IMG/VR virus record: IMGVR_UViG_2531839130_000007 | Span: 1 to 45,691 of that record | Reading direction: 5' to 3' (one strand) | Source of the DNA: a virus | Taxonomy: Duplodnaviria > Heunggongvirae > Uroviricota > Caudoviricetes | Length of the DNA stretch: 45,691 nucleotides | Shown here: positions 1 through 45,691 of the stretch, in pieces | Layout of the letters: each line of letters opens with the position of its first letter | How positions within the stretch are numbered: the stretch's first letter is position 1 | Made by a program: the position numbers and the translations under genes | Notes under the pieces: generated by a model | The model's input: only the letters and a program-made list of their open reading frames with translations | What the model was told of the DNA's origin: nothing | Database searches by the model: none

Positions 1-95
1 AAATATTTGTTCACATCCTACACAAACAAGAGCGTTTCGTTGCAGGTCTGTATTCTGGTTCATTTTGTTGATACCCTTACATAGCCAATCAGCAC
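1..95 (-). pseudogene. 5' portion of a second pin-like invertase copy, partial at window edge, out of frame relative to pin
   Basis: Inverted duplicate of the pin start region (3277..3369); carries a 2-nt insertion (caacaaaatgaacc versus caacaaatgacc). Whether a full gene continues beyond position 1 cannot be seen. Confidence 0.4.
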
Positions 96-149
96 GCTGA
101 ATCTCCCGTTTAAAAGCGCAAATCATGCCATGCAGGCCGGAAACGGCCA

Positions 150-175
150 TTATCTAAAACCTTGGTTTACAGGAA
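150..175. other. gix/pix/hix-family 26-bp crossover site (left)
   Basis: ttatctaaaaccttggtttacaggaa is an imperfect dyad closely resembling the Mu gix site as remembered; an exact inverted copy lies at 3197..3222. Confidence 0.6.
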
Positions 176-1120
176 ACGGTAAATCAGGCTTCTGGCGCAT
201 TACAGAAAAACCAGAACGGCGCAGATATTCCGGGAAAAGATACCTTCACCAAAAATATTGGTGCCTGCCGCGCATATAGCGCATGGCTGAATATTGGTGG
301 CGATAGTCAGACCTGGACAACCGCACAATTCATTTCGTGGCTGGAGAGTCAGGGGGCATTTAACCATCCTTACTGGATGTGCAAAGGCTCATGGGTTTAT
401 GCAAATAATAAGGTCATTACAGATACAGGTTGCGGAAATATTTGTCTTGCAGGTGCTGTGGTGGAAGTTATTGGCACTCGCGGCGCAATGACCATACGCG
501 TTACCACGCCGAGCACGTCCAGTGGTGGCGGAATTACTAACGCTCAATTCACCTATATTAATCATGGTGATATTTATGCTCCTGGCTGGCGACGAGACTA
601 CAACACGAAAAACCAGCAGCCTGCATTTGCTTTAGGGCAAACAGGAGGCAGGGTTGCAAATGATAAAGCTGTTGGCTGGAACTGGAATAGCGGTGTTTAT
701 GATGCAGATCTCAAAGACGCAACAGCATTAATACTCCACTTCAATATGAATACGGGGAGTTGCCCTGCCGTACAGTTCCGCGTGAATTACAGGAACGGCG
801 GTATTTTTTATCGTTCAGCGCGTGATGGTTATGGATTTGAGGCTAACTGGTCAGAGTTTTACACCACGACCCGCAAACCCTCTGCGGGAGATGTTGGTGC
901 ATACACGCAGGCAGAATGTAACTCAAGGTTTATTACAGGTATTCGCCTTGGCGGTCTGTCATCTGTTCAGACATGGAATGGCCCCGGCTGGTCTGACAGG
1001 TCAGGTTATGTCGTTACGGGTTCAGTTAACGGAAACCGTGATGAATTAATTGATACAACTCAGGCAAGGCCAATTCAGTATTGCATTAATGGAACGTGGT
1101 ATAACGCGGGGAGTATTTAA
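158..1120 (+). CDS. Tail-fibre C-terminal variable cassette (Sv-like); no independent start, frame opens inside the left crossover site
   Basis: Frame is open from the TAA at 155-157 to 1120 (first ATG at 377). First 25 codons are encoded by the inverted repeat and shared with the opposite cassette. Ends ...INGTWYNAGSI, the motif shared by the other fibre proteins here. Confidence 0.65.
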   Translation, partial: NLGLQETVNQASGALQKNQNGADIPGKDTFTKNIGACRAYSAWLNIGGDSQTWTTAQFISWLESQGAFNHPYWMCKGSWVYANNKVITDTGCGNICLAGAVVEVIGTRGAMTIRVTTPSTSSGGGITNAQFTYINHGDIYAPGWRRDYNTKNQQPAFALGQTGGRVANDKAVGWNWNSGVYDADLKDATALILHFNMNTGSCPAVQFRVNYRNGGIFYRSARDGYGFEANWSEFYTTTRKPSAGDVGAYTQAECNSRFITGIRLGGLSSVQTWNGPGWSDRSGYVVTGSVNGNRDELIDTTQARPIQYCINGTWYNAGSI

Positions 1121-1122
1121 TT

Positions 1123-1656
1123 ATGATGCACTTAAAAAATATTACTGCTGGCAACCCTAAAACAAAAGAGCAATACCAGCTAACGAAACAATTTAACATC
1201 AAATGGCTTTATACAGAGGATGGGAAAAACTGGTATGAGGAACAAAAGAATTTCCAGCCAGACACTTTGAAAATGGTCTATGACCATAACGGCGTTATTA
1301 TTTGTATTGAAAAGGATGTTTCAGCAATTAATCCGGAAGGCGCAAGCGTCGTTGAATTACCTGATATTACAGCAAATCGCCGTGCTGACATTTCGGGTAA
1401 ATGGATGTTCAAAGATGGCGTAGTGGTAAAGCGAACTTATACCGAGGAAGAGCAGAGGCAGCTGGCGGAAAATGAAAAGCAAAGCCTGCTACAGCTCGTC
1501 AGGGATAAAACCCAGCTATGGGACTCACAGCTACGGCTGGGCATCATTTCCGACGAGAATAAACAAAAATTAACCGAGTGGATGCTCTATGCGCAGAAAG
1601 TCGAATCTACAGACACTTCCGGTCTGCCAGTAACGTTTCCCGAACAACCAGAATGA
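1123..1656 (+). CDS. Tail fibre assembly chaperone (Tfa / Mu U-like)
   Basis: 177 aa; N-terminus [20 protein letters not shown] is paralogous to the ORFs at 1685..2212 and 42015..42563; sits directly after a fibre-tip cassette. Confidence 0.8.
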   Translation: MMHLKNITAGNPKTKEQYQLTKQFNIKWLYTEDGKNWYEEQKNFQPDTLKMVYDHNGVIICIEKDVSAINPEGASVVELPDITANRRADISGKWMFKDGVVVKRTYTEEEQRQLAENEKQSLLQLVRDKTQLWDSQLRLGIISDENKQKLTEWMLYAQKVESTDTSGLPVTFPEQPE

Positions 1657-1684
1657 GAGAAGGCCCGCTATCGGGCCTTAATTT

Positions 1685-2212
1685 TTACTCTGGTTTTTGT
1701 GGCCATTCAGGATTTGCCGTATCCACACGGCTGACCAGAACACTGTAGCGTTCCCATGCTTCCAGTCGTGTGCGTTCCTCGTCTGTTGCCATATTCAGCC
1801 TGACAGCGCGTTCCAGCGGCTGGATGACTGATTCAGCTTCGGAAAGCAATGCGGCCTTTTGTGATTCGGCCTGTTGTTGCTGTTCGTCTGCTGTATAAAT
1901 CCGCTTAACCACAGTTCCGTCCTTAAACATCCACTTCCCTGAATCATCGGCACGACGATTGACTGTTATATCTGGAATCTCAACGACACTAAAGCCTTCG
2001 GGATTAAGCGTTGAGGCATCTTTGGTTATGGCAACAATAATATTATTTTCGTCGTAAACAATCTTTATGGTGTCTTCCTGAAAGTTATTTACTTCCTCAT
2101 ACCAGTTTTTACCGTCTTCTGTATATAACCAGATAACATCAAAATTCTTTGTTAGCTGATATTGCTCTTTTGTTTTTGGATTTCCTGACTTAATATTTTT
2201 TAAATGCTGCAT
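1685..2212 (-). CDS. Tail fibre assembly chaperone, alternative copy (U'-like)
   Basis: 175 aa, [20 protein letters not shown]...; convergent with its paralog inside the invertible segment. Confidence 0.8.
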
Positions 2213-2215
2213 AAT

Positions 2216-3214
2216 TTACACCTGTGCGACGTTATACCATGTGCCATTGATGTATTTTTGTATTGGTCTGAAGATGGCTTCATCATCGCCATCTACTTCA
2301 CCAATGATTCTTAATCCGGTAATTGCGTGTCCGGCTTTTTCATAACGACCACCACGCGCCATCAATTGAACAACACGCGTACCCAGGCGAACATCTTTCA
2401 CATAACGGGAATCAAAGTTACCGTAATCTGAGGGATTAACACGACCTGTAATATTTATGGTTTTATTACTTTGAATACTGCCGGAGACAAAGCGCATAAC
2501 ATGGACGTTATTAGCATAAACATCCAGATACCCGTCGCCATTTTGTTTAAATCCCGTGTCATTATCACCCAAAACAATCGAGTTACCACCAAGAGCACTG
2601 GATGTTCCGATGCCCAGTGCACCATTCAATTGACCGCCAGATAATGACAACGCCCCAACCTCAGCAGCAGTCGGTTTAATGTGCGAACTGTAAATTACAT
2701 ATACAGTTCCATCTGTCAGGCCTGTTGGTTTATTCGCTGTATAAGTTGGTGATGTATGAATCGTTACACTGGCGTTACTGGTATAATCCCACTGAATATT
2801 AACACCTGTGGCGTAATTACCTATTTCTACATAAATGTCATAGGTATCACCTGATGTATTCACCCATGCAAAATTAGTAAATCCAATCGAGGTCCGTCGC
2901 CATAATGCACCAGTAATACCTTTTGGATTCCCATTTCCGGCACGCAGAACCAGCTCAGAGATGCCTGCTTGATGCGAGGAGCCAACGTTATACCCTGCGC
3001 CACCAATCAGGCTTATGTAAACCACGGAACTGGCTTGTGGCATTGTTACAGTTGCCAGTTTGAACCATCCAGCACCACCACTAAAAGACATGGTTGTTGA
3101 ATTTGTTGTGCCGATATTACGCAGGAATAGTTTTTTATCGGGAATATCTGCACCGTTCTGGTTTTTCTGTAATGCACCAGAAGCCTGATTTACCGTTTCC
3201 TGTAAACCAAGGTT
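2216..3214 (-). CDS. Tail-fibre C-terminal variable cassette, alternative copy (Sv'-like)
   Basis: Frame open from the right crossover site (stop at 3215-3217) to 2216 (first ATG at 3091). Contains ALGIG..ALGGNSI.LGDNDTG.KQNGDG.LDVYAN block shared with the fibre gene at 40501..42012; ends ...INGTWYNVAQV. Confidence 0.65.
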   Translation of the reverse strand, partial: NLGLQETVNQASGALQKNQNGADIPDKKLFLRNIGTTNSTTMSFSGGAGWFKLATVTMPQASSVVYISLIGGAGYNVGSSHQAGISELVLRAGNGNPKGITGALWRRTSIGFTNFAWVNTSGDTYDIYVEIGNYATGVNIQWDYTSNASVTIHTSPTYTANKPTGLTDGTVYVIYSSHIKPTAAEVGALSLSGGQLNGALGIGTSSALGGNSIVLGDNDTGFKQNGDGYLDVYANNVHVMRFVSGSIQSNKTINITGRVNPSDYGNFDSRYVKDVRLGTRVVQLMARGGRYEKAGHAITGLRIIGEVDGDDEAIFRPIQKYINGTWYNVAQV

Positions 3215-3369
3215 TTAGATAATGGCCGTTTCCGGCCTGCATGGCATGATTTGCGCTTTTAAACGGGAGATTCAGCGTGCTGATTGGCTATGTAAGGGTA
3301 TCAACAAATGACCAGAATACAGACCTGCAACGAAACGCTCTTGTTTGTGTAGGATGTGAACAAATATTT
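3139..3369. repeat. Right arm of the inverted repeat; contains the right crossover site and the first ~93 nt of pin
   Basis: Same alignment as the left arm; identity is lost left of 3139. Confidence 0.85.
3197..3222. other. gix/pix/hix-family 26-bp crossover site (right)
   Basis: Reverse complement of the left site, 55 bp upstream of the pin start. Confidence 0.6.
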
Positions 3370-3792
3370 GAAGATAAATTAAGCGGGACAAAGACTGACC
3401 GACCGGGATTAAAACGCGCTTTAAAGCGCCTTCAACAAGGTGACACGCTGGTTGTCTGGAAACTGGATCGCCTCGGGCGAAGCATGAAACATCTGATTTC
3501 TCTCGTCGGAGAACTACGGGAGCGAGGGATTAATTTTCGCAGCCTTACTGACAGTATTGATACGTCATCCCCAATGGGGCGTTTTTTCTCCCACGTTATG
3601 GGTGCCCTGGCTGAAATGGAACGAGAACTAATCATCGAGCGAACAATGGCAGGACTTGCTGCCGCCAGAAATAAAGGCCGTATTGGTGGGCGACCACCTA
3701 AACTAACCAAAGCGGAATGGGAGCAGGCCGGGCGTTTATTAGCACAAGGAATCCCCCGCACTCTGAATCACGGGCCATCAGTTATGCACTGA
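3277..3792 (+). CDS. pin: Serine DNA invertase, Pin/Gin/Hin/Cin family; C-terminal DNA-binding helix appears missing
   Basis: [23 protein letters not shown]...[24 protein letters not shown] matches remembered Pin/Gin nearly residue for residue, then diverges ([10 protein letters not shown]-stop) where the recognition-helix region should follow. GTG start. Confidence 0.8.
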
Positions 3793-4136
3793 AAACCATA
3801 AGGTTACTGTATCCGTCAGTGGAGTGGGTTCAGTCCTTTGCAGACGAACGCTGCGGACGTGCAGGCGTTGTGTATCAGGCGTCGAATTTTGATTTTATTG
3901 GCAGTCATGAAAGCACGTTCTACGAGCTGGATGGTGAGTGGTATCACGAGATAACGATGAACGCAATTAAACGCGGTGGACAACGAGGCGTGTATTTACG
4001 GGCTAATAAAGAGCGTGCCGCAGTGCACAAATTTAATCAGTATCGCTGCATCAGATTCCTGAACAAGCGAGCAAGGAAGCGGCTAAATACTAAACTATTC
4101 AGGGCTCAGCCATACCCCAAAAGCAGTTCGGATTAG
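3717..4136 (+). pseudogene. ORF fused downstream of the truncated invertase; possibly the C-terminal remnant of a Mom-like gene
   Basis: Overlaps the pin 3' end in another frame with no convincing start. Mom assignment rests on Mu gene order (G segment, gin, com, mom) and a weak recollection of the family; not verified. Confidence 0.25.
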
Positions 4137-4225
4137 TGTTAGATAAATTCAATGAGCTTATTAACTAGACATGACATTATAGTATGGAAAACTTGATATC
4201 TTTATCCATACACGGAGCATATTAG

Positions 4226-4672
4226 ATGAAAAAAGCAAAATTGCTAATCAGTGCCATCATCGGCTTATTTGTACTAACCGCCCCTTCAGTCAGTCATGCT
4301 CAAGAAAAAGATTTTGATCCTGAAGTTGCAGCTGATGCAATCTTAAGGTCGGCAGGGATAGATCCAGATAAGAATATTGTCAATAAAGCTCCTGCCTCTG
4401 GTTTTTGGGCCTGCCACGGTATTCGTCTGCATATGGGTGTTGATATGGGGTCATGGACTGATCTTGATACTGGTGAACTATACACTCAGACAGAAACAGG
4501 CCAGATTGATGAGCAAGACAAGGATGAAAAGATTAAAGGGACTGATTATCTATATGCTTCAACCAGAAACCCTGCGGTTGTAAAGTATTTTATCGTTGAT
4601 AAATCTGGAAAAAATCTTTATATCCGAGATGATATAAAGTTCTTCAAAACATATAAATGTAAACGAAACTAA
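4226..4672 (+). CDS. Small secreted protein of unknown function (AT-rich cargo gene)
   Basis: 148 aa with typical signal peptide MKKAKLLISAIIGLFVLTAPSVSHA; locus is visibly AT-richer than its flanks, with its own AT-rich upstream region and a downstream hairpin. Confidence 0.6.
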   Translation: MKKAKLLISAIIGLFVLTAPSVSHAQEKDFDPEVAADAILRSAGIDPDKNIVNKAPASGFWACHGIRLHMGVDMGSWTDLDTGELYTQTETGQIDEQDKDEKIKGTDYLYASTRNPAVVKYFIVDKSGKNLYIRDDIKFFKTYKCKRN

Positions 4673-4701
4673 TACTGGTATACCCAAAACTGTCTCAGTT
4701 G

Positions 4702-4751
4702 AAGCGCGAAAGTTTGTATTTTCGTGTTTTGTTTGAAACGCTTTCGCGCTT
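4702..4751. terminator. Candidate bidirectional hairpin between convergent genes
   Basis: aagcgcgaaag (4702-4712) pairs with ctttcgcgctt (4741-4751), followed by a T-run; the loop is long (28 nt), so weak. Confidence 0.3.
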
Positions 4752-4764
4752 TTCATGAGCCGGC

Positions 4765-6222
4765 TCAGTCAACAAATTCACCACGTGATGCAGCAAGCAA
4801 TTTGTCGGCATCGACAGGATTTTTTGATGGATTGTTTTTCCGGGCTTCATGGAGTTCTTCCCGCAGTTCCTGATATTTCGCATCAACAGAATTTACCTGT
4901 GACTGAGCATCCAGCGGCTGCGTGTCCTGATGATGTTCAGTTGCATCCGGTTCCACTGTTTCAGCCGTTGCCTGTTCATTTGCCATTGCGCAAGATGGTT
5001 GCGGTTTTTCTTCATCATCCTGTTTTTCTTCTTCTGCTACACGCTGCGGCATTGGGGCAGAGGAGCGACCGCAGGCAATATCCACGATTTCCGGATCAGG
5101 GTTGGCATGATCGGTTTCAGTCAGCACCCTGCTCAGATATTCGGTGACACGGTGGTGGGTAGCCTCGATACCAATTGGTGCTTCTTTTACGGACGCAACC
5201 ACAATGGCGCGGGAATAATCCAGCCCGCCAGGCATGGTGATGAATTTGTCGCGGAAAACAGAAAAGGGCGGTTTATTTTCAGCGATAATTTCCTCAATGC
5301 GTTTAGCGTGTGCCGGATGAAGGTTATAGATGTCCACGTCCATTGAACGGGCCAGTACGCCAGTGGCTACGTCGCGCGCCAGTGACGTAAGATCGTGGAC
5401 GAAACCTTCGCCGCGATCGGTGAGGTTCCCGCCGCCAGCATTAGCACCGGAAGCCGTGCGAGTGATGCGTGAAACACGATTCCCTTTTCGCCATTCTTTT
5501 GTCAGAAGACCGCGATCAATGTGTTCGGTATCCAGCCAGGCTGAAATGAAATTCTTAAATTCATAGGGCTGATGTTTTTTCGTGATAGAGAAAACTGCCT
5601 TAATTGCATCAGTCAGGCGGAGCAGGGCGGCATTATCCAGAGTTGTTGGCTCTGCCATGCCGCGTATGGCCAACAGCAGATTCTGGACATAGCTGTTTTC
5701 CTGGTCCATCTCAAGAGCAGTAATGTGTTCGCGTTGTTCACGGGTGGCATGATGCAGGTATTTCCGATCCCCGGCCGCATACGTAAAAATGTGCAGAAGA
5801 CGCTGTGTGAACTGCAAAGTGGCTACAGAGACTTCGCAATCCTGGCAATCCCCGTGGGCGTCTGCCTGCGCGTTTTCTTCCTGGCCTACCGCCAGTTCTT
5901 TGGTTTCCTGAGCATTATCCTGGTGGTGAACGTCGTCTGGCGCTGCTCCCGGTTTTAGTTCCCAGGTCATGGAGTCTTTGCTGAGTTGATAGCGTTCACT
6001 CCAGGTAAAATCGATCTCACCTTCAGGGGGCAGGTCATTAACGACAGGAAAATTAGTTGCAATAGCTTTAAAATAGTTGCTCAGTTTTTTACCTGACTTA
6101 ACGATCAGGTAGTCCAGAGTGGCACAGGTTGATTCAAAATCGTCGCTTGCCCACAGGACGACGTCAGGCTCACCGGATGATTTTTTCGCTTTCCGTAAAA
6201 GGAAGAGTGGTTTTGTGCTCAT
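4765..6222 (-). CDS. recE: RecE (exonuclease VIII) N-terminal region only; nuclease domain absent
   Basis: N-terminus [46 protein letters not shown] and later blocks ([30 protein letters not shown], ...[11 protein letters not shown]) match remembered Rac RecE; ORF stops where full-length RecE continues. Gene order fits Rac. Confidence 0.6.
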
Positions 6223-6321
6223 TGTTTTTTAACCTCAACTCAGATTAAAATTACTGCGAGTGATGAATAAATGTCCCAGGTTCTTCACTCAGGCCTGCAC
6301 ACAGTGCAGGCTTTCTTTTTT

Positions 6322-6598
6322 TCAGATTTCACCGTTTAATTTCATTGCGATCAGAGTTGCCAGAAATCCGGCTTTTTTTTCTGCGGGCAGATTCTTTCCG
6401 ATGTGAACCAGGCTCATTTTTGTGACACCTTCATCAAGTGTTTTTACGTTGCCTGATGGACCATCGATATCAACCACAGTGAATGGGGTTTCTTTATTTT
6501 CTGTTTTAATTACGTAGCCAATGCGCTTTCCTTCCAGATTCACCTCGTGAACAATGTCATCGGTAGTTACAACAGTGGTTTCATAATTGGTAATCATG
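6322..6598 (-). CDS. racC: RacC-like early protein
   Basis: Start moved to the internal ATG at 6598 preceded by AAGGAGAAAAAC; gives 91 aa (MITNYETTVV...), the length and operon position of Rac RacC. Sequence identity not verified from memory. Confidence 0.45.
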
Positions 6599-6671
6599 TT
6601 TTTCTCCTTAATTAAGGTTGAGCGAATCCCTGCCATTTCTGGCATAAATTCAGTTTCGAATAGTCAATTAA

Positions 6672-6848
6672 TTAAAGTTCGTGTGCCATCTGGTCTTTTT
6701 CGGCACAAGCTTCACTGCAATATTTTCTCGGTTCGTCTTTTGATAAAGTCCCGTGCATGAAGTGAAGCATTCTTTCAATAGCTTTGCTTTCTTCAACGTC
6801 TTTTTTGCAAAGGTGGTAAGCACATTTTATTTTCTTAGTCATCACCAT
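6672..6848 (-). CDS. ydaE: YdaE-like small zinc-binding protein (not in the ORF track)
   Basis: 58 aa found by hand: [58 protein letters not shown], with CxxHxC and CxxxC pairs; start overlaps the upstream stop (ATGGTGATGA). Confidence 0.55.
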
Positions 6849-7063
6849 GACTCCGCCTTTACAGGTAAACCATCACGACCGAGGAAGACTTTAATCATGC
6901 GGTCAGTAATGCATGTTTTTGTGGTCAGGTTACGAATATAAAGTTTTCGCTTTTTAATATTGTTTGCCGAGGCAATATATGTCCGGCCTTCATGAAGAAC
7001 ATAATCGCCAGGAGTCACACACTGACGTGGTATTTCATCAGTTCCAAAGTGATGAGCAATCAT
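6842..7063 (-). CDS. kilR: KilR-like small early protein
   Basis: Internal ATG at 7063 with GGAG 6 nt upstream gives 73 aa ([15 protein letters not shown]...), matching KilR length and its position upstream of ydaE in Rac. Confidence 0.45.
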
Positions 7064-7483
7064 AATTATCTCCATTTTTACAAATGAACTTTGTCGATGC
7101 GGTGCCTGGTGCCTCCAGGTGACTGTAACCAGTTAACAATTACAGTCGGCTTTCCCACCCAAACCAATAAGGACTAACATGACTTTTAACTGTGCCGCGT
7201 GCGCTTAGCCGCATTCACCGCATCACAAAATTCACTTTAAAAAGGGCGGACATCAGCCGAACTTCAAGAAAAAAACTGATGCCGCTAGGATACACACAGC
7301 AATGTCGTTATTTACAACCGGAGGCGCACTCCCACCATTTAAATTTAACAGACAAGACCGACTCTTTATGGATATCGGAAATGCGCCTTCGTGTTGTGCC
7401 CAGTTTTATTTCACCACCTCCGGGCTTTGGTGGTTTCTGCTATACCCCTACAGCGAGAATATTGAATTAATCTAAATAATGGA

Positions 7484-7636
7484 TTAGCAAGTATTTCTGG
7501 CAAGCCAGCGACGTGCGCCCGTTTCAGTTTTGAATGTCTTGCTTTTGGCATAAGTCATGGCGGTGAACGTTCCATCCTGGTTGGGGAACACGCCACATAC
7601 CAGAGATTCGTTGTTGCCAAGATCGATAGTATCCAT
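7484..7636 (-). CDS. ydaF: YdaF-like small protein (not in the ORF track)
   Basis: 50 aa found by hand: MDTIDLGNNESLVCGVFPNQDGTFTAMTYAKSKTFKTETGARRWLARNTC; GAGGT Shine-Dalgarno upstream; first gene after the leftward promoter. Confidence 0.45.
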   Translation of the reverse strand: MDTIDLGNNESLVCGVFPNQDGTFTAMTYAKSKTFKTETGARRWLARNTC

Positions 7637-7707
7637 GTTGACCTCATTTCCCCTTAACGCCGGGTGGCGGAACTAAAACCTACAGCGCCGTGCTGTTCTT
7701 GATATAA

Positions 7708-7736
7708 ATATTAGTAACACGGATATTTTAAGTCAA
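7708..7736 (-). promoter_or_regulatory. Leftward early promoter (PL-like), sigma70-type
   Basis: Minus strand reads TTGACT - 17 nt - TAATAT, about 65 nt upstream of the ydaF-like start and downstream of the repressor terminator. Confidence 0.45.
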
Positions 7737-7833
7737 CAGTATGGCGTATGATATTTTTGATTTAGTAATTAAGTAAATGTTTTTTCAAGGGAAAAATATT
7801 AGTTATACAGCTGATTTGCAGAAGTTATGGCAC

Positions 7834-7864
7834 AAAAAAACCGACTAAGAAGTCGGTTTTTTTG
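7834..7864. terminator. Bidirectional intrinsic terminator after the repressor gene
   Basis: A-run, stem ccgact/agtcgg with loop aaga, then T-run; reads as a terminator on both strands. Confidence 0.7.
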
Positions 7865-7890
7865 TTGTGGATGGGGGTAGTGAGCGGTGG

Positions 7891-8352
7891 CTACTGGTTG
7901 CGTTTCTTTAGTGCCAGCATGTTCTCGAAAGCTTCCTCGTAGAGCTTGTTTAGTCCACGTAGCTGGTTAAGGAGTTTGGCTTTTTCTGACGCAGGTAGAA
8001 TCTCGAAGAGGTTAAGTAACTCTGCCTGTTCTTCATTGACCAGCCTCCATCCTTTGCCTGAAAAGCTATCATCATAAGTATCTGATGATCTTACATAATT
8101 CATTAAGTCTTTAAGGTCTTCTCGAATGTCCTCTGGTTTTACCTTTAACAGAGCCGCAAATTTTAGCGCAGCGTCGGTATTTACCGGTATCTTGCCGTTC
8201 AGATACTGACTAACGGTGCCTTGAGATTCGAATCCCAACAACTCAGCCGCCAGCTCTTGAGTCAGCTTCAGCTCTTTTTTTCTTGCATTCCATGCGGCTT
8301 TTAAATTCTTGCTCGCTTCTGGAGTTGCAATCACTTCGCGTGTTTTTTTCAT
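7891..8352 (-). CDS. Prophage repressor, XRE-family HTH (RacR-like)
   Basis: 153 aa with N-terminal HTH (LTQELAAELLGFESQGTVSQYLNGK); divergent from a Cro-like gene across a 100-bp intergenic region. Confidence 0.7.
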   Translation of the reverse strand: MKKTREVIATPEASKNLKAAWNARKKELKLTQELAAELLGFESQGTVSQYLNGKIPVNTDAALKFAALLKVKPEDIREDLKDLMNYVRSSDTYDDSFSGKGWRLVNEEQAELLNLFEILPASEKAKLLNQLRGLNKLYEEAFENMLALKKRNQ

Positions 8353-8453
8353 ACATAGAGTTTATTTGTTTTACCAATATTATCAAAGATAGTCTGACTA
8401 TTGATCTTTAAAATTAGTGGAGCTAATATTTGCTCGAAGCATAACGTAGAAGG

Positions 8454-8735
8454 TTGGCTATGAACTTAAGAGACTATTTAAAAGAGAAACATATCACCCA
8501 GCTACAGTTTGGGAAGCTAACGGGTTTATCTCAGGTGCATGTAAGTCGAGTGCTGGGGGGCCATGAAAGATTCAGCCCTGAAAAAGCATTACGTGTTGCT
8601 GAAGTAACGAATTTCGAGGTTACACCTCATGAACTCCGTCCTGATATCTACCCGAATCCGACCGATGGTTTACCTGTTGGATGTAAGGCTAACACACAAA
8701 ATGCACAGGAGTTGATTCATGAAAATCAGGCATGA
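8454..8735 (+). CDS. ydaS: Cro-like HTH regulator (YdaS-like)
   Basis: 93 aa, HTH ITQLQFGKLTGLSQVHVSRVLGG; divergent from the repressor and immediately upstream of the YdaT-like gene. Confidence 0.6.
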   Translation: MAMNLRDYLKEKHITQLQFGKLTGLSQVHVSRVLGGHERFSPEKALRVAEVTNFEVTPHELRPDIYPNPTDGLPVGCKANTQNAQELIHENQA

Positions 8736-9141
8736 GCACATTGAATCAGTGCTGTTAGCCCTGGCCGCTGAAAAAGGGCAGGCATGGGTAGCCAATGCAA
8801 TTACTGAAGAATATCTGCGCCAGGGGGGCGGCGAATTGCCCCTGGTACCAGGCAAGGACTGGAACAATCAGCAGAATATCTATCACCGTTGGTTGAAAGG
8901 TGAAACGAAAGCGCAAAGGGAAAAAATTCAGAAACTGATCCCTGCGGTTTTGGCAATTCTTCCGCGCGAGCTGCGTCACCGACTCTGCATCTTCGATACC
9001 CTGGAACGCCGTGCATTACTGGCGGCGCAGGAAGCGTTGAGTACGGCAATTGATGCGCATGATGATGCAGTCCAGGCCGTTTACCGGAAAGCACATTTCA
9101 GCGGCGGCGGTTCGTCCGGCGATTCTGTTGTTGTTCATTAA
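8719..9141 (+). CDS. ydaT: YdaT-like protein (CII-position regulator or toxin-like)
   Basis: 140 aa, MKIRHEHIESVLLALAAEKGQAWVANAITEEYLRQGGGELPLVPGKDW... matches remembered Rac YdaT in length and sequence. Confidence 0.6.
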   Translation: MKIRHEHIESVLLALAAEKGQAWVANAITEEYLRQGGGELPLVPGKDWNNQQNIYHRWLKGETKAQREKIQKLIPAVLAILPRELRHRLCIFDTLERRALLAAQEALSTAIDAHDDAVQAVYRKAHFSGGGSSGDSVVVH

Positions 9142-9160
9142 GTGAATAGGGTAACTAACA

Positions 9161-9574
9161 ATGAAAATCAAACCGTTTATCAATGCTGGAAATCTTACTC
9201 CCGGCGAACTACGAGACTGGCTCCTGAAACTTGCAAAAAATGCAGAAATTGCGGGTTGGGGTACAGAAACTTCGGTTCGGAAGCTTCAGAGCGCAGAACT
9301 TAGCCTGCGCTCAGTTATGGACGATTTATCTCCAAGAATTAATTTTCTGGGGTCAGAGCAAATAATTCGTTCGGAAGATCACTCCAGCGAAGTTGCGGAA
9401 GTTCTGAATACTCTGAGGATAACTTTTGCTGCCGTTCGCGATATTCAACGAACCATTCTCTCATTGATTTCTCAGCTTCAAGAAATTGATAGTCGCATTC
9501 CTGACGGGGGTCATAGAGAGCGTCTTCCAGAATGTGAAGAGCAAGGACAGGGGAAACAGATAAGGGATCAGTAA
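9161..9574 (+). CDS. Hypothetical early protein
   Basis: 137 aa on the rightward early strand; weak Shine-Dalgarno; overlaps an antisense ORF (9339..9794) that has a strong SD, so the true gene is ambiguous. Confidence 0.4.
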   Translation: MKIKPFINAGNLTPGELRDWLLKLAKNAEIAGWGTETSVRKLQSAELSLRSVMDDLSPRINFLGSEQIIRSEDHSSEVAEVLNTLRITFAAVRDIQRTILSLISQLQEIDSRIPDGGHRERLPECEEQGQGKQIRDQ

Positions 9575-9873
9575 TACGTTTTTCACTTGCCTGGTATAGC
9601 AATCTCGCCAGCGAATCATAGCTACTGGGGCTCAGGAGAGAATCCCGTGAGTGATTTGTAAGAATCAGGTGGAAGCGGGTGAGAACTATAGCCCTGCATG
9701 TTACCAGGTTAACCATGTCGTGGTCGTGCTGGTTAATTTTGTACACAGTGCGCATGTGATTTTTAATTTTTTGGCAAACAGCCATTAAAGACATGTCGAA
9801 CCTCCTTTGGTTCTGTTGATTGGGGAATCACAGATTATATCCGGAGGAAGGTTCGACACCAGATGAGGCAATT

Positions 9874-10998
9874 ATGGTTAAGGCTAAAAACATGCCAAAT
9901 CCCATGCCAAAAACTAAGGCAAACAATGAGCCTTATCGCAAGGTAAAAATAACGATATGGGATGATCCCAAATTTAGGGCGTTATCTCCTCTGCCTCCAA
10001 GTGGACAGAGTTTGTTTATTTATCTGCTGACCAGTCCATTTACCGGGATTATTCCTGGGTTGTTTAAAGCCGGGCGGGCAGCAATGGCCGAAGAGTTGGG
10101 GTGGGATATCGAAGCCTTTGACTTAGCCTTAGGAGAAGCCATGAATCTTGGCATGGTGAAAGCAGATATCAAAGCCAGAGTTTTTTGGCTCCCGAATGCT
10201 GCGAAACACAATCCGCCAAACTCGATAAATGTCATTAAATCCTGGGCAAAGGCATTCGCTTTAATTCCTGATTGTCCTCTCAAATGGGAGGCCAGGGAAT
10301 CGCTGAGAGCCGCATCCTACGGGGTTTCTGAGGCTTTGGGGATGGCATTCGATAAGGCAATCCCTTTGCCTGAGGATAAGCCTAAGGATAAGGCTAACGC
10401 TTTGTCATGCGGTATCCAGATAACAGATAACAGATATATAAACCCCACACATAACGCGCGCGTGCGCGAGAGTGCTCCTGCCAGTGAGGCAAATGGCGTG
10501 CCGTTGCAAACAGCGGAACCTGATTACCTGGAAGGCCTGAGCGAACCCATCGGGAAATTTCCGATGACCGATGGCTGGCATCCGTCGCCGGATTTTCGAC
10601 GACGGGCTGCGCTGTGGGGCGTGGCTCTTCCTGAGCCGGAATTTACACCAGCTGAACTTGCCGCCTTCCGGGACTACTGGGCAGCGGAGGGTAAAGTTTT
10701 CACGCAGGTTCAGTGGGAGCAGAAATTCGCCCGTCACGTAAATCACGTCAGGGCGCAGGCTAAACCAGTCAGCAAGGGGGTAAAACATGCAGCAGCACCA
10801 GGTGGCACCGCATCACGGGCAGTTCAGGAAATTCGGGCAGCACGTGAGCAGTGGGAACGTGAAAACGGATTTATCAGCGACGGAAACGGCCTGGAAGCTG
10901 TGGGAACTCATGGGGGAGGTTTATTCGAACCGCTGGACCCAGAAGAACGGGGCCGCACCTTCGAAGCTCTGGATTGCACAGATTGGCGCGATGACTGA
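9874..10998 (+). CDS. Replication initiation / primosomal protein (O-position; DnaT-like C-terminal region)
   Basis: Start moved to ATG 9874 (GAGG upstream). Position after the immunity genes and before a P-like gene; C-terminal block resembles DnaT-type domains. Confidence 0.55.
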
Positions 10999-11452
10999 GC
11001 AGCAAATCCGACAGGTCTGCCGCCAGTGCATGGACCGCTGCCGGGCGGGTGAAACATGGCCTCCGGACCTGGCTGAGTTTGTGGCACTGATTTCGGAGAG
11101 TGGGGCAAATCCATTTGGTCTGACGGTGGATGCTGTGATGGAGGAGTACCGCCGCTGGCGCAATGAGTCCTGGCGATACGACGGAAGCGATAAATACCCA
11201 TGGACTCAGCCTGTGCTGTATCACATTTGCCTCGAGATGCGTTCAAAGGGGATTGAGCGCCAGATGACCGAAGGGGAATTAAAACAGCTTGCAGAACGGC
11301 AGCTGACGAAATGGGCAAAGCATGTTAGTAACGGCCTGAGCGTTCCGCCAGTCCGGCGACAACTGGCGGCACCCAAACGCCCGTCGGGGCCAACGCCAAT
11401 TGAGTTACTGAAACAGGAATATGAACGCCGGAAAGCGGCTGGGTTTGTTTGA
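10787..11452 (+). CDS. Replication protein P-like (helicase loader); start uncertain
   Basis: C-terminal half resembles remembered lambda P (...[22 protein letters not shown]...LSVPPV versus lambda ...ESYPWKSNAHYWLVTNLYQNM...IPEPV). Candidate starts 10787, 10910 or 10991; overlaps the upstream gene. Confidence 0.55.
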
Positions 11453-11486
11453 GTTGAGAAGTAATTTTTACCGGGAGGAAATTTTA

Positions 11487-12239
11487 ATGGAGACCGTTTT
11501 TGACGCACTGAAAGCGATGGGAAAAGCTACGTCGGTAGAACTGGCTGCGCGACTTGATATCAGTCGTGAAGAAGTGCTGAACGAACTATGGGAACTGAAA
11601 AAGGCTGGTTTCGTTGATAAAAGCGCGTACACCTGGCGTGTGGCTGATAACAACGTTCAGCAGGAACAGCCAGCGCCAGAAGAACAGCCGGAAGAAACCT
11701 CCACGGCGACAGTAGCGAAAATCTCAGAGTGCGATTTAACCGCGACGATTGAACAACGCGGACCACAAACGGCTGATGAGCTGGCTACATTGTTTGGTAC
11801 CACATCACGCAAAGTGGCTTCAACGCTGGCAATGGCAATCAGCAAAGGCCGTCTGATTCGTGCTAATCAGGACGGTAAATTTCGTTACTGTATGCCGGGC
11901 GATAATTTACCAGCAGAGCCGAAAGCAGCATCGGTAGCGGAAACTGATGGTAAAGCCTTTCCTCAGCCTGCATGCGTTGCGTTACCAGTACAGGAAGCTG
12001 CAACACAGGAAGATATTAAAACAGAGACTGTGGCGGACATTGTGCAGTCGCTGCCATCGTTTACTGAAACGAGAGCGGATGACCTGGTTTTACCATCGCT
12101 GCATATGGCAAACCGCGAACTGCGTCGGGCGAAAAATCATGTCCAGAAGTGGGAGCGAGTCTGCGCCGCGCTGCGGGAGCTGAACAAGCACCGGGATATT
12201 CTTCGGGATATTACCGCGAACGGAGAGCTGCAGCGGTGA
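11487..12239 (+). CDS. Hypothetical protein with N-terminal winged-helix-like region
   Basis: Start at ATG 11487 (GGGAGG upstream): [43 protein letters not shown]. Confidence 0.55.
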
Positions 12240-12553
12240 GTGGCTGGAAGAAGTGGTACGAGGCTGAAATCATGATACTCCGGCAGTGTGCGGGAACGAT
12301 GACGGTCGAAAGCATTGGGAGGCTGACCGGTCGTACAGGTGATGCTGTCAGAACGAAAGCGCGGGAACTGGGTGTCAGCCTGATGTTACGGGGTGATTAT
12401 CACCAGTCAACAAAATATCCGCAGAGTGATATTGAACTGGCGCGACAGCTGCATCAGCGTGGCGTACCCAGGAGAGAAATCGCCAGAAAATTTGGAATGC
12501 CGTTGCGCACAGTGAATAACTACGTTTATTTCGACAGGAGAGTTCAGGAGTGA
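12236..12553 (+). CDS. Hypothetical DNA-binding protein (two HTH-like segments)
   Basis: GTG start overlapping the upstream stop (GTGA); segments [22 protein letters not shown] and [15 protein letters not shown]. Confidence 0.45.
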
Positions 12554-12957
12554 GGGTGAGAGTTTATATTGCCGGTCCAATGACCGGGTATAAAAATTTC
12601 AACCGTGAGGCGTTCCACAATGCGGAAGAGGAACTGAAACGGGAAGGGCATACCGTCTTAAACCCGGCAGTACTTCCTGACGGGCTGACACAGCCGCAGT
12701 ACATGGATATCTGCATGGCAATGATACGCAGCGTGGATGCGATTTATATGCTGAAAGACTGGCAACGGTCAGCAGGCGCTAAGGCGGAACTGGCGCTGGC
12801 GGAGAAGCTAGGGCATGTGGTTGTTTTTCAGAGGGGAGGGGGCGATATGCCGATTCTCTGGTTTCAGGAGGTGTGGGAAGGTCTTGTGATTGTAGCCGAA
12901 ACAGTTCTTTTATTATGGTCTGTGATTGCGTGTGTTTTTATGATTTATTGTGAATGA
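12550..12957 (+). CDS. DUF4406-like (nucleoside 2-deoxyribosyltransferase-like fold) protein with hydrophobic C-terminal extension
   Basis: N-terminus [13 protein letters not shown]...VLNP...DW.RS.GAKAELALAEKLG resembles the family as remembered; the last ~40 aa are strongly hydrophobic. Confidence 0.5.
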   Translation: MRVRVYIAGPMTGYKNFNREAFHNAEEELKREGHTVLNPAVLPDGLTQPQYMDICMAMIRSVDAIYMLKDWQRSAGAKAELALAEKLGHVVVFQRGGGDMPILWFQEVWEGLVIVAETVLLLWSVIACVFMIYCE

Positions 12958-13061
12958 TGTGAATCTCGCTGTGGCCACTGAATTGCAACCATTACCCCCC
13001 TGTGATGTAATTGTGGGGTAATGGTTGCGCAGGCATAGCGACAGGACTGGATGAGAAAAAT

Positions 13062-13484
13062 ATGACGAAATTTACCAGAGAGCAATTGATTGCTCATGCT
13101 AATGAAAGTGTGAAATCCATGAAATTTGCTGCGCGACAGACCGCGTTTAAGACTTCAAAAGTTGCCATTGAAATGGATCTTGCGCTTGCCCGTATTGCGC
13201 TTGCCTCACTTGAAGCAATGCCAGTTGCATGGTCCTGTGCTCACAATATGGTTTTGTTCAATGCTGAATCTGTCGCGGCATACGCAAAACACTCAGCCAT
13301 TGCGCCAAAACCCCTGTACGCTGCGCAACCGGCATCACTTTCACATGAGGAAGAGTTGACAATGCTGGTTAAACAATTGGTAAGTCAGTTGAAAAAAGCG
13401 AAACCAGATTGCAAATTACCGGATATGGCGATGGAGTATCTGGAGCGGAATGGGCTGATAAGCGCGGAGGATGTTTTACGATGA
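13062..13484 (+). CDS. Hypothetical nin-region protein
   Basis: ORF track entry trimmed to the first ATG (MTKFTREQLIAH...); 140 aa. Confidence 0.5.
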   Translation: MTKFTREQLIAHANESVKSMKFAARQTAFKTSKVAIEMDLALARIALASLEAMPVAWSCAHNMVLFNAESVAAYAKHSAIAPKPLYAAQPASLSHEEELTMLVKQLVSQLKKAKPDCKLPDMAMEYLERNGLISAEDVLR

Positions 13485-13775
13485 CCTGGCCGGAGGCATT
13501 CACAACGACAGGAATTGCAATGGCGTCGGCACTTGTTGTGTATTCGGTTTGCAGATGGGGATAAAAACGGTTTGCGGGGAAATCTTAGTTAAGTAGAATG
13601 ACTGCGGGTGCTTGAGGCTATCTGTCTCAGGCATGAACACCAAAAGGCAGATAGAGAAAAGCCCCAGTTAACATTACGCGTCCTGCAAGACGCTTAACAT
13701 TAATCTGAGGCCCAATCTATGTCTCACAAATGTAGGTTAGCCTCTTACGTGCCGAAAGGCAAGGAGAAGCAGGCT

Positions 13776-13931
13776 ATGAAGCAGCAAAAGGCGATGTTAA
13801 TCGCCCTTATCGTCATCTGTTTAACCGTCATAGTGACGGCACTGGTAACGAGGAAAGACCTCTGCGAGGTACGAATCCGAACCGGCCAGACGGAGGTCGC
13901 TGTCTTCACAGCTTACGAACCTGAGGAGTAA
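13776..13931 (+). CDS. hokD: Hok/Gef-family type I toxin (HokD/RelF-like)
   Basis: MKQQKAMLIALIVICLTVIVTALVTRKDLCEVRIRTGQTEVAVFTAYEPEE: single TM helix plus conserved Cys and RTG...VAAF-like tail; AGGAGAAG Shine-Dalgarno; structured leader and terminator. Confidence 0.85.
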   Translation: MKQQKAMLIALIVICLTVIVTALVTRKDLCEVRIRTGQTEVAVFTAYEPEE

Positions 13932-13999
13932 GAGACCAGGCGAGGGAGAAATCCCTCGCCACCTCTCATGTGTCAGGCATCCTCAACGCACCCGCACTA

Positions 14000-14022
14000 A
14001 ACCCGCTTCGGCGGGTTTTTTG
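14000..14022. terminator. Intrinsic terminator at the 3' end of the hok transcript
   Basis: Stem acccgc/gcgggt with loop ttcg, followed by a T-run; a second hairpin (ggcgaggga/tccctcgcc) lies at about 13941-13962. Confidence 0.75.
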
Positions 14023-14211
14023 TTGTTTATTTTCAGTGAGCATGATGCATCTGGTTGTACTGATGTGGCTGGCTGATTCTGTTATTCAGGTGGCTTATTG
14101 CTGTTGATCGGTATGTCTTCACGGCTAGAATCGAGGCTCTTAAGTAGCGCGCAGGGAGAAGAGGGATGGACCCCGAAGGGGAAGAGCTATTTATCTGGAA
14201 GGATTCTGAAG

Positions 14212-14385
14212 ATGAAAATCGAAGAATTGCGTGAAATTTTTAGTGAAAATGGCCTCTATGCTGTGCGCGTTGAGAATGGGAAAGTTGTCTACACAACGTT
14301 AATCCCTGGTGATCATGTAATTTTATCTATCGAGGCATTCATTGAATACCTTGAAAGGCTCGGTTTCAAGGTGGTTCGCGAATGA
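14212..14385 (+). CDS. Small hypothetical protein
   Basis: 57 aa from ATG 14212 (GGAAGGA upstream): MKIEELREIFSENGLYAVRVENGKVVYTTLIPGDHVILSIEAFIEYLERLGFKVVRE. Confidence 0.45.
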   Translation: MKIEELREIFSENGLYAVRVENGKVVYTTLIPGDHVILSIEAFIEYLERLGFKVVRE

Positions 14386-14432
14386 GTTATAATTCGTAAG
14401 CCAGCCTGAACAACTGGCAACCTACAGCGCCA

Positions 14433-15044
14433 TTGGAGACAGCAATGGCGCATATACAACTGGTCAAACAAACCTCTTCTGGATTACTTCTCCCGGCGAC
14501 GCCGGAGAGTTGCGATTTTTTGCATCAAATCAAAATAGGTGAGTGGATACACGCGGACTTTAAGCGAGTGCGTAACTACGCGTTCCACAAGCGTTTTTTC
14601 AAACTCCTGCAACTGGGATTCGATTACTGGACTCCGGTCGGTGGGGCGATCACGCCTCGAGAACGAGAACTGGTGTCCGGTTTCGTTGAGTATCTGTGCG
14701 AATCAGTTGGTCGGGAACACACTCCAGCCCTGAGTGATGCCACAGAGCAATACCTTAATACAGTTGCGACATGCAGAACCCGGGATACGGCATTGCTAAA
14801 GTCGTTTGACGCTTTCCGCGAGTGGGTAACCATTCAGGCCGGATTTTACACCGAGCATATTTATCCTGATGGTAGTCGTGGGCCCAGGGCAAAATCTATC
14901 GCATTTGCGAACATGGACGAAACCGAGTTTCAGCAGGTTTATAAATCTGTACTGAATGTGCTGTGGAACTGGATCCTGTTCCGTAAATTTTCCTCTCCGG
15001 AGGAAGTCGAAAATGTGGCCGCGCAGTTACTGGAGTTTGCGTAA
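14433..15044 (+). CDS. Hypothetical nin-region protein
   Basis: 203 aa; stop overlaps the next start (TAATG). Confidence 0.55.
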   Translation: METAMAHIQLVKQTSSGLLLPATPESCDFLHQIKIGEWIHADFKRVRNYAFHKRFFKLLQLGFDYWTPVGGAITPRERELVSGFVEYLCESVGREHTPALSDATEQYLNTVATCRTRDTALLKSFDAFREWVTIQAGFYTEHIYPDGSRGPRAKSIAFANMDETEFQQVYKSVLNVLWNWILFRKFSSPEEVENVAAQLLEFA

Positions 15045-15334
15045 TGGTGGATTTACGTAAAGCGGCGCGGGGGCAGATGTGCACCGTCAGAATTCCTGGC
15101 TACTGCAATCACAATCCCGAAACTTCTGTGCTGGCGCATTACAGGCTGGCGGGGACGTGTGGAACAGCGACAAAACCACACGATATGCAGGGGGCAATTG
15201 CCTGTAGCTCATGCCACGATTTAATCGACGGGCGGGTAAAAACCAGCGATTACACCAAAGAAGAATTGCGCCTGATGCATGCAGAAGGTGTTTTTCGCAC
15301 ACAAGAAATCTGGAGAAAGGAAGGTTATTTATGA
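15044..15334 (+). CDS. Small Cys/His-rich protein (YbcO/DUF1364-like putative nuclease)
   Basis: 96 aa with CxxxxxxxC...HxxxxxC...CxxCH pattern; sits just upstream of the presumed late regulator. Confidence 0.45.
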   Translation: MVDLRKAARGQMCTVRIPGYCNHNPETSVLAHYRLAGTCGTATKPHDMQGAIACSSCHDLIDGRVKTSDYTKEELRLMHAEGVFRTQEIWRKEGYL

Positions 15335-15873
15335 TTTACCCAACAAATACAGGAAAAAGCGGGGAACACCTTCGTCTCACCACGCTGGAAAGAGTCTGGA
15401 TTCAGGGAAAACTGCGCATGTGGGGGCGCTGGTCGTATATTGGCGGCGGTAAGATGGGAAATATGTTCAACCAGTTGCTGACCTCTAAAAAGCTGACAAA
15501 AACGGCAATTAACGAGGCGCTCCGGAGGATGAAAAAAGCAGGTCTGGACAAACCTGAACTTGAGGCTTTTTTGCGGGATATGATCAACGGTAAGCAAAAA
15601 AGCTGGCTGGTGCATTGTAATGATGCAGAGGCGTTATGCATTGATCGTGTGATTAGTGAAGTACTGGCAGAACACCCAGGATTGATTTTTATCCTCCGAC
15701 AAAGATATGAAGGGCGGGGGATGAGTAAGCTGAAAATGGCACAACAGTTAAATAAGTATCGCCCTGGCTGGAGCTTGAAAACTTGCAGAAATCGCATTGA
15801 TGCATGGTTGGGTGTTGCTGAACACATTCTGTATATACCAATGAAATTAGCGTTATGCGGAGAAAGCCAATAA
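15331..15873 (+). CDS. Putative late-gene antiterminator (Q-position protein)
   Basis: 180 aa from ATG 15331 (AGGAAGG upstream). Assigned by position only (last gene before promoter-like region, tRNAs and lysis cassette); no recognisable Q zinc-finger. Confidence 0.35.
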   Translation: MIYPTNTGKSGEHLRLTTLERVWIQGKLRMWGRWSYIGGGKMGNMFNQLLTSKKLTKTAINEALRRMKKAGLDKPELEAFLRDMINGKQKSWLVHCNDAEALCIDRVISEVLAEHPGLIFILRQRYEGRGMSKLKMAQQLNKYRPGWSLKTCRNRIDAWLGVAEHILYIPMKLALCGESQ

Positions 15874-15968
15874 AAAAGTTATTGCATTTTTGCCAATAAA
15901 CTGCTTCAATTTTGCTACGCTTCGCAAAGCTGTATCGCGAGGCGAATCAAGCGCATGAACTTTACCAG

Positions 15969-15997
15969 AACCCGCCATTGAGCGGGTTTTGTTGTTT
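15969..15997. terminator. Intrinsic terminator downstream of the Q-position gene
   Basis: Stem cccgc/gcggg with loop cattga, then ttttgttgttt. Confidence 0.55.
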
Positions 15998-16129
15998 CTA
16001 TGGTGTGATATAAGAAACGACATTTAATAATTGCCTTCAAAATAAATTTGTTTATATATTGTTGTGTATGTTTTAAGTGAAAGTTAAATGTTTGCATAAA
16101 ATAAAAACACATAAATAAATTTACATAAC

Positions 16130-16165
16130 TTGACGTAAAGTGTTGTTGCGATTGGAATATTAAAT
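16130..16165 (+). promoter_or_regulatory. Candidate late promoter (PR'-like) in AT-rich region
   Basis: TTGACG at 16130-16135 followed by AT-rich -10-like hexamers (gaatat/taaat) at plausible spacing; assignment is weak. Confidence 0.25.
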
Positions 16166-16243
16166 CGTATCATCGAAAACGGTTCTGAGGGGGGGGGAGG
16201 AACTCTTCTTTGCTCGGTGATATCGCTCCCCTGAAGAACCAAT

Positions 16244-16319
<76 letters not shown>

Positions 16320-16322
16320 TAT

Positions 16323-16397
<75 letters not shown>

Positions 16398-16763
16398 GCA
16401 TTTGAAACAAGCCTTATTGTATTGCGGCACTGGCGTATTTTTTATTACGTGGGGGCAGGTTGTTTTGAAAAAGCATTCTGTTCTCTGGCTATGATTTGAG
16501 GCCAGGTGTAGCCTCAGTGCTGATTTTTTTACGACAGCAGAATGGTGCATTATCGGTGGAGATTTTGTATTTCCTGGCAGGGTAGGTGATGCATCATTCT
16601 GGTGTTGTAAATCGCACCAAAGAGGCGCACCTCAGTGCGAGGGTGGTTTAAAGAGTCGGTTTAGCGGGAAACCACAGTATCCATACAGCACGGAATACTT
16701 CGGGAGACACCCGACGCCTCGGTTTAATAACAATTAAAAAAAATCATCCCTTGCATTGACCAA

Positions 16764-16788
16764 CCGCCATATCTGGCGGTTTTTTTTA
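16764..16788. terminator. Intrinsic terminator in the tRNA-to-lysis intergenic region
   Basis: Stem ccgcca/tggcgg with loop tatc, then T8. Confidence 0.6.
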
Positions 16789-17114
16789 TTCCTTTCTCAG
16801 GACGAAAAAAGACACGAGCATCCAGGAATACTCGTGGGACAACGTCCTTTGGATAGCAATTTGCGAGAGGGTGAAAAGTAGCGCGGTCGTCGGATTAAGA
16901 CCGCGGGACAAAGTCCATGAAGAATAATAAGTATTGGCCCCCTTCCGGGGACATGTTCATACTACCAAGATTCAGAAGTGGTTTAAATCCTCAAATTAAC
17001 CTTAATTTCCGATAAGTCTTATTTCATTTCTTTGCGCCACATCTGGAGCTCATCAAATAACGCCACGCAAAGGGCGTCTGCGGATGCCGGTGCTTTTGAC
17101 GGGGTGTTTTTTAC

Positions 17115-17137
17115 GGGCCGCTGGTGGCCCTTTTTTT
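17115..17137. terminator. Intrinsic terminator immediately upstream of the lysis cassette
   Basis: Stem gggcc/ggccc with loop gctggt, then T7; 20 nt before the holin-like start. Confidence 0.6.
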
Positions 17138-17156
17138 ATTTACAGGAGAAAAAAGT

Positions 17157-17549
17157 ATGTCTGAACCCTTATCCGGTTCCGGCACGGCTGCGGCGCTCGG
17201 CGGGGCGACGGTGTACGGGCTGTTTACCGGGACGGATTTCGGGATTGTGTTTGGTGCGTTCGCCGGGGCGTTATTTGTGGCAACGATGCCGCAGGCGCTT
17301 TCAGCCTGGCGTGTGGCGGCGCATTTTCTGGTGTCGTTCATTATCGGCGTGCTGGGGGCAGAGGTTCTGGCGTCCTGGCTGGTAAAGCATACAGGGTTTG
17401 ACGGTGCACCTGTCGACGCACTGTGTGCAGTGCTGGTGTCAGTGGTGTCGGTGAAGATTCTGTCGTTCATCCACCAGCAGGATATTGCATCACTGGTGTC
17501 CGGTGTGTTCTCCCGCCTGCGGGGCGGAGGAGGCGGCAATGTTAAGTAA
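17157..17549 (+). CDS. Putative holin (multi-pass small membrane protein)
   Basis: Start at ATG 17157 (AGGAGAAAAAAGT upstream); ~130 aa with 3-4 hydrophobic helices; first gene of the lysis cassette. Confidence 0.45.
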   Translation: MSEPLSGSGTAAALGGATVYGLFTGTDFGIVFGAFAGALFVATMPQALSAWRVAAHFLVSFIIGVLGAEVLASWLVKHTGFDGAPVDALCAVLVSVVSVKILSFIHQQDIASLVSGVFSRLRGGGGGNVK

Positions 17550-17814
17550 CCTTCCCGGATTGCTGAATGTGGCGTTATGCACGGTTATCGTGCTGACGCT
17601 CTTTTTTTATCGTCGTCGTGACTCCAGACACAAACCGCTGATGTCATGGCTGGCCTGGCTGCTGATGCTGCTGTATGCCTTTACGCCCCTCAGCTATCTG
17701 TGTGGTCGCCCGTTAGCGGCGAACTGGCTGGCGGTGGGGCTTAATCTGCTGTTCTGCGTGCTGGTGATACGTGCACGCGGGAACGTTTCAAAAATCCTTT
17801 CATTCCGGAGGTGA
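17539..17814 (+). CDS. Second small membrane protein of the lysis cassette (antiholin or accessory)
   Basis: Start at ATG 17539 (GGAGG upstream), overlapping the holin stop; 91 aa with two hydrophobic segments. Confidence 0.4.
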   Translation: MLSNLPGLLNVALCTVIVLTLFFYRRRDSRHKPLMSWLAWLLMLLYAFTPLSYLCGRPLAANWLAVGLNLLFCVLVIRARGNVSKILSFRR

Positions 17815-17816
17815 GC

Positions 17817-18194
17817 ATGTCGGGTAAATTCAGATTCAGTCGTCGCAGTGAAAAAAATCTGGGGGGCGTCAAACCACAGCTGGTTGCTGTCGTTCGCCGT
17901 GCCCTTGAGCTGACGGAGGTTGATTTCGGTATTACGGAAGGCCTGCGCAGCAAGTATCGCCAGAAACAGCTGGTTGCAGAAGGTAAGAGCCAGACCATGA
18001 ACAGCCGCCACCTGACCGGTGATGCGGTGGATGTTGTGGCCTACGTTGGCAGCCAGGTGTCATGGGACTGGCCTCTGTACGAGAAAATCGCACAGGCATT
18101 TAAGCAGGCTGCCGCAGAGCTGGGAGTCGCCATCGAATGGGGCGGGGACTGGAAAACGCTGAAGGACGGGCCGCACTTCCAATTGAAACGCTGA
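17817..18194 (+). CDS. Endolysin, peptidase M15 family (zinc L-alanyl-D-glutamate peptidase type)
   Basis: Motifs SRHLTGDAVD, WGGDW and DGPHFQL fit the M15 H-x6-D...H zinc site; ATG 17817 with GGAGG upstream. Confidence 0.7.
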   Translation: MSGKFRFSRRSEKNLGGVKPQLVAVVRRALELTEVDFGITEGLRSKYRQKQLVAEGKSQTMNSRHLTGDAVDVVAYVGSQVSWDWPLYEKIAQAFKQAAAELGVAIEWGGDWKTLKDGPHFQLKR

Positions 18195-18208
18195 TAGCCG
18201 GGTGAGTT

Positions 18209-18391
18209 ATGAGTCGAAAGCACTGGACACACAGAACGCCGCGAACTGCGGCGAAATGGGCACTGGTAGCGATACTGGTGCCTTTTTTATTGGTGGGATG
18301 CGTCAGCCTGGATAAGGCGCGCCAGCTTTTCGATACGGCTTCTCAGGTCTGTGAAATTGTCGACGGTGTTCGGCAGTGCCTGCAGAACTGA
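18209..18391 (+). CDS. Small lipoprotein (outer-membrane spanin-like lysis component?)
   Basis: 60 aa with lipobox-like FLLVGC after a hydrophobic stretch; directly follows the endolysin. Confidence 0.4.
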   Translation: MSRKHWTHRTPRTAAKWALVAILVPFLLVGCVSLDKARQLFDTASQVCEIVDGVRQCLQN

Positions 18392-18517
18392 TCTCCTGTA
18401 AGGGCAGAATATTTCGCTGAAAAATGAAAGGGCGCCATTGTCCAAGAGGCATGAAATTCTGTTATCTAATCTGGTTGATATATGAATGTGGGGGATGCTC
18501 TTCTCCCCCACTGAAGG

Positions 18518-18730
18518 TTAGCCTACCTTACGGTATGGATACACATTTTTAATGAATTGGTGAAAATACTGGCCTTTTGAACTGGCATTCATAAGACCCT
18601 GATAGATCCTGGATGGAACACCAGAGTATTGATAGATACCTCCATTGTGAAAGGCTATTTCCAGTGTGAGAGTTGCTGAATCATACCCAACTGACTGGAG
18701 ATTTGATGATGAAACATAATTACGAATCAA
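18518..18730 (-). CDS. KTSC-domain protein
   Basis: 70 aa with pattern SSNLQSVGYD...LEIAFHNGGIYQYSGVP..YQGL..ASSKGQYF..IK typical of KTSC domains; TTG start with GAGGA upstream. Confidence 0.5.
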   Translation of the reverse strand: MIRNYVSSSNLQSVGYDSATLTLEIAFHNGGIYQYSGVPSRIYQGLMNASSKGQYFHQFIKNVYPYRKVG

Positions 18731-18885
18731 AACAATATCCTCATATTGCGGGGAAAAGTCCCAATGAAATTATTGATATATTTCGGCGTTATAACTTTGT
18801 CGATGATCATGGTCATCGTCTTGAAATGTGCCAGGACTTCATTGACTTAGTTAATGCGAAATCACAACAACATCAGGATGGTTAG
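18706..18885 (+). CDS. Small hypothetical protein, divergent from and overlapping the KTSC gene start
   Basis: 59 aa from ATG 18706 (GGAG upstream); head-to-head overlap of 25 bp with the KTSC start, so one of the two starts may be wrong. Confidence 0.35.
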   Translation: MMKHNYESKQYPHIAGKSPNEIIDIFRRYNFVDDHGHRLEMCQDFIDLVNAKSQQHQDG

Positions 18886-19151
18886 GCATTACAGCAGCTC
18901 TTCTGTGAGGGGCTGCGATAATGCCAAAGCTCGTCATCGGCACCCGCCGCGCACCCAGCGCACTGGCCGATAGCGGGCTTTTTTATTCATAAAGCGAGGC
19001 TGTATGAGCGAGAAATTTTTATGCGTCCATCCGTAAGGGCAGAGCGAAAGGTGAAGCCGAGCTACGGGCGGCATTGTTTAAGCTTGCCAGAAAAGGGGAT
19101 GCCTTTGCCCTGCGCGAACTACTCAGGGTGGATAAAAATCAGGACTAACTG

Positions 19152-20243
19152 ATGAGCAGACCGGACTGGGGGGCGTTGCAGCAGGAGTATATTGCTGAAT
19201 ACACCCGCTCCGGTATATCTCCGGTGGCATGGTGTGAAGCAAGGGGACTGAATTACGCAACGGCCCGTCGTTACATCAAAAAACCTCCGAAAAATGCGCA
19301 GACAGAAATGCGCAAAACTGCGCAAAAAAGTGCGCAGAAAAAATCTGCGCAGACTGCGCAAAAGCAGAACGGAAAATCTCAGAAAAAAAAGCCAGTATCC
19401 GATGCGTGCCTGAATAAGGGCGACACGGAGGAATTTTCGTTCTGTCCCGATGAATTCGGCATCTCAGAGCAGCAGACGAAATTTGCGATGCTGGTTGCAC
19501 AGGGGAGAAAACTCGTTGAGGCATATCGCCTGGCAGGATACGAGTCAGAGGGGAATGCGGCCTACGTCACTGCCAGCCAGCTCCTAAGAAATCCTAAGGT
19601 TTATCGGGCTATCTCATGGTTCCGCAATCAGTACCAGAAACGCTATACCGCAGACCTAGATTTACTGGTGAGTCAGTTGATGGCCATTGTCCAGGCCGAC
19701 CCCAATCAGTTGGCACAATTTCGCCGTGTTAACTGCCGTTATTGCTGGGGCGAGAATCATCTCTACCAGTGGCGTGATATTGCAGAATTCGATAAGGCAG
19801 CAGCACAGGCCTCCAGAGATGGCAAACCCGAGCCGGAATATGGAGGCCTCGGCTTTGTTGATAACGCCATACCCAATCCGGATTGTCCGAAGTGCTGCGG
19901 TGAGGGAACGGGACAGCTTTATATGGCTGATACCACTCTGCTTGATGGGGATGCGCGACAATTATATGCAGGGGCAAAGCTCGGGAAATTTGGTGTTGAG
20001 ATCCTGCTGGAGGATAAGGCTGCCGCCCGGCGCGAACTTATCAAGCTGATAATGGCGACGAAAGGAGGTTCTGCTAGTGGTGCAACTGACAGTCGCAATG
20101 ATCTGGAGCTTGAAGGACTGAGGCTTCGCAACGAAAAGCTGCGCACTGAGATTGAAAACCTCAAAAAAGGCGTGGGTGGTGAGAATAACGAAATAATTAT
20201 CCACAACTCTCTGCCGATGCCGGGAGTGGATAATGTCGATTGA
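19152..20243 (+). CDS. Terminase small subunit
   Basis: 363 aa immediately upstream of and overlapping the large subunit; HTH-like N-terminus; contains a basic low-complexity stretch encoded by a TGCGCA repeat array. Confidence 0.65.
   Translation: MSRPDWGALQQEYIAEYTRSGISPVAWCEARGLNYATARRYIKKPPKNAQTEMRKTAQKSAQKKSAQTAQKQNGKSQKKKPVSDACLNKGDTEEFSFCPDEFGISEQQTKFAMLVAQGRKLVEAYRLAGYESEGNAAYVTASQLLRNPKVYRAISWFRNQYQKRYTADLDLLVSQLMAIVQADPNQLAQFRRVNCRYCWGENHLYQWRDIAEFDKAAAQASRDGKPEPEYGGLGFVDNAIPNPDCPKCCGEGTGQLYMADTTLLDGDARQLYAGAKLGKFGVEILLEDKAAARRELIKLIMATKGGSASGATDSRNDLELEGLRLRNEKLRTEIENLKKGVGGENNEIIIHNSLPMPGVDNVD
19295..19360. repeat. Array of six TGCGCA hexamers at 9-15 bp spacing inside the terminase small-subunit gene
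   Basis: TGCGCA at 19295, 19309, 19319, 19331, 19346 and 19355; the hexamer is its own reverse complement. Confidence 0.8.
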
Positions 20244-21561
20244 AATCTACCTCCCAAAACCTCATGAGGGGCAAATAGCTGCATGGACGGCGGCAATAGA
20301 GGAACGCTTCCACGCGGTATGCTGTGGTCGTCGCTGGGGTAAAACGGTGATGCTGGTGAACATCGCTACCAGTTTCGCTACGCGGAAATTTGCCGTTCCT
20401 ACCACCGGGCAACTTATCGCGGGTAGGGTGGGGATTTTTACCGCTCAATACCGCCAGTACCAGGAAATCTGGGATGAAATTAGCGCCGTTCTGCAACCGC
20501 TGATCCTCAGTCAGTCAAAAAATGAAAAGCGCATCATTCTCCGTAATGGGGGGCGCATCGACTTTTGGGTAACGGACAATAACAAACTGGCCGGGCGTGG
20601 GCGTAAATATCACGCTGTGCTGATTGATGAGGCCGCATTCACTAAATCGCCGGAAATGCTCGAGGAAATCTGGCCCCGAGCGATACGCCCGACGCTTGTC
20701 GATTACCGCGGCTGTGCGTGGGTATTTTCCACACCAAACGGTATCGACGAGAGCAATTTTTTCTACGCGATATGCCACGATGAATCCCTGGGATTTGTCA
20801 TGCACCATGCGCCAACTTCATCGAATCCGTATATTCCGAAAGAAGAACTGGAGGAAACGGAGAAAAAATCCGATCCGCGCGTCTGGCAGCAGGAATATCT
20901 TGCAGAGTTCGTAGACTGGTCCAAAGACGCGTTACTCGATGTCGATAAGCTGCTGGTGGACGGTCAACCAATTGAGATGCCGCCGTACTGCGACATGATT
21001 TTCGCAGTGATGGATACGGCGCTGAAAGGCGGGACCGAAAATGATGGTACTGGCGTGGTGTATTTCTCTTATGAGTCAACGTATTCGGACGAGCCAAAAC
21101 TGACGATTATTGACTGGGATGTGACGCAAATTAAAGCGTCATTGCTTCCTGAATATATCCCCGGCGTTTATGACAACCTCGAGCGCCTCGCGAAATTATG
21201 CCGTCCGCGTCTGGGCAGTCAGGGAATTTTTATGGAAGACGCCGCGATGGGGGCAATCCTCAACCAGAAGGCGGAAACCGAAGGCTGGGATATGACGCCG
21301 ATTAAATCGACACTAACCAGCAAGGGCAAAGACGAACGGGCGGTGATGGCATCCAGCTACCACTATCAGGGGATGTGCAAAATCGTCCGGGAGGCTTACG
21401 ACAAGACCGTTTCATTCAAACGTACCACCGCAAACCACCTCATTAAACAAATCGCCGGGTTCCACCTGGCAGACAAAGACGCGCATAAACGTGCTGATGA
21501 CCTTTTCGATTGTTATACCTATGGATTGATCATCGCACACGGTAATTACGCGGCGTTGTAA
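20233..21561 (+). CDS. Terminase large subunit
   Basis: 442 aa; Walker A-like CCGRRWGKT, Walker B-like HAVLIDEAA, nuclease-like C-terminal half. Confidence 0.85.
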   Translation: MSIEIYLPKPHEGQIAAWTAAIEERFHAVCCGRRWGKTVMLVNIATSFATRKFAVPTTGQLIAGRVGIFTAQYRQYQEIWDEISAVLQPLILSQSKNEKRIILRNGGRIDFWVTDNNKLAGRGRKYHAVLIDEAAFTKSPEMLEEIWPRAIRPTLVDYRGCAWVFSTPNGIDESNFFYAICHDESLGFVMHHAPTSSNPYIPKEELEETEKKSDPRVWQQEYLAEFVDWSKDALLDVDKLLVDGQPIEMPPYCDMIFAVMDTALKGGTENDGTGVVYFSYESTYSDEPKLTIIDWDVTQIKASLLPEYIPGVYDNLERLAKLCRPRLGSQGIFMEDAAMGAILNQKAETEGWDMTPIKSTLTSKGKDERAVMASSYHYQGMCKIVREAYDKTVSFKRTTANHLIKQIAGFHLADKDAHKRADDLFDCYTYGLIIAHGNYAAL

Positions 21562-21576
21562 AAAATCAGGATATTT

Positions 21577-23016
21577 TTGATGGCAGAGATCGAGATTACT
21601 GGCGGCCTCGGTTCAGCACTGATGCATATTCTTGAGGCTGAAGAAATTAAGCCGGGAACCGACACTGGCTATGAATTGTGTAAGCAGCTGTGGCAATTCC
21701 ATCCTCTGGGCGGAAAACTTGTCGAAAAACCCATACTGATGGCAATGTGTAAGCCGCGCCAGTATAACGTGGAGACAGATCCTGACGAGCGGGTTGTGCG
21801 GCGTTTTCAGGAGGTATGGGAACGTATGAAGGTCAACGAGAAGATTAAAAATCTGTTTTTTCTGTCTCGTTGCTACGGTGCCGCAGCGATCGGCGTGGGC
21901 ACCGACAGCGTTCCATGTCGTGAACCGCTTCCGACGTTCGGACTGACAGAAGATGACGTGTATATCAACGCGTGGGACCCGTTGAACGCTTCCGGTTCGA
22001 TGGTGACTGACCAGAACCCCAACAGCCCGTTTTTCCAGGAAGCCAATAAAAAAATGAAGATTGGTGGGAAAGACTGGCATCCGTCACGCACACTGAAAAT
22101 CTTCAACGGCACACCGATTTATCTGGAGTTTCAGAGTTCATCGTTCGGATTCACCGGACGAAGTGTGTTTCAGCGCGTTCTTTATTCCCTGAAATCCTAT
22201 ATCAACACGATGGAGGCGAATGATCTCGTCAGCCAGAAGGCAGGCGTACTGGTGGCTAAAGTTGTGCAGAACGGTTCGAAACTTGACGGGATCATGGCTG
22301 CCGCCACGGGACGAAAAAGGGAAAATGTCAAAGAGGCAAAAAATAAAGGTGTGCTTAGTATCGGGAAAGATGAGGACGTTACCTCGCTGAATTTACAAAA
22401 CATCGATGGCGCGCTAAATGCCGCCCGCGACAACATTATTTCCGATATTGCATCAGGTAGCGATGTTCCCGCGATTCTCATCAAGGAGGAGGCTTTCTCG
22501 AATGGTTTCGGTGAAGGAACTGAGGACTCGAAAGCTATCAGCCAGTATATCGATGGTGTGCGCCAGCAGATTGAACCCGTGATGGATTATTTCGAACGCC
22601 TGGTGCAGTACATCGCCTGGAACGAGGAATTTTATCAGTCGCTGAAAAATGATTACCCGGACATCATAACTGACGACTATAAAACCACGTTTTACCAGTG
22701 GCGACGTGAATTTACCGCGACGTGGCAGGAGCTGGTGGAGGAGTCGCCGGACAAACGCCGGGAAAGCGACAGTAAAGTGATTCAACAGGCGATAGCACTT
22801 TTCTCTGCCGTGTCGCCACAGGTTGATCCTGAAAACCGTGCCGCCGTCACTGAATGGCTGGCAAGCCTTGTTAATGCCACGCAAACCTATGGCGCAGCTC
22901 CACTCATCATTGATGTGGACGCGCTGGCGAATTATGAACCACCGAAGCAGGAGACGCCTGATGGCAATTTCCAGCCGGGCGGTGAGGAAGAAGAAACGGA
23001 TCAGAACGCTGTATGA
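21577..23016 (+). CDS. Portal protein
   Basis: 479 aa directly after the terminase large subunit; acidic C-terminal tail. Confidence 0.65.
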   Translation: MMAEIEITGGLGSALMHILEAEEIKPGTDTGYELCKQLWQFHPLGGKLVEKPILMAMCKPRQYNVETDPDERVVRRFQEVWERMKVNEKIKNLFFLSRCYGAAAIGVGTDSVPCREPLPTFGLTEDDVYINAWDPLNASGSMVTDQNPNSPFFQEANKKMKIGGKDWHPSRTLKIFNGTPIYLEFQSSSFGFTGRSVFQRVLYSLKSYINTMEANDLVSQKAGVLVAKVVQNGSKLDGIMAAATGRKRENVKEAKNKGVLSIGKDEDVTSLNLQNIDGALNAARDNIISDIASGSDVPAILIKEEAFSNGFGEGTEDSKAISQYIDGVRQQIEPVMDYFERLVQYIAWNEEFYQSLKNDYPDIITDDYKTTFYQWRREFTATWQELVEESPDKRRESDSKVIQQAIALFSAVSPQVDPENRAAVTEWLASLVNATQTYGAAPLIIDVDALANYEPPKQETPDGNFQPGGEEEETDQNAV

Positions 23017-23794
23017 GGTTCTGACGGATGCCGTTAACTACTACGTAAATCACGGGTGGGATAGCGAAAAATCATTGCTCGAATGGTGCCGGAAACTCCG
23101 TGTAGCCGCTCAGCGAGAAACCCCTGATGATACCGTAGCCAGAAAACATCTCACCGCTATCTACAGCCGTCTTGTCATCGACGGCGGGGCATTACGGGAT
23201 CAGCCTCCTGACGGCCCTAAAAAAATCACTGTTGAAAAACTGAAACCTGAGTTTCGCAAGGAACTCGACAGGCGAATTTTCGCCAGTGCCAACCTGATAA
23301 AACTCAACCGCGAACAGGCTATCGAGAAAACCATACAGCGTTTTCAGGGGTGGGTTACGTCCATTCCCCCTGACGGGGTGAGCGAAATTGATCGCCGGGA
23401 AGTGAAGGCCGGGTTTCAGAAATCCGTGAAGGATATGGATTTTATCAGTCGTCGGGTGGCAATTGACCAGGGGCATAAGCTGGCAAGCAACGTTAAGTAT
23501 CTGCTGGCTGTTCAGAGTGGAGCGATTGCTCTGCGCTGGCATTCGAACTGGCGGCGTCCGGGCTACAAATACCGACAGGACCACAAAGAGCGCGACGAGA
23601 AAATTTATCTCCTCCGCGATTCGTGGGCACTGGAGCAGGGACTGATTAAGCCCGTATATGGTTTTTATGACGAAATCACTGCTGCCGGGGAGGAGGTTTA
23701 TTGCAGTTGCGATGCTCTGCCGATCTACGCCCCTCAGAAACTACCCGACGAATTTTTAACGGAGAAGGGCAAACGTGAGTTTAACAGAACTTGA
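22961..23794 (+). CDS. Head morphogenesis / minor head protein
   Basis: Start at ATG 22961 (AGGAG upstream), overlapping the portal 3' end; 277 aa; position matches Mu F / SPP1 gp7-type proteins. Confidence 0.5.
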   Translation: MAISSRAVRKKKRIRTLYEVLTDAVNYYVNHGWDSEKSLLEWCRKLRVAAQRETPDDTVARKHLTAIYSRLVIDGGALRDQPPDGPKKITVEKLKPEFRKELDRRIFASANLIKLNREQAIEKTIQRFQGWVTSIPPDGVSEIDRREVKAGFQKSVKDMDFISRRVAIDQGHKLASNVKYLLAVQSGAIALRWHSNWRRPGYKYRQDHKERDEKIYLLRDSWALEQGLIKPVYGFYDEITAAGEEVYCSCDALPIYAPQKLPDEFLTEKGKREFNRT

Positions 23795-25097
23795 AGTGGC
23801 AGAACGCATCAGGGACGGAACCGTACCGTCTCCGGTGAAATTTTCCAACATGTGGCTGGTGAATTTGCGAATAACCGGAACCGGGCTTGCCTATCGCGCC
23901 GGGGAGAAAGAGCACGTCTGGCGTGATCCAAAGCTCTATCTGAATGAGGAGTTTTTAAGGCGATGCAATGGCCTTCCGGTTATCGCAAACCATCCTGATG
24001 ACGCAGTCCTGACGGAGGAGGATTTTAAATCGCGGATCGTCGGTAGTGTCATGCTGCCGTATATCCGGGGTGACGAGGTATGGGCAGTGTGCCGTGTTTA
24101 CCTTCAGAGCATTGTTGAAGAAATCACTGAGGGGGGTGTTTCGACAAGCCCGACGGTGGTGTTCAACAGCACATCAGGAAATGTGGAAGTACAGGAAGGT
24201 GACACCAATTTTTTAATTGAAGGTGTTCCTTTCCTTGTTGATCACATCGCCCTGGTGACGAAAGCCCACGGCTCGCTGGGCGTGTGGGATAAAGACCGGA
24301 TCCCCGCAGGGGTTGAAGTGACAAACACAGGTGAAATCGAGATGAAAAAAGAAGAACTCCAGGCCCTGTTACAGGGGGTGGTGAACGATGCCCTGAGCGG
24401 CATTAATCAGAAAATCGATGGAGTAGTCACGCGCATGGACTCACTGGAACAGCGGGACAAAGCGCGGGCGGATGCCGAAGAGCAGGCGAAAAAAGAGGAC
24501 GAAGAAAAGGCCAAAGCCGATGAAGCCGCAGAGGAACAGCGTAAAGCTGATGAAGATGCGACAAAGAAGGCGGAAGAAAAAGCCAAAGCTGACGAGGCAG
24601 CAGACAAAGATGCTGAGGAGAAAGCAAAGGCTGATTCCGAAGCAGAAGAACAGCGTAAGGCCGACGAGGAGGCAGAAAAAGAACGCAATGATTCTGCCCT
24701 GGCAGAAGCACAGGCAAAAGCCGACTCCGCATTCAGTGCCTGCGGTAAAAACGCGCCAGCACCGTTTTCTGGCGAAAATGCGCTGGACTACCGTAAGCGT
24801 GCGCTAATCGCTATGCAGAAACACTCTCCGGCACATAAGGACGTCAATATTCGCGCGATAGCGGATTCTGCAACGCTGGCTGTGCTTGAGGACGCAATTT
24901 TCAGTGCCGCCCGTCAGTCCATCGAAAAAGAAATGATGAGCACGCAGGGGCAACTGCATAAACGTATCCGCAGCGACGAAGCCGGACGTCGCATTACTGA
25001 ATATCAGGGTGATCCGAACGTCTGGTTGGGTGCCTTCAAAATTCCGGGGCGTCGTCTGGCAAAAATTAACACTCAAGGGAGCCTGAACAATGGCTGA
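23775..25097 (+). CDS. Putative scaffolding (possibly protease-scaffold) protein with K/E/A-rich repeats
   Basis: 440 aa; central tandem AEEKAKADEAA-type repeats (24470-24690) typical of scaffold proteins; lies between portal/minor head and capsid genes. Confidence 0.5.
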   Translation: MSLTELEVAERIRDGTVPSPVKFSNMWLVNLRITGTGLAYRAGEKEHVWRDPKLYLNEEFLRRCNGLPVIANHPDDAVLTEEDFKSRIVGSVMLPYIRGDEVWAVCRVYLQSIVEEITEGGVSTSPTVVFNSTSGNVEVQEGDTNFLIEGVPFLVDHIALVTKAHGSLGVWDKDRIPAGVEVTNTGEIEMKKEELQALLQGVVNDALSGINQKIDGVVTRMDSLEQRDKARADAEEQAKKEDEEKAKADEAAEEQRKADEDATKKAEEKAKADEAADKDAEEKAKADSEAEEQRKADEEAEKERNDSALAEAQAKADSAFSACGKNAPAPFSGENALDYRKRALIAMQKHSPAHKDVNIRAIADSATLAVLEDAIFSAARQSIEKEMMSTQGQLHKRIRSDEAGRRITEYQGDPNVWLGAFKIPGRRLAKINTQGSLNNG

Positions 25098-25707
25098 TAT
25101 TAACTTTCATCCGTTTAAAAACCGTGGAGCATTTGGTGGCCTTTTTAACGTCGAATCCCGTGGGCTGATGCAGGGGGATGCGCAGGATGATCCGGCAATT
25201 CGTCTGCAACTTTGCTCCGGTCGACTGGACAGCAAAATCACTGATCCGGTATGGGGTGGCGTTGGAGTTATGGAGTGCATTGCTCCCGCGAAAGACAGCG
25301 TTAACGGCGCGGTAATTAAGCAGGCTACACAAAACGCATGTAACGCCTTTACGGTCTTTAATCAGGCATTTCATGGTATTACCACGCCGGATAATCCGGT
25401 GCCGTTATATCTCGCGGGTGGCTTTGTTCACTATTACCGCGTTGGCTCAGGCGCCCGCATTCCTCTCCCGGTCAGTGCAGAAGTTGTTGCGTTGGCTGAT
25501 GGCAATAACACCGTTGCTGCCAGTGGCTTTGTGTGGGACCTGACGAAAAACATGGTTGATGTTTATTCGGGATCACCCGGCGCTAATCCGAAAGTGGATA
25601 TTAAGCTGCTGATGGTTTCAGTTGACGGAAACCTGACGGTGAAAAAAGAGGATGGCGGTAACGTTGTCTGGGAAATCGGCAAACCGTGCGGCCTGTTTTT
25701 AATTTAA
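25090..25707 (+). CDS. Hypothetical head protein
   Basis: 205 aa between scaffold and major capsid genes. Confidence 0.4.
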   Translation: MADINFHPFKNRGAFGGLFNVESRGLMQGDAQDDPAIRLQLCSGRLDSKITDPVWGGVGVMECIAPAKDSVNGAVIKQATQNACNAFTVFNQAFHGITTPDNPVPLYLAGGFVHYYRVGSGARIPLPVSAEVVALADGNNTVAASGFVWDLTKNMVDVYSGSPGANPKVDIKLLMVSVDGNLTVKKEDGGNVVWEIGKPCGLFLI

Positions 25708-25721
25708 GGGGATATTAATTA

Positions 25722-26750
25722 ATGAGTGCATTTACTCCTGCGACTACTATTGTGTCGCCGTCAATGGTGCTGCCGGAAATGATCGTGCAACAGAGCATGG
25801 CTTCCGGTGCGTTTGAAGTCCTGGCTGGCGGTGCTCCAGCGGTAAAAATTAGTTCCAGTGATTTGATGGTCTATCAGAAATATCTGCGCATGACCTCGCA
25901 GGCGCAGGTCGGCCAGTCTCTGCCGGGCCAGTTACCGTCTTCCAGTATCTCTGGCGGCTATGACGGGATGATGACTTACCGAATTTCTTCCCGCTCGCAA
26001 TACAGCTATCTCGATACTGATGCAGCAGATCGCTGGGGCTATTCTCTGATTGAAGGCCTGCGCCTGGCTAACCGTCAGGGACACGCTCAAATGTTGCGTA
26101 ATATGCTGCTGTATGGCGTGAATGCAGCTAATAACGAGGGGATCACCAACTCCCCGAACGCAGTGACGCTGAATCTGGGCAACGACAGCAAAGGGAATGA
26201 TTCATATACCACCTGGGATTCCGGTGAGATGGCTAAATTTATGCTTGGCCTGATTGCTGACCAGAAAACCCGCATGTTGCTGCTGGGACAGCCATTAACG
26301 ACTGTTATTCTAAGCCCACAGCGATTCATGAAGGCGCTGGAGTGGACAGGAATTGTTGAGCTGACCAGTTACCAGCGTCCTGGTGGTGGTACCGGAACGG
26401 TGGGAACGATGGTTAAAGACGTCGCCGATAAGGCGACAGGTGATGACATCATTTTCTGCCAGGACGACACGCTGATTGGTAAAGGCGCTGGTGGTAATGA
26501 CCTGATCATCGTTACGAACCCGACGATTGAGGTTCCGGAAGCGCGTCACACCATTAACACCAATATTTTCTCCACGCTGGTACCTAACCAGCAGGCCGTC
26601 AACGTGATGTTCTGTGATATGGCAGCGCCGACGGAAATTCCGTCCCCTATGCCGGATGGCGGCATGACCACGTTGTATACCATGCGTGCGACGCCGGGCT
26701 GGAACTTCCGCCCTGAGGGGATCACCCTGTTGTCTGCCAAATACGCATAA
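25722..26750 (+). CDS. Major capsid protein (putative)
   Basis: 342 aa, strong-looking SD (GGGGATATTAATTA ATG), located after the scaffold. Confidence 0.6.
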   Translation: MSAFTPATTIVSPSMVLPEMIVQQSMASGAFEVLAGGAPAVKISSSDLMVYQKYLRMTSQAQVGQSLPGQLPSSSISGGYDGMMTYRISSRSQYSYLDTDAADRWGYSLIEGLRLANRQGHAQMLRNMLLYGVNAANNEGITNSPNAVTLNLGNDSKGNDSYTTWDSGEMAKFMLGLIADQKTRMLLLGQPLTTVILSPQRFMKALEWTGIVELTSYQRPGGGTGTVGTMVKDVADKATGDDIIFCQDDTLIGKGAGGNDLIIVTNPTIEVPEARHTINTNIFSTLVPNQQAVNVMFCDMAAPTEIPSPMPDGGMTTLYTMRATPGWNFRPEGITLLSAKYA

Positions 26751-26765
26751 ACGTTCAATCTGATA

Positions 26766-27278
26766 ATGCGGGGAGCTAAATGCTCCCCTTTTTTGTGGGA
26801 AAAATTTATGAAGCTCTACATCGCTAACTGCTCACGTCAGCCGCACACGTTCAACTACAAACTCCCCGAAAAAACGCAGTCGTTCGGTGTGACAATTCCG
26901 TCCGGACGTCAGCATATGATCGAAAATCAGTCCGATATTATCGACCACATCATCCGACAGCATGAGCCTTATGGATTCCAGCGTTGTGACAAGGTGGACA
27001 AGAATTTTTCCGGTATCTGCTATTCCATCGATAAACCTGTGAGCGTCGGTCGCATTGAGGATTGCGCGGAGCAGAAAACGGAAAATCTGGAATCCCTGTC
27101 AGAAGAAATTCTCGCAGCCAGCGCCGTATCGCTGAATAACGCAGTGGATCAGGCAGTGATTCAGAGTGGCGAAAAACCTCAACCGGGTGGTATTGAAATG
27201 GAAATCACCGGGGAAGCGATTAACACTGAACAGGAAAATCCGCCCAGCACAAAGCGAAATATTAAGGTTAAAAAATAA
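26766..27278 (+). CDS. Hypothetical head-tail region protein
   Basis: ORF track; likely true start at ATG 26808. Confidence 0.4.
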   Translation: MRGAKCSPFLWEKFMKLYIANCSRQPHTFNYKLPEKTQSFGVTIPSGRQHMIENQSDIIDHIIRQHEPYGFQRCDKVDKNFSGICYSIDKPVSVGRIEDCAEQKTENLESLSEEILAASAVSLNNAVDQAVIQSGEKPQPGGIEMEITGEAINTEQENPPSTKRNIKVKK

Positions 27279-27718
27279 TGACCTTGCGTCCGTCACTGGA
27301 GGGATTTATTCGCTTTGTTCGTGACGACATGAAAGTACCGGTTCATGCTATTGCTGACGATGATCCGACGCTGGAATGTTGCTTTCAGTCTGCGATGGAG
27401 CTAATCCCTCATGATCAGGGGCTGGAGCGTTTACCCATCATCTATGTGCGAACGGTTTATAACGCTGCCGCCTCATTTCTCCTGAATTTCGCTCCCGGCT
27501 CGTGGTTTGCCGACCTGAGAAAAAAACTCAACATTGGGAAACTGGCTACTGGGCTTGTCAGTGCGGCAGCAGACCAGGGGACATCGGGTTCGATCACCAT
27601 CAGCGATGCGCTGAGTAATCTGTCTTTGCTGGATTTGCAGATGTTACAGGATCCGTATGGACGACAGGTTGTTGCGGTGCTGATGCAGATGGGCACGGTA
27701 TGGGGTTACACGCCATGA
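27278..27718 (+). CDS. Hypothetical head-tail joining protein
   Basis: 146 aa, start overlapping the upstream stop. Confidence 0.4.
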   Translation: MTLRPSLEGFIRFVRDDMKVPVHAIADDDPTLECCFQSAMELIPHDQGLERLPIIYVRTVYNAAASFLLNFAPGSWFADLRKKLNIGKLATGLVSAAADQGTSGSITISDALSNLSLLDLQMLQDPYGRQVVAVLMQMGTVWGYTP

Positions 27719-28155
27719 AACTTTGTTTTGGGGTTATCGACCAGCCGTATGACTACGGCGACGAGCCGGGAAAAACCACGTTTGACGTAGCCTGTGACCT
27801 CGAGGAGCGATACGAAATTTTTACGCACTTCTGGGAAATGCATAAGGACGAGATTATCCAGGAGGCAGGTACTGAACTGGCATACCAGTTGGTCAATCAC
27901 TTCAAGTATAAGGCTCCGCTACCTGGCGAGCATTTTCTGGAAGGGAGCGGGAAGATTTTCCATATTTTTCTTGAAACTGAAGAAATGGCCGGGATGACGA
28001 TTAACGGAAACCCTGTGCCAACTCAGGCCGCGCTACTGGGCGTTAACTCCAGGCTTAAGGATAAATATACCGGAGAGCGGCGTCCGTCATTCATAGACGG
28101 CGGCCTGTTTAAGGGCAGCTTTATAGCGTGGATAGATAATAATGCCGAGTCTTGA
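27700..28155 (+). CDS. Hypothetical head-tail joining protein
   Basis: 151 aa in the packed late operon. Confidence 0.4.
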   Translation: MGLHAMKLCFGVIDQPYDYGDEPGKTTFDVACDLEERYEIFTHFWEMHKDEIIQEAGTELAYQLVNHFKYKAPLPGEHFLEGSGKIFHIFLETEEMAGMTINGNPVPTQAALLGVNSRLKDKYTGERRPSFIDGGLFKGSFIAWIDNNAES

Positions 28156-29086
28156 GGAATTAGCCGAACAGCACAGTTCGCAGCTCTCGTCCGTTCTTAA
28201 ATCCGCAGTTGAAACCATCTCGTCAGACCAGGAAATCACGTTCAGGCTCTATGTCCGGCAGGTTCTGCCGCTGGATGGCTTTGTCTATTGGGTTAATGCG
28301 GAAATCATCAGTTGCGATGAACTGTGTCGCCTGAATATTGAGTCACCAACTCGTCTGAAAATCAAAGGCAGCCTGCATCGTCAGGTTATTGCGATTCAGG
28401 ACGAGTCTGTCTCGAAGGATGTGAACAACATTATTTTCACGCCTGTTCAGCAGGTTGATGATTTTAATGTGGAAAATCCCGATGCGATCTATCTCGGTGA
28501 GTACGGAGGCGTCCAGTTCGCTTTTTCACGAATGGAGAGCCGTTATCAGCAGTCGGGTATTTTTCATTATCGCGGCATGGCGATTTTGCCAACCATGCGT
28601 TCCCAGATTATCGACTGCGAGGAGGATATCAGCGACGAGCAGATCATCTCTAACAGCATCCCGATCTGGCTGCAAATGAAAGATGCCGCGACCGTGTATC
28701 CGTCTTACCTGGTACCGCAGAACCTTCGCCCACCGTATATCGCGGTGGATGTTCGCAACAGTATTCCGTTGCAGGTGGCTCCCGTTGTTTTCGGCGGTGA
28801 GCGGTTTCAGCTCGTCCAGGATTCGGTTCGCCTGACGCTTTACGGATTCAGCAACAAAATGGCGCTGGATCTTGTCGACTCGGTGGTGAACAGGGCGCTG
28901 GAGGAGGAAAGGTTTGGTGTAACCAATATTCCGGTGGTTCAGGACGCAAAGTCGGGACAGGTTGAAATCAACGCTCTGGCGAAGAAAAAGATTGTCGATT
29001 TTGACGTGAATTACTACCAGAGCACCGCCCGGGAAATGTCCCGGCAGTTGATTGAAAAAGTTATTTGTAAATATGAGGTTAAATAA
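28142..29086 (+). CDS. Hypothetical neck / tail completion protein
   Basis: 314 aa immediately upstream of the sheath gene. Confidence 0.4.
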   Translation: MPSLEELAEQHSSQLSSVLKSAVETISSDQEITFRLYVRQVLPLDGFVYWVNAEIISCDELCRLNIESPTRLKIKGSLHRQVIAIQDESVSKDVNNIIFTPVQQVDDFNVENPDAIYLGEYGGVQFAFSRMESRYQQSGIFHYRGMAILPTMRSQIIDCEEDISDEQIISNSIPIWLQMKDAATVYPSYLVPQNLRPPYIAVDVRNSIPLQVAPVVFGGERFQLVQDSVRLTLYGFSNKMALDLVDSVVNRALEEERFGVTNIPVVQDAKSGQVEINALAKKKIVDFDVNYYQSTAREMSRQLIEKVICKYEVK

Positions 29087-30423
29087 TGGGATTTAATATC
29101 GTCACGGTGAATGTGTCCCAGAGCATCGGGGCCATTCCCTCGAATTTGCAGCAGATGTCTGCGGTTCTCTCGTTTGGTTCCACGACTCATGAGCCGGGAA
29201 AACCCGTATTACTCACCCGTAATCAGGACATTAACGAACTGGTTAAAAATCCGATTGCTGCCTTGTCGGCGGCTGCCGCAGGAAAATCTGCGGCAAACGT
29301 CACCGTTACGATGACGCTTCCGGAAGGGAGCAACATCCGACGCGAAAACAGTTCTGAGGTGAAAATTGTTGTTTCCGGGTGTTCGCCCGACGCGTGGAAT
29401 GGCGAATATACTGCTACCGTCACGGATGAAAAAACACTGACCTGGACTATTACTGGTTCTCAGCTTTCCGGTTCGCCAGTGACACTGGGGCAGTTTTCCA
29501 TTGCTGGCAGTGAAAATCTGGTGACGGCAGTAAACACGTTTTTTGCCCAGGGAAATTCAGTTGGAATTTACCTGCTGGAGCTGGGAGTACAGAAAGGCGG
29601 AGTCAGTAAGGAAATCGCTGCGCTGAAATCTTATATGGAAGATCCGCTCCTGCGTTTTTATGCGTATCTGGTGCCGCAGCCGTGGGATGGTGACGCAGAA
29701 TTTATCAGTCTGGCAAAACTCCACACCGCCAACGAAGCGATGCAGTATTTCTTCGTGCTGACGAAAACGCCGGACGACATGAATTACGTTTCGCCTTATG
29801 CCGGTATTAAGTCGGTTATTGCAACGGCGGATGATACGTACCCGGCGACAAACGCGGCAGCAGCCGTAATGTGGAACTATGTTTCCGCATCACCTTCAGA
29901 AATCAACAAGGTGCCGCCGATGGCATTTCGCTATCTGCAGGCGGTAAACGCCCACAAGGGCAAAAATTCCATTCTGGCCACGATGACAAAGCAGAATATT
30001 AACTACGTCGATACGGGTGCTGAGGGTGGAATTTCCAACACGATTCTGGTGAAAGGCGTTACCAGTGACGGTAACGATATGACGTACTGGTATTCCGTAG
30101 ACTGGGTGCAGATTAACGTCGATATGCAGCTCGCCAACACGGTGATCAACGGCAGCAATAACCCAATTAACCCGCTTTACTACAACCAGGACGGAATCGA
30201 CCGTCTACAGCAGGTCGCACAGGCGGTGTTCAATACGGGCGTATCTTACGGCCTGGTCAACGGCCAGCCTGTCGTCGATGCAGTGCCTTTCCGCCAGTAT
30301 ATCAACACTAATCCGAATGATTACGGTATCGGGCGTTATGCAGGCCTTTCGGCCTCCTATACGCCGATGCGCGGATTTGTCGAAATCATTTTTAACATCA
30401 ATGTGACAATGCAGCTTTCGTGA
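29086..30423 (+). CDS. Contractile tail sheath protein
   Basis: 445 aa followed by a 147-aa tube-sized gene, a frameshift-type chaperone pair and a tape-measure gene: the canonical myovirus order. Confidence 0.6.
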   Translation: MGFNIVTVNVSQSIGAIPSNLQQMSAVLSFGSTTHEPGKPVLLTRNQDINELVKNPIAALSAAAAGKSAANVTVTMTLPEGSNIRRENSSEVKIVVSGCSPDAWNGEYTATVTDEKTLTWTITGSQLSGSPVTLGQFSIAGSENLVTAVNTFFAQGNSVGIYLLELGVQKGGVSKEIAALKSYMEDPLLRFYAYLVPQPWDGDAEFISLAKLHTANEAMQYFFVLTKTPDDMNYVSPYAGIKSVIATADDTYPATNAAAAVMWNYVSASPSEINKVPPMAFRYLQAVNAHKGKNSILATMTKQNINYVDTGAEGGISNTILVKGVTSDGNDMTYWYSVDWVQINVDMQLANTVINGSNNPINPLYYNQDGIDRLQQVAQAVFNTGVSYGLVNGQPVVDAVPFRQYINTNPNDYGIGRYAGLSASYTPMRGFVEIIFNINVTMQLS

Positions 30424-30434
30424 GGGACTGAACC

Positions 30435-30878
30435 GTGCCTAATCCAATGATCCCCGTTGGCACCCTTAACCGGGTTCGCGCCAGCGTTAAATTCACCTCT
30501 CATTCCGAACTGAATGTGTCCGCCTCATTTCTGGCAAAAGAAGGCGTCGAATTGTCCTTTCAGGGCAATATCACGGAGTTTTTACCCGCTATGACGGGAG
30601 CTGTGCAGTCGCCGCAGCCATACATGATTTTACAGGCGCGTGTTCATCTGCTGCGTAGCCAGGCGCTGGGAAAACAATTCAAGGCGCAATGGGAAAAAAA
30701 CGCCACGATCGGCGACGCAAAAGTGTATAGCGACAGCACGGTATTCGGTGACTTCGATATCTATAACACGGCGATCACCAACGTGCAGGATATGACCTTC
30801 GCTGGGGGCGAGCCGGGTGTGGCCATCACCATTACCGGTACGTATTACATCAACTCTGAAATGTGGGATCTGGTATGA
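30435..30878 (+). CDS. Tail tube protein
   Basis: 147 aa directly after the sheath gene. Confidence 0.55.
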   Translation: MPNPMIPVGTLNRVRASVKFTSHSELNVSASFLAKEGVELSFQGNITEFLPAMTGAVQSPQPYMILQARVHLLRSQALGKQFKAQWEKNATIGDAKVYSDSTVFGDFDIYNTAITNVQDMTFAGGEPGVAITITGTYYINSEMWDLV

Positions 30879-31492
30879 AAATCTCCCGAAATCTGAATCT
30901 GATTATTCCTGTCCGGACAGAAAAGGGTAACGGCTGGATCCATGCCACGCCGATCAGCAAAGAGGTGTTTAAAGAGCATTTCTTCATTCTGAGTAAAACT
31001 TTTTCTGCCATTTTTTCTGAAGGTCTTGGCGTCGTTGCGGGTCCGCGTATCGCCTGCCTTATGCTGGAACGGATCTCCTCAGATATGAACATCTGGGATG
31101 GCGAAAAGGGCGTTCGTAATACGCTCGTGAATGAAATCATTCGCCTTGCGAATCTGGTTTACCCAGTCGAAGGGAAAGGTTATGACACGCTCCCGCTTGA
31201 TATGGCGCTGGAGCGCGGCATCGTTGAATTTGATGATGTGGCAGGTGAACTCGTTTTTTTTACATGCGTCTCGTCGATAAACACACCGGAGCAGACGGAG
31301 CAGATGATGCTGGCAGTCAGTGGAATGTGGAACAGTCGCACTTCATCCTTGAGTCTTACGGAATGGATTGCTTCATTGCCGACATTGAAGCCTGTCGCCA
31401 GTTCTGGCGCGACGGCGAGCACGTTATCAGCGACATCCTCGACTACTCAGCCGGAGACGGATTCAGCGACATCTGGGCAAATTCCGGTCTGA
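30875..31492 (+). CDS. Tail assembly chaperone (G-like)
   Basis: Start ATG 30875 overlapping the tube stop (ATGA); contains a T8 slippery tract at 31254-31261 with a second frame open downstream. Confidence 0.5.
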   Translation: MKISRNLNLIIPVRTEKGNGWIHATPISKEVFKEHFFILSKTFSAIFSEGLGVVAGPRIACLMLERISSDMNIWDGEKGVRNTLVNEIIRLANLVYPVEGKGYDTLPLDMALERGIVEFDDVAGELVFFTCVSSINTPEQTEQMMLAVSGMWNSRTSSLSLTEWIASLPTLKPVASSGATASTLSATSSTTQPETDSATSGQIPV

Positions 31493-31566
31493 ATGTAAAA
31501 ACAGCAGCTCAGTTTCGTGAGCTGCGTAAATGCACGACGCCGGGAGGTGTATTGAATGTCAGGTAA
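31249..31566 (+). CDS. -1 frame extension of the tail chaperone (GT-like product)
   Basis: Frame -1 relative to the chaperone opens at 31249 inside the T8 tract and runs to 31566, overlapping the tape-measure start. Confidence 0.35.
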   Translation, partial: TRFFYMRLVDKHTGADGADDAGSQWNVEQSHFILESYGMDCFIADIEACRQFWRDGEHVISDILDYSAGDGFSDIWANSGLNVKTAAQFRELRKCTTPGGVLNVR

Positions 31567-33544
31567 TCAGATGCCAGTTCTGACACTGGACGTTAATGAA
31601 GAACATCTTAAGCGACTTGAGGCGATATTTGAAAAGTATCGCAACGGGCTGATGATTGGCCCTGCCGGTACGCCTCTTAAAATACCTTCAAATATAGATC
31701 CGGGAGGTGGCGTCCGGCAGACAACTACAGGCGGAGATGCCAATCAGGCTCCCAGGAAACCATCTTCACCCGCGCCAGTTTCGGCTGCTTCCACTGATGG
31801 ACGTTTAAGGGATGAAAAAGGGCGCTTTGTTGGAAGCGGGAAAACACCTGATTCGCTGGTGAGCAACTATAAAGGTCGCGGCGAAACGATGTTTGATAAG
31901 TACCTCAGCGGGCTGGGTAAAAACGCTCAGGGGACGCTGAAAACTTACAAACAGATCAATTCAACGCTTAAAACGACTAATTCCCGGTTAAAAAGCCTGT
32001 TTAAAACCACGGTTTCGTGGGGGGCGAAAATAGCTGCAATAGGGGTTGCGGGGCCGTTTGGCTACGGCTATATGGCAAGTAAAGTCGCAGCACAGTATAG
32101 CGTGGCTCAGGGGTTAGGGGTGGAAACCGCCCAAATGCAGGCCGCACGTGCCACCTATTCGCCATATTTTTCTGGCACAGAAGATCTGGTTCAGCATCTG
32201 GCTAACGCACAGAAAAACCCGAACGATCCAAACTATGCTGGCCTGGTTAGTCTTGGAATTGATCCGCGAGATGGTGCTGCAAAGAATCTGCCCAAACTTA
32301 TGAGCGCGCTTGCATCTCTCGTTAAGCGATATAAAGGTTCAGGACTTACTCAGGGGATTCTCAACGGACAAGGGCTTGGATTTGTTGATGTCGCGACAAC
32401 TAACCAGGTGGAAGCGAATCTGGACAAGATCCCCCAACTGAACGAGAAATTTGCATCAAATACCAGGTTGCTCGGTGCTTACCTCACGCCAGCTATGCAG
32501 TCAGGTTATCAGGACACGGTGAGTAACCTGATGGTAAATGGAAACAGAATATCAAATTCCTGGTATGCAGCTCTCGCCAGATATAACCCACTAATCACAG
32601 GTGCATCTGATGGGCTGACATCCAATATTGAAGGTTTTCTGAATGGTGGAAATTTTCAGAAAATTCTCACTGAGGCTGGCGAAGGGCTGGAGAAACTTGG
32701 TAAGTGGCTGAATAGCGAACAATTTAAAAATGATCTTGACGATTTTTCTCTGGCGGTGAGCCGGATTGCAAAAGCAATATGGTCAGCTATCAAATGGATC
32801 GGTGGGGAAGATAAATATCTCCCCGGAACCGGAGTTGGTGCTGAACAGGCAGATCCAGTTCTTGCGGCATTTGGAAATAAATATCTCAGTGGTGCGTTGC
32901 CGGGAGCAAACCCGATGACAAATCAGTATACGGGTGAGTTTTATAAACAGGATGATGTATATAAAAATTACCGTATGCCTAATGATTTAAAGAGAAATAT
33001 TCAGAACTTTGTAGAGCAAGCCAATAATACTTATCGACTTCCTAAAAATATGATGTCAGCTATCGCAGAAGTTGAATCTTCGTGGAATCCTCTGGCAAGA
33101 GGAACTCCAGATGAAAAAGGTAGATTCGCTAAGGGGTTGTGGCAATTCTGGGATAGCACCGCAAAACAGTATGGTCTGGTGGGTGATGATGTTTATGATC
33201 CAAATAAATCCACTCTTGCGGCTGGCCGCTTTTTAAATGATCTGAATCGGCGTTATAAAGGCGATGTGGCAAAAATGCTTACGGCATATAACGGAGGTCG
33301 TATTGATAGAGATGGAAATCTAAGTTTGAGAATGGAGACTGTAAAATATTTAATTAAATTATTGCCTCAGATTCAGGGAGCCTTGGATCAACACCCTGGT
33401 ATTATGAGTCAGCTAAGAAATGCCAGAGATAACCTTCAGGGTGCTGGCAAAAATGCCCGCGCAATAATTGAGCTTCAGGTGCGACAATCGCCGGGTTCCG
33501 ACATACTGGCACAACTCGCCGGAACGCAACAAATACCGGGGTAA
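31556..33544 (+). CDS. Tail tape-measure-position protein with C-terminal lytic transglycosylase-like domain
   Basis: 662 aa; C-terminal motifs AEVESSWNPLA, GLWQFWDSTA and AYNGG resemble SLT domains. Confidence 0.55.
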   Translation: MSGNQMPVLTLDVNEEHLKRLEAIFEKYRNGLMIGPAGTPLKIPSNIDPGGGVRQTTTGGDANQAPRKPSSPAPVSAASTDGRLRDEKGRFVGSGKTPDSLVSNYKGRGETMFDKYLSGLGKNAQGTLKTYKQINSTLKTTNSRLKSLFKTTVSWGAKIAAIGVAGPFGYGYMASKVAAQYSVAQGLGVETAQMQAARATYSPYFSGTEDLVQHLANAQKNPNDPNYAGLVSLGIDPRDGAAKNLPKLMSALASLVKRYKGSGLTQGILNGQGLGFVDVATTNQVEANLDKIPQLNEKFASNTRLLGAYLTPAMQSGYQDTVSNLMVNGNRISNSWYAALARYNPLITGASDGLTSNIEGFLNGGNFQKILTEAGEGLEKLGKWLNSEQFKNDLDDFSLAVSRIAKAIWSAIKWIGGEDKYLPGTGVGAEQADPVLAAFGNKYLSGALPGANPMTNQYTGEFYKQDDVYKNYRMPNDLKRNIQNFVEQANNTYRLPKNMMSAIAEVESSWNPLARGTPDEKGRFAKGLWQFWDSTAKQYGLVGDDVYDPNKSTLAAGRFLNDLNRRYKGDVAKMLTAYNGGRIDRDGNLSLRMETVKYLIKLLPQIQGALDQHPGIMSQLRNARDNLQGAGKNARAIIELQVRQSPGSDILAQLAGTQQIPG

Positions 33545-33547
33545 AAG

Positions 33548-34216
33548 ATGTCACTTAATTACTTTGGGCAGGCTTTCAAACTGGCGTTTGAAGTCTCGCC
33601 CATTCTTTTGGTTGACGGCATAGCGTCGAAAATTCCCGGCGGGGTAATGCCGATTGCTGTTTTGACCGAAGGCCTAAGCATAGCGAACGGTCTGCTGCAT
33701 GGAGAGATTCATACACGCTCGATGGTGGCATTCACGCCAATGGCCGGGACAACGCTGGTACAGCAGGATATCTGCAACCTGAATTTCTATAACCAGGTAA
33801 CGGCAGCGAATGCGACCGTCAGGAAGCCTAACCGGGTAGTCATGCAGATGATCCGTCCGGCATCAACGGAGGACGGTGGCTACACCACGAAGGGGATGAC
33901 GTTTACGGCGCTGAAAATGGCGCTTGATATGCATAACCAGTATGGCGGTTGCTACACCGTTCTGACTCCCTCGTTTATCTACACGCGCTGCCTGATGCGG
34001 TCGTTTATCGATACATCCGGTTTCTCTGAGCAGAACAAGCAAGTGCAGCACACCTGGCAGATTGAGTTTGAGCAACCATTGTCGTCTGTCGAACAAACAG
34101 TAAAGACGCTGGCGAGCGTTCTGGATAAATTTGATAAAGGGATGCCGTCAGACGGGCCGCTATCGTGGTCAGGTATTAAGAACCAGGTCGTGCAGGAGTT
34201 TGGTATTGGCTTATGA
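33548..34216 (+). CDS. Tail / baseplate assembly protein
   Basis: 222 aa; position only. Confidence 0.4.
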   Translation: MSLNYFGQAFKLAFEVSPILLVDGIASKIPGGVMPIAVLTEGLSIANGLLHGEIHTRSMVAFTPMAGTTLVQQDICNLNFYNQVTAANATVRKPNRVVMQMIRPASTEDGGYTTKGMTFTALKMALDMHNQYGGCYTVLTPSFIYTRCLMRSFIDTSGFSEQNKQVQHTWQIEFEQPLSSVEQTVKTLASVLDKFDKGMPSDGPLSWSGIKNQVVQEFGIGL

Positions 34217-34479
34217 CAACGTTAATTCCTTTCAAACCGGACGGGCGAGGTCCGTTTCAGTTCACGGCCAGAATCGGAGAATATGAAACATTCGCCCGCG
34301 TTCCGTTTAATCTGTACGCAAACCGTTACTATCTGGAACTGAAAGACAGTTCTGGCAAGGTCATTGTATATACGCCTCTGATTGCTTCCCCTGATGGTTA
34401 CGATATTAATCTGGCGCTTCTATTTGCGCCGGGAAGGCTCATTTTTCGTGAAAGTACTAATCAGTTTGAGGTTTCGTAA
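34213..34479 (+). CDS. Small tail protein
   Basis: 88 aa, translationally coupled to neighbours. Confidence 0.4.
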   Translation: MTTLIPFKPDGRGPFQFTARIGEYETFARVPFNLYANRYYLELKDSSGKVIVYTPLIASPDGYDINLALLFAPGRLIFRESTNQFEVS

Positions 34480-35486
34480 TGCGTTATTACCGCCTGGAAA
34501 TCATTAACCCTAAAACAGGCAAGCCGCCAGTGGATAGCAACGGAAAACCTATCGGGCCTTTTGATACCAGTAAGACACCAGGTTGTGGGTTACATGTTGA
34601 ATTTGACTTTGAAGTAACCGGCCTGGATGTAGTCAGGTCTGGCACGATGCTGACGATCTACGGATTACCAATCGAGATGTTGAAGCAAAGTGTGAATTTG
34701 CAGGGGTGTCTGGTCCGTATGAAAGCGGGCTTTGTTGAGGGATTGCCTTTGGCAAACCCGGAACAACAGGGTGAAGTAATCTATGGTGAAATTTATCTGG
34801 CCTACGCCAACTGGATTGGCACAAACCAGACTTTAAATCTGGTCATTAACCCCACCATACGCAAAACCGATGACGGTAAACCGTTCTTTATCAAGGGCGA
34901 AGGGCGAACCGGGGAAAAGGTGGGTGATGTTATCTCCCGCGCGTTGCAAAAGGCATTTCCGAATAAATTGATCGATTGTACCGTCAGCGACAGCCTCGTT
35001 TTGCCAGAGCCGTGGAATGGAACCTACGAAGACATTGGTTCGCTGGCGATGGTTCTCCGTAGTGCTTCAATCGCAATGATACGCGATGAGAAATATAGTG
35101 GAGTTACCATCAGCATCCTTTCAGACAGAATACGAATTTACGATAACGCGTCAGCAAAGTGGGGAGAGCCCAAAACAATTCATGCCCATGAACTGATTGG
35201 GCAGCCGACCTGGATAGCGCCGTTTACTGTCAGTTTCAAATGTCCTCTGCGGGGCGATATCAGGTGTGGTGATGTGGTTAAATTGCCGGAGGGGCTTTAC
35301 TCCGGCGCTGCGTCGATTGTGATGGCTAACACAACAGCCCCCAGTGTTATCTCCAAAAATTCGACCACGTTCACCGGAAAATTTCTGGTTAAGTCTGTCA
35401 GACACATTGGAGCATATCTTACTGCTGACGGCGATGCCTGGGTGACGGTTTTCGAGGCATATGCTGAGAACTGGGTGAGGGGGTAA
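34479..35486 (+). CDS. Baseplate hub-like protein
   Basis: 335 aa immediately upstream of the spike gene. Confidence 0.4.
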   Translation: MRYYRLEIINPKTGKPPVDSNGKPIGPFDTSKTPGCGLHVEFDFEVTGLDVVRSGTMLTIYGLPIEMLKQSVNLQGCLVRMKAGFVEGLPLANPEQQGEVIYGEIYLAYANWIGTNQTLNLVINPTIRKTDDGKPFFIKGEGRTGEKVGDVISRALQKAFPNKLIDCTVSDSLVLPEPWNGTYEDIGSLAMVLRSASIAMIRDEKYSGVTISILSDRIRIYDNASAKWGEPKTIHAHELIGQPTWIAPFTVSFKCPLRGDIRCGDVVKLPEGLYSGAASIVMANTTAPSVISKNSTTFTGKFLVKSVRHIGAYLTADGDAWVTVFEAYAENWVRG

Positions 35487-36199
35487 TGTCAAACGCTCAA
35501 AAATTACCGCTTCTCCGAACGTTGTCGGAGATGATGACCAGCTCTGGTAACCAGCAAGCCGAGCTGAAAGGACGGGAATTACCCTGTCATGTGGTGGCGG
35601 TGAACGGTCAGATAGTCACTGTTCAGTTCGATATGTTGCCAGAGGGGATCACCTTTCCTCAGATAACAATACCTGTGGCCACGTTCCCGTATATCCGTTT
35701 CCCGATACAACCAGGAGATCAGGGAGTGACGATCGCCGCCGATGTATCCCTGCGCGGTGTGTCCGGATTAGGGACAGGAATGGCGACTCTTTCCTACTCG
35801 ATGTCGCTGACACCGCTGTTTTTCGTGCCTCTGGCAAACAAGGAGTGGTCCGAAGAAGATCCGCGAAAAATTGTGTTATACGGTCCTGACGGCGCAATTA
35901 TTAAAACAGAGGACGGAAGCAGCTCGGTAACGGTGGCGCCGGAAGAAATCAGGCAAAAGTCGAAGGTAGTTTACCTCGAGGCCGAAGATATTTTCCTGAA
36001 CGGTCAAATTCACCTCAACGGACCGATCGTCCAGGACAAAGCCCAGATGAAGGATACAACCGCTTCGCTGATTGGTCCTCTTAAGGTCGAGAAAGATGCA
36101 GTTATCAACGGCGTGAGCGCCAGCAGCCACAGTCACGATGTGACTGGTGTTCAAAGCGGTGGCAGTACGATCACGTCGAAGAAACCAAATCCGGGTTAA
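35486..36199 (+). CDS. Baseplate spike protein (gpV-like)
   Basis: 237 aa; Gly-rich C-terminal segment with SHSH histidine motif typical of spike apexes. Confidence 0.55.
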   Translation: MSNAQKLPLLRTLSEMMTSSGNQQAELKGRELPCHVVAVNGQIVTVQFDMLPEGITFPQITIPVATFPYIRFPIQPGDQGVTIAADVSLRGVSGLGTGMATLSYSMSLTPLFFVPLANKEWSEEDPRKIVLYGPDGAIIKTEDGSSSVTVAPEEIRQKSKVVYLEAEDIFLNGQIHLNGPIVQDKAQMKDTTASLIGPLKVEKDAVINGVSASSHSHDVTGVQSGGSTITSKKPNPG

Positions 36200-36241
36200 T
36201 ACCGGTTCATTTCACTTTAAATACTACCCATAAAACGAAAA

Positions 36242-36278
36242 CCCCGACTGTTGGCCCAGTCGGGGTTTTCTGTTTCTG
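36242..36278. terminator. Strong intrinsic terminator after the spike gene
   Basis: 9-bp stem ccccgactg/cagtcgggg with loop ttggcc, then ttttctgtttctg. Confidence 0.7.
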
Positions 36279-36303
36279 ACCTTGAATAAGGCAAGGAGAA
36301 GTC

Positions 36304-36441
36304 GTGTTTGATTTTAGCAAACTGATTCGGGAGATTCGAGTTATGGCTGAAAAATTATCCACCTGGAAGTTTTTGCTTATTTGGTTGGTCTTTCTGATTC
36401 TGGCGTCTGGGTATTTTGTTGGCCAGATCCGATGGTGGTGA
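36304..36441 (+). CDS. Candidate small membrane protein (45 aa, not in the ORF track)
   Basis: GTG start 3 nt after AAGGAGAAG; product VFDFSKLIREIRVMAEKLSTWKFLLIWLVFLILASGYFVGQIRWW has one hydrophobic helix. Speculative. Confidence 0.25.
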   Translation: MFDFSKLIREIRVMAEKLSTWKFLLIWLVFLILASGYFVGQIRWW

Positions 36442-36448
36442 GGGCACG

Positions 36449-36796
36449 ATGAGAACATGGGGCCGCGTAACCGACGCGAACGGCAACAAAAAATGGGTTG
36501 CTATAGAATCTGACGCCAACGGTGATTTCTCCTACGGCTGGCTGACGACGCTCATTCAGACGTTAAAGCTGGGGTTGGGGGAGTCGCCGTTTTACGCGAA
36601 TTACGGCATTCCAGCGCAGCAGTGCATCGTGCAGCAGATTTACCCGGACTACTATGTGAACATGGTTCAGCAACAGTATGCCGGGTATTTTGCATCGCTG
36701 GCAATTTCAAAAGTGGATGGGGCAGAGAACCCCACCTATAACATCGATGTTGTGTTTTTTAACGGAACCAGTTACCGGACGCAGGTTCCGGTTTGA
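36449..36796 (+). CDS. Small baseplate protein (gpW-position)
   Basis: Start at ATG 36449; 115 aa, the size and position expected for a gpW-like wedge protein between spike and J-like genes. Confidence 0.4.
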   Translation: MRTWGRVTDANGNKKWVAIESDANGDFSYGWLTTLIQTLKLGLGESPFYANYGIPAQQCIVQQIYPDYYVNMVQQQYAGYFASLAISKVDGAENPTYNIDVVFFNGTSYRTQVPV

Positions 36797-37335
36797 GGCA
36801 AGTTTTCGGGCATCAATTGGGCCAGTGGCGTATTAAGAAGTTCATCGCGTGGCATGACAATCCATCCACTTTTGCGTAGTAAGTGAATTGCCCATTCTGT
36901 GGTTATAACTGAGCCTGATTTGTGATGCTCAATGTGGGTAACCGATCCGTTTCTGACGCGCATGATGATGTCAACATTCAGAGGGGATTGTGTGCTGGTA
37001 GTTTCTTTGCGTAGTTTCTTTTCGCACTCGATGAAGTATCGGCGGATCTGGCGTCCTTTTTCGTTGCGCTCGACCATTGCCAGTTCTTTGGCGGTGTCCA
37101 GGGTGAGGTGGTAGTCCTTGCGGTTGTGGCCTCCCCGGCCTTTTGCTTCCCGAATTTGGGAAGCAATCACATAGTCCTGATTTTCTACGAATTCATACTC
37201 GCTAAGTCGCTCGGTGATCCAAGTGGCAAAGCGCTTACCTACTTCGAGAAAGGCATGCAGATCGCGAGCGTTGCATAGAAGGGTGGTTTCGTTTGAGATA
37301 GTTCCGTTGAAAACGGGGATCAGTTGGGTTGTCAT
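36772..37335 (-). CDS. Phage antirepressor (Ant, KilA-C-type domain)
   Basis: 187 aa; block DYHLTLDTAKELAMVERNEKGRQIRRYFIECEKKL matches the antirepressor C-terminal domain as remembered; AAGAGG upstream of ATG 37335; opposite strand to the tail operon. Confidence 0.65.
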   Translation of the reverse strand: MTTQLIPVFNGTISNETTLLCNARDLHAFLEVGKRFATWITERLSEYEFVENQDYVIASQIREAKGRGGHNRKDYHLTLDTAKELAMVERNEKGRQIRRYFIECEKKLRKETTSTQSPLNVDIIMRVRNGSVTHIEHHKSGSVITTEWAIHLLRKSGWIVMPRDELLNTPLAQLMPENLPQTGTCVR

Positions 37336-37614
37336 GATGACCTCTTGTATCTTTTTCGAAGAAGAACCAAAGTGGCGTCGGGAGGTTCGAAACGGCTACA
37401 AGTACCGCGGACTTATTCCCCTTTCGGGTGTTGTATTCGTCGCCCTCCCGACATTGATCGGGGATGTGGTTGCACATGATGCAACCACTGAAAAAATAGG
37501 CATAAAAAATCCAACACTGACGGGGTTGGTTGCGTACCGCTTGTAAGAGGTTTCGACGCCTCAGTTCGGATTGTAGCCAGAGTTGGATGCCGTAGTCAAT
37601 TTAATGATAGTGCA

Positions 37615-38088
37615 TCATATCTTTTTGCCCTCAAGATGGCACTGGTAAGACGTTCCGCCGTGTTCATAAATCGCCCAATCAATAGCTTCTCCAGAAATCC
37701 GATTAATAGTTACGTGAGATTGAGGAATCCAATTAACTTTATCCCTAGATGCCTCGACAGTATATTCTATACGTAGGTCATTAATTGTTGGGCGATTGAC
37801 TCTAAACCAAGTATCATCACGGCCTAATGATTCGTTGTTTTGCATTATAATTACTGATTCAGTAAACCACGTTGTTTTTTTACCATCGGCAACACATGCA
37901 TTTCCAGAGTCAATTCTAATATTAAAGCATAATTTATCATTTAAAAGGTAAGGTTGGGGCCAGATTGCGGAGGTTGCGGTGTCGTTGCTATTAGATGGCT
38001 TACATATTATTCTTGATATGTTAGATGAGTGTGAAGAAAAACTCACAAAAAGAAGTAGGGATAAAAATTTCAATTTCATAAATATCAC
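37615..38088 (-). CDS. Secreted protein of unknown function (AT-rich cargo gene)
   Basis: 157 aa with N-terminal signal-like segment (M)KLKFLSLLLFVSFSSHS, several Cys; local sequence clearly AT-richer than the tail genes. Confidence 0.55.
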   Translation of the reverse strand: MIFMKLKFLSLLLFVSFSSHSSNISRIICKPSNSNDTATSAIWPQPYLLNDKLCFNIRIDSGNACVADGKKTTWFTESVIIMQNNESLGRDDTWFRVNRPTINDLRIEYTVEASRDKVNWIPQSHVTINRISGEAIDWAIYEHGGTSYQCHLEGKKI

Positions 38089-38097
38089 CGCCTGATT

Positions 38098-38646
38098 TTA
38101 CATGTTTTCTTTACAGGAATTGATTGCAGCTTTATATGCTTCCGGGAGGCCATCTAATGGGAAGAATAGTTTTTGTGGTTTTTCTTTGCTTTCAGCTGGC
38201 GGAGTGTACCAAAAAGAAAAACTACCTTTCCCTTTAGCTTTTAACAAATCACTAATCTTTAATGAGCTAATAGGACTGAACAAGTAACCCTCATTGATAG
38301 ATGGGGTTGTTATAGAGTCCTGCTTTTGTTGTCCGCTGATTTTATAACTTACAGGAAGGAACGGTGGTAAATCCATTTGTTTATATCCAATAAAATGATT
38401 GATAGTTACATCACCGGGCTCACATTGAGTTAATGGTGATATATCAATAAATAAAGTTGATTTATCCTGTGGCAATTTGGATTCAACACCAATACGATAA
38501 GCCATAGTGGTAGGCATGGTAAATTCAGCATAATACCATTTACCGAACTGTTGAATGTCATTCATTCTCTCTGTGGCATCAATTGCATGAGAAACACCAG
38601 AAAATAGCAGTGAGCTAATCAAAATCCCTAATGAGTTAAATTTCAT
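38098..38646 (-). CDS. Secreted protein of unknown function (AT-rich cargo gene)
   Basis: 182 aa with signal peptide MKFNSLGILISSLLFSGVSHA; AGAGGA 4 nt before the ATG; 10 bp upstream of the next gene in the same orientation. Confidence 0.55.
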   Translation of the reverse strand: MKFNSLGILISSLLFSGVSHAIDATERMNDIQQFGKWYYAEFTMPTTMAYRIGVESKLPQDKSTLFIDISPLTQCEPGDVTINHFIGYKQMDLPPFLPVSYKISGQQKQDSITTPSINEGYLFSPISSLKISDLLKAKGKGSFSFWYTPPAESKEKPQKLFFPLDGLPEAYKAAINSCKENM

Positions 38647-38655
38647 AAAATCCTC

Positions 38656-39894
38656 TTGAGATTAATTATGTCAGAAATACCAATTACTATGACCAGTGCG
38701 GGTGCGCAGCCTACGCCACCCAATGATTTGCTTGCGAATCTTATCACCAGAGTTGCTGAAAAAGTACCTGGATATACAGCCAACCTTCCGGCGGGGCTTA
38801 TTACAGACCTTGCCAGCACGGCTGTCGGGGCGCTGGCATTAATAGATCAGGCGCGAGTGGATCTTATTAACTCCGTCAGTCCATACGGCGCGAATATTCC
38901 TCTACTGATGCAACTCGGAAACATTTATGGAGCACAGAAGGGATTAAGTACAAATACGGCGGTATACGTGGTGTTTGAGGCGTTGCCGGGGTTTGGTATC
39001 CCTAAAGGATTTGTGGTTGGAGACGGTAACTACCAGTATGCGGTTTCCCGCGATACGGTGGTGCCGGAAAGTGGGCAGACTGAACCAGTCTACTGTGTGG
39101 CCACTACGTCAGGCTCATGGGCTGTACCGGAAGGGACCGTGACGCAGGTCATTACATCAGTACCCAAAGACCAGCCTGTAAAATGCACCAACCTAACCGC
39201 AGGGATGCCAGGTCAGGAGGCGCAAACGTGGGCATCATACCGCGCCGAAGTCATGGAGTCCGGCATGTTTGGTGTGCAGGGAACACCGGATTGCTTTAAA
39301 GCGATGCTCAAATCAGTAAGCGGTGTGCGAGAAAACCTGATTTCTTTCCGGCAGTCGTCGTTGGGGAAATGGGTTGCGGTTGTTGGTGGCGGTGATCCGT
39401 ATGATGTGGCTTATGCGATTTACAAATCCGTACCGGATATTTCGAAACTGACCAACGATGTAAGCAATCCATCCGGTGCGGCAGTGGAAAAACGCACGGT
39501 TTCAATAACCGTTTCGCCGGACGTTTATCAGGTGCCGTTCGTTATCCCGTCATCACAAAACGTCATGGTGCTAATCACCTGGAACACGGTGTCTGATGAT
39601 TATGTTGATCCGGCGGGTATTGCTATGGCAGTGCAACAAAACGTTGCTGATTACATCAATTCAATTGAAGTCGGACACCCGATAAATCTTCTGCGTATCC
39701 AGGATATTTTTACCAGTTCTGTCAGGTTGCTGGTTGATGCGACGTTGATCTCAACAATCAGTGTGAGCATTGGCATTAACGGCCATATTGTTCCTCCGGC
39801 AAAAGACACAAGCCTGGTTTATGGCGATACCTATTCCTATTTTTCAACGGTGGCATCACAGGTTCAGGTCAACAAGTATGCAATATCTGACTGA
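38656..39894 (+). CDS. Baseplate protein (J-like)
   Basis: 412 aa (or from ATG 38668) immediately upstream of an I-like gene and the tail fibre gene. Confidence 0.5.
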   Translation: MRLIMSEIPITMTSAGAQPTPPNDLLANLITRVAEKVPGYTANLPAGLITDLASTAVGALALIDQARVDLINSVSPYGANIPLLMQLGNIYGAQKGLSTNTAVYVVFEALPGFGIPKGFVVGDGNYQYAVSRDTVVPESGQTEPVYCVATTSGSWAVPEGTVTQVITSVPKDQPVKCTNLTAGMPGQEAQTWASYRAEVMESGMFGVQGTPDCFKAMLKSVSGVRENLISFRQSSLGKWVAVVGGGDPYDVAYAIYKSVPDISKLTNDVSNPSGAAVEKRTVSITVSPDVYQVPFVIPSSQNVMVLITWNTVSDDYVDPAGIAMAVQQNVADYINSIEVGHPINLLRIQDIFTSSVRLLVDATLISTISVSIGINGHIVPPAKDTSLVYGDTYSYFSTVASQVQVNKYAISD

Positions 39895-40504
39895 GAAAAT
39901 TCTCCCTGCTTATCCATTTGTGCAGTACAGAGATGATCCGAATGTTGTTGCGTTCTTTGATGCATACAATGAAATTGCTCAGGAATACCTCGATTCACTC
40001 AACAATCTGGCATTGCCATGCTGGACATCGGAATCAATAACCGGGCAATTGCTGGACTGGATTGCACTCGGGATTTATGGCGTTGAAAGGCCTTTACTAC
40101 AGGTTTCCGAGGAGGCTATTGCACGAGGCGCATACGATACCATTGAATACAATACGATCCCGTATGCAGCAATGCGGAATTATGTTCCGGGGCAGGCATC
40201 GTATGTACCTGATGATTATTTCAAACGAATATTAACGTGGAATTTTTATAAGGCTGACGGTTCGCATTTCTGCATTGACTGGTTAAAGCGACGTGTGGCG
40301 CGGTTCATTCATGGAAAAAACGGAATAGACCCGCCGTTGCAGCACACTTTTGATGTGAGTGTGACAGTATCGGACAGCGTTTTTTCTATTCAGATACCAG
40401 AGTATGGCGATGGTATAGGCTATTTTCTGAAAGATGCCATTGACCAGAAATATGTAAAATTCCCTTTTATTTATTCCTATGCAACAACGGTGATTCAAAA
40501 ATGA
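39878..40504 (+). CDS. Baseplate / tail protein (I-like)
   Basis: Start at ATG 39878 overlapping the upstream stop; MQYLTEKILPAYPFVQYRDD...; 208 aa. Confidence 0.45.
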   Translation: MQYLTEKILPAYPFVQYRDDPNVVAFFDAYNEIAQEYLDSLNNLALPCWTSESITGQLLDWIALGIYGVERPLLQVSEEAIARGAYDTIEYNTIPYAAMRNYVPGQASYVPDDYFKRILTWNFYKADGSHFCIDWLKRRVARFIHGKNGIDPPLQHTFDVSVTVSDSVFSIQIPEYGDGIGYFLKDAIDQKYVKFPFIYSYATTVIQK

Positions 40505-42012
40505 TTCTTGGATTTGGCAATAACGTTGTTTCAGCACTGGCTGGTGATATCACCACGATTCAGACTGATATTCCGGTAATGCCCGGTACAGGGGCTAAAT
40601 TTGCAAAATTGCTTTCTGCCGATTTTGAAAATAAATCGAACGGGCAACGTGTCTATGCAAAAATTACGCTTACCGATAATAAAGAGTCTGCATTTGAGAT
40701 TTGTCACCTGGTATCGGTAAGCGGTGATGTGTTGAAAGTCATTCGTGGGCAGGAAGGAACAACAGCGAAAGGTTGGTCCCTTAATGACGTTGTGGCTAAC
40801 TTTGCCACGCGTGGTTCGGAAAACCATTTCGTACAGATAGCGCAGCTTCAGAGTGGTCATTATATTGCGGGAGTTGCTGGCGGCACTGCAAACGCGCTGA
40901 CTCTGGAGCTTCCCGCGACGTTTTTTGTTAATGGAGGTACAGACTGGACGCTACGAGCCCCGATTATCGTTTTCCCCGTTCAGAACAATACCAATGCCGC
41001 GACACTTCAATTAACACTGGGCGGAAAGGTTCTTGGTACGTTCCCGCTTTATAAGGGGAACAAGTCCGGGCTGGTAGCGAACGATATCATTAAAGGCATT
41101 CCCTTAATTTGTCTTCTTGATAGCGAGAAAAGCTATTTCAGCGTGATAAACCCTGGCAATATCTATTCAGATTTTGATCTGCGATATGTAAAAAAATCTG
41201 GTGATTTGATGACCGGAGAACTAAAAATCCGTGGTTTTAATGCGCTGAGGATTTTCAACGAAGCCTTTGGTCTGATTTTTCGTCGTTCGGAAGAGTGCCT
41301 GCACCTTATCCCTACCAGTGAAGGTCAGGGCGAGAATGGCGATATTGGTCCACTTCGACCGTTCACTATTAATCTGCGGACGGGTGAAATATACATGTCG
41401 CATAAAGTGTATGTTGGCGGCGGTTCTCAGGTCAATGGTGCGCTGGGTATCGGCGTTCAGAACGCGCTGGGCGGAAACTCAATTGCTTTCGGGGATAACG
41501 ATACAGGTATAAAACAAAACGGCGACGGCATTCTGGATGTTTATGCGAATGGACAGCATGTATTTCGTTTCCAGAATGGTGTGGCGATAGCGTTAAAAAA
41601 TATTCAGGCCGGAAATGCTAAAAAATTCACGTTATACAGCTCCAACAACTCCACGAAAAACGCAACGTTTAATTTATGGGGTAATTCATCCCGACCTGTA
41701 GTTGCAGAGCTTGATGATGATTCCGGCTGGCATTTTTACAGCCAGAGAAATACCGATGGCAGTATCACATTCGCTGTAAATGGACAGATGATCCCATCAA
41801 ACTATGGAAATTTCGATGCCCGTTATCAGCAGCGAAATGGCGGCGTGCAGGATGTGCGTCTGGGAGGTGCCATTGGTATTGGACGCGGAGGAAATGCGCC
41901 ATCAGGTCATTTACTGAGTGGTGTTGATGGCGGTCAAAGTGTGGACTGGGCCAATGCACGCCCGGTGCAGGTTCTGATTAATGGTGTCTGGCGAAATGTA
42001 GCGAGTTTGTAA
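40501..42012 (+). CDS. Tail fibre protein
   Basis: 503 aa; C-terminal third shares the ALGIG..ALGGNSIAFGDNDTGIKQNGDGILDVYANGQHVFRF block with the Sv' cassette and ends ...INGVWRNVASL; followed by a chaperone gene. Confidence 0.7.
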   Translation: MILGFGNNVVSALAGDITTIQTDIPVMPGTGAKFAKLLSADFENKSNGQRVYAKITLTDNKESAFEICHLVSVSGDVLKVIRGQEGTTAKGWSLNDVVANFATRGSENHFVQIAQLQSGHYIAGVAGGTANALTLELPATFFVNGGTDWTLRAPIIVFPVQNNTNAATLQLTLGGKVLGTFPLYKGNKSGLVANDIIKGIPLICLLDSEKSYFSVINPGNIYSDFDLRYVKKSGDLMTGELKIRGFNALRIFNEAFGLIFRRSEECLHLIPTSEGQGENGDIGPLRPFTINLRTGEIYMSHKVYVGGGSQVNGALGIGVQNALGGNSIAFGDNDTGIKQNGDGILDVYANGQHVFRFQNGVAIALKNIQAGNAKKFTLYSSNNSTKNATFNLWGNSSRPVVAELDDDSGWHFYSQRNTDGSITFAVNGQMIPSNYGNFDARYQQRNGGVQDVRLGGAIGIGRGGNAPSGHLLSGVDGGQSVDWANARPVQVLINGVWRNVASL

Positions 42013-42014
42013 TC

Positions 42015-42563
42015 ATGATGCACTTAAAAAATCTTACGGCACAAAACCCTAAAACAATTGAGCAATACCAGCTGGCACGACAGCATAAATTTTTATTGTG
42101 GCTGTTCTCCGATGATGGTCAGGAATGGCACGAAGCCCAGGAAAAATTTCAGCCAGACACTCTGAAAGTTATTTATGTTGAAACTGGCGAAGTGGTCTGG
42201 ATCGGAAAAGACATCACCTCAATCTGCCCGGAAAATAAAAGTGTGATTGAGTTGCCGGATATTACCGCTAATCGTCGCATTGAGGCGTCGGGATACTGGT
42301 TTTATCGCAATGATGAATTTGTTTTCGACCACAAACTTAAAGCGGAAGATGAGCGTGATGCACTGTTAAAACAGGCCAGCATCATGACCAGCGAATGGGA
42401 AAAAGACCTGCTGCTGGGATTAATCAGTGACGAAGACAGGGAGAAACTGAAAGCGTACCGCATTTACGCGAAATCGCTGCAGGCGATGGATTTCAACATT
42501 ATCACTGATAAAACCTCATATAACGCCATTGAATGGCCCGTCTCTCCGGAAGCCTCTTCCTGA
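42015..42563 (+). CDS. Tail fibre assembly chaperone (Tfa)
   Basis: 182 aa, MMHLKNLTAQNPKTIEQYQL...PDITANRR, paralog of the two chaperone genes in the invertible segment. Confidence 0.8.
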   Translation: MMHLKNLTAQNPKTIEQYQLARQHKFLLWLFSDDGQEWHEAQEKFQPDTLKVIYVETGEVVWIGKDITSICPENKSVIELPDITANRRIEASGYWFYRNDEFVFDHKLKAEDERDALLKQASIMTSEWEKDLLLGLISDEDREKLKAYRIYAKSLQAMDFNIITDKTSYNAIEWPVSPEASS

Positions 42564-42587
42564 TTTAATTTATCGCGAGAAAAACTA

Positions 42588-45500
42588 TGTCTGTAGTGAT
42601 ATCAGGTGCGCTGATTGATGGCGCAGGCATCCCCATGTCCGGATGCCACATAATTCTGAAATCCCGGGTAAACACCTCAGAGGTGGTGATGCGCACAGTT
42701 TCCGACGTGGTGACAGGAAACTGTGGCGAGTACTGTTTTAAAGCGCAGACCGGAAAATATTGCGTATATCTGAAACAGGACTGGCGCGACGAGTACTGTG
42801 TTGGCGACATTGCTGTATACGACGACTCAAAGCCCGGTACGCTGAACGACTTTCTGACTGCCCTTGATGAAGGTGATTTAAAGCCGGATGTAGTGAAACG
42901 CTTTGAGGAAATGGTGGCGCAGGCGCAGCAGAGCGCGGAAGCGGCAGCGGAGAGCGAACGACAGGCCGGGAAACATGTCGCTGATGCGCAACAAATTAAG
43001 AGCGCCTGCCAGACACTGGCGGATAACGTACAGCAGAATGCAGAATCCGTTGCCGAAGATAAAAATCAGGTGGCATTACTGGCGTCATCTGCCACACAGG
43101 ATGCGGCCCGCGCAGATCAGGCTGTTAAAGACGCAGACAAAATCGTCGATAAGGCTGTTGATAAACTCGATGAAGCCGCAACGCTGACCGGCGAGGCAAA
43201 AGCCAGCGCCGAAGCGGCAGCAAAAAGCGAGCAGAGCGCGAAACAGCACAAGGACGAGGCGCAACGGATAGTTGATGACCTGAAGGGAAGCAATGCTTCC
43301 ACAACAGAAAAAGGCCTGGTGCAACTCTGTAGTGATACAGACAACGACAGCGAGGAACTGGCAGCCACGCCAAAAGCCGTCAAAACCGTCATGGACGAGA
43401 CGAAAACAAAAGCGCCACTGGACAGCCCGGCGTTTACCGGCACGCCCACCACACCAACCCCGCCGGACGATGCGACCGGGCTGGAGATGGCGAACGCGGC
43501 ATTTGTCCGCAAACTGCTTGCCGCGCTGGTTGACTCATCACCGGAAGCCCTGGACACGCTGAACGAGCTGGCAGCGGCGCTGGGAAATGACCCGGAGTTC
43601 GCGACAACAATCATGAACGCGCTGGCGGGTAAACAACCACTAAGCGACGTGTTAACCGCAATCAGTAATCTGGAAGAACGGGCAGATAATCTTCTGTGCT
43701 TTAATCAGGACGGGAATGCTTCGCTGTCTCCACTGTCAGAAAAAGCCCGGTCACTGCTGGCGCAGGCCACAGTGGAAGCCATGCGCAATGAGCTTGAGCT
43801 GAAAAGCGCAGCGGTAAAGGATATCCAGACAGACCTTTACGACAGCACGGAAGGCCGTGTTGCGCTGCCAGGTGCATTTGGTTACGGAATGACGGACGCC
43901 GGAGCGCGTTCAATTATTGCCAGCGATATGGCGACTGTAGCCAGAACCGCTCACAACCTGCACCCGGGACGCTATTACACCTTTGCCACACGAACGGAAG
44001 AAATAACCGGGATAACAGAAATTATCTGGCTGGATAATGGCGGGGGCGACAAAACCAGCCAGACAGCAACAAAGCTGGTTCTGTTTTTTGGAAAAGACGG
44101 ACGGATTCTTATGACCGTTCGTGGCGATAATATCTCCGCCCCGGTCACCTGGACGAATCTGACACCACAACTTGGCAATGCAGCACAGAAGGATGCGCAG
44201 GAGAATATTTACGACCGCACCGAAGGCCGTCTGGCGATTCCCGGCATGTTTGGATTCGGGAAAGTATTTTTCATCGGCGACAGGACCGAGTTTAAAACAG
44301 AGGCCGATTTTCTCCGCTGGGTAAAAACGGCAAATCCCGGACGCTATGCCGTTTATGCAGATACAAATGCGGTAATACAGGGCGTGCTGTTCAAGGGTAC
44401 CGTTGAAATTATCTGGCCGGAACCTCAAATCAGCCATGATACGGCATATGTGGCCAAAATCATTATTTTTTACGGTATTAACGGTCATATTTATTACAAT
44501 CGCTACTGGACTACCGGAGGTGGTTATCTGGTTGGCTGGGAAAACCTGAAAGTCAACGAGGCTTCACTCCGGGCACTGATTGAAACCCGAGCGCCACTGA
44601 ACAGTCCGGCACTGACCGGAACGCCGTCCACGCCAACACCACCGGATGATGCAGCAGGTAATGAAATAGCCAATGCGGCGTTTGTCCGCAAACTGCTCGC
44701 CACGCTGGTTGGCTCATCACCGGAAGCCCTGGACACGCTGAACGAGCTGGCAGCGGCACTGGGCAATGACCCGAACTTTGCGACAACCGTCACTAATGCA
44801 CTGGCAGGTAAACAGCCGCTTAACGATACGTTAACCAGTATCAGCAAGGCAGGGGTGGGACAAAACTCTCTCCTTTATTTTGGTGATAACTTTAAAGCAA
44901 AAGCAATTCCATGCAGCAACAAGGCTCGCTCATTACTGGCACGAAACACGCCTGAATCCATGCGCGCGGAGCTTGAACTGAAAGCGGCTGCGACGATGGA
45001 ACCCCAGACCGATATCCGTGACCGCACACCCGGCAGGCTGGCGCTACCGGGCGCTTTTGGCTTTGGTAAGGCATTCAGTAACACAGAAGCCCTGACATTT
45101 AACGGGCAGGCTGATTTTGCTGAATGGCTGAAGGAAGCCATGCCGGGGCGTTATGCGGTCAGTATTGCGGACTCTTCCACGCTGCTGGCTGGCACAACGA
45201 AATTTAACGGCATCATTGATGTGATGTGGTCACCCTTTGATAACGACGAGTCAGACACAGTGCGTAAATTCAAAACGCTGCTGTGTTTTAACCAGTATTA
45301 CGAAGGTGAGCACAGTATTCATCGCCTGACTTACCGCTGGAGTGGAAACAACTGGAATGCAACAGTAAGCCCCATTATTTACGACGGCGATTCGCTGGCC
45401 TTCCTGCTGTCCAGGACGGCGGGCTCAGGCTCATATTTCAAATACCCGGCAGTGGGTGTTCCTGTGCTGGCTGTTTATCGCGGAACAACTTCCGGGGATA

Positions 45501-45691
45501 AAGAAATCAATATTGGCCTGGGTGATGTGGTGCAGGGGTCACAACTGGGCGGAGTTAATCTTTCGTGCGCAATATCTTCTGCTGGGGTTGGCTCCTACAA
45601 TTCCGCACCGAGTGTAGGAGCTACAGGGTACACTTTCCCGGGGCGTTATATGGCGCTATCCGGGGTCAGGGACTCTAAAGGAATAACCGGT
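42588..45691 (+). CDS. Long side tail fibre protein (Stf-like), 3' end beyond the window
   Basis: Frame read by hand is open from ATG 42588 to the window end (over 1030 codons; absent from the ORF track because no stop). Contains repeated PxFTGTPTTPTPPDDA...FVRKLL...LNELAAALGNDP modules typical of lambdoid side tail fibres. Confidence 0.75.
43412..43670 (+). repeat. Intragenic direct repeat, copy 1, within the side tail fibre gene
   Basis: About 260 bp, ~85% identical to 44591..44847 with a ~45-bp perfect core (catcaccggaagccctggacacgctgaacgagctggcagcggc). Confidence 0.8.
44591..44847 (+). repeat. Intragenic direct repeat, copy 2, within the side tail fibre gene
   Basis: Matches 43412..43670; copies are 1179 bp apart (a multiple of 3). 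Confidence 0.8.

Follow-up and report, generated by a model that had tools for sequence, protein, structure and literature searches.

A hexamer array inside a Rac-like prophage small-terminase gene as a candidate P1-pac-like packaging recognition element

The terminase locus and its TGCGCA array

The window analyzed here is the whole 45,691-nucleotide stretch of the IMG/VR virus record IMGVR_UViG_2531839130_000007. Its small-terminase gene, terS (positions 19152 to 20243, plus strand), belongs to a Rac-like prophage and encodes a 363-residue protein in which a basic linker joins a putative N-terminal helix-turn-helix (HTH) to a Terminase_2 core. The gene sits directly upstream of terL, which is followed by the portal gene. 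The small-terminase assignment made in the initial annotation is borne out by a PF03592 (Terminase_2) match over residues 123-311 (E 2e-9, 38.6 bits against a cutoff of 26.1), by a match to PHROG 51, "terminase small subunit" (E 2e-69), and by the terL and portal genes downstream. The relative from Klebsiella phi18.2 scores 101.9 bits with the Terminase_2 model. The terL gene (20233 to 21561, plus strand) was identified as the large terminase, a nuclease/ATPase, by Pfam Terminase_6N and PHROG 2 (E 3e-35), and its product is 59% identical to TerL of Klebsiella RothC/Chronis, Pantoea PdC23 and Yersinia vB_YenM phages. The portal gene (21577 to 23016, plus strand) was identified by Pfam Phage_portal_3 and PHROG 146 (E 1e-73). 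Searches of PDB sequences with TerS, the HTH profile and TerL returned nothing meaningful.

The putative HTH spans codons 1-43 (19152 to 19280, plus strand) and was recognized from an AF2 model and from profile comparison. In the single-sequence AF2 model it forms three helices (residues 6-20, 24-31 and 35-38) at a pLDDT of 80-90, and helix 3 reads ATA-R39-R40-Y-I-K43. Transposase-type HTH models gave weak, sub-threshold matches to the TerS N-terminus. A Foldseek comparison of the single-sequence model with the PDB gave a best E of 0.97, which is not significant; the top entries were HTH proteins, and this list is weak support for a predicted HTH-like fold. Codons 44-98 (19281 to 19445, plus strand) encode a K/Q-rich linker that is predicted to be disordered, with pLDDT below 50 at residues 63-92 of the AF2 model. 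The exchangeable N-terminal module ends just before P99-DEFGIS, where the core begins (19446 to 20243, plus strand). The core, delimited by alignment with invariant columns and by Pfam, consists of the Terminase_2 DNA-binding/oligomerization region and a C-terminal tail. It holds a CxxC...CxxCC insert (C195, C198, C245, C248 and C249), and its C-terminal ~70 residues are exchanged together with the type of TerL.

The linker carries the array, which in gene order comes directly C-terminal-ward of the HTH codons. Six copies of TGCGCA occupy positions 19295 to 19360 (no strand assigned), starting at 19295, 19309, 19319, 19331, 19346 and 19355, and are thus spaced by 14, 10, 12, 15 and 9 bp; the number of copies in 66 bp and the 9-15 bp spacing given in the initial annotation are exact. 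This interval is nt 144-209 of terS and encodes the peptide NAQTEMRKTAQKSAQKKSAQTAQK. The extended repeat unit is approximately A-N-TGCGCA-R-A, with A-rich spacers between units. Counting the hexamer across the window, the check proposed for local enrichment, gave 24 copies against 19.5 expected from shuffled sequence, so there is no global enrichment. The 66-bp array holds 6 copies where 0.026 are expected (Poisson P = 4e-13, or about 2e-8 once corrected for all window positions), and every other hexamer reaches at most 3 copies in any 66-bp stretch of the whole window. The description of the array as helically phased did not hold, with a resultant vector length that rises from 0.09 at a 10.5-bp period to 0.81 at one of 12 bp; across relatives the spacing varies irregularly between 7 and 16 bp and averages about 12 bp. 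We found no second hexamer cluster, exact or with one mismatch, within 400 bp on either side of the array, and no IHF consensus adjoining it was seen by eye. We identified neither a candidate cleavage site nor an IHF site for the array.

Constraint on the hexamers at the DNA level

Five of the copies are read as xxT-GCG-CAr (x-Ala-Gln) and copy 2, in another frame, as aTG-CGC-Aaa (Met-Arg-Lys). One explanation to weigh is that the repeat is a by-product of slippage in a low-complexity Ala-Gln-Lys linker written in preferred codons, with no role for the DNA. In its favor, tandem repeat analysis with TRF found imperfect periods of 10, 12 and 36 bp, and copy number shifts by 9- and 12-bp steps to give proteins of 351, 355, 359 and 363 residues; GCG is a common Ala codon and the linker is predicted to be disordered. 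However, when the same peptide was resampled with synonymous codons, six copies were reached in 2 of 100,000 trials. Moreover, a set of 60 related genes uses every reading frame for the hexamer (304, 73 and 31 copies), so that it encodes A-Q, [LMV]-R and C-A. Residue changes beside the hexamers leave the hexamer whole, with M, V or L at xTG and S, T, F, P or N at xxT. Codon usage in 54 genes also bears on this point: a T precedes 93% of Ala-Gln pairs in the linker against 50% elsewhere in the genes. For Ala codons, GCG accounts for 90% in the linker and 78% elsewhere, a weak contrast because a few conserved positions make up most of the background, and the preceding-T contrast is the clearer of the two.

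Conservation among relatives likewise follows the hexamers. In a set of 38 unique close relatives hexamers 1 and 3 show no variation, and pi is 0.034 in the hexamers, 0.061 in the spacers and 0.13 downstream of the array, within the linker, which is the most variable part of terS among relatives. All six copies and identical spacing are kept in relatives at 63-65% protein identity, except that in one of them copy 2 is gone and an additional unit is present. Against the by-product reading we set the use of three frames, the resampling result and the persistence of hexamers while spacers diverge, together with the switch of the motif with a residue that lies upstream of the repeat (see below). 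The initial annotation had allowed for a codon-driven feature without DNA-level conservation, and these observations speak against it. We conclude that the array is real and is constrained at the DNA level beyond the peptide alone; a slippage or codon by-product is disfavored and, in our estimate, very improbable.

The initial annotation also suggested a cluster of restriction or methylation targets. Such a cluster might serve as a decoy or, like the GATC hexamers of P1 pac, as a switch that responds to methylation. TGCGCA matches the FspI/MstI type of site, and the HhaI site GCGC lies within it. The hexamer is palindromic, and Dam methylation of the P1 pac hexamers regulates pac cleavage (PMC10028697), which gives such a switch a precedent. 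Outside the array, however, the window holds 18 copies against about 19.5 expected, and so shows neither avoidance nor enrichment. A search of window ORFs of at least 90 residues for methyltransferase motifs of the N6/N4 (xPPY) and C5 (PCQxFS) types, which as a motif-only search is a weak test, found none, and no methyltransferase is annotated in the related prophage. Sister lineages use different motifs, and two of these, TGCGAAT and GTTTCCAC, are not palindromes. With no genome-wide bias, no methyltransferase motif and non-palindromic or different motifs in sister lineages, we regard this explanation as the least probable of those considered here.

Co-variation of the repeat motif with helix 3 of the HTH

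We compared the HTH and the repeat in 65 unique genes chosen by HTH residues 1-34 only. In 54 of the 65, helix 3 reads A-R-R-[YH]-[IV]-K and the genes carry a mean of 5.2 TGCGCA and 0.1 TGCGAA, whereas the other 11 have helix 3 as A-K-R-Y-I-K with a mean of 0.1 TGCGCA and 6.0 TGCGAA/TTCGCA; these sequences share ancestry, and simple exact tests on them overstate significance. A tree of nt 1-102 interleaves the R and K classes with at least 9 changes between them, which indicates that helix 3 and the array have stayed linked through repeated exchange. A change of residue 39 from R to K gives the linker peptide no reason to exchange AQK repeats for ANS repeats, a further point against a by-product of the encoded linker.

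The array in turn predicts the HTH. Three spaced TGCGCA were sought blindly in 2.9 million viral contigs, and the matches were mostly arrays of 4-7 copies that directly follow ARRYIKKP in ORFs of TerS size whose cores are of many kinds. A blind scan for TGCGAAT arrays gave 119 matches, 16 of them relevant and all 16 in the AKRYIK class; the others were mostly tandem Ala-Asn peptide repeats of giant viruses. In the Rac-SA53 lineage the HTH has been deleted and only 2 of 5 retained hexamers are intact. This decay is suggestive and consistent with coupling between array and HTH, although it is a single lineage and 3 mutations in 30 nt of hexamer are not clearly above the overall divergence of 8%. 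Taken together, the comparisons indicate that the array is coupled to the HTH both physically and evolutionarily, and that the motif switches with a single helix-3 residue, position 39, where R goes with TGCGCA and K with TGCGAA(T).

Where the same core is joined to other N-terminal modules, different repeats stand at this place. One has three copies of TCGCGAA(TTCG), another has two copies of GTTTCCAC together with inverted copies, and in phage 933W the repeat at the matching position is CGATCATGAAAT, present four times. This terS is found in about 16% of complete E. coli genomes and the HTH at no fewer than 578 IMG/VR loci. A scan for relatives limited to one genome per species returned 2 loci only and is uninformative on diversity.

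Co-variation of this kind points to cognate binding and is silent on its purpose. One alternative is an operator bound by the HTH, or by a different HTH protein, through which the late/terminase operon would be autoregulated at the level of transcription or translation; an HTH protein with short repeats as its target is typically a regulator (PMC4737164). Yet in every case seen the HTH is fused to a small terminase, on at least 3 different TerS cores, and P1 PacA with its hexamers, the one homologous arrangement that has been characterized, serves as a packaging site (PMC10028697). Furthermore, 6-9 sites inside a coding sequence, 140 nt in from the start codon, would be odd for an operator. 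We consider an operator improbable.

Relation to known packaging sites and a proposed role in packaging

A profile built from 25 N-termini was aligned to residues 3-40 of P1 PacA by hhalign with a probability of 92.8% and an E of 4e-7 over 38 ungapped columns. Pairwise BLASTP against PacA is weak (E = 0.11), and support for a PacA-like HTH is for this reason moderate. In P1, pac lies inside pacA and is made of TGATCA/G hexamers in two frames at spacings of 7-15 bp (PMC10028697). The first cluster (HEX4) spans nt 194-233 of pacA, and the individual spacings are 7, 12 and 15 bp and 12 and 11 bp. The P1 site and the array thus share their location in the small-subunit gene, some dozens of codons after an N-terminal HTH, and both consist of 6-bp TG-nn-CA elements (TGATCA/G in P1, TGCGCA here) at irregular spacing and in more than one frame. 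They also differ: P1 has two clusters (4 + 3) that flank an IHF site and the cut, where the window has one cluster of six; the P1 hexamers contain GATC and are Dam-controlled, whereas TGCGCA lacks GATC; and outside the HTH PacA bears no relation to the Terminase_2 core. The P1 site is proven by experiment; the array in the window is a candidate.

The TerS core belongs to the same Pfam family, Terminase_2, as the G1P proteins of SPP1 and SF6, where pac overlaps the 5′ end of the small-terminase gene and contains direct repeats in AT-rich DNA punctuated by GC (PMC4737164). In SF6/SPP1, the best-studied Terminase_2 system, the pac repeats are not specific sites for the canonical DNA-binding domain, whose binding in SF6 is weak and non-specific (PMC4737164), and this precedent counts against reading the array as binding sites. 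The TerS described here differs in having an additional N-terminal HTH, and because helix 3 of this HTH co-varies with the repeat motif, we argue for sequence-specific reading.

For Gally, a P22-like phage of E. coli LF82, a peak of virion-DNA coverage in termS marks the packaging start (PMC9928086), so that, as proposed here, packaging begins within the small-terminase gene. We did not retain Gally as a precedent for this TerS, since the Gally TerS is an unrelated P22-like protein of 140 residues. The pac site of P22 is a single asymmetric site of about 22 bp with no hexamer array, and the P22/Gally TerS family is unrelated to the one in the window.

The TerS of Stx phage 933W (L0112) has an HTH of the same family, 39.5% identical over residues 1-43, and an array with a 12-bp period at the same position after the HTH. 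In contrast to the window, the 933W repeat contains GATC, as in P1, helix 3 reads ARTRIK, and the TerS core and TerL are different. 933W has terminally redundant DNA and is a generalized transducer (PMC3752737).

A further alternative concerns the mode of packaging. The array could be the TerS-binding subsite of a cos-type site; it would remain the element that terminase recognizes, with a precise cut at every genome unit and defined cohesive ends in place of a headful series. The cosB of lambda likewise consists of repeated small-subunit elements, several gpNu1 sites beside the small-subunit gene that are read by an N-terminal winged HTH; these R sites are longer than the hexamers, are grouped about an IHF site and fall immediately outside the coding sequence, and cohesive ends result. 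A cos-type site would agree with the PhageTerm call of COS(5′) for RothD, whose species-mate RothC has the TerL that is 59% identical to that of the window and carries the sister TGCGAAT array. However, the call for RothC itself is "undetermined; permuted", and both calls come from Nextera tagmentation libraries, which are poor for end calling. The characterized relatives of the HTH module, P1 and 933W, have terminally redundant DNA and transduce (PMC10028697; PMC3752737), and TerL has a T4-type N-terminal domain. The hints on headful packaging therefore conflict, with P1 and 933W headful and the sister TerL clade giving COS(5′) for RothD and "permuted" for RothC. A cos-type site is unlikely in our judgment, and a better candidate than an operator. 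The literature searched on TGCGCA in pac sites, the Rac terminase, 933W pac, the PacA HTH and hexamers and the named relatives yielded no mapped packaging site and no description of such arrays, nor did it contain virion ends, coverage steps, footprints or gel shifts for any array-bearing phage.

Our preferred explanation, to which we assign a probability of roughly 0.68, is that the TGCGCA hexamers are cognate sites of the HTH and together form the recognition element of a P1-pac-like packaging-initiation site. The initial annotation had put the array forward as a candidate packaging site, and this suggestion gains support from conservation at the DNA level, co-variation with helix 3 and the profile link to P1 PacA and pac. 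The array is most likely a variant of the P1 pac type of site that appears to be present in hundreds of enterobacterial phages. We infer both binding by the HTH and the packaging role of the array from sequence comparison, and where the DNA would be cut, and whether by headful pac or with defined cos ends, is likewise a matter of inference.

We propose that the hexamers, which form part of the coding sequence for the flexible basic linker, would be bound by HTHs that this same linker tethers to the Terminase_2 ring. TerS would oligomerize through its core, and several tethered HTHs of one ring could then bind neighboring hexamers with avidity; irregular spacing and variable copy number would therefore be tolerated. 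The A-rich, GC-punctuated DNA may be wrapped or held on the TerS ring, which would place TerL for a first cut nearby and for packaging rightwards.

A broader possibility, which we advance tentatively and hold at somewhat less than even odds, is that the HTH and the array in its own linker form a portable "packaging address" cassette in which the R/K39 difference retargets recognition from TGCGCA to TGCGAA(T). On the same tentative footing, the cassette may recombine as a unit onto Rac-like, Klebsiella/Yersinia "Felixviridae"-like and 933W-like TerS cores and TerL types. If so, such retargeting and exchange would give co-resident prophages private packaging signals that do not cross-react.

How small terminases choose viral DNA is poorly understood, and the leading structural models (SF6/SPP1 and P22) show DNA-binding domains that bind weakly and with little preference for sequence. 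The family described here may offer a recognition system that can be read from sequence, with a short hexamer, a small tethered HTH and a natural one-residue specificity switch, and with several apparently orthogonal motif/HTH pairs on the same protein scaffold. The HTH family extends to Shiga-toxin phages such as the transducing phage 933W. If our preferred explanation is true, the start of lateral and generalized transduction would be predictable in these prophages, and a compact element of about 70 bp and about 45 residues would steer cargo into capsids. If the cassette proposal is also true, it would represent a natural, minimal specificity code for DNA recognition by small terminases and a handle for engineering capsid cargo.

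The TGCGCA array and its gene

Six exact TGCGCA hexamers, first reported in the initial annotation, lie at 19295, 19309, 19319, 19331, 19346 and 19355, with spacings of 14, 10, 12, 15 and 9 bp. These 66 bp hold six copies against 0.026 expected (Poisson P = 4e-13); for every other hexamer the maximum within 66 bp anywhere in the window is three copies. The enrichment is confined to this cluster, as the window as a whole has 24 copies compared with 19.5 ± 4.3 in dinucleotide-preserving shuffles. With that count near expectation, no methyltransferase motif in window ORFs of at least 90 aa and no such gene annotated in the related prophage, the suggestion that the array is a restriction or methylation target has no support. 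The helical phasing originally proposed did not hold, with a resultant vector length of 0.09 at 10.5 bp and a peak of 0.81 at 12 bp. The extended unit is approximately A-N-TGCGCA-R-A, and on its top strand the array is rich in A (47%, against 10% T) and includes eight A-tracts. An exact or 1-mismatch search found no second hexamer cluster within 400 bp on either side; neither an IHF site, sought by eye beside the array, nor a cleavage site was identified.

The array occupies nt 144-209 of terS (19152-20243, + strand, 363 codons), and matches to Pfam Terminase_2 (aa 123-311) and PHROG 51 ('terminase small subunit') bear out the earlier call of a small terminase gene. A holin/M15-endolysin lysis cassette lies upstream, and terL (20233-21561, +) follows directly, then the portal gene (21577-23016, +; Pfam Phage_portal_3, PHROG 146) and the head and tail-sheath genes. 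A near-identical prophage is, by its annotation, a full-length Rac-like element with recE, kilR and ydaT, and terS has a match in 895 of 5426 complete E. coli genomes. The ~40 nt directly before the terS start (tactcagggtggataaaaatcaggactaactgATG; 19100-19151) are kept even in relatives at 63% TerS identity; they may belong to the packaging region or simply be the 3′ end of a small upstream gene with overlapping stop and start. The portal protein (21577-23016; L085:22429-23865 in a related locus) goes under the name 'anti-CBASS protein Acb1 family protein' in RefSeq/PGAP records of several E. coli genomes, through either mis-annotation or a fused domain that has escaped recognition. Elsewhere in the window, the region 377-3792 holds tail-fibre and tail-fibre-assembly genes in both orientations (1123-1656, +; 1685-2212, -; 2216-3091, -) beside a truncated Pin/Hin-like invertase (3484-3792), an arrangement that points to an invertible segment for host range. 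At 42015-42563 a similar assembly gene is found again, ahead of a 1035-aa fibre gene reaching the window end (45691).

A single-sequence AlphaFold model of TerS gave three confident helices at aa 6-38, a putative helix-turn-helix (HTH) domain, and no confidence for aa 45-100. Alignment with relatives having other N-termini shows a nearly invariant core, and everything upstream of P99-DEFGIS forms an exchangeable module. From this layout, the array falls in the codons of a flexible basic linker directly after the small helical domain. That domain comes on top of the canonical Terminase_2 DNA-binding region, which the core retains. The core also carries an invariant CxxC ... CxxCC motif (NCRYCWGE ... 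NPDCPKCCGEG; aa 195-249, window 19734-19898) that looks like a zinc-ribbon insertion, and relatives have weak DnaJ_CXXCXGXG matches.

Constraint on the hexamers at the DNA level

Five hexamers are read as xxT-GCG-CAr (x-Ala-Gln) and the second as aTG-CGC-Aaa (Met-Arg-Lys). When synonymous codons were resampled by local codon usage with the peptide fixed, six copies arose in 2 of 100,000 trials. In close relatives, amino-acid changes beside the hexamers leave them intact: Met, Val and Leu keep xTG, and Ser, Thr, Phe, Pro and Asn all retain the final T. Across 60 more distant genes all three frames encode TGCGCA (304, 73 and 31 copies), with TGC-GCA read as Cys-Ala and adjacent hexamer pairs TGCGCAcTGCGCA read as Leu-Arg-Thr-Ala-Gln. 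Among 54 genes, T precedes 93% of Ala-Gln pairs in the linker versus 50% elsewhere in the same genes. We conclude that the signal sits, under constraint, in the DNA rather than in the peptide; frames, resampling and hexamer conservation all went against a codon-driven repeat lacking DNA-level conservation, the outcome that the initial annotation had named as refuting its proposal.

Comparison of 38 unique ungapped relatives showed no change in hexamers 1 and 3 and almost none in 5; the copies that mutate are 2 and 6. The hexamers have a nucleotide diversity of 0.034, between 0.022 for the stretch coding the HTH and 0.061 for the spacers; immediately downstream of the array it rises to 0.13. 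Two loci with 63-65% identical proteins (L127, L128) have all six hexamers, spaced exactly as in the window, although spacers and flanks differ; in another (L130), copy 2 is gone and one further 9-bp unit is present. Copy number ranges from 3 to 9, changing by 9- or 12-bp steps. The HTH is deleted in Rac-SA53 (L001:1412-2440) and two IMG/VR contigs (L053, L054). The deletion lies just downstream of LT-IIa toxin genes, and at hexamer 2 it fuses terS to the 5′ part of a gene resembling that of an M15 endolysin; two of the five remaining hexamers are intact and three carry point mutations, which is suggestive, in a single lineage, of hexamer decay after HTH loss.

Co-variation of the array with the HTH domain

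A blind scan of 2.9 million IMG/VR contigs for TGCGCA-N3-9-TGCGCA-N3-9-TGCGCA returned, among the matches listed and besides obvious peptide tandem repeats, 4-7 hexamers at aa 46-80 of 290-360-aa ORFs. The preceding peptide in these matches ends ...GLNY.[TS]ARRYIKKP, the same N-terminal domain on many cores; examples are Klebsiella phage ST974-OXA48phi18.2 (six copies) and Escherichia phage PhiR12_3 (seven, on a 933W-like core). Selection by domain residues 1-34 alone, leaving out helix 3 and the array, gave at least 578 IMG/VR loci, from which 65 unique genes were analysed. The 54 genes with helix 3 A-R-R-[YH]-[IV]-K (Arg class) average 5.2 TGCGCA (minimum 2) and 0.1 TGCGAA/TTCGCA, whereas the 11 with A-K-R-Y-I-K (Lys class) average 0.1 TGCGCA and 6.0 TGCGAA/TTCGCA (minimum 4), often arranged as the palindrome TGCGAATTCGCA. 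When the search was reversed and started blind from TGCGAAT arrays, it yielded 16 cases linked to the HTH, and helix 3 has AKRY or AKRH in every one. Lys-class loci with TGCGAAT or TGCGAATTCGCA arrays include Yersinia vB_YenM_21.09 (L364:1501-1860) and Klebsiella RothC (L365:455-800); L380, L385, L494 and others likewise carry these and not TGCGCA.

On a neighbour-joining tree of nt 1-102 the two classes interleave, with at least 9 parsimony changes, and for several Lys-class genes the closest gene, 2-4% divergent, belongs to the Arg class. Helix 3 and array have thus kept together despite repeated exchange. The array is therefore coupled to, and co-varies with, the HTH. A pure peptide or slippage origin of the repeat is contradicted by this co-variation together with the frame and resampling results. 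One base distinguishes the two motifs (TGCG-C-A versus TGCG-A-A), and one amino acid in the presumed recognition helix distinguishes the proteins (the window has R39). The system appears to have a built-in, testable specificity switch.

Two rarer N-terminal modules pair with other repeats on the same TerS core. MARTNWGEE... carries TCGCGAA(TTCG) three times (L088:2730-3100), and MKESDWKII... (pPE4, L004:1207-1520; L087) has GTTTCCAC twice, then two inverted GTGGAAA(C); each module occurs in only one complete E. coli genome. The pPE4 record (PP818812, 'Actinobacillus phage vB_Apl-pPE4') has a TerL 98.9% identical to that of the window and a terS 5′ module that an E. coli chromosome from pig (HNSQ2209) matches at 100% identity, and its stated host looks doubtful.

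Likeness to P1 pac and a candidate packaging role

The N-terminus of P1 PacA (W3...NLNPNTARRYLR40) aligned ungapped with a profile of 25 N-termini (hhalign probability 92.8%, E 4e-7). Pairwise BLASTP was weak (E 0.11), and both domains have sub-threshold matches to transposase-type HTH models. The proven P1 pac site, within pacA, is made up of seven hexamers, TGATCA/G, bearing Dam sites (PMC10028697). In the pacA sequence these lie at nt 194-233 and 324-352, spaced 7-15 bp, in two frames. Given the profile match and the location of the P1 hexamers, the window's array appears to be an object of the same kind, placed alike with respect to a related domain. The differences are its TG-nn-CA hexamer (TGCGCA), a single cluster rather than two, and an HTH fused to a Terminase_2 core rather than a PacA body. 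The searchable literature held no description of TGCGCA or TGCGAA arrays, nor of PacA-like HTH domains on Terminase_2 proteins, and we therefore count the array as a putative new form of P1-type hexamer packaging site.

TerS of Stx phage 933W carries a member of this HTH family whose helix 3 is ARTRIK; CGATCATGAAAT follows four times at about nt 130-180 of gene L0112 (AF125520, L366:1501-2304). This GATC-containing repeat has a 12-bp period, encodes IDHEIDHKTDHEIDH and resembles the P1 pac hexamers; a TGTGCA/TGCGCA pair lies ~90 bp beyond it. 933W DNA is packaged terminally redundant and the phage is a generalised transducer (PMC3752737); the searched literature apparently holds no mapped 933W pac site.

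The candidate pac site of the initial annotation, shorn of helical phasing, thus stands largely intact, strengthened by DNA-level constraint, HTH co-variation and likeness to P1. The P1 precedent and the constant fusion of the HTH to a terminase make an operator function less likely. Binding of the hexamers by the HTH, a role in packaging and the place of the cut are inferred. TerS rings would present several N-terminal HTH domains on ~55-residue tethers, whose multivalent binding to neighbouring hexamers would supply specificity and affinity and would cope with uneven spacing and varying copy number. The A-rich DNA would then be held by the canonical Terminase_2 domains, which in SF6 bind weakly and non-specifically (PMC4737164), with TerL placed to cut. 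The KlebPhaCol table lists RothD as COS(5′) and RothC as 'undetermined; permuted'. Should this TerL clade produce cohesive ends, the array would act as a cosB-like subsite and not as a pac site. In that case the kind of cut would change and the recognition role of the array would stay.

Follow-up and report, generated by a model that had tools for sequence, protein, structure and literature searches.

Does a run of eight T in a putative tail chaperone gene mark a programmed -1 frameshift, or is it a homopolymer whose length has been changed by mutation or misread by the sequencer? The question arises at positions 31254-31261 of the window, by which we mean the whole 45,691-nt stretch of DNA that was analysed, an E. 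coli prophage of the Rac-like type whose structural module is that of a myovirus. The initial annotation, made from the sequence alone, had noted that the chaperone frame overlaps a -1 frame (31249-31566) at this T8 tract, and these coordinates were confirmed. The explanation that we consider probable (roughly 0.8) is a programmed -1 frameshift at T_TTT_TTT (31255-31261) that would yield two tail chaperone isoforms of the lambda G/GT or P2 E/E+E' type (PMC5009743). The features needed for the argument are as follows.

29086-30423, plus strand: tail sheath gene (phrog_205, E=1.3e-53).
30435-30878, plus strand: presumed tail tube gene of 147 aa, so called from its position between the sheath and chaperone genes.
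30875-31492, plus strand: zero-frame gene of 205 aa, the candidate short ("G-like") chaperone isoform; an open reading frame with a full-length match to phrog_11810.
31243-31248, plus strand: AGGTGA, a purine element resembling a Shine-Dalgarno sequence; it lies 6 nt upstream of the heptamer and contains the -1-frame stop TGA.
31249-31566, plus strand: open stretch in the -1 frame, matching phrog_14324 (E=4.5e-62) and conserved in distant relatives.
31254-31261, plus strand: T8 tract, with the in-phase slippery heptamer T_TTT_TTT at 31255-31261.
31264-31266, plus strand: ATG in the -1 frame, 3 nt past the junction and specific to the E. coli clade.
31556-33544, plus strand: tape-measure-like gene of 662 aa with a C-terminal lytic transglycosylase domain (Pfam SLT, E=1.3e-20).

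Inspection of the window showed the run of eight T at 31254-31261 within the sequence TTTTTTTT. The zero-frame codons over the tract are GTT (31253-31255), TTT and TTT (31256-31261), followed by ACA; T_TTT_TTT is therefore a perfect X_XXY_YYZ -1 heptamer in zero-frame phase. The zero-frame gene extends from the ATG at 30875 to a TGA at 31490-31492, and its product is made up of a shared N-domain (residues 1-129) and a 76-residue zero-frame tail. The initial estimate of about 76 codons past the tract thus proved exact. Because of the TGA at 31246-31248, the -1 frame is open only from 31249, four codons before the junction; it reads TRFF/YMRLVDK... there (the slash marks the junction) and continues for 101 codons to a TAA at 31564-31566. 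The part from 31261 onward would serve as an alternative 101-residue C-terminal ("T-like") domain, and the predicted fusion (30875-31261 joined to 31261-31563) is a protein of 230 aa with the junction ..GELVFF/YMRLVDK.... Over this stretch the +1 frame has six stops. The heptamer precedes the stop of the zero frame by 231 nt, which places the shift at 63% of the chaperone length. Such a long continuation had rightly been flagged as unusual. The slip sites of curated phage (SEA-PHAGES) chaperone frameshifts lie a mean of 26 nt from the zero-frame stop (PMC10274946). Both ORFs belong to protein families labelled "unknown function": the 205-aa product matches PHROG 11810 over its full length (E=2e-84, 201 positions), and PHROG 14324 models the -1 ORF as a stand-alone protein over 97 positions. 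A Pfam search with both ORFs gave no match at E<=0.1 and no membership in the Phage_TAC, GpE or lambda GpG families.

Taken on its own, neither the tract nor the second frame is out of the ordinary. The window contains 26 runs of T7 or longer, where 21.8 +/- 5.4 are expected, and off-frame ORFs of ~100 aa are also present elsewhere in it. Since both features are within chance, the argument rests on comparison with relatives, in which the conservation of the run, its phase and both frames goes beyond chance.

The close relatives comprised phage Rac-SA53, "Actinobacillus" phage pPE4 and 12 E. coli chromosomes (n=14, 82-100% nucleotide identity). The chaperone region of the window is 100% identical to that of E. 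coli W and is carried by 92 of 5,426 complete E. coli genomes. For all 14 relatives, the tract was of the same length and at the same position of the gene (nt 380-387), the zero-frame ORF was 205 aa, and the -1 frame opened four codons upstream of the junction and remained open for 98-101 codons; the +1 frame had 4-7 stops. The variable sites, counted by zero-frame codon position, were distributed 10/20/21 in the overlap compared with 21/11/85 in the N-domain. In the overlap the third codon position is thus less free to vary, whichever of the two frames is considered, and this is the pattern that dual coding would produce. The initial annotation had suggested that the tract might instead be a homopolymer indel, either an error of sequencing or an on/off switch, and had named T-run length in related genomes as one way to check, with a shared T8 and two conserved downstream frames as the result that would speak against an indel. 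This was the result obtained: with the same T8 in 14/14 genomes and phages, which were assembled independently, and with both frames conserved, the proposal of an indel was not supported, and a sequencing error was rejected on the invariance of the tract.

For a view of the whole family, P0001, a 227-aa in-frame fusion variant, was searched against 1.84 billion representatives. This search gave 626 clusters at E<=1e-3, a family size of at least 626 clusters at 50% identity. Most of the matches were 186-205 aa long and aligned only to fusion residues 1-130; given that they stop at fusion residue ~130, their own zero frame also runs far past the junction. The pattern was scored on 127 cluster representatives (50% clustering). 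Two Phe residues were found at the junction in 124/127, and the residue that follows was T, I or M, with a codon starting with A, in 120 of these 124. The zero-frame tail was 46-100 aa long (median 59, 124/127 representatives).

DNA was then compared for 12 distant lineages of ~25-46% amino acid identity (Chronis/RothD, vB_YenM, PdC23, QDWS, an IMG/VR contig and seven metagenome contigs), among them phages of Klebsiella, Yersinia, Pantoea and Shewanella. These loci were gathered by tblastn against phage records and by exact-protein contig look-ups; single-protein scans of IMG/VR gave two loci only. An in-phase slip motif was present in 12/12: nine lineages have T8, PdC23 has T7, and the metagenomic loci L027 and L031 have C_TTT_TTT and G_TTT_TTT, respectively. 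Together with the window's own clade, T8 is thus found in 10/13 lineages. The Phe codons at the junction are TTT in 26/26 cases, compared with 23/67 (34%) at other Phe codons of the same genes (pooled P ~8e-13), a preference that holds even in a Shewanella phage of 64% GC, and the base before them is T in 11/13 lineages. The zero-frame tails are 52-112 codons long, and the -1 ORFs span 97-156 codons and end 0-11 nt from the start of the next gene. When the tails of the window were aligned with those of the distant lineages, the z-scores against shuffles reached 4-8 in the zero frame and 7.6-14 in the -1 frame, and a -1 domain motif, YG..F..D...R..WRDG....LD[YW]...GF..FR, is conserved among the distant relatives. 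These data argue that both tails are conserved as protein and that the slip site and its two-frame layout have been kept among divergent relatives despite drift. With the slip motif and both frames conserved, the initial view that this is the expected place of the conserved tail chaperone frameshift was borne out.

We considered whether the two frames could simply be independent overlapping genes, with translation of the -1 ORF starting at ATG 31264 and giving a separate protein of 100 aa without any frameshift. This ATG, present in the E. coli clade, lies 3 nt past the junction, and because of it a separate 100-aa ORF is called by some annotators; the stand-alone 97-aa model of PHROG 14324 and the presence of AGGTGA 15 nt upstream of the ATG also fit such a gene. 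That spacing, however, is poor for a Shine-Dalgarno element, and in the 12 distant lineages no ATG of the -1 ORF lies less than 200 nt from the junction, the first being 213-420 nt downstream or absent; in the Yersinia phage vB_YenM the -1 ORF has no start codon at all. ATG 31264 is therefore a clade-specific accident, and initiation there was rejected as a conserved mechanism. Moreover, the -1 product is conserved from the junction itself (FFY..) onward, its frame is in most lineages closed until a few codons ahead of the run, and the fusion alleles described below show the two parts working as one chain. Independent genes are thus very unlikely, and the lack of a conserved start for the downstream ORF is what the sequences of G/GT-type pairs would lead one to expect.

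The signals that might assist a shift were searched for around the tract. The AGGTGA element may act as a 5' stimulator, and similar GA-rich elements are present upstream of the heptamer in most lineages; a stimulatory role is only a possibility because the element coincides with the conserved E-G-E (Glu-Gly-Glu) codons. For a downstream stimulator, a single-sequence fold of 31254-31360 gave no signal (z=+1.65), RNAalifold with seven relatives gave -9.5 kcal/mol with no compensatory pairs and no covariation, and windows of 45 and 70 nt downstream in nine lineages had z-scores of -1.1 to +1.1, with no stimulatory RNA structure. Like the lack of such a structure, the heptamer itself counts somewhat against the proposed shift, as U_UUU_UUU is reportedly less shift-prone in E. 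coli than A_AAA_AAG (PMC5009743).

In a second conceivable route to the fusion, RNA polymerase slips on T8/A8 and adds one U to some of the mRNAs, which then yield the fusion by ordinary translation. Slippage of the bacterial polymerase is documented for runs of 9 A or T (PMC5009743), and T8 is one base below the 9-mers known to slip in bacteria. The absence of a downstream RNA stimulator for ribosomes, the persistence of T9 alleles in the databases and the retention, in the 10/13 T8 lineages, of one base more than the heptamer requires would all fit polymerase slippage. This extra T, however, is simply the third base of a Val codon (GTT) in those lineages, and the runs of exactly T7 in PdC23 and only T6 in L027 and L031 are short for the polymerase yet usable as -1 ribosomal sites. 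The T6 and T7 lineages thus favour the ribosomal heptamer, and polymerase slippage is rather unlikely to be the main route. The protein made would be the same by either route.

A few database proteins join the N-domain to the -1 domain in a single frame, and their junction, VFFY, is exactly the predicted one. In their DNA the tract is T9 (L022, L032 and L034/L035, the last two of which carry P0001) or T6 (L033), and in each of these alleles the other tail ORF is still intact in the alternative frame. P0001 is found on six contigs compared with thousands that have the 205-aa form (205-aa clusters of 814, 676, 229 and 152 contigs and more). A further three "fusions", P0002-P0004, change frame at scattered positions and resemble assembly errors. 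The T9 and T6 alleles show that the N-part and the -1 part can function as one chain and that tract-length mutants arise but do not spread. They also bear on the idea that T8 is an error or the "off" allele of a phase-variable gene, the true or active form being one fused ORF. Homopolymers are indeed prone to indels, and frame-fusing alleles of the kind this idea calls for exist at low frequency, so that the indel proposal is correct to that extent; T8, though, is dominant and conserved, and the zero-frame tail is conserved and predicted to be partly folded. A phase-variable switch should vary in tract length between close genomes, where instead T8 was invariant and T9 is rare. Taken together, an error or a switch is a scarcely tenable account of the tract.

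To what extent the zero-frame tail itself matters was addressed with structure prediction. An AF2 model of the 205-aa product, built on an alignment of 17 sequences, had a mean pLDDT of 86.6, with residues 1-170 above 90 and residues 175-194 below 50 (disordered). In the model, a helix (119-135) spans the shift site and is followed by a second helix (138-152), a short strand and a third helix (161-167), with residues 130-170, all at pLDDT above 90, packing into the domain. Given the high pLDDT through residue 170, the first ~40 residues of the zero-frame tail are predicted to be part of the fold, and the Ser/Thr-rich stretch alone is predicted to be a disordered linker. The description of the whole continuation as Ser/Thr-rich and of low complexity was thus apt for about residues 170-200 only and not for 130-170, where ordered helices are predicted. 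The AF2 model of the fusion was weak (pLDDT 66.8, with a helical C-part at 50-60, too low to serve in a fold search), its alignment having 12 rows only. A Foldseek search against the PDB gave nothing at E<0.1, the matches being to proteasome proteins at chance level, and a profile search against PDB sequences found no relative. In BFVD, the best match was an uncharacterised protein (E=1e-4, TM 0.55/0.74), and several weak matches (E 0.04-0.9, TM 0.3-0.45) carried the label tail assembly chaperone or "pre-tape measure frameshift protein G".

It could be argued that the frameshift is real and that the 76-codon continuation is accidental and functionless, the short product being effectively the N-domain. 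The last ~35 residues are Ser/Thr-rich and predicted to be disordered, and conservation falls after residue 175, as this would predict. Nevertheless, in 124/124 representatives with FF the zero frame has 46 or more open codons, while the +1 frame gathers 1-11 stops. The tail also has conserved residues (S133, W152 and L168) and motifs, T[EA][FWY]..SL in 120/127 representatives and a C-terminal [IVL]P-x in 76/127, in addition to the predicted packing of residues 130-170. An accidental tail is accordingly hard to credit. The columns of the zero frame have conservation values of 0.43-0.57 for residues 130-175, which then drop to 0.33 and 0.13; those of the -1 frame climb from 0.37-0.38 (residues 130-160) to 0.53-0.64 (161-205). 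This suggests that the constrained part of each frame tends to overlie the relaxed part of the other.

The genes around the tract are arranged as in G/GT-type tail modules. The order sheath, tube, chaperone-position gene and SLT tape measure is the same in all relatives, and the RothD homologue of the SLT-domain protein is annotated as tape measure protein. The stop of the gene in tube position overlaps the chaperone start, and a neighbour of 145-148 aa is conserved there in all relatives; its identity as the tube is suggested by position, as no family match names a tube. The end of the -1 ORF overlaps the start of the tape-measure gene (ATG 31556) by 11 nt. The tract-bearing gene is therefore located between the tail tube gene, as assigned by position, and the tape-measure gene, as is characteristic of G/GT pairs. 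The Yersinia relatives are myoviruses by electron microscopy (PMC9224151). RefSeq E. coli genomes, like all of the phage records examined, label the gene pair as no more than "hypothetical protein". In the relatives, only a 618-nt hypothetical CDS is called, and a gap of 60-160 nt is left without annotation before the tape-measure gene. A frameshift annotation is absent from all of the relatives' database records examined, and the published papers found on the Rac-SA53, Chronis/Roth and vB_YenM phages mention neither a frameshift nor a chaperone.

The site, its phase and conservation, the coding in two frames, the missing independent start and the synteny are direct observations; slippage itself, its efficiency, its ribosomal or transcriptional origin and the chaperone function of the products are inferred from them. 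In the programmed frameshift that we propose, most ribosomes would read straight through the tract and make the 205-aa protein, which would comprise the N-domain, two further helices that complete the fold, the Ser/Thr-rich linker, predicted to be disordered, and at the C-terminus a short conserved peptide (..IPV). A minority would slip back one base on the two Phe codons and read Tyr next; alternatively, an mRNA with one extra U from RNA polymerase slippage would be translated. The slipped product of 230 aa would have the same first 129 residues and a different, conserved and helical C-terminal domain of 101 residues, whose coding sequence extends over the start codon of the tape-measure gene. 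If the isoforms act like lambda gpG/gpGT and P2 gpE/gpE+E', they would be made in a fixed ratio, coat the tape-measure protein and bring in the tube subunits, without either becoming part of the virion.

A more tentative and, in our view, doubtful extension is that the frameshift, rather than just adding a "T" domain to a complete "G" protein, selects one of two alternative C-terminal modules, each kept by purifying selection, that share 46-100 codons across a large myovirus and prophage family. The zero-frame arm would complete the globular fold and bear the conserved C-terminal ..[IV]P[ST] peptide, and the -1 arm would replace the zero-frame helices with a different domain. If so, the isoforms would differ in core structure and probably in their partners, and T8, one short of the range for polymerase slippage, may let polymerase and ribosomes together set the ratio.

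Programmed frameshifting is known for the lambda tail assembly chaperones gpG/gpGT (Levin et al. 1993; Xu, Hendrix and Duda 2004, 2013, 2014, summarised in PMC5009743). As with lambda G/GT, the gene here is directly upstream of the tape-measure gene, the candidate -1 shift is at an in-phase heptamer, the -1 ORF lacks a conserved start of its own and the fusion and the short product would have the N-part in common. Neither locus shows a strong RNA stimulator; no downstream RNA structure is known at the lambda shift. The two systems differ in that there is no detectable sequence or Pfam similarity, the heptamer here is U_UUU_UUU and that of lambda is G_GGA_AAG, and the tail here is contractile. 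They also differ in the position of the shift. In lambda it is "near the 3' end" of G, whereas here the zero frame runs 76 codons more (46-100 family-wide). Because this continuation is conserved and partly folded, the short form here is not a mere truncation of the long one. 

The P2 pair gpE/gpE+E', studied by Christie and colleagues in 2002, reportedly shifts at a T-rich -1 heptamer, T_TTT_TTG, and E is said to be small (~91 aa) with the shift near its end. The present locus is like P2 in being from a myovirus with the order sheath, tube, chaperone, tape measure, in having a T-rich -1 heptamer and in an extension ORF that reaches the start of the tape-measure gene. It is unlike P2 in having no match to the P2 GpE Pfam family, a chaperone of 205 aa with the shift at well over half of its length, and a long dual-coding overlap. 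In E. coli dnaX, the shift yields a truncated product and is aided by a Shine-Dalgarno element, located 10 nt upstream, and on the downstream side by a strong stem-loop. Like dnaX tau/gamma, our locus would use a -1 shift at a homopolymeric heptamer, and the upstream AGGTGA might act in a similar way, but it is spaced 6 nt from the heptamer, a downstream structure is absent and the shifted product would be the longer one. Finally, transcriptional slippage on A/T runs is known for Thermus dnaX, the Shigella mxiE/spa genes and IS630-family transposases (PMC5009743). As in these cases, a run of 8-9 T could give trans-frame mRNAs, and T9 alleles exist here. Those runs are of 9 or more, whereas some members of this family have only T6-T7, which fits the ribosomal heptamer better than transcriptional slippage.

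[quoted passage not shown] A frameshift in chaperones is a known phage trick and is not surprising here in principle; what is new is an unannotated myovirus family and its unusually long two-frame overlap. Recognising the frameshift would correct the annotation of a family of at least 626 clusters. It also points to a blind spot in prediction, since both tools and curators look for slip sites no more than a few tens of nucleotides from the zero-frame stop, and the PRFect predictor mostly fails at slip-to-stop distances like this one (PMC10274946). The overlap would offer a clean natural case of long and ancient same-strand dual coding, in which structure lies over the less conserved part of the other frame. 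For the phages themselves, the gene pair may give a handle on the tail-length and assembly chaperones of poorly studied temperate gut myoviruses of the Chronis/Roth-like kind.

The window is, as judged by comparison with the E. coli W counterpart (L036), a mosaic. Its structural module (19010-36273) is collinear with the E. coli W locus at 96% identity, while the early genes (1-19000 and 36270-45691 compared with L036) are homologous to Rac-type genes of E. coli W, including recE, kilR and ydaT, with just 90-94% identity and in an arrangement that differs from that of E. coli W. The tRNA pair Thr(TGT) and Gly(TCC) occurs in E. coli W as well. The tRNA pair and two further features, both located in the small-terminase ORF (19152-20243), are as follows.

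16244-16397, two adjoining prophage tRNA genes, Thr(TGT) and Gly(TCC), on the upstream side of the lysis genes
19383-19390, + strand, A8 run within the small-terminase ORF
19687-20049, off-frame ORF of 120 aa, also inside the small-terminase ORF

The E. coli W homologue (L036 21580-23016) of the gene at 21577-23016 was named "anti-CBASS protein Acb1 family protein" by RefSeq/PGAP. This gene lies directly after the large terminase gene, and its product matches Pfam Phage_portal_3 (E=2e-12). The product looks like a portal protein under a misleading name. For the near-identical phages Chronis (L015) and RothD (L016), the annotated tape-measure starts were placed 66 nt apart (3631 vs 3697, respectively). 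In addition, a 105-nt "hypothetical" CDS of RothD (L016 3603-3707) is in fact the 3´-terminal part of the chaperone's -1 ORF.

The host labels of some matching phage records look doubtful, namely those of PP818812 and OP650936. "Actinobacillus phage vB_Apl-pPE4" (L002, PP818812) shows 91% nucleotide identity to the E. coli prophage module of the window, and "Hujiaoplasma phage zrk29-1" (H76, OP650936) and Shewanella phage vB_Sb_QDWS have equal record lengths (47,902 bp) and the same match.

For three of the 127 representatives of the chaperone family (P0205, P0244 and P0261), YF replaces FF at the junction between the frames, and these three therefore lack a run of T6 or longer at this position. 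Finally, in the chaperone loci of E. coli ETEC1748, ETEC4077 and STEC346 (L009, L010 and L012), a "DUF2213" CDS of 227 aa (locus positions 821-1504) lies ahead of the chaperone gene. Because this CDS ends exactly at the usual end point of the tube gene, a deletion of ~6 kb, with loss of the capsid, sheath and tube genes, is suggested for these three strains. The T8 run and both reading frames remain intact in these remnants.

Follow-up and report, generated by a model that had tools for sequence, protein, structure and literature searches.

The analysis covers three minus-strand genes of a Rac-SA53-like E. coli prophage, flanked by the gpW-position gene on one side and the J-like gene on the other, in a window of 45,691 nucleotides (the whole stretch of DNA examined). 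The reading towards which we lean is that of a composite moron locus, in which an exported pair of proteins (P182 and P154) would be made by the lysogen and would likely protect its envelope against incoming phage. The parts of this reading are held with different strength: that the pair is accessory exported cargo in a variable hotspot is very likely, that it is expressed from the prophage is predicted and probable, and that superinfection exclusion specifically is the function of the exported proteins is suggested tentatively from sequence.

The three open reading frames were found where the sequence-only reading had placed them, and their coordinates, with some starts corrected, are listed in Table 1. 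The gpW-position gene is a 348-nt coding sequence, as annotated in Rac-SA53 and in RefSeq relatives; its product is 74–97% identical to that of relatives and belongs to PHROG 7986, a PHROG of unknown function, and this gene and ant overlap by 25 bp at their 3' ends. The J-like gene matches Pfam Baseplate_J and PHROG 6. Its start is most likely ATG 38668 rather than TTG 38656, because, whatever the cargo type, homology starts at precisely this codon (in the junction comparison of 19 architectures the homology break falls at this ATG) and annotated homologues are 408 aa long; this start would place the divergent starts 21 bp apart and not 10 bp, as first read. P154 most likely starts at ATG 38079, matching its homologues, with GTG 38088 as an alternative start (157 aa). 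The GC content is 0.34–0.37 over 37650–38700 against 0.47–0.55 in the flanks. By gene it is 0.36 for P182, 0.37 for P154 and 0.50 for ant, so that the description of the block as AT-rich stands for the two secreted genes and fails for ant.

Table 1. Coordinates of the features of the W–J locus (positions in the window)
Feature	Position	Strand	Size	Remarks
gpW-position baseplate gene	36449..36796	+	115 aa	left conserved flank of the cargo slot
ant	36772..37335	-	187 aa	module 1
spacer ant/P154	37336..37614		279 bp	structured
sRNA-Xcc1-type RNA (RF02221)	37369..37452	-		ant leader, 34 nt upstream of start codon
weak terminator-like hairpin	37501..37529	-		CCAAC-9 nt-GTTGG, then T run
sigma-70-like promoter candidate	37570..37599	-		ant leader; TTGACT-18-TACAAT
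P154	37615..38079	-	154 aa	module 2, second gene of secreted pair
P182	38098..38646	-	182 aa	module 3, adjoins J
divergent intergenic leader	38647..38667		21 bp	RBS of P182 and RBS of J
J-like baseplate gene	38668..39894	+	408 aa	right conserved flank

The W–J junction was compared across relatives, and the expectation that cargo at this site is variable was borne out by 19 architectures in 67 related loci. The arrangement described here (at least 80%) was found in only 10 of 5426 E. coli genomes, and about 90 E. coli genomes carry the conserved W and J flanks with other contents; a GTDB genome scan with J returned only one distant locus. Unrelated proteins alternate in the J-proximal slot, most with a signal peptide, a lipobox or a membrane helix: signal-peptide proteins of 179, 163 and 248 aa (the last LprI-like), a pair formed by a 129-aa signal-peptide protein and a 158-aa membrane protein, a 143-aa lipoprotein and a 202-aa membrane protein. 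Further cargoes are of defence type, namely an HSDR_N nuclease-domain protein and a YafO toxin pair (toxin-antitoxin); none of the slot cargoes matches PADLOC models. In profile–profile comparison P182 showed homology neither to P154 nor to the 179-aa cargo, so the cargoes are analogous and not divergent copies. Damaged genes were seen at the locus in relatives (for example a split 179-aa gene in TUM9757, truncated ant genes).

The ant gene is present in about 40 of the 67 loci, beside many other cargoes, and is 5'-truncated in nine of these; it is absent from the rest, and 22 loci have neither ant nor P182. Distant relatives carry P182 without any ant, and others carry it with a 5'-truncated ant. 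On these comparisons the locus is made up of three independently inherited modules, not of the single three-gene insertion first proposed, and the pairing with ant, to which meaning had been attached, is incidental; ant also has a leader of its own. The modules would sit at a hotspot of recombination flanked by the gpW-position gene and the J-like baseplate gene of a Mu-like tail module.

Purifying selection acts on both genes of the secreted pair (dN/dS 0.11–0.15), and P182 and P154 are therefore real genes. That they are decaying or spurious frames in recombination junk DNA was considered in view of the AT-rich sequence, the lack of a described family and the frequent deletions and frameshifts at the locus in relatives, but the evidence of selection and of conservation all but rules this out, and it is given almost no weight. 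Nor do they behave as structural tail components that every related phage keeps at this place, since they lie on the opposite strand, carry signal peptides and are replaced or absent in most relatives. Signal-peptide features were scored with a heuristic of our own rather than a trained predictor (K/R-containing start, hydrophobic core of at least 10 residues, small residues at −3/−1, AxA-type) and were present in 13/13 P182 and 15/15 P154 family members, in agreement with the earlier view of two secreted proteins. The mature parts contain two (P182) and four (P154) invariant cysteines. Both products would be exported by Sec, lose their signal peptides and form disulfide bonds in the periplasm. 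Cleavage is predicted to fall behind residue A21 in P182 and behind residue S18 in P154 (counted in its 154-aa form).

As had been noted from the sequence, neither secreted protein is recognisable. P182, P154 and all their family members gave no match in Pfam or NCBIfam, the PHROG scan of both families returned only PHROGs of unknown function, the PADLOC defence-protein HMMs gave no match to either protein at E up to 1, and profile searches of PDB sequences gave no useful matches. No likeness to known exclusion, lysozyme-inhibitor or defence proteins was detected, and no sequence or fold similarity to MliC/PliC, Ivy, PliG or LprI. The literature, searched by phage name, by protein accession and for morons and exclusion, yielded nothing specific. 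By these searches P182 and P154 are uncharacterised families.

P182 homologues, including those of distant relatives, always adjoin J and are divergent from it, and P182 was seen only at this phage position. Identity to distant relatives is 50–61% for P182, 57–58% for J, 48–53% for the hub and 46–48% for the SLT protein. In the window the SLT protein is encoded at 31556–33544, the hub at 34479–35486 and the spike-position protein at 35486–36199. Since the homologues have stayed at precisely this site and their divergence is close to that of J, the hub and the SLT protein, P182 is, on this comparison, an old resident of the slot that co-diverges with the tail genes and no recent arrival. Structure models of P182 and P154 were of moderate confidence (pLDDT 70–72, low at the N-termini of both; the other four models were lower). 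The predicted fold of P182 is IalB-like, its only structural relative being IalB (Pfam PF06776, PDB 3dtd), to which it is only 16% identical; none of the 13 family members matched PF06776 in a Pfam scan at E up to 10, and 3dtd was not recovered by a P182 profile search of PDB sequences. As modelled, P182 has an IalB-like fold without sequence-level membership of the IalB family. IalB proteins are mainly encoded by alphaproteobacterial chromosomal genes and have no known molecular function; P182, unlike them, is confined to one enterobacterial prophage lineage.

Because IalB is named after its role in erythrocyte invasion, this structural relative speaks for host-fitness or virulence cargo, that is, for exported proteins that alter the lysogen surface or periplasm to the benefit of a gut bacterium (adhesion/invasion, serum/stress resistance). 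Lambda Bor and Lom are of this kind, changing the surface or periplasm in a way that benefits the bacterium and is not aimed at phages. The carriers of the arrangement, mostly animal-associated (livestock) ETEC and STEC strains, fit such a role, as do the P154 homologues outside phages. However, IalB has no assigned molecular role, P182 falls outside the IalB family at the sequence level, and its occurrence only at this phage position, together with its co-divergence with the tail, fits a phage-linked role better; host-fitness cargo is considered unlikely.

P154 is an exported-type all-beta protein whose homologues occur in other prophages, on a plasmid-like contig and on chromosomes. By this distribution it is a small mobile family and a later addition to the slot than P182, and its presence on chromosomes and on the plasmid-like contig argues for a phage-independent benefit of P154 rather than for phage-specific exclusion. 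The homologue on the plasmid-like contig is two genes away from an LprI-domain lipoprotein, and in two genomes relatives of P154 and P182 are found near Hcp or Tlde1 genes. These neighbourhoods, and the annotation of one alternative slot cargo as lysozyme-inhibitor LprI family, favour orphan periplasmic immunity proteins directed against cell-wall toxins (T6SS effectors, bacteriocins, lysozymes). Immunity proteins of this kind are typically small, disulfide-bonded and periplasmic. We regard this assignment as rather improbable.

P182 and P154 would form a two-gene operon transcribed leftwards from the J start region. Within the divergent leader the RBS of P182 is AAGAGG (minus strand), and a variant of this 21-bp leader (AGTTAATCTCAAGG) is common to unrelated minus-strand cargoes. 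A promoter scan upstream of P182 called no consensus promoter; an extended −10 candidate (TGACATAAT) overlaps the J start codon and would leave a leader of only ~11 nt. The promoter of the minus-strand cargo must, we infer, lie in or overlap the first J codons. After P154 only the weak hairpin and T run was found. Because relatives carry unrelated envelope-targeted proteins at this place with the same leader, the slot may serve as an expression site for proteins acting in the lysogen cell envelope. A further elaboration, which we rate as a long shot, makes the W–J junction a plug-in site whose fixed J-5' promoter/leader would drive interchangeable envelope genes, and P182, whose divergence tracks that of the Mu-like baseplate across enterobacterial genera, a self-recognising periplasmic exclusion factor that would bind the tail tip of its own type (spike, SLT protein or J).

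The ant product matches Pfam PF08346 (AntA/AntB; 94.1 bits, cut-off 27) and the anti-repressor PHROG 14211 (E = 1.5e-76). The spacer upstream of ant is structured, as had been claimed (folding z-score −2.87), and was found to be the ant leader, with a full-length (1–87) match to RF02221 (78 bits against a gathering score of 53, E = 7e-14). The sRNA-Xcc1 element preceded each full-length ant examined among the relatives, was absent where ant is 5'-truncated, and was also found upstream of the antirepressor of the Stx-type phage TL-2011c. A block of 79% identity with unrelated Stx-type phages (~37009–37599) ends at the promoter candidate of the ant leader, which scored 10/12 matches in the promoter scan, such sites being no commoner in the region than in shuffles. 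In the order of transcription the leader would comprise the sigma-70-like promoter, the hairpin with its T run, the sRNA-Xcc1-type RNA and the RBS. The hairpin, which was read from the sequence and lies inside the ant leader, downstream of the secreted genes, is a putative terminator; it was not called by the terminator scan, which needs a loop of at most 8 nt. Taken together, ant, its promoter candidate and the sRNA-Xcc1 leader have the make-up of a portable antirepressor cassette that is also carried by Stx-type phages. No LexA box was found upstream of ant. The only sar match, at 36217–36271 and below the gathering score, coincides with a plain terminator hairpin and was rejected.

Antirepressor control of the immI type is known from P22 (sar-ant) and P1 (c4-icd-ant). 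The locus resembles these systems in that a small structured RNA directly precedes ant and shares its strand, with a promoter of its own (a candidate here), and differs from them in that the RNA is sRNA-Xcc1 and not sar or c4; regulation of ant by sRNA-Xcc1 is a proposal. The RNA would most likely silence Ant in the lysogen, whether it acts in cis or, once processed, as a small RNA. In EDL933 an sRNA-Xcc1 locus is abundant and poorly ribosome-covered (PMC5331693). The family was described as an integron-borne trans-acting sRNA in Xanthomonas (attributed to Chen et al., 2011). The label of sRNA-Xcc1 has so far been the vague 'virulence sRNA', and its location just ahead of antirepressor genes in phages of two unrelated types suggests a testable role.

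Moron or lysogenic-conversion cassettes are well known in tail regions (lambda lom and bor, phi80/N15 cor, T5 llp and HK97-type morons). Like them, the genes of the locus lie between conserved structural genes, are present or absent among relatives, are envelope-targeted and have an orientation independent of that of the late operon; deviant base composition is a further likeness for P182 and P154 (0.36–0.37 against ~0.50), not for ant. As a phage moron locus it is of an ordinary type. It is unlike morons in that a single short leader adjoining J is common to several unrelated cargoes, so that the expression signals seem to be a property of the backbone and not of each moron, in that P182 is old at the site, and in that the products are uncharacterised families. 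The anti-phage hotspots of temperate phages (P2/P4-type) also have a fixed position with alternative cargo, to which the nuclease-domain protein and the toxin-antitoxin pair correspond here, whereas most W–J cargoes are exported or membrane proteins and not cytoplasmic defence systems.

In T4, the periplasmic protein Spackle (Sp) inhibits the tail lysozyme of superinfecting phage. P182 and P154 are likewise small, signal-peptide-bearing, phage-encoded and, by prediction, periplasmic, and the phage here has a tail-associated murein-degrading SLT domain as a possible target; no sequence or fold similarity to Spackle was detected, and the analogy is mechanistic only. The exported pair may block superinfection at a periplasmic stage (tail penetration or DNA entry), and exclusion by P182 may be directed at its own tail type. 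The SLT-domain protein, which must act in the periplasm, also suits lytic-cycle helpers, acting in the periplasm for the phage itself, for instance by stopping the injection of progeny into lysing cells or by modulating lysis. The persistence of P182 next to J over long divergence and the abutment of the leader on the late-operon gene J point the same way. Against such helpers, both genes are missing from many apparently intact relatives, their orientation is opposite to the late operon and no lysis-protein similarity was found, which leaves this role very improbable, and protection of the lysogen envelope against incoming phage is the reading retained.

If the exported pair does block superinfection or remodel the envelope, two new families, one of them with the IalB fold, would join the few periplasmic phage-resistance factors of E. 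coli. On the long-shot plug-in reading, P182 would also provide the first molecular function for an IalB fold, and superinfection-exclusion proteins of the periplasm would gain a new class. With about ten interchangeable, envelope-targeted cargoes occurring naturally in a single defined slot, the locus also lends itself to comparative functional screens.

Over the prophage region, identity was 95% with Escherichia phage Rac-SA53 (KU052037) and with prophages of several E. coli chromosomes, and six of six marker proteins tested were matched at 100% in two IMG/VR contigs. PP818812.1 (L002), deposited as 'Actinobacillus phage vB_Apl-pPE4', shared ~95% identity with this family's E. coli prophages across the 77% of a 3.5-kb query that it matched, and two genomes labelled 'DH5alpha' (H122 and H125) gave the same query coverage and identity as the prophage of E. 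coli W type. For all of these records the stated host or strain seems questionable. The Mu-like tail module is ordered SLT-domain protein, hub, spike-position protein, gpW-position protein (W), J/gp47-like protein (J), 208-aa protein and tail fibres. Three minus-strand ORFs were confirmed between W and J where the sequence-only reading had placed them, encoding an AntA-family antirepressor (ant) and two predicted exported proteins, P154 and P182. The latter two genes are AT-richer than the tail genes, as had been noted (GC 0.34-0.37 over 37650-38700 against ~0.5 on either side; P182 0.36, P154 0.37, ant 0.50). The start earlier assigned to J was mended to its most likely ATG (38668), with a divergent spacer of 21 bp.

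Features of the W-J junction, of other loci and of other sites in the window
Feature	Position	Strand	Basis or remark
W, gpW-position gene	36449..36796	+	115 aa
ant	36772..37335	-	187 aa
P154	37615..38079	-	most likely start ATG 38079
P182	38098..38646	-	adjoins J
J	38668..39894	+	408 aa
Sigma-70-like promoter candidate, TTGACT-18-TACAAT	37599-37570	-	promoter scan
Short hairpin then T run	in 279-bp ant leader		read in sequence
9-bp hairpin	in 279-bp ant leader		read in sequence
sRNA-Xcc1, full-length Rfam match	37452-37369	-	78 bits against gathering score 53
sRNA-Xcc1 immediately upstream of antirepressor gene, L084	2862-2947, 3397-3486	-	
sRNA-Xcc1 immediately upstream of antirepressor gene, related locus L064 (IMGVR_UViG_3300015157_000078)	3610-3695, 3823-3908	-	
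ProQ/FinO-family gene, L064	~4000-4370	-	122 aa; Pfam PF04352, E = 3.5e-15
HSDR_N protein gene, L027-type loci	~3790-4960	+	22 IMG/VR loci
Second variable site	36200-36448		between spike-position and gpW-position genes
Strong 14-bp bidirectional terminator hairpin	36237-36270		coincides with sub-threshold sar match
45-aa ORF with hydrophobic stretch	36304-36441		PHROG 6632
hok/sok-type toxin-antisense module	13606-13931	+	Rfam sok match, 120 bits
Adjacent phage-borne tRNA-Thr(TGT) and tRNA-Gly(TCC)	16244-16397	+	
Hcp, Tlde1-domain and 167-aa genes, L016 (Buttiauxella sp. S19-1)	820-2182	+	just past tail-fibre assembly gene of related prophage

Just 10 of the 5426 complete E. coli genomes had at least 80% of a 2.9-kb query, and about 90 carried both conserved flanks at 90-99% identity with other contents between them. 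Cargo at the junction was indeed variable among relatives: 67 loci with both flanks (taken from RefSeq, IMG/VR and GenBank phages) had 19 architectures. These counts are not frequencies, because of overlap among the sources and manual choice of the RefSeq loci. Alternative kinds of cargo lie next to J. Those with a signal peptide are P182, a 179-aa protein unrelated to it, a 248-aa protein (LprI family by PGAP name; sub-threshold Pfam match), a 163-aa protein accompanied by a cytoplasmic protein of 227 aa, and a 129-aa protein paired with a membrane protein of 158 aa. The others are a lipoprotein of 143 aa, a membrane protein of 202 aa and, in 22 loci that all lack ant, a 391-aa protein with an HSDR_N nuclease domain. 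The W-proximal position was sometimes occupied by a YafO toxin pair, and one of the 67 loci additionally held a ProQ/FinO-family gene. The cytoplasmic 391-aa protein was the commonest alternative cargo among the fetched loci; its domain is of the type I restriction, PD-(D/E)xK kind, and its gene replaces ant and both secreted genes. It had no PADLOC match and could be a one-gene defence nuclease of an uncharacterised kind.

The block had been read as a single three-gene insertion in which ant is paired with the secreted genes. Neither part was borne out, and three modules with different histories were found. Among 5.8 billion proteins the P182 family had just 17 clusters, every one from Enterobacterales and ~182 aa in length. 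In five of five divergent contexts (two Salmonella, one Buttiauxella and two metagenomic contigs) P182 lay between J, from which it is divergently oriented, and the 115-aa gene, and none of the five held an AntA-family antirepressor; the slot also contained a Bro-N-domain gene in one Salmonella contig and no further called gene in three contexts. Identity with the window's own proteins was 50-61% for P182, 57-58% for J, 48-53% for the hub, 46-48% for the SLT-domain protein and 59-60% for the 208-aa protein. This fixed position and similar identity range indicate that P182 is an old resident of the slot that diverged with the tail module and gave way to other cargo in many E. coli lineages. The P154 family had 36 representatives in a set of 1.84 billion proteins. 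Its occurrence in the slot was confined to the window-type arrangement and a single locus, where it adjoins a P182 remnant. Elsewhere P154 was found in another myovirus prophage, with head genes on one side and fibre genes on the other, in chromosomal contexts, and on a plasmid-like contig whose neighbouring genes encode a signal-peptide protein of 116 aa and a lipoprotein with an LprI domain; P154 is a mobile addition. The ant gene varied independently of both, and deletions in several relatives fuse a 5'-truncated ant to the cargo.

The signal-peptide layout noted earlier in both distal proteins was upheld by heuristic judgement (K/R-containing N-terminus, hydrophobic core and small-residue cleavage motif, …VSHA|IDAT and …SSHS|SNIS), and was kept in every homologue although the N-terminal sequence varies; pLDDT was below 50 at the N-termini of both models. 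Invariant cysteines number two in the mature part of P182 and four in that of P154, which fits disulfide formation in the periplasm. Both genes are under purifying selection (dN/dS 0.11-0.15), and the predicted fold of P182 is IalB-like. Neither protein matched Pfam, NCBIfam or PADLOC, the PHROGs matched are of unknown function, and no homology was detectable among P182, P154 and the 179-aa alternative cargo. That the two are junk ORFs was effectively excluded.

In all architectures homology resumes exactly at the J ATG. Three minus-strand cargoes that are unrelated to one another (P182, the 179-aa protein and the lipoprotein of 143 aa) have in common a leader of 14-20 nt with their ribosome-binding site, and plus-strand cargoes end in their own terminator hairpin just before J. 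From the resumption point and the shared leader we infer that the promoter of minus-strand cargo would lie within the conserved 5' end of J. A candidate extended -10 (TGACATAAT) overlaps the J start codon, and a consensus promoter scan called none there. P182 and P154 would be co-transcribed, since the 18-nt gap between them holds a ribosome-binding site and no hairpin, and transcription would begin in the J start region. Both products would be exported and, in the lysogen, would undergo oxidation and have their action in the periplasm. A role in blocking incoming phage at a periplasmic step is tentatively favoured, because the slot repeatedly takes envelope-targeted proteins, or else a nuclease or toxin pair, and because the divergence of P182 parallels that of its own tail module. 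A role in host fitness or virulence is unlikely, immunity to cell-wall-targeting toxins somewhat less likely still, and a helper role in the lytic cycle improbable.

Of the 'structured spacer' described before ant, the structure stood and the separate spacer did not, since the 279 bp between P154 and ant are the ant leader. This leader contains sRNA-Xcc1, which ends 34 nt from the ant start codon, and identity with Stx-type phages (79%) covers the entire leader and extends into the N-terminal part of ant. The element was present in six of six tested relatives' loci with full-length ant (in two copies in one) and absent from two of two with 5'-truncated ant. It lies immediately upstream of AntA/AntB-type antirepressor genes in the Mu-like-tailed prophage family, in two copies in some loci, and again in the Stx-type phage TL-2011c; in APSE phages it lies upstream of an ORF6N-domain gene. 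In RNA-seq and ribosome profiling of EDL933, one sRNA-Xcc1 locus was abundant and poorly ribosome-covered (PMC5331693). Because the leader is common to Stx-type phages and the element recurs upstream of antirepressor genes in relatives and TL-2011c, and of the ORF6N-domain gene in APSE, ant and sRNA-Xcc1 form a portable module with its own predicted expression signals, alike in layout to P22 sar and P1 c4. The ProQ/FinO-family gene of L064 lies between tandem sRNA-Xcc1 copies and P182, and its product could be an RNA chaperone partner of sRNA-Xcc1.

At the second variable site, the relative STEC367 carries a Rha-family regulator and other relatives have gaps of 700-1500 bp. The ORF 3' of the sok match contains a 51-aa Hok-like peptide (MKQQKAMLIALIVICLTVIVTALVTRKDLCEV...); the Salmonella relatives L014 and L015 have a HOK_GEF gene inside the baseplate region instead. 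The Buttiauxella trio is like a T6SS effector-immunity module.

Morons and accessory hotspots in structural regions of temperate phages are a well-known kind of locus. Novelty is limited to two uncharacterised families of predicted exported proteins, one of them IalB-like in fold, the long residence of P182 beside J, one backbone leader common to interchangeable cargo, and the consistent pairing of sRNA-Xcc1 with antirepressor genes, which suggests that members of this RNA family serve antirepressor cassettes as leaders or regulators and are not Xanthomonas-specific virulence sRNAs.
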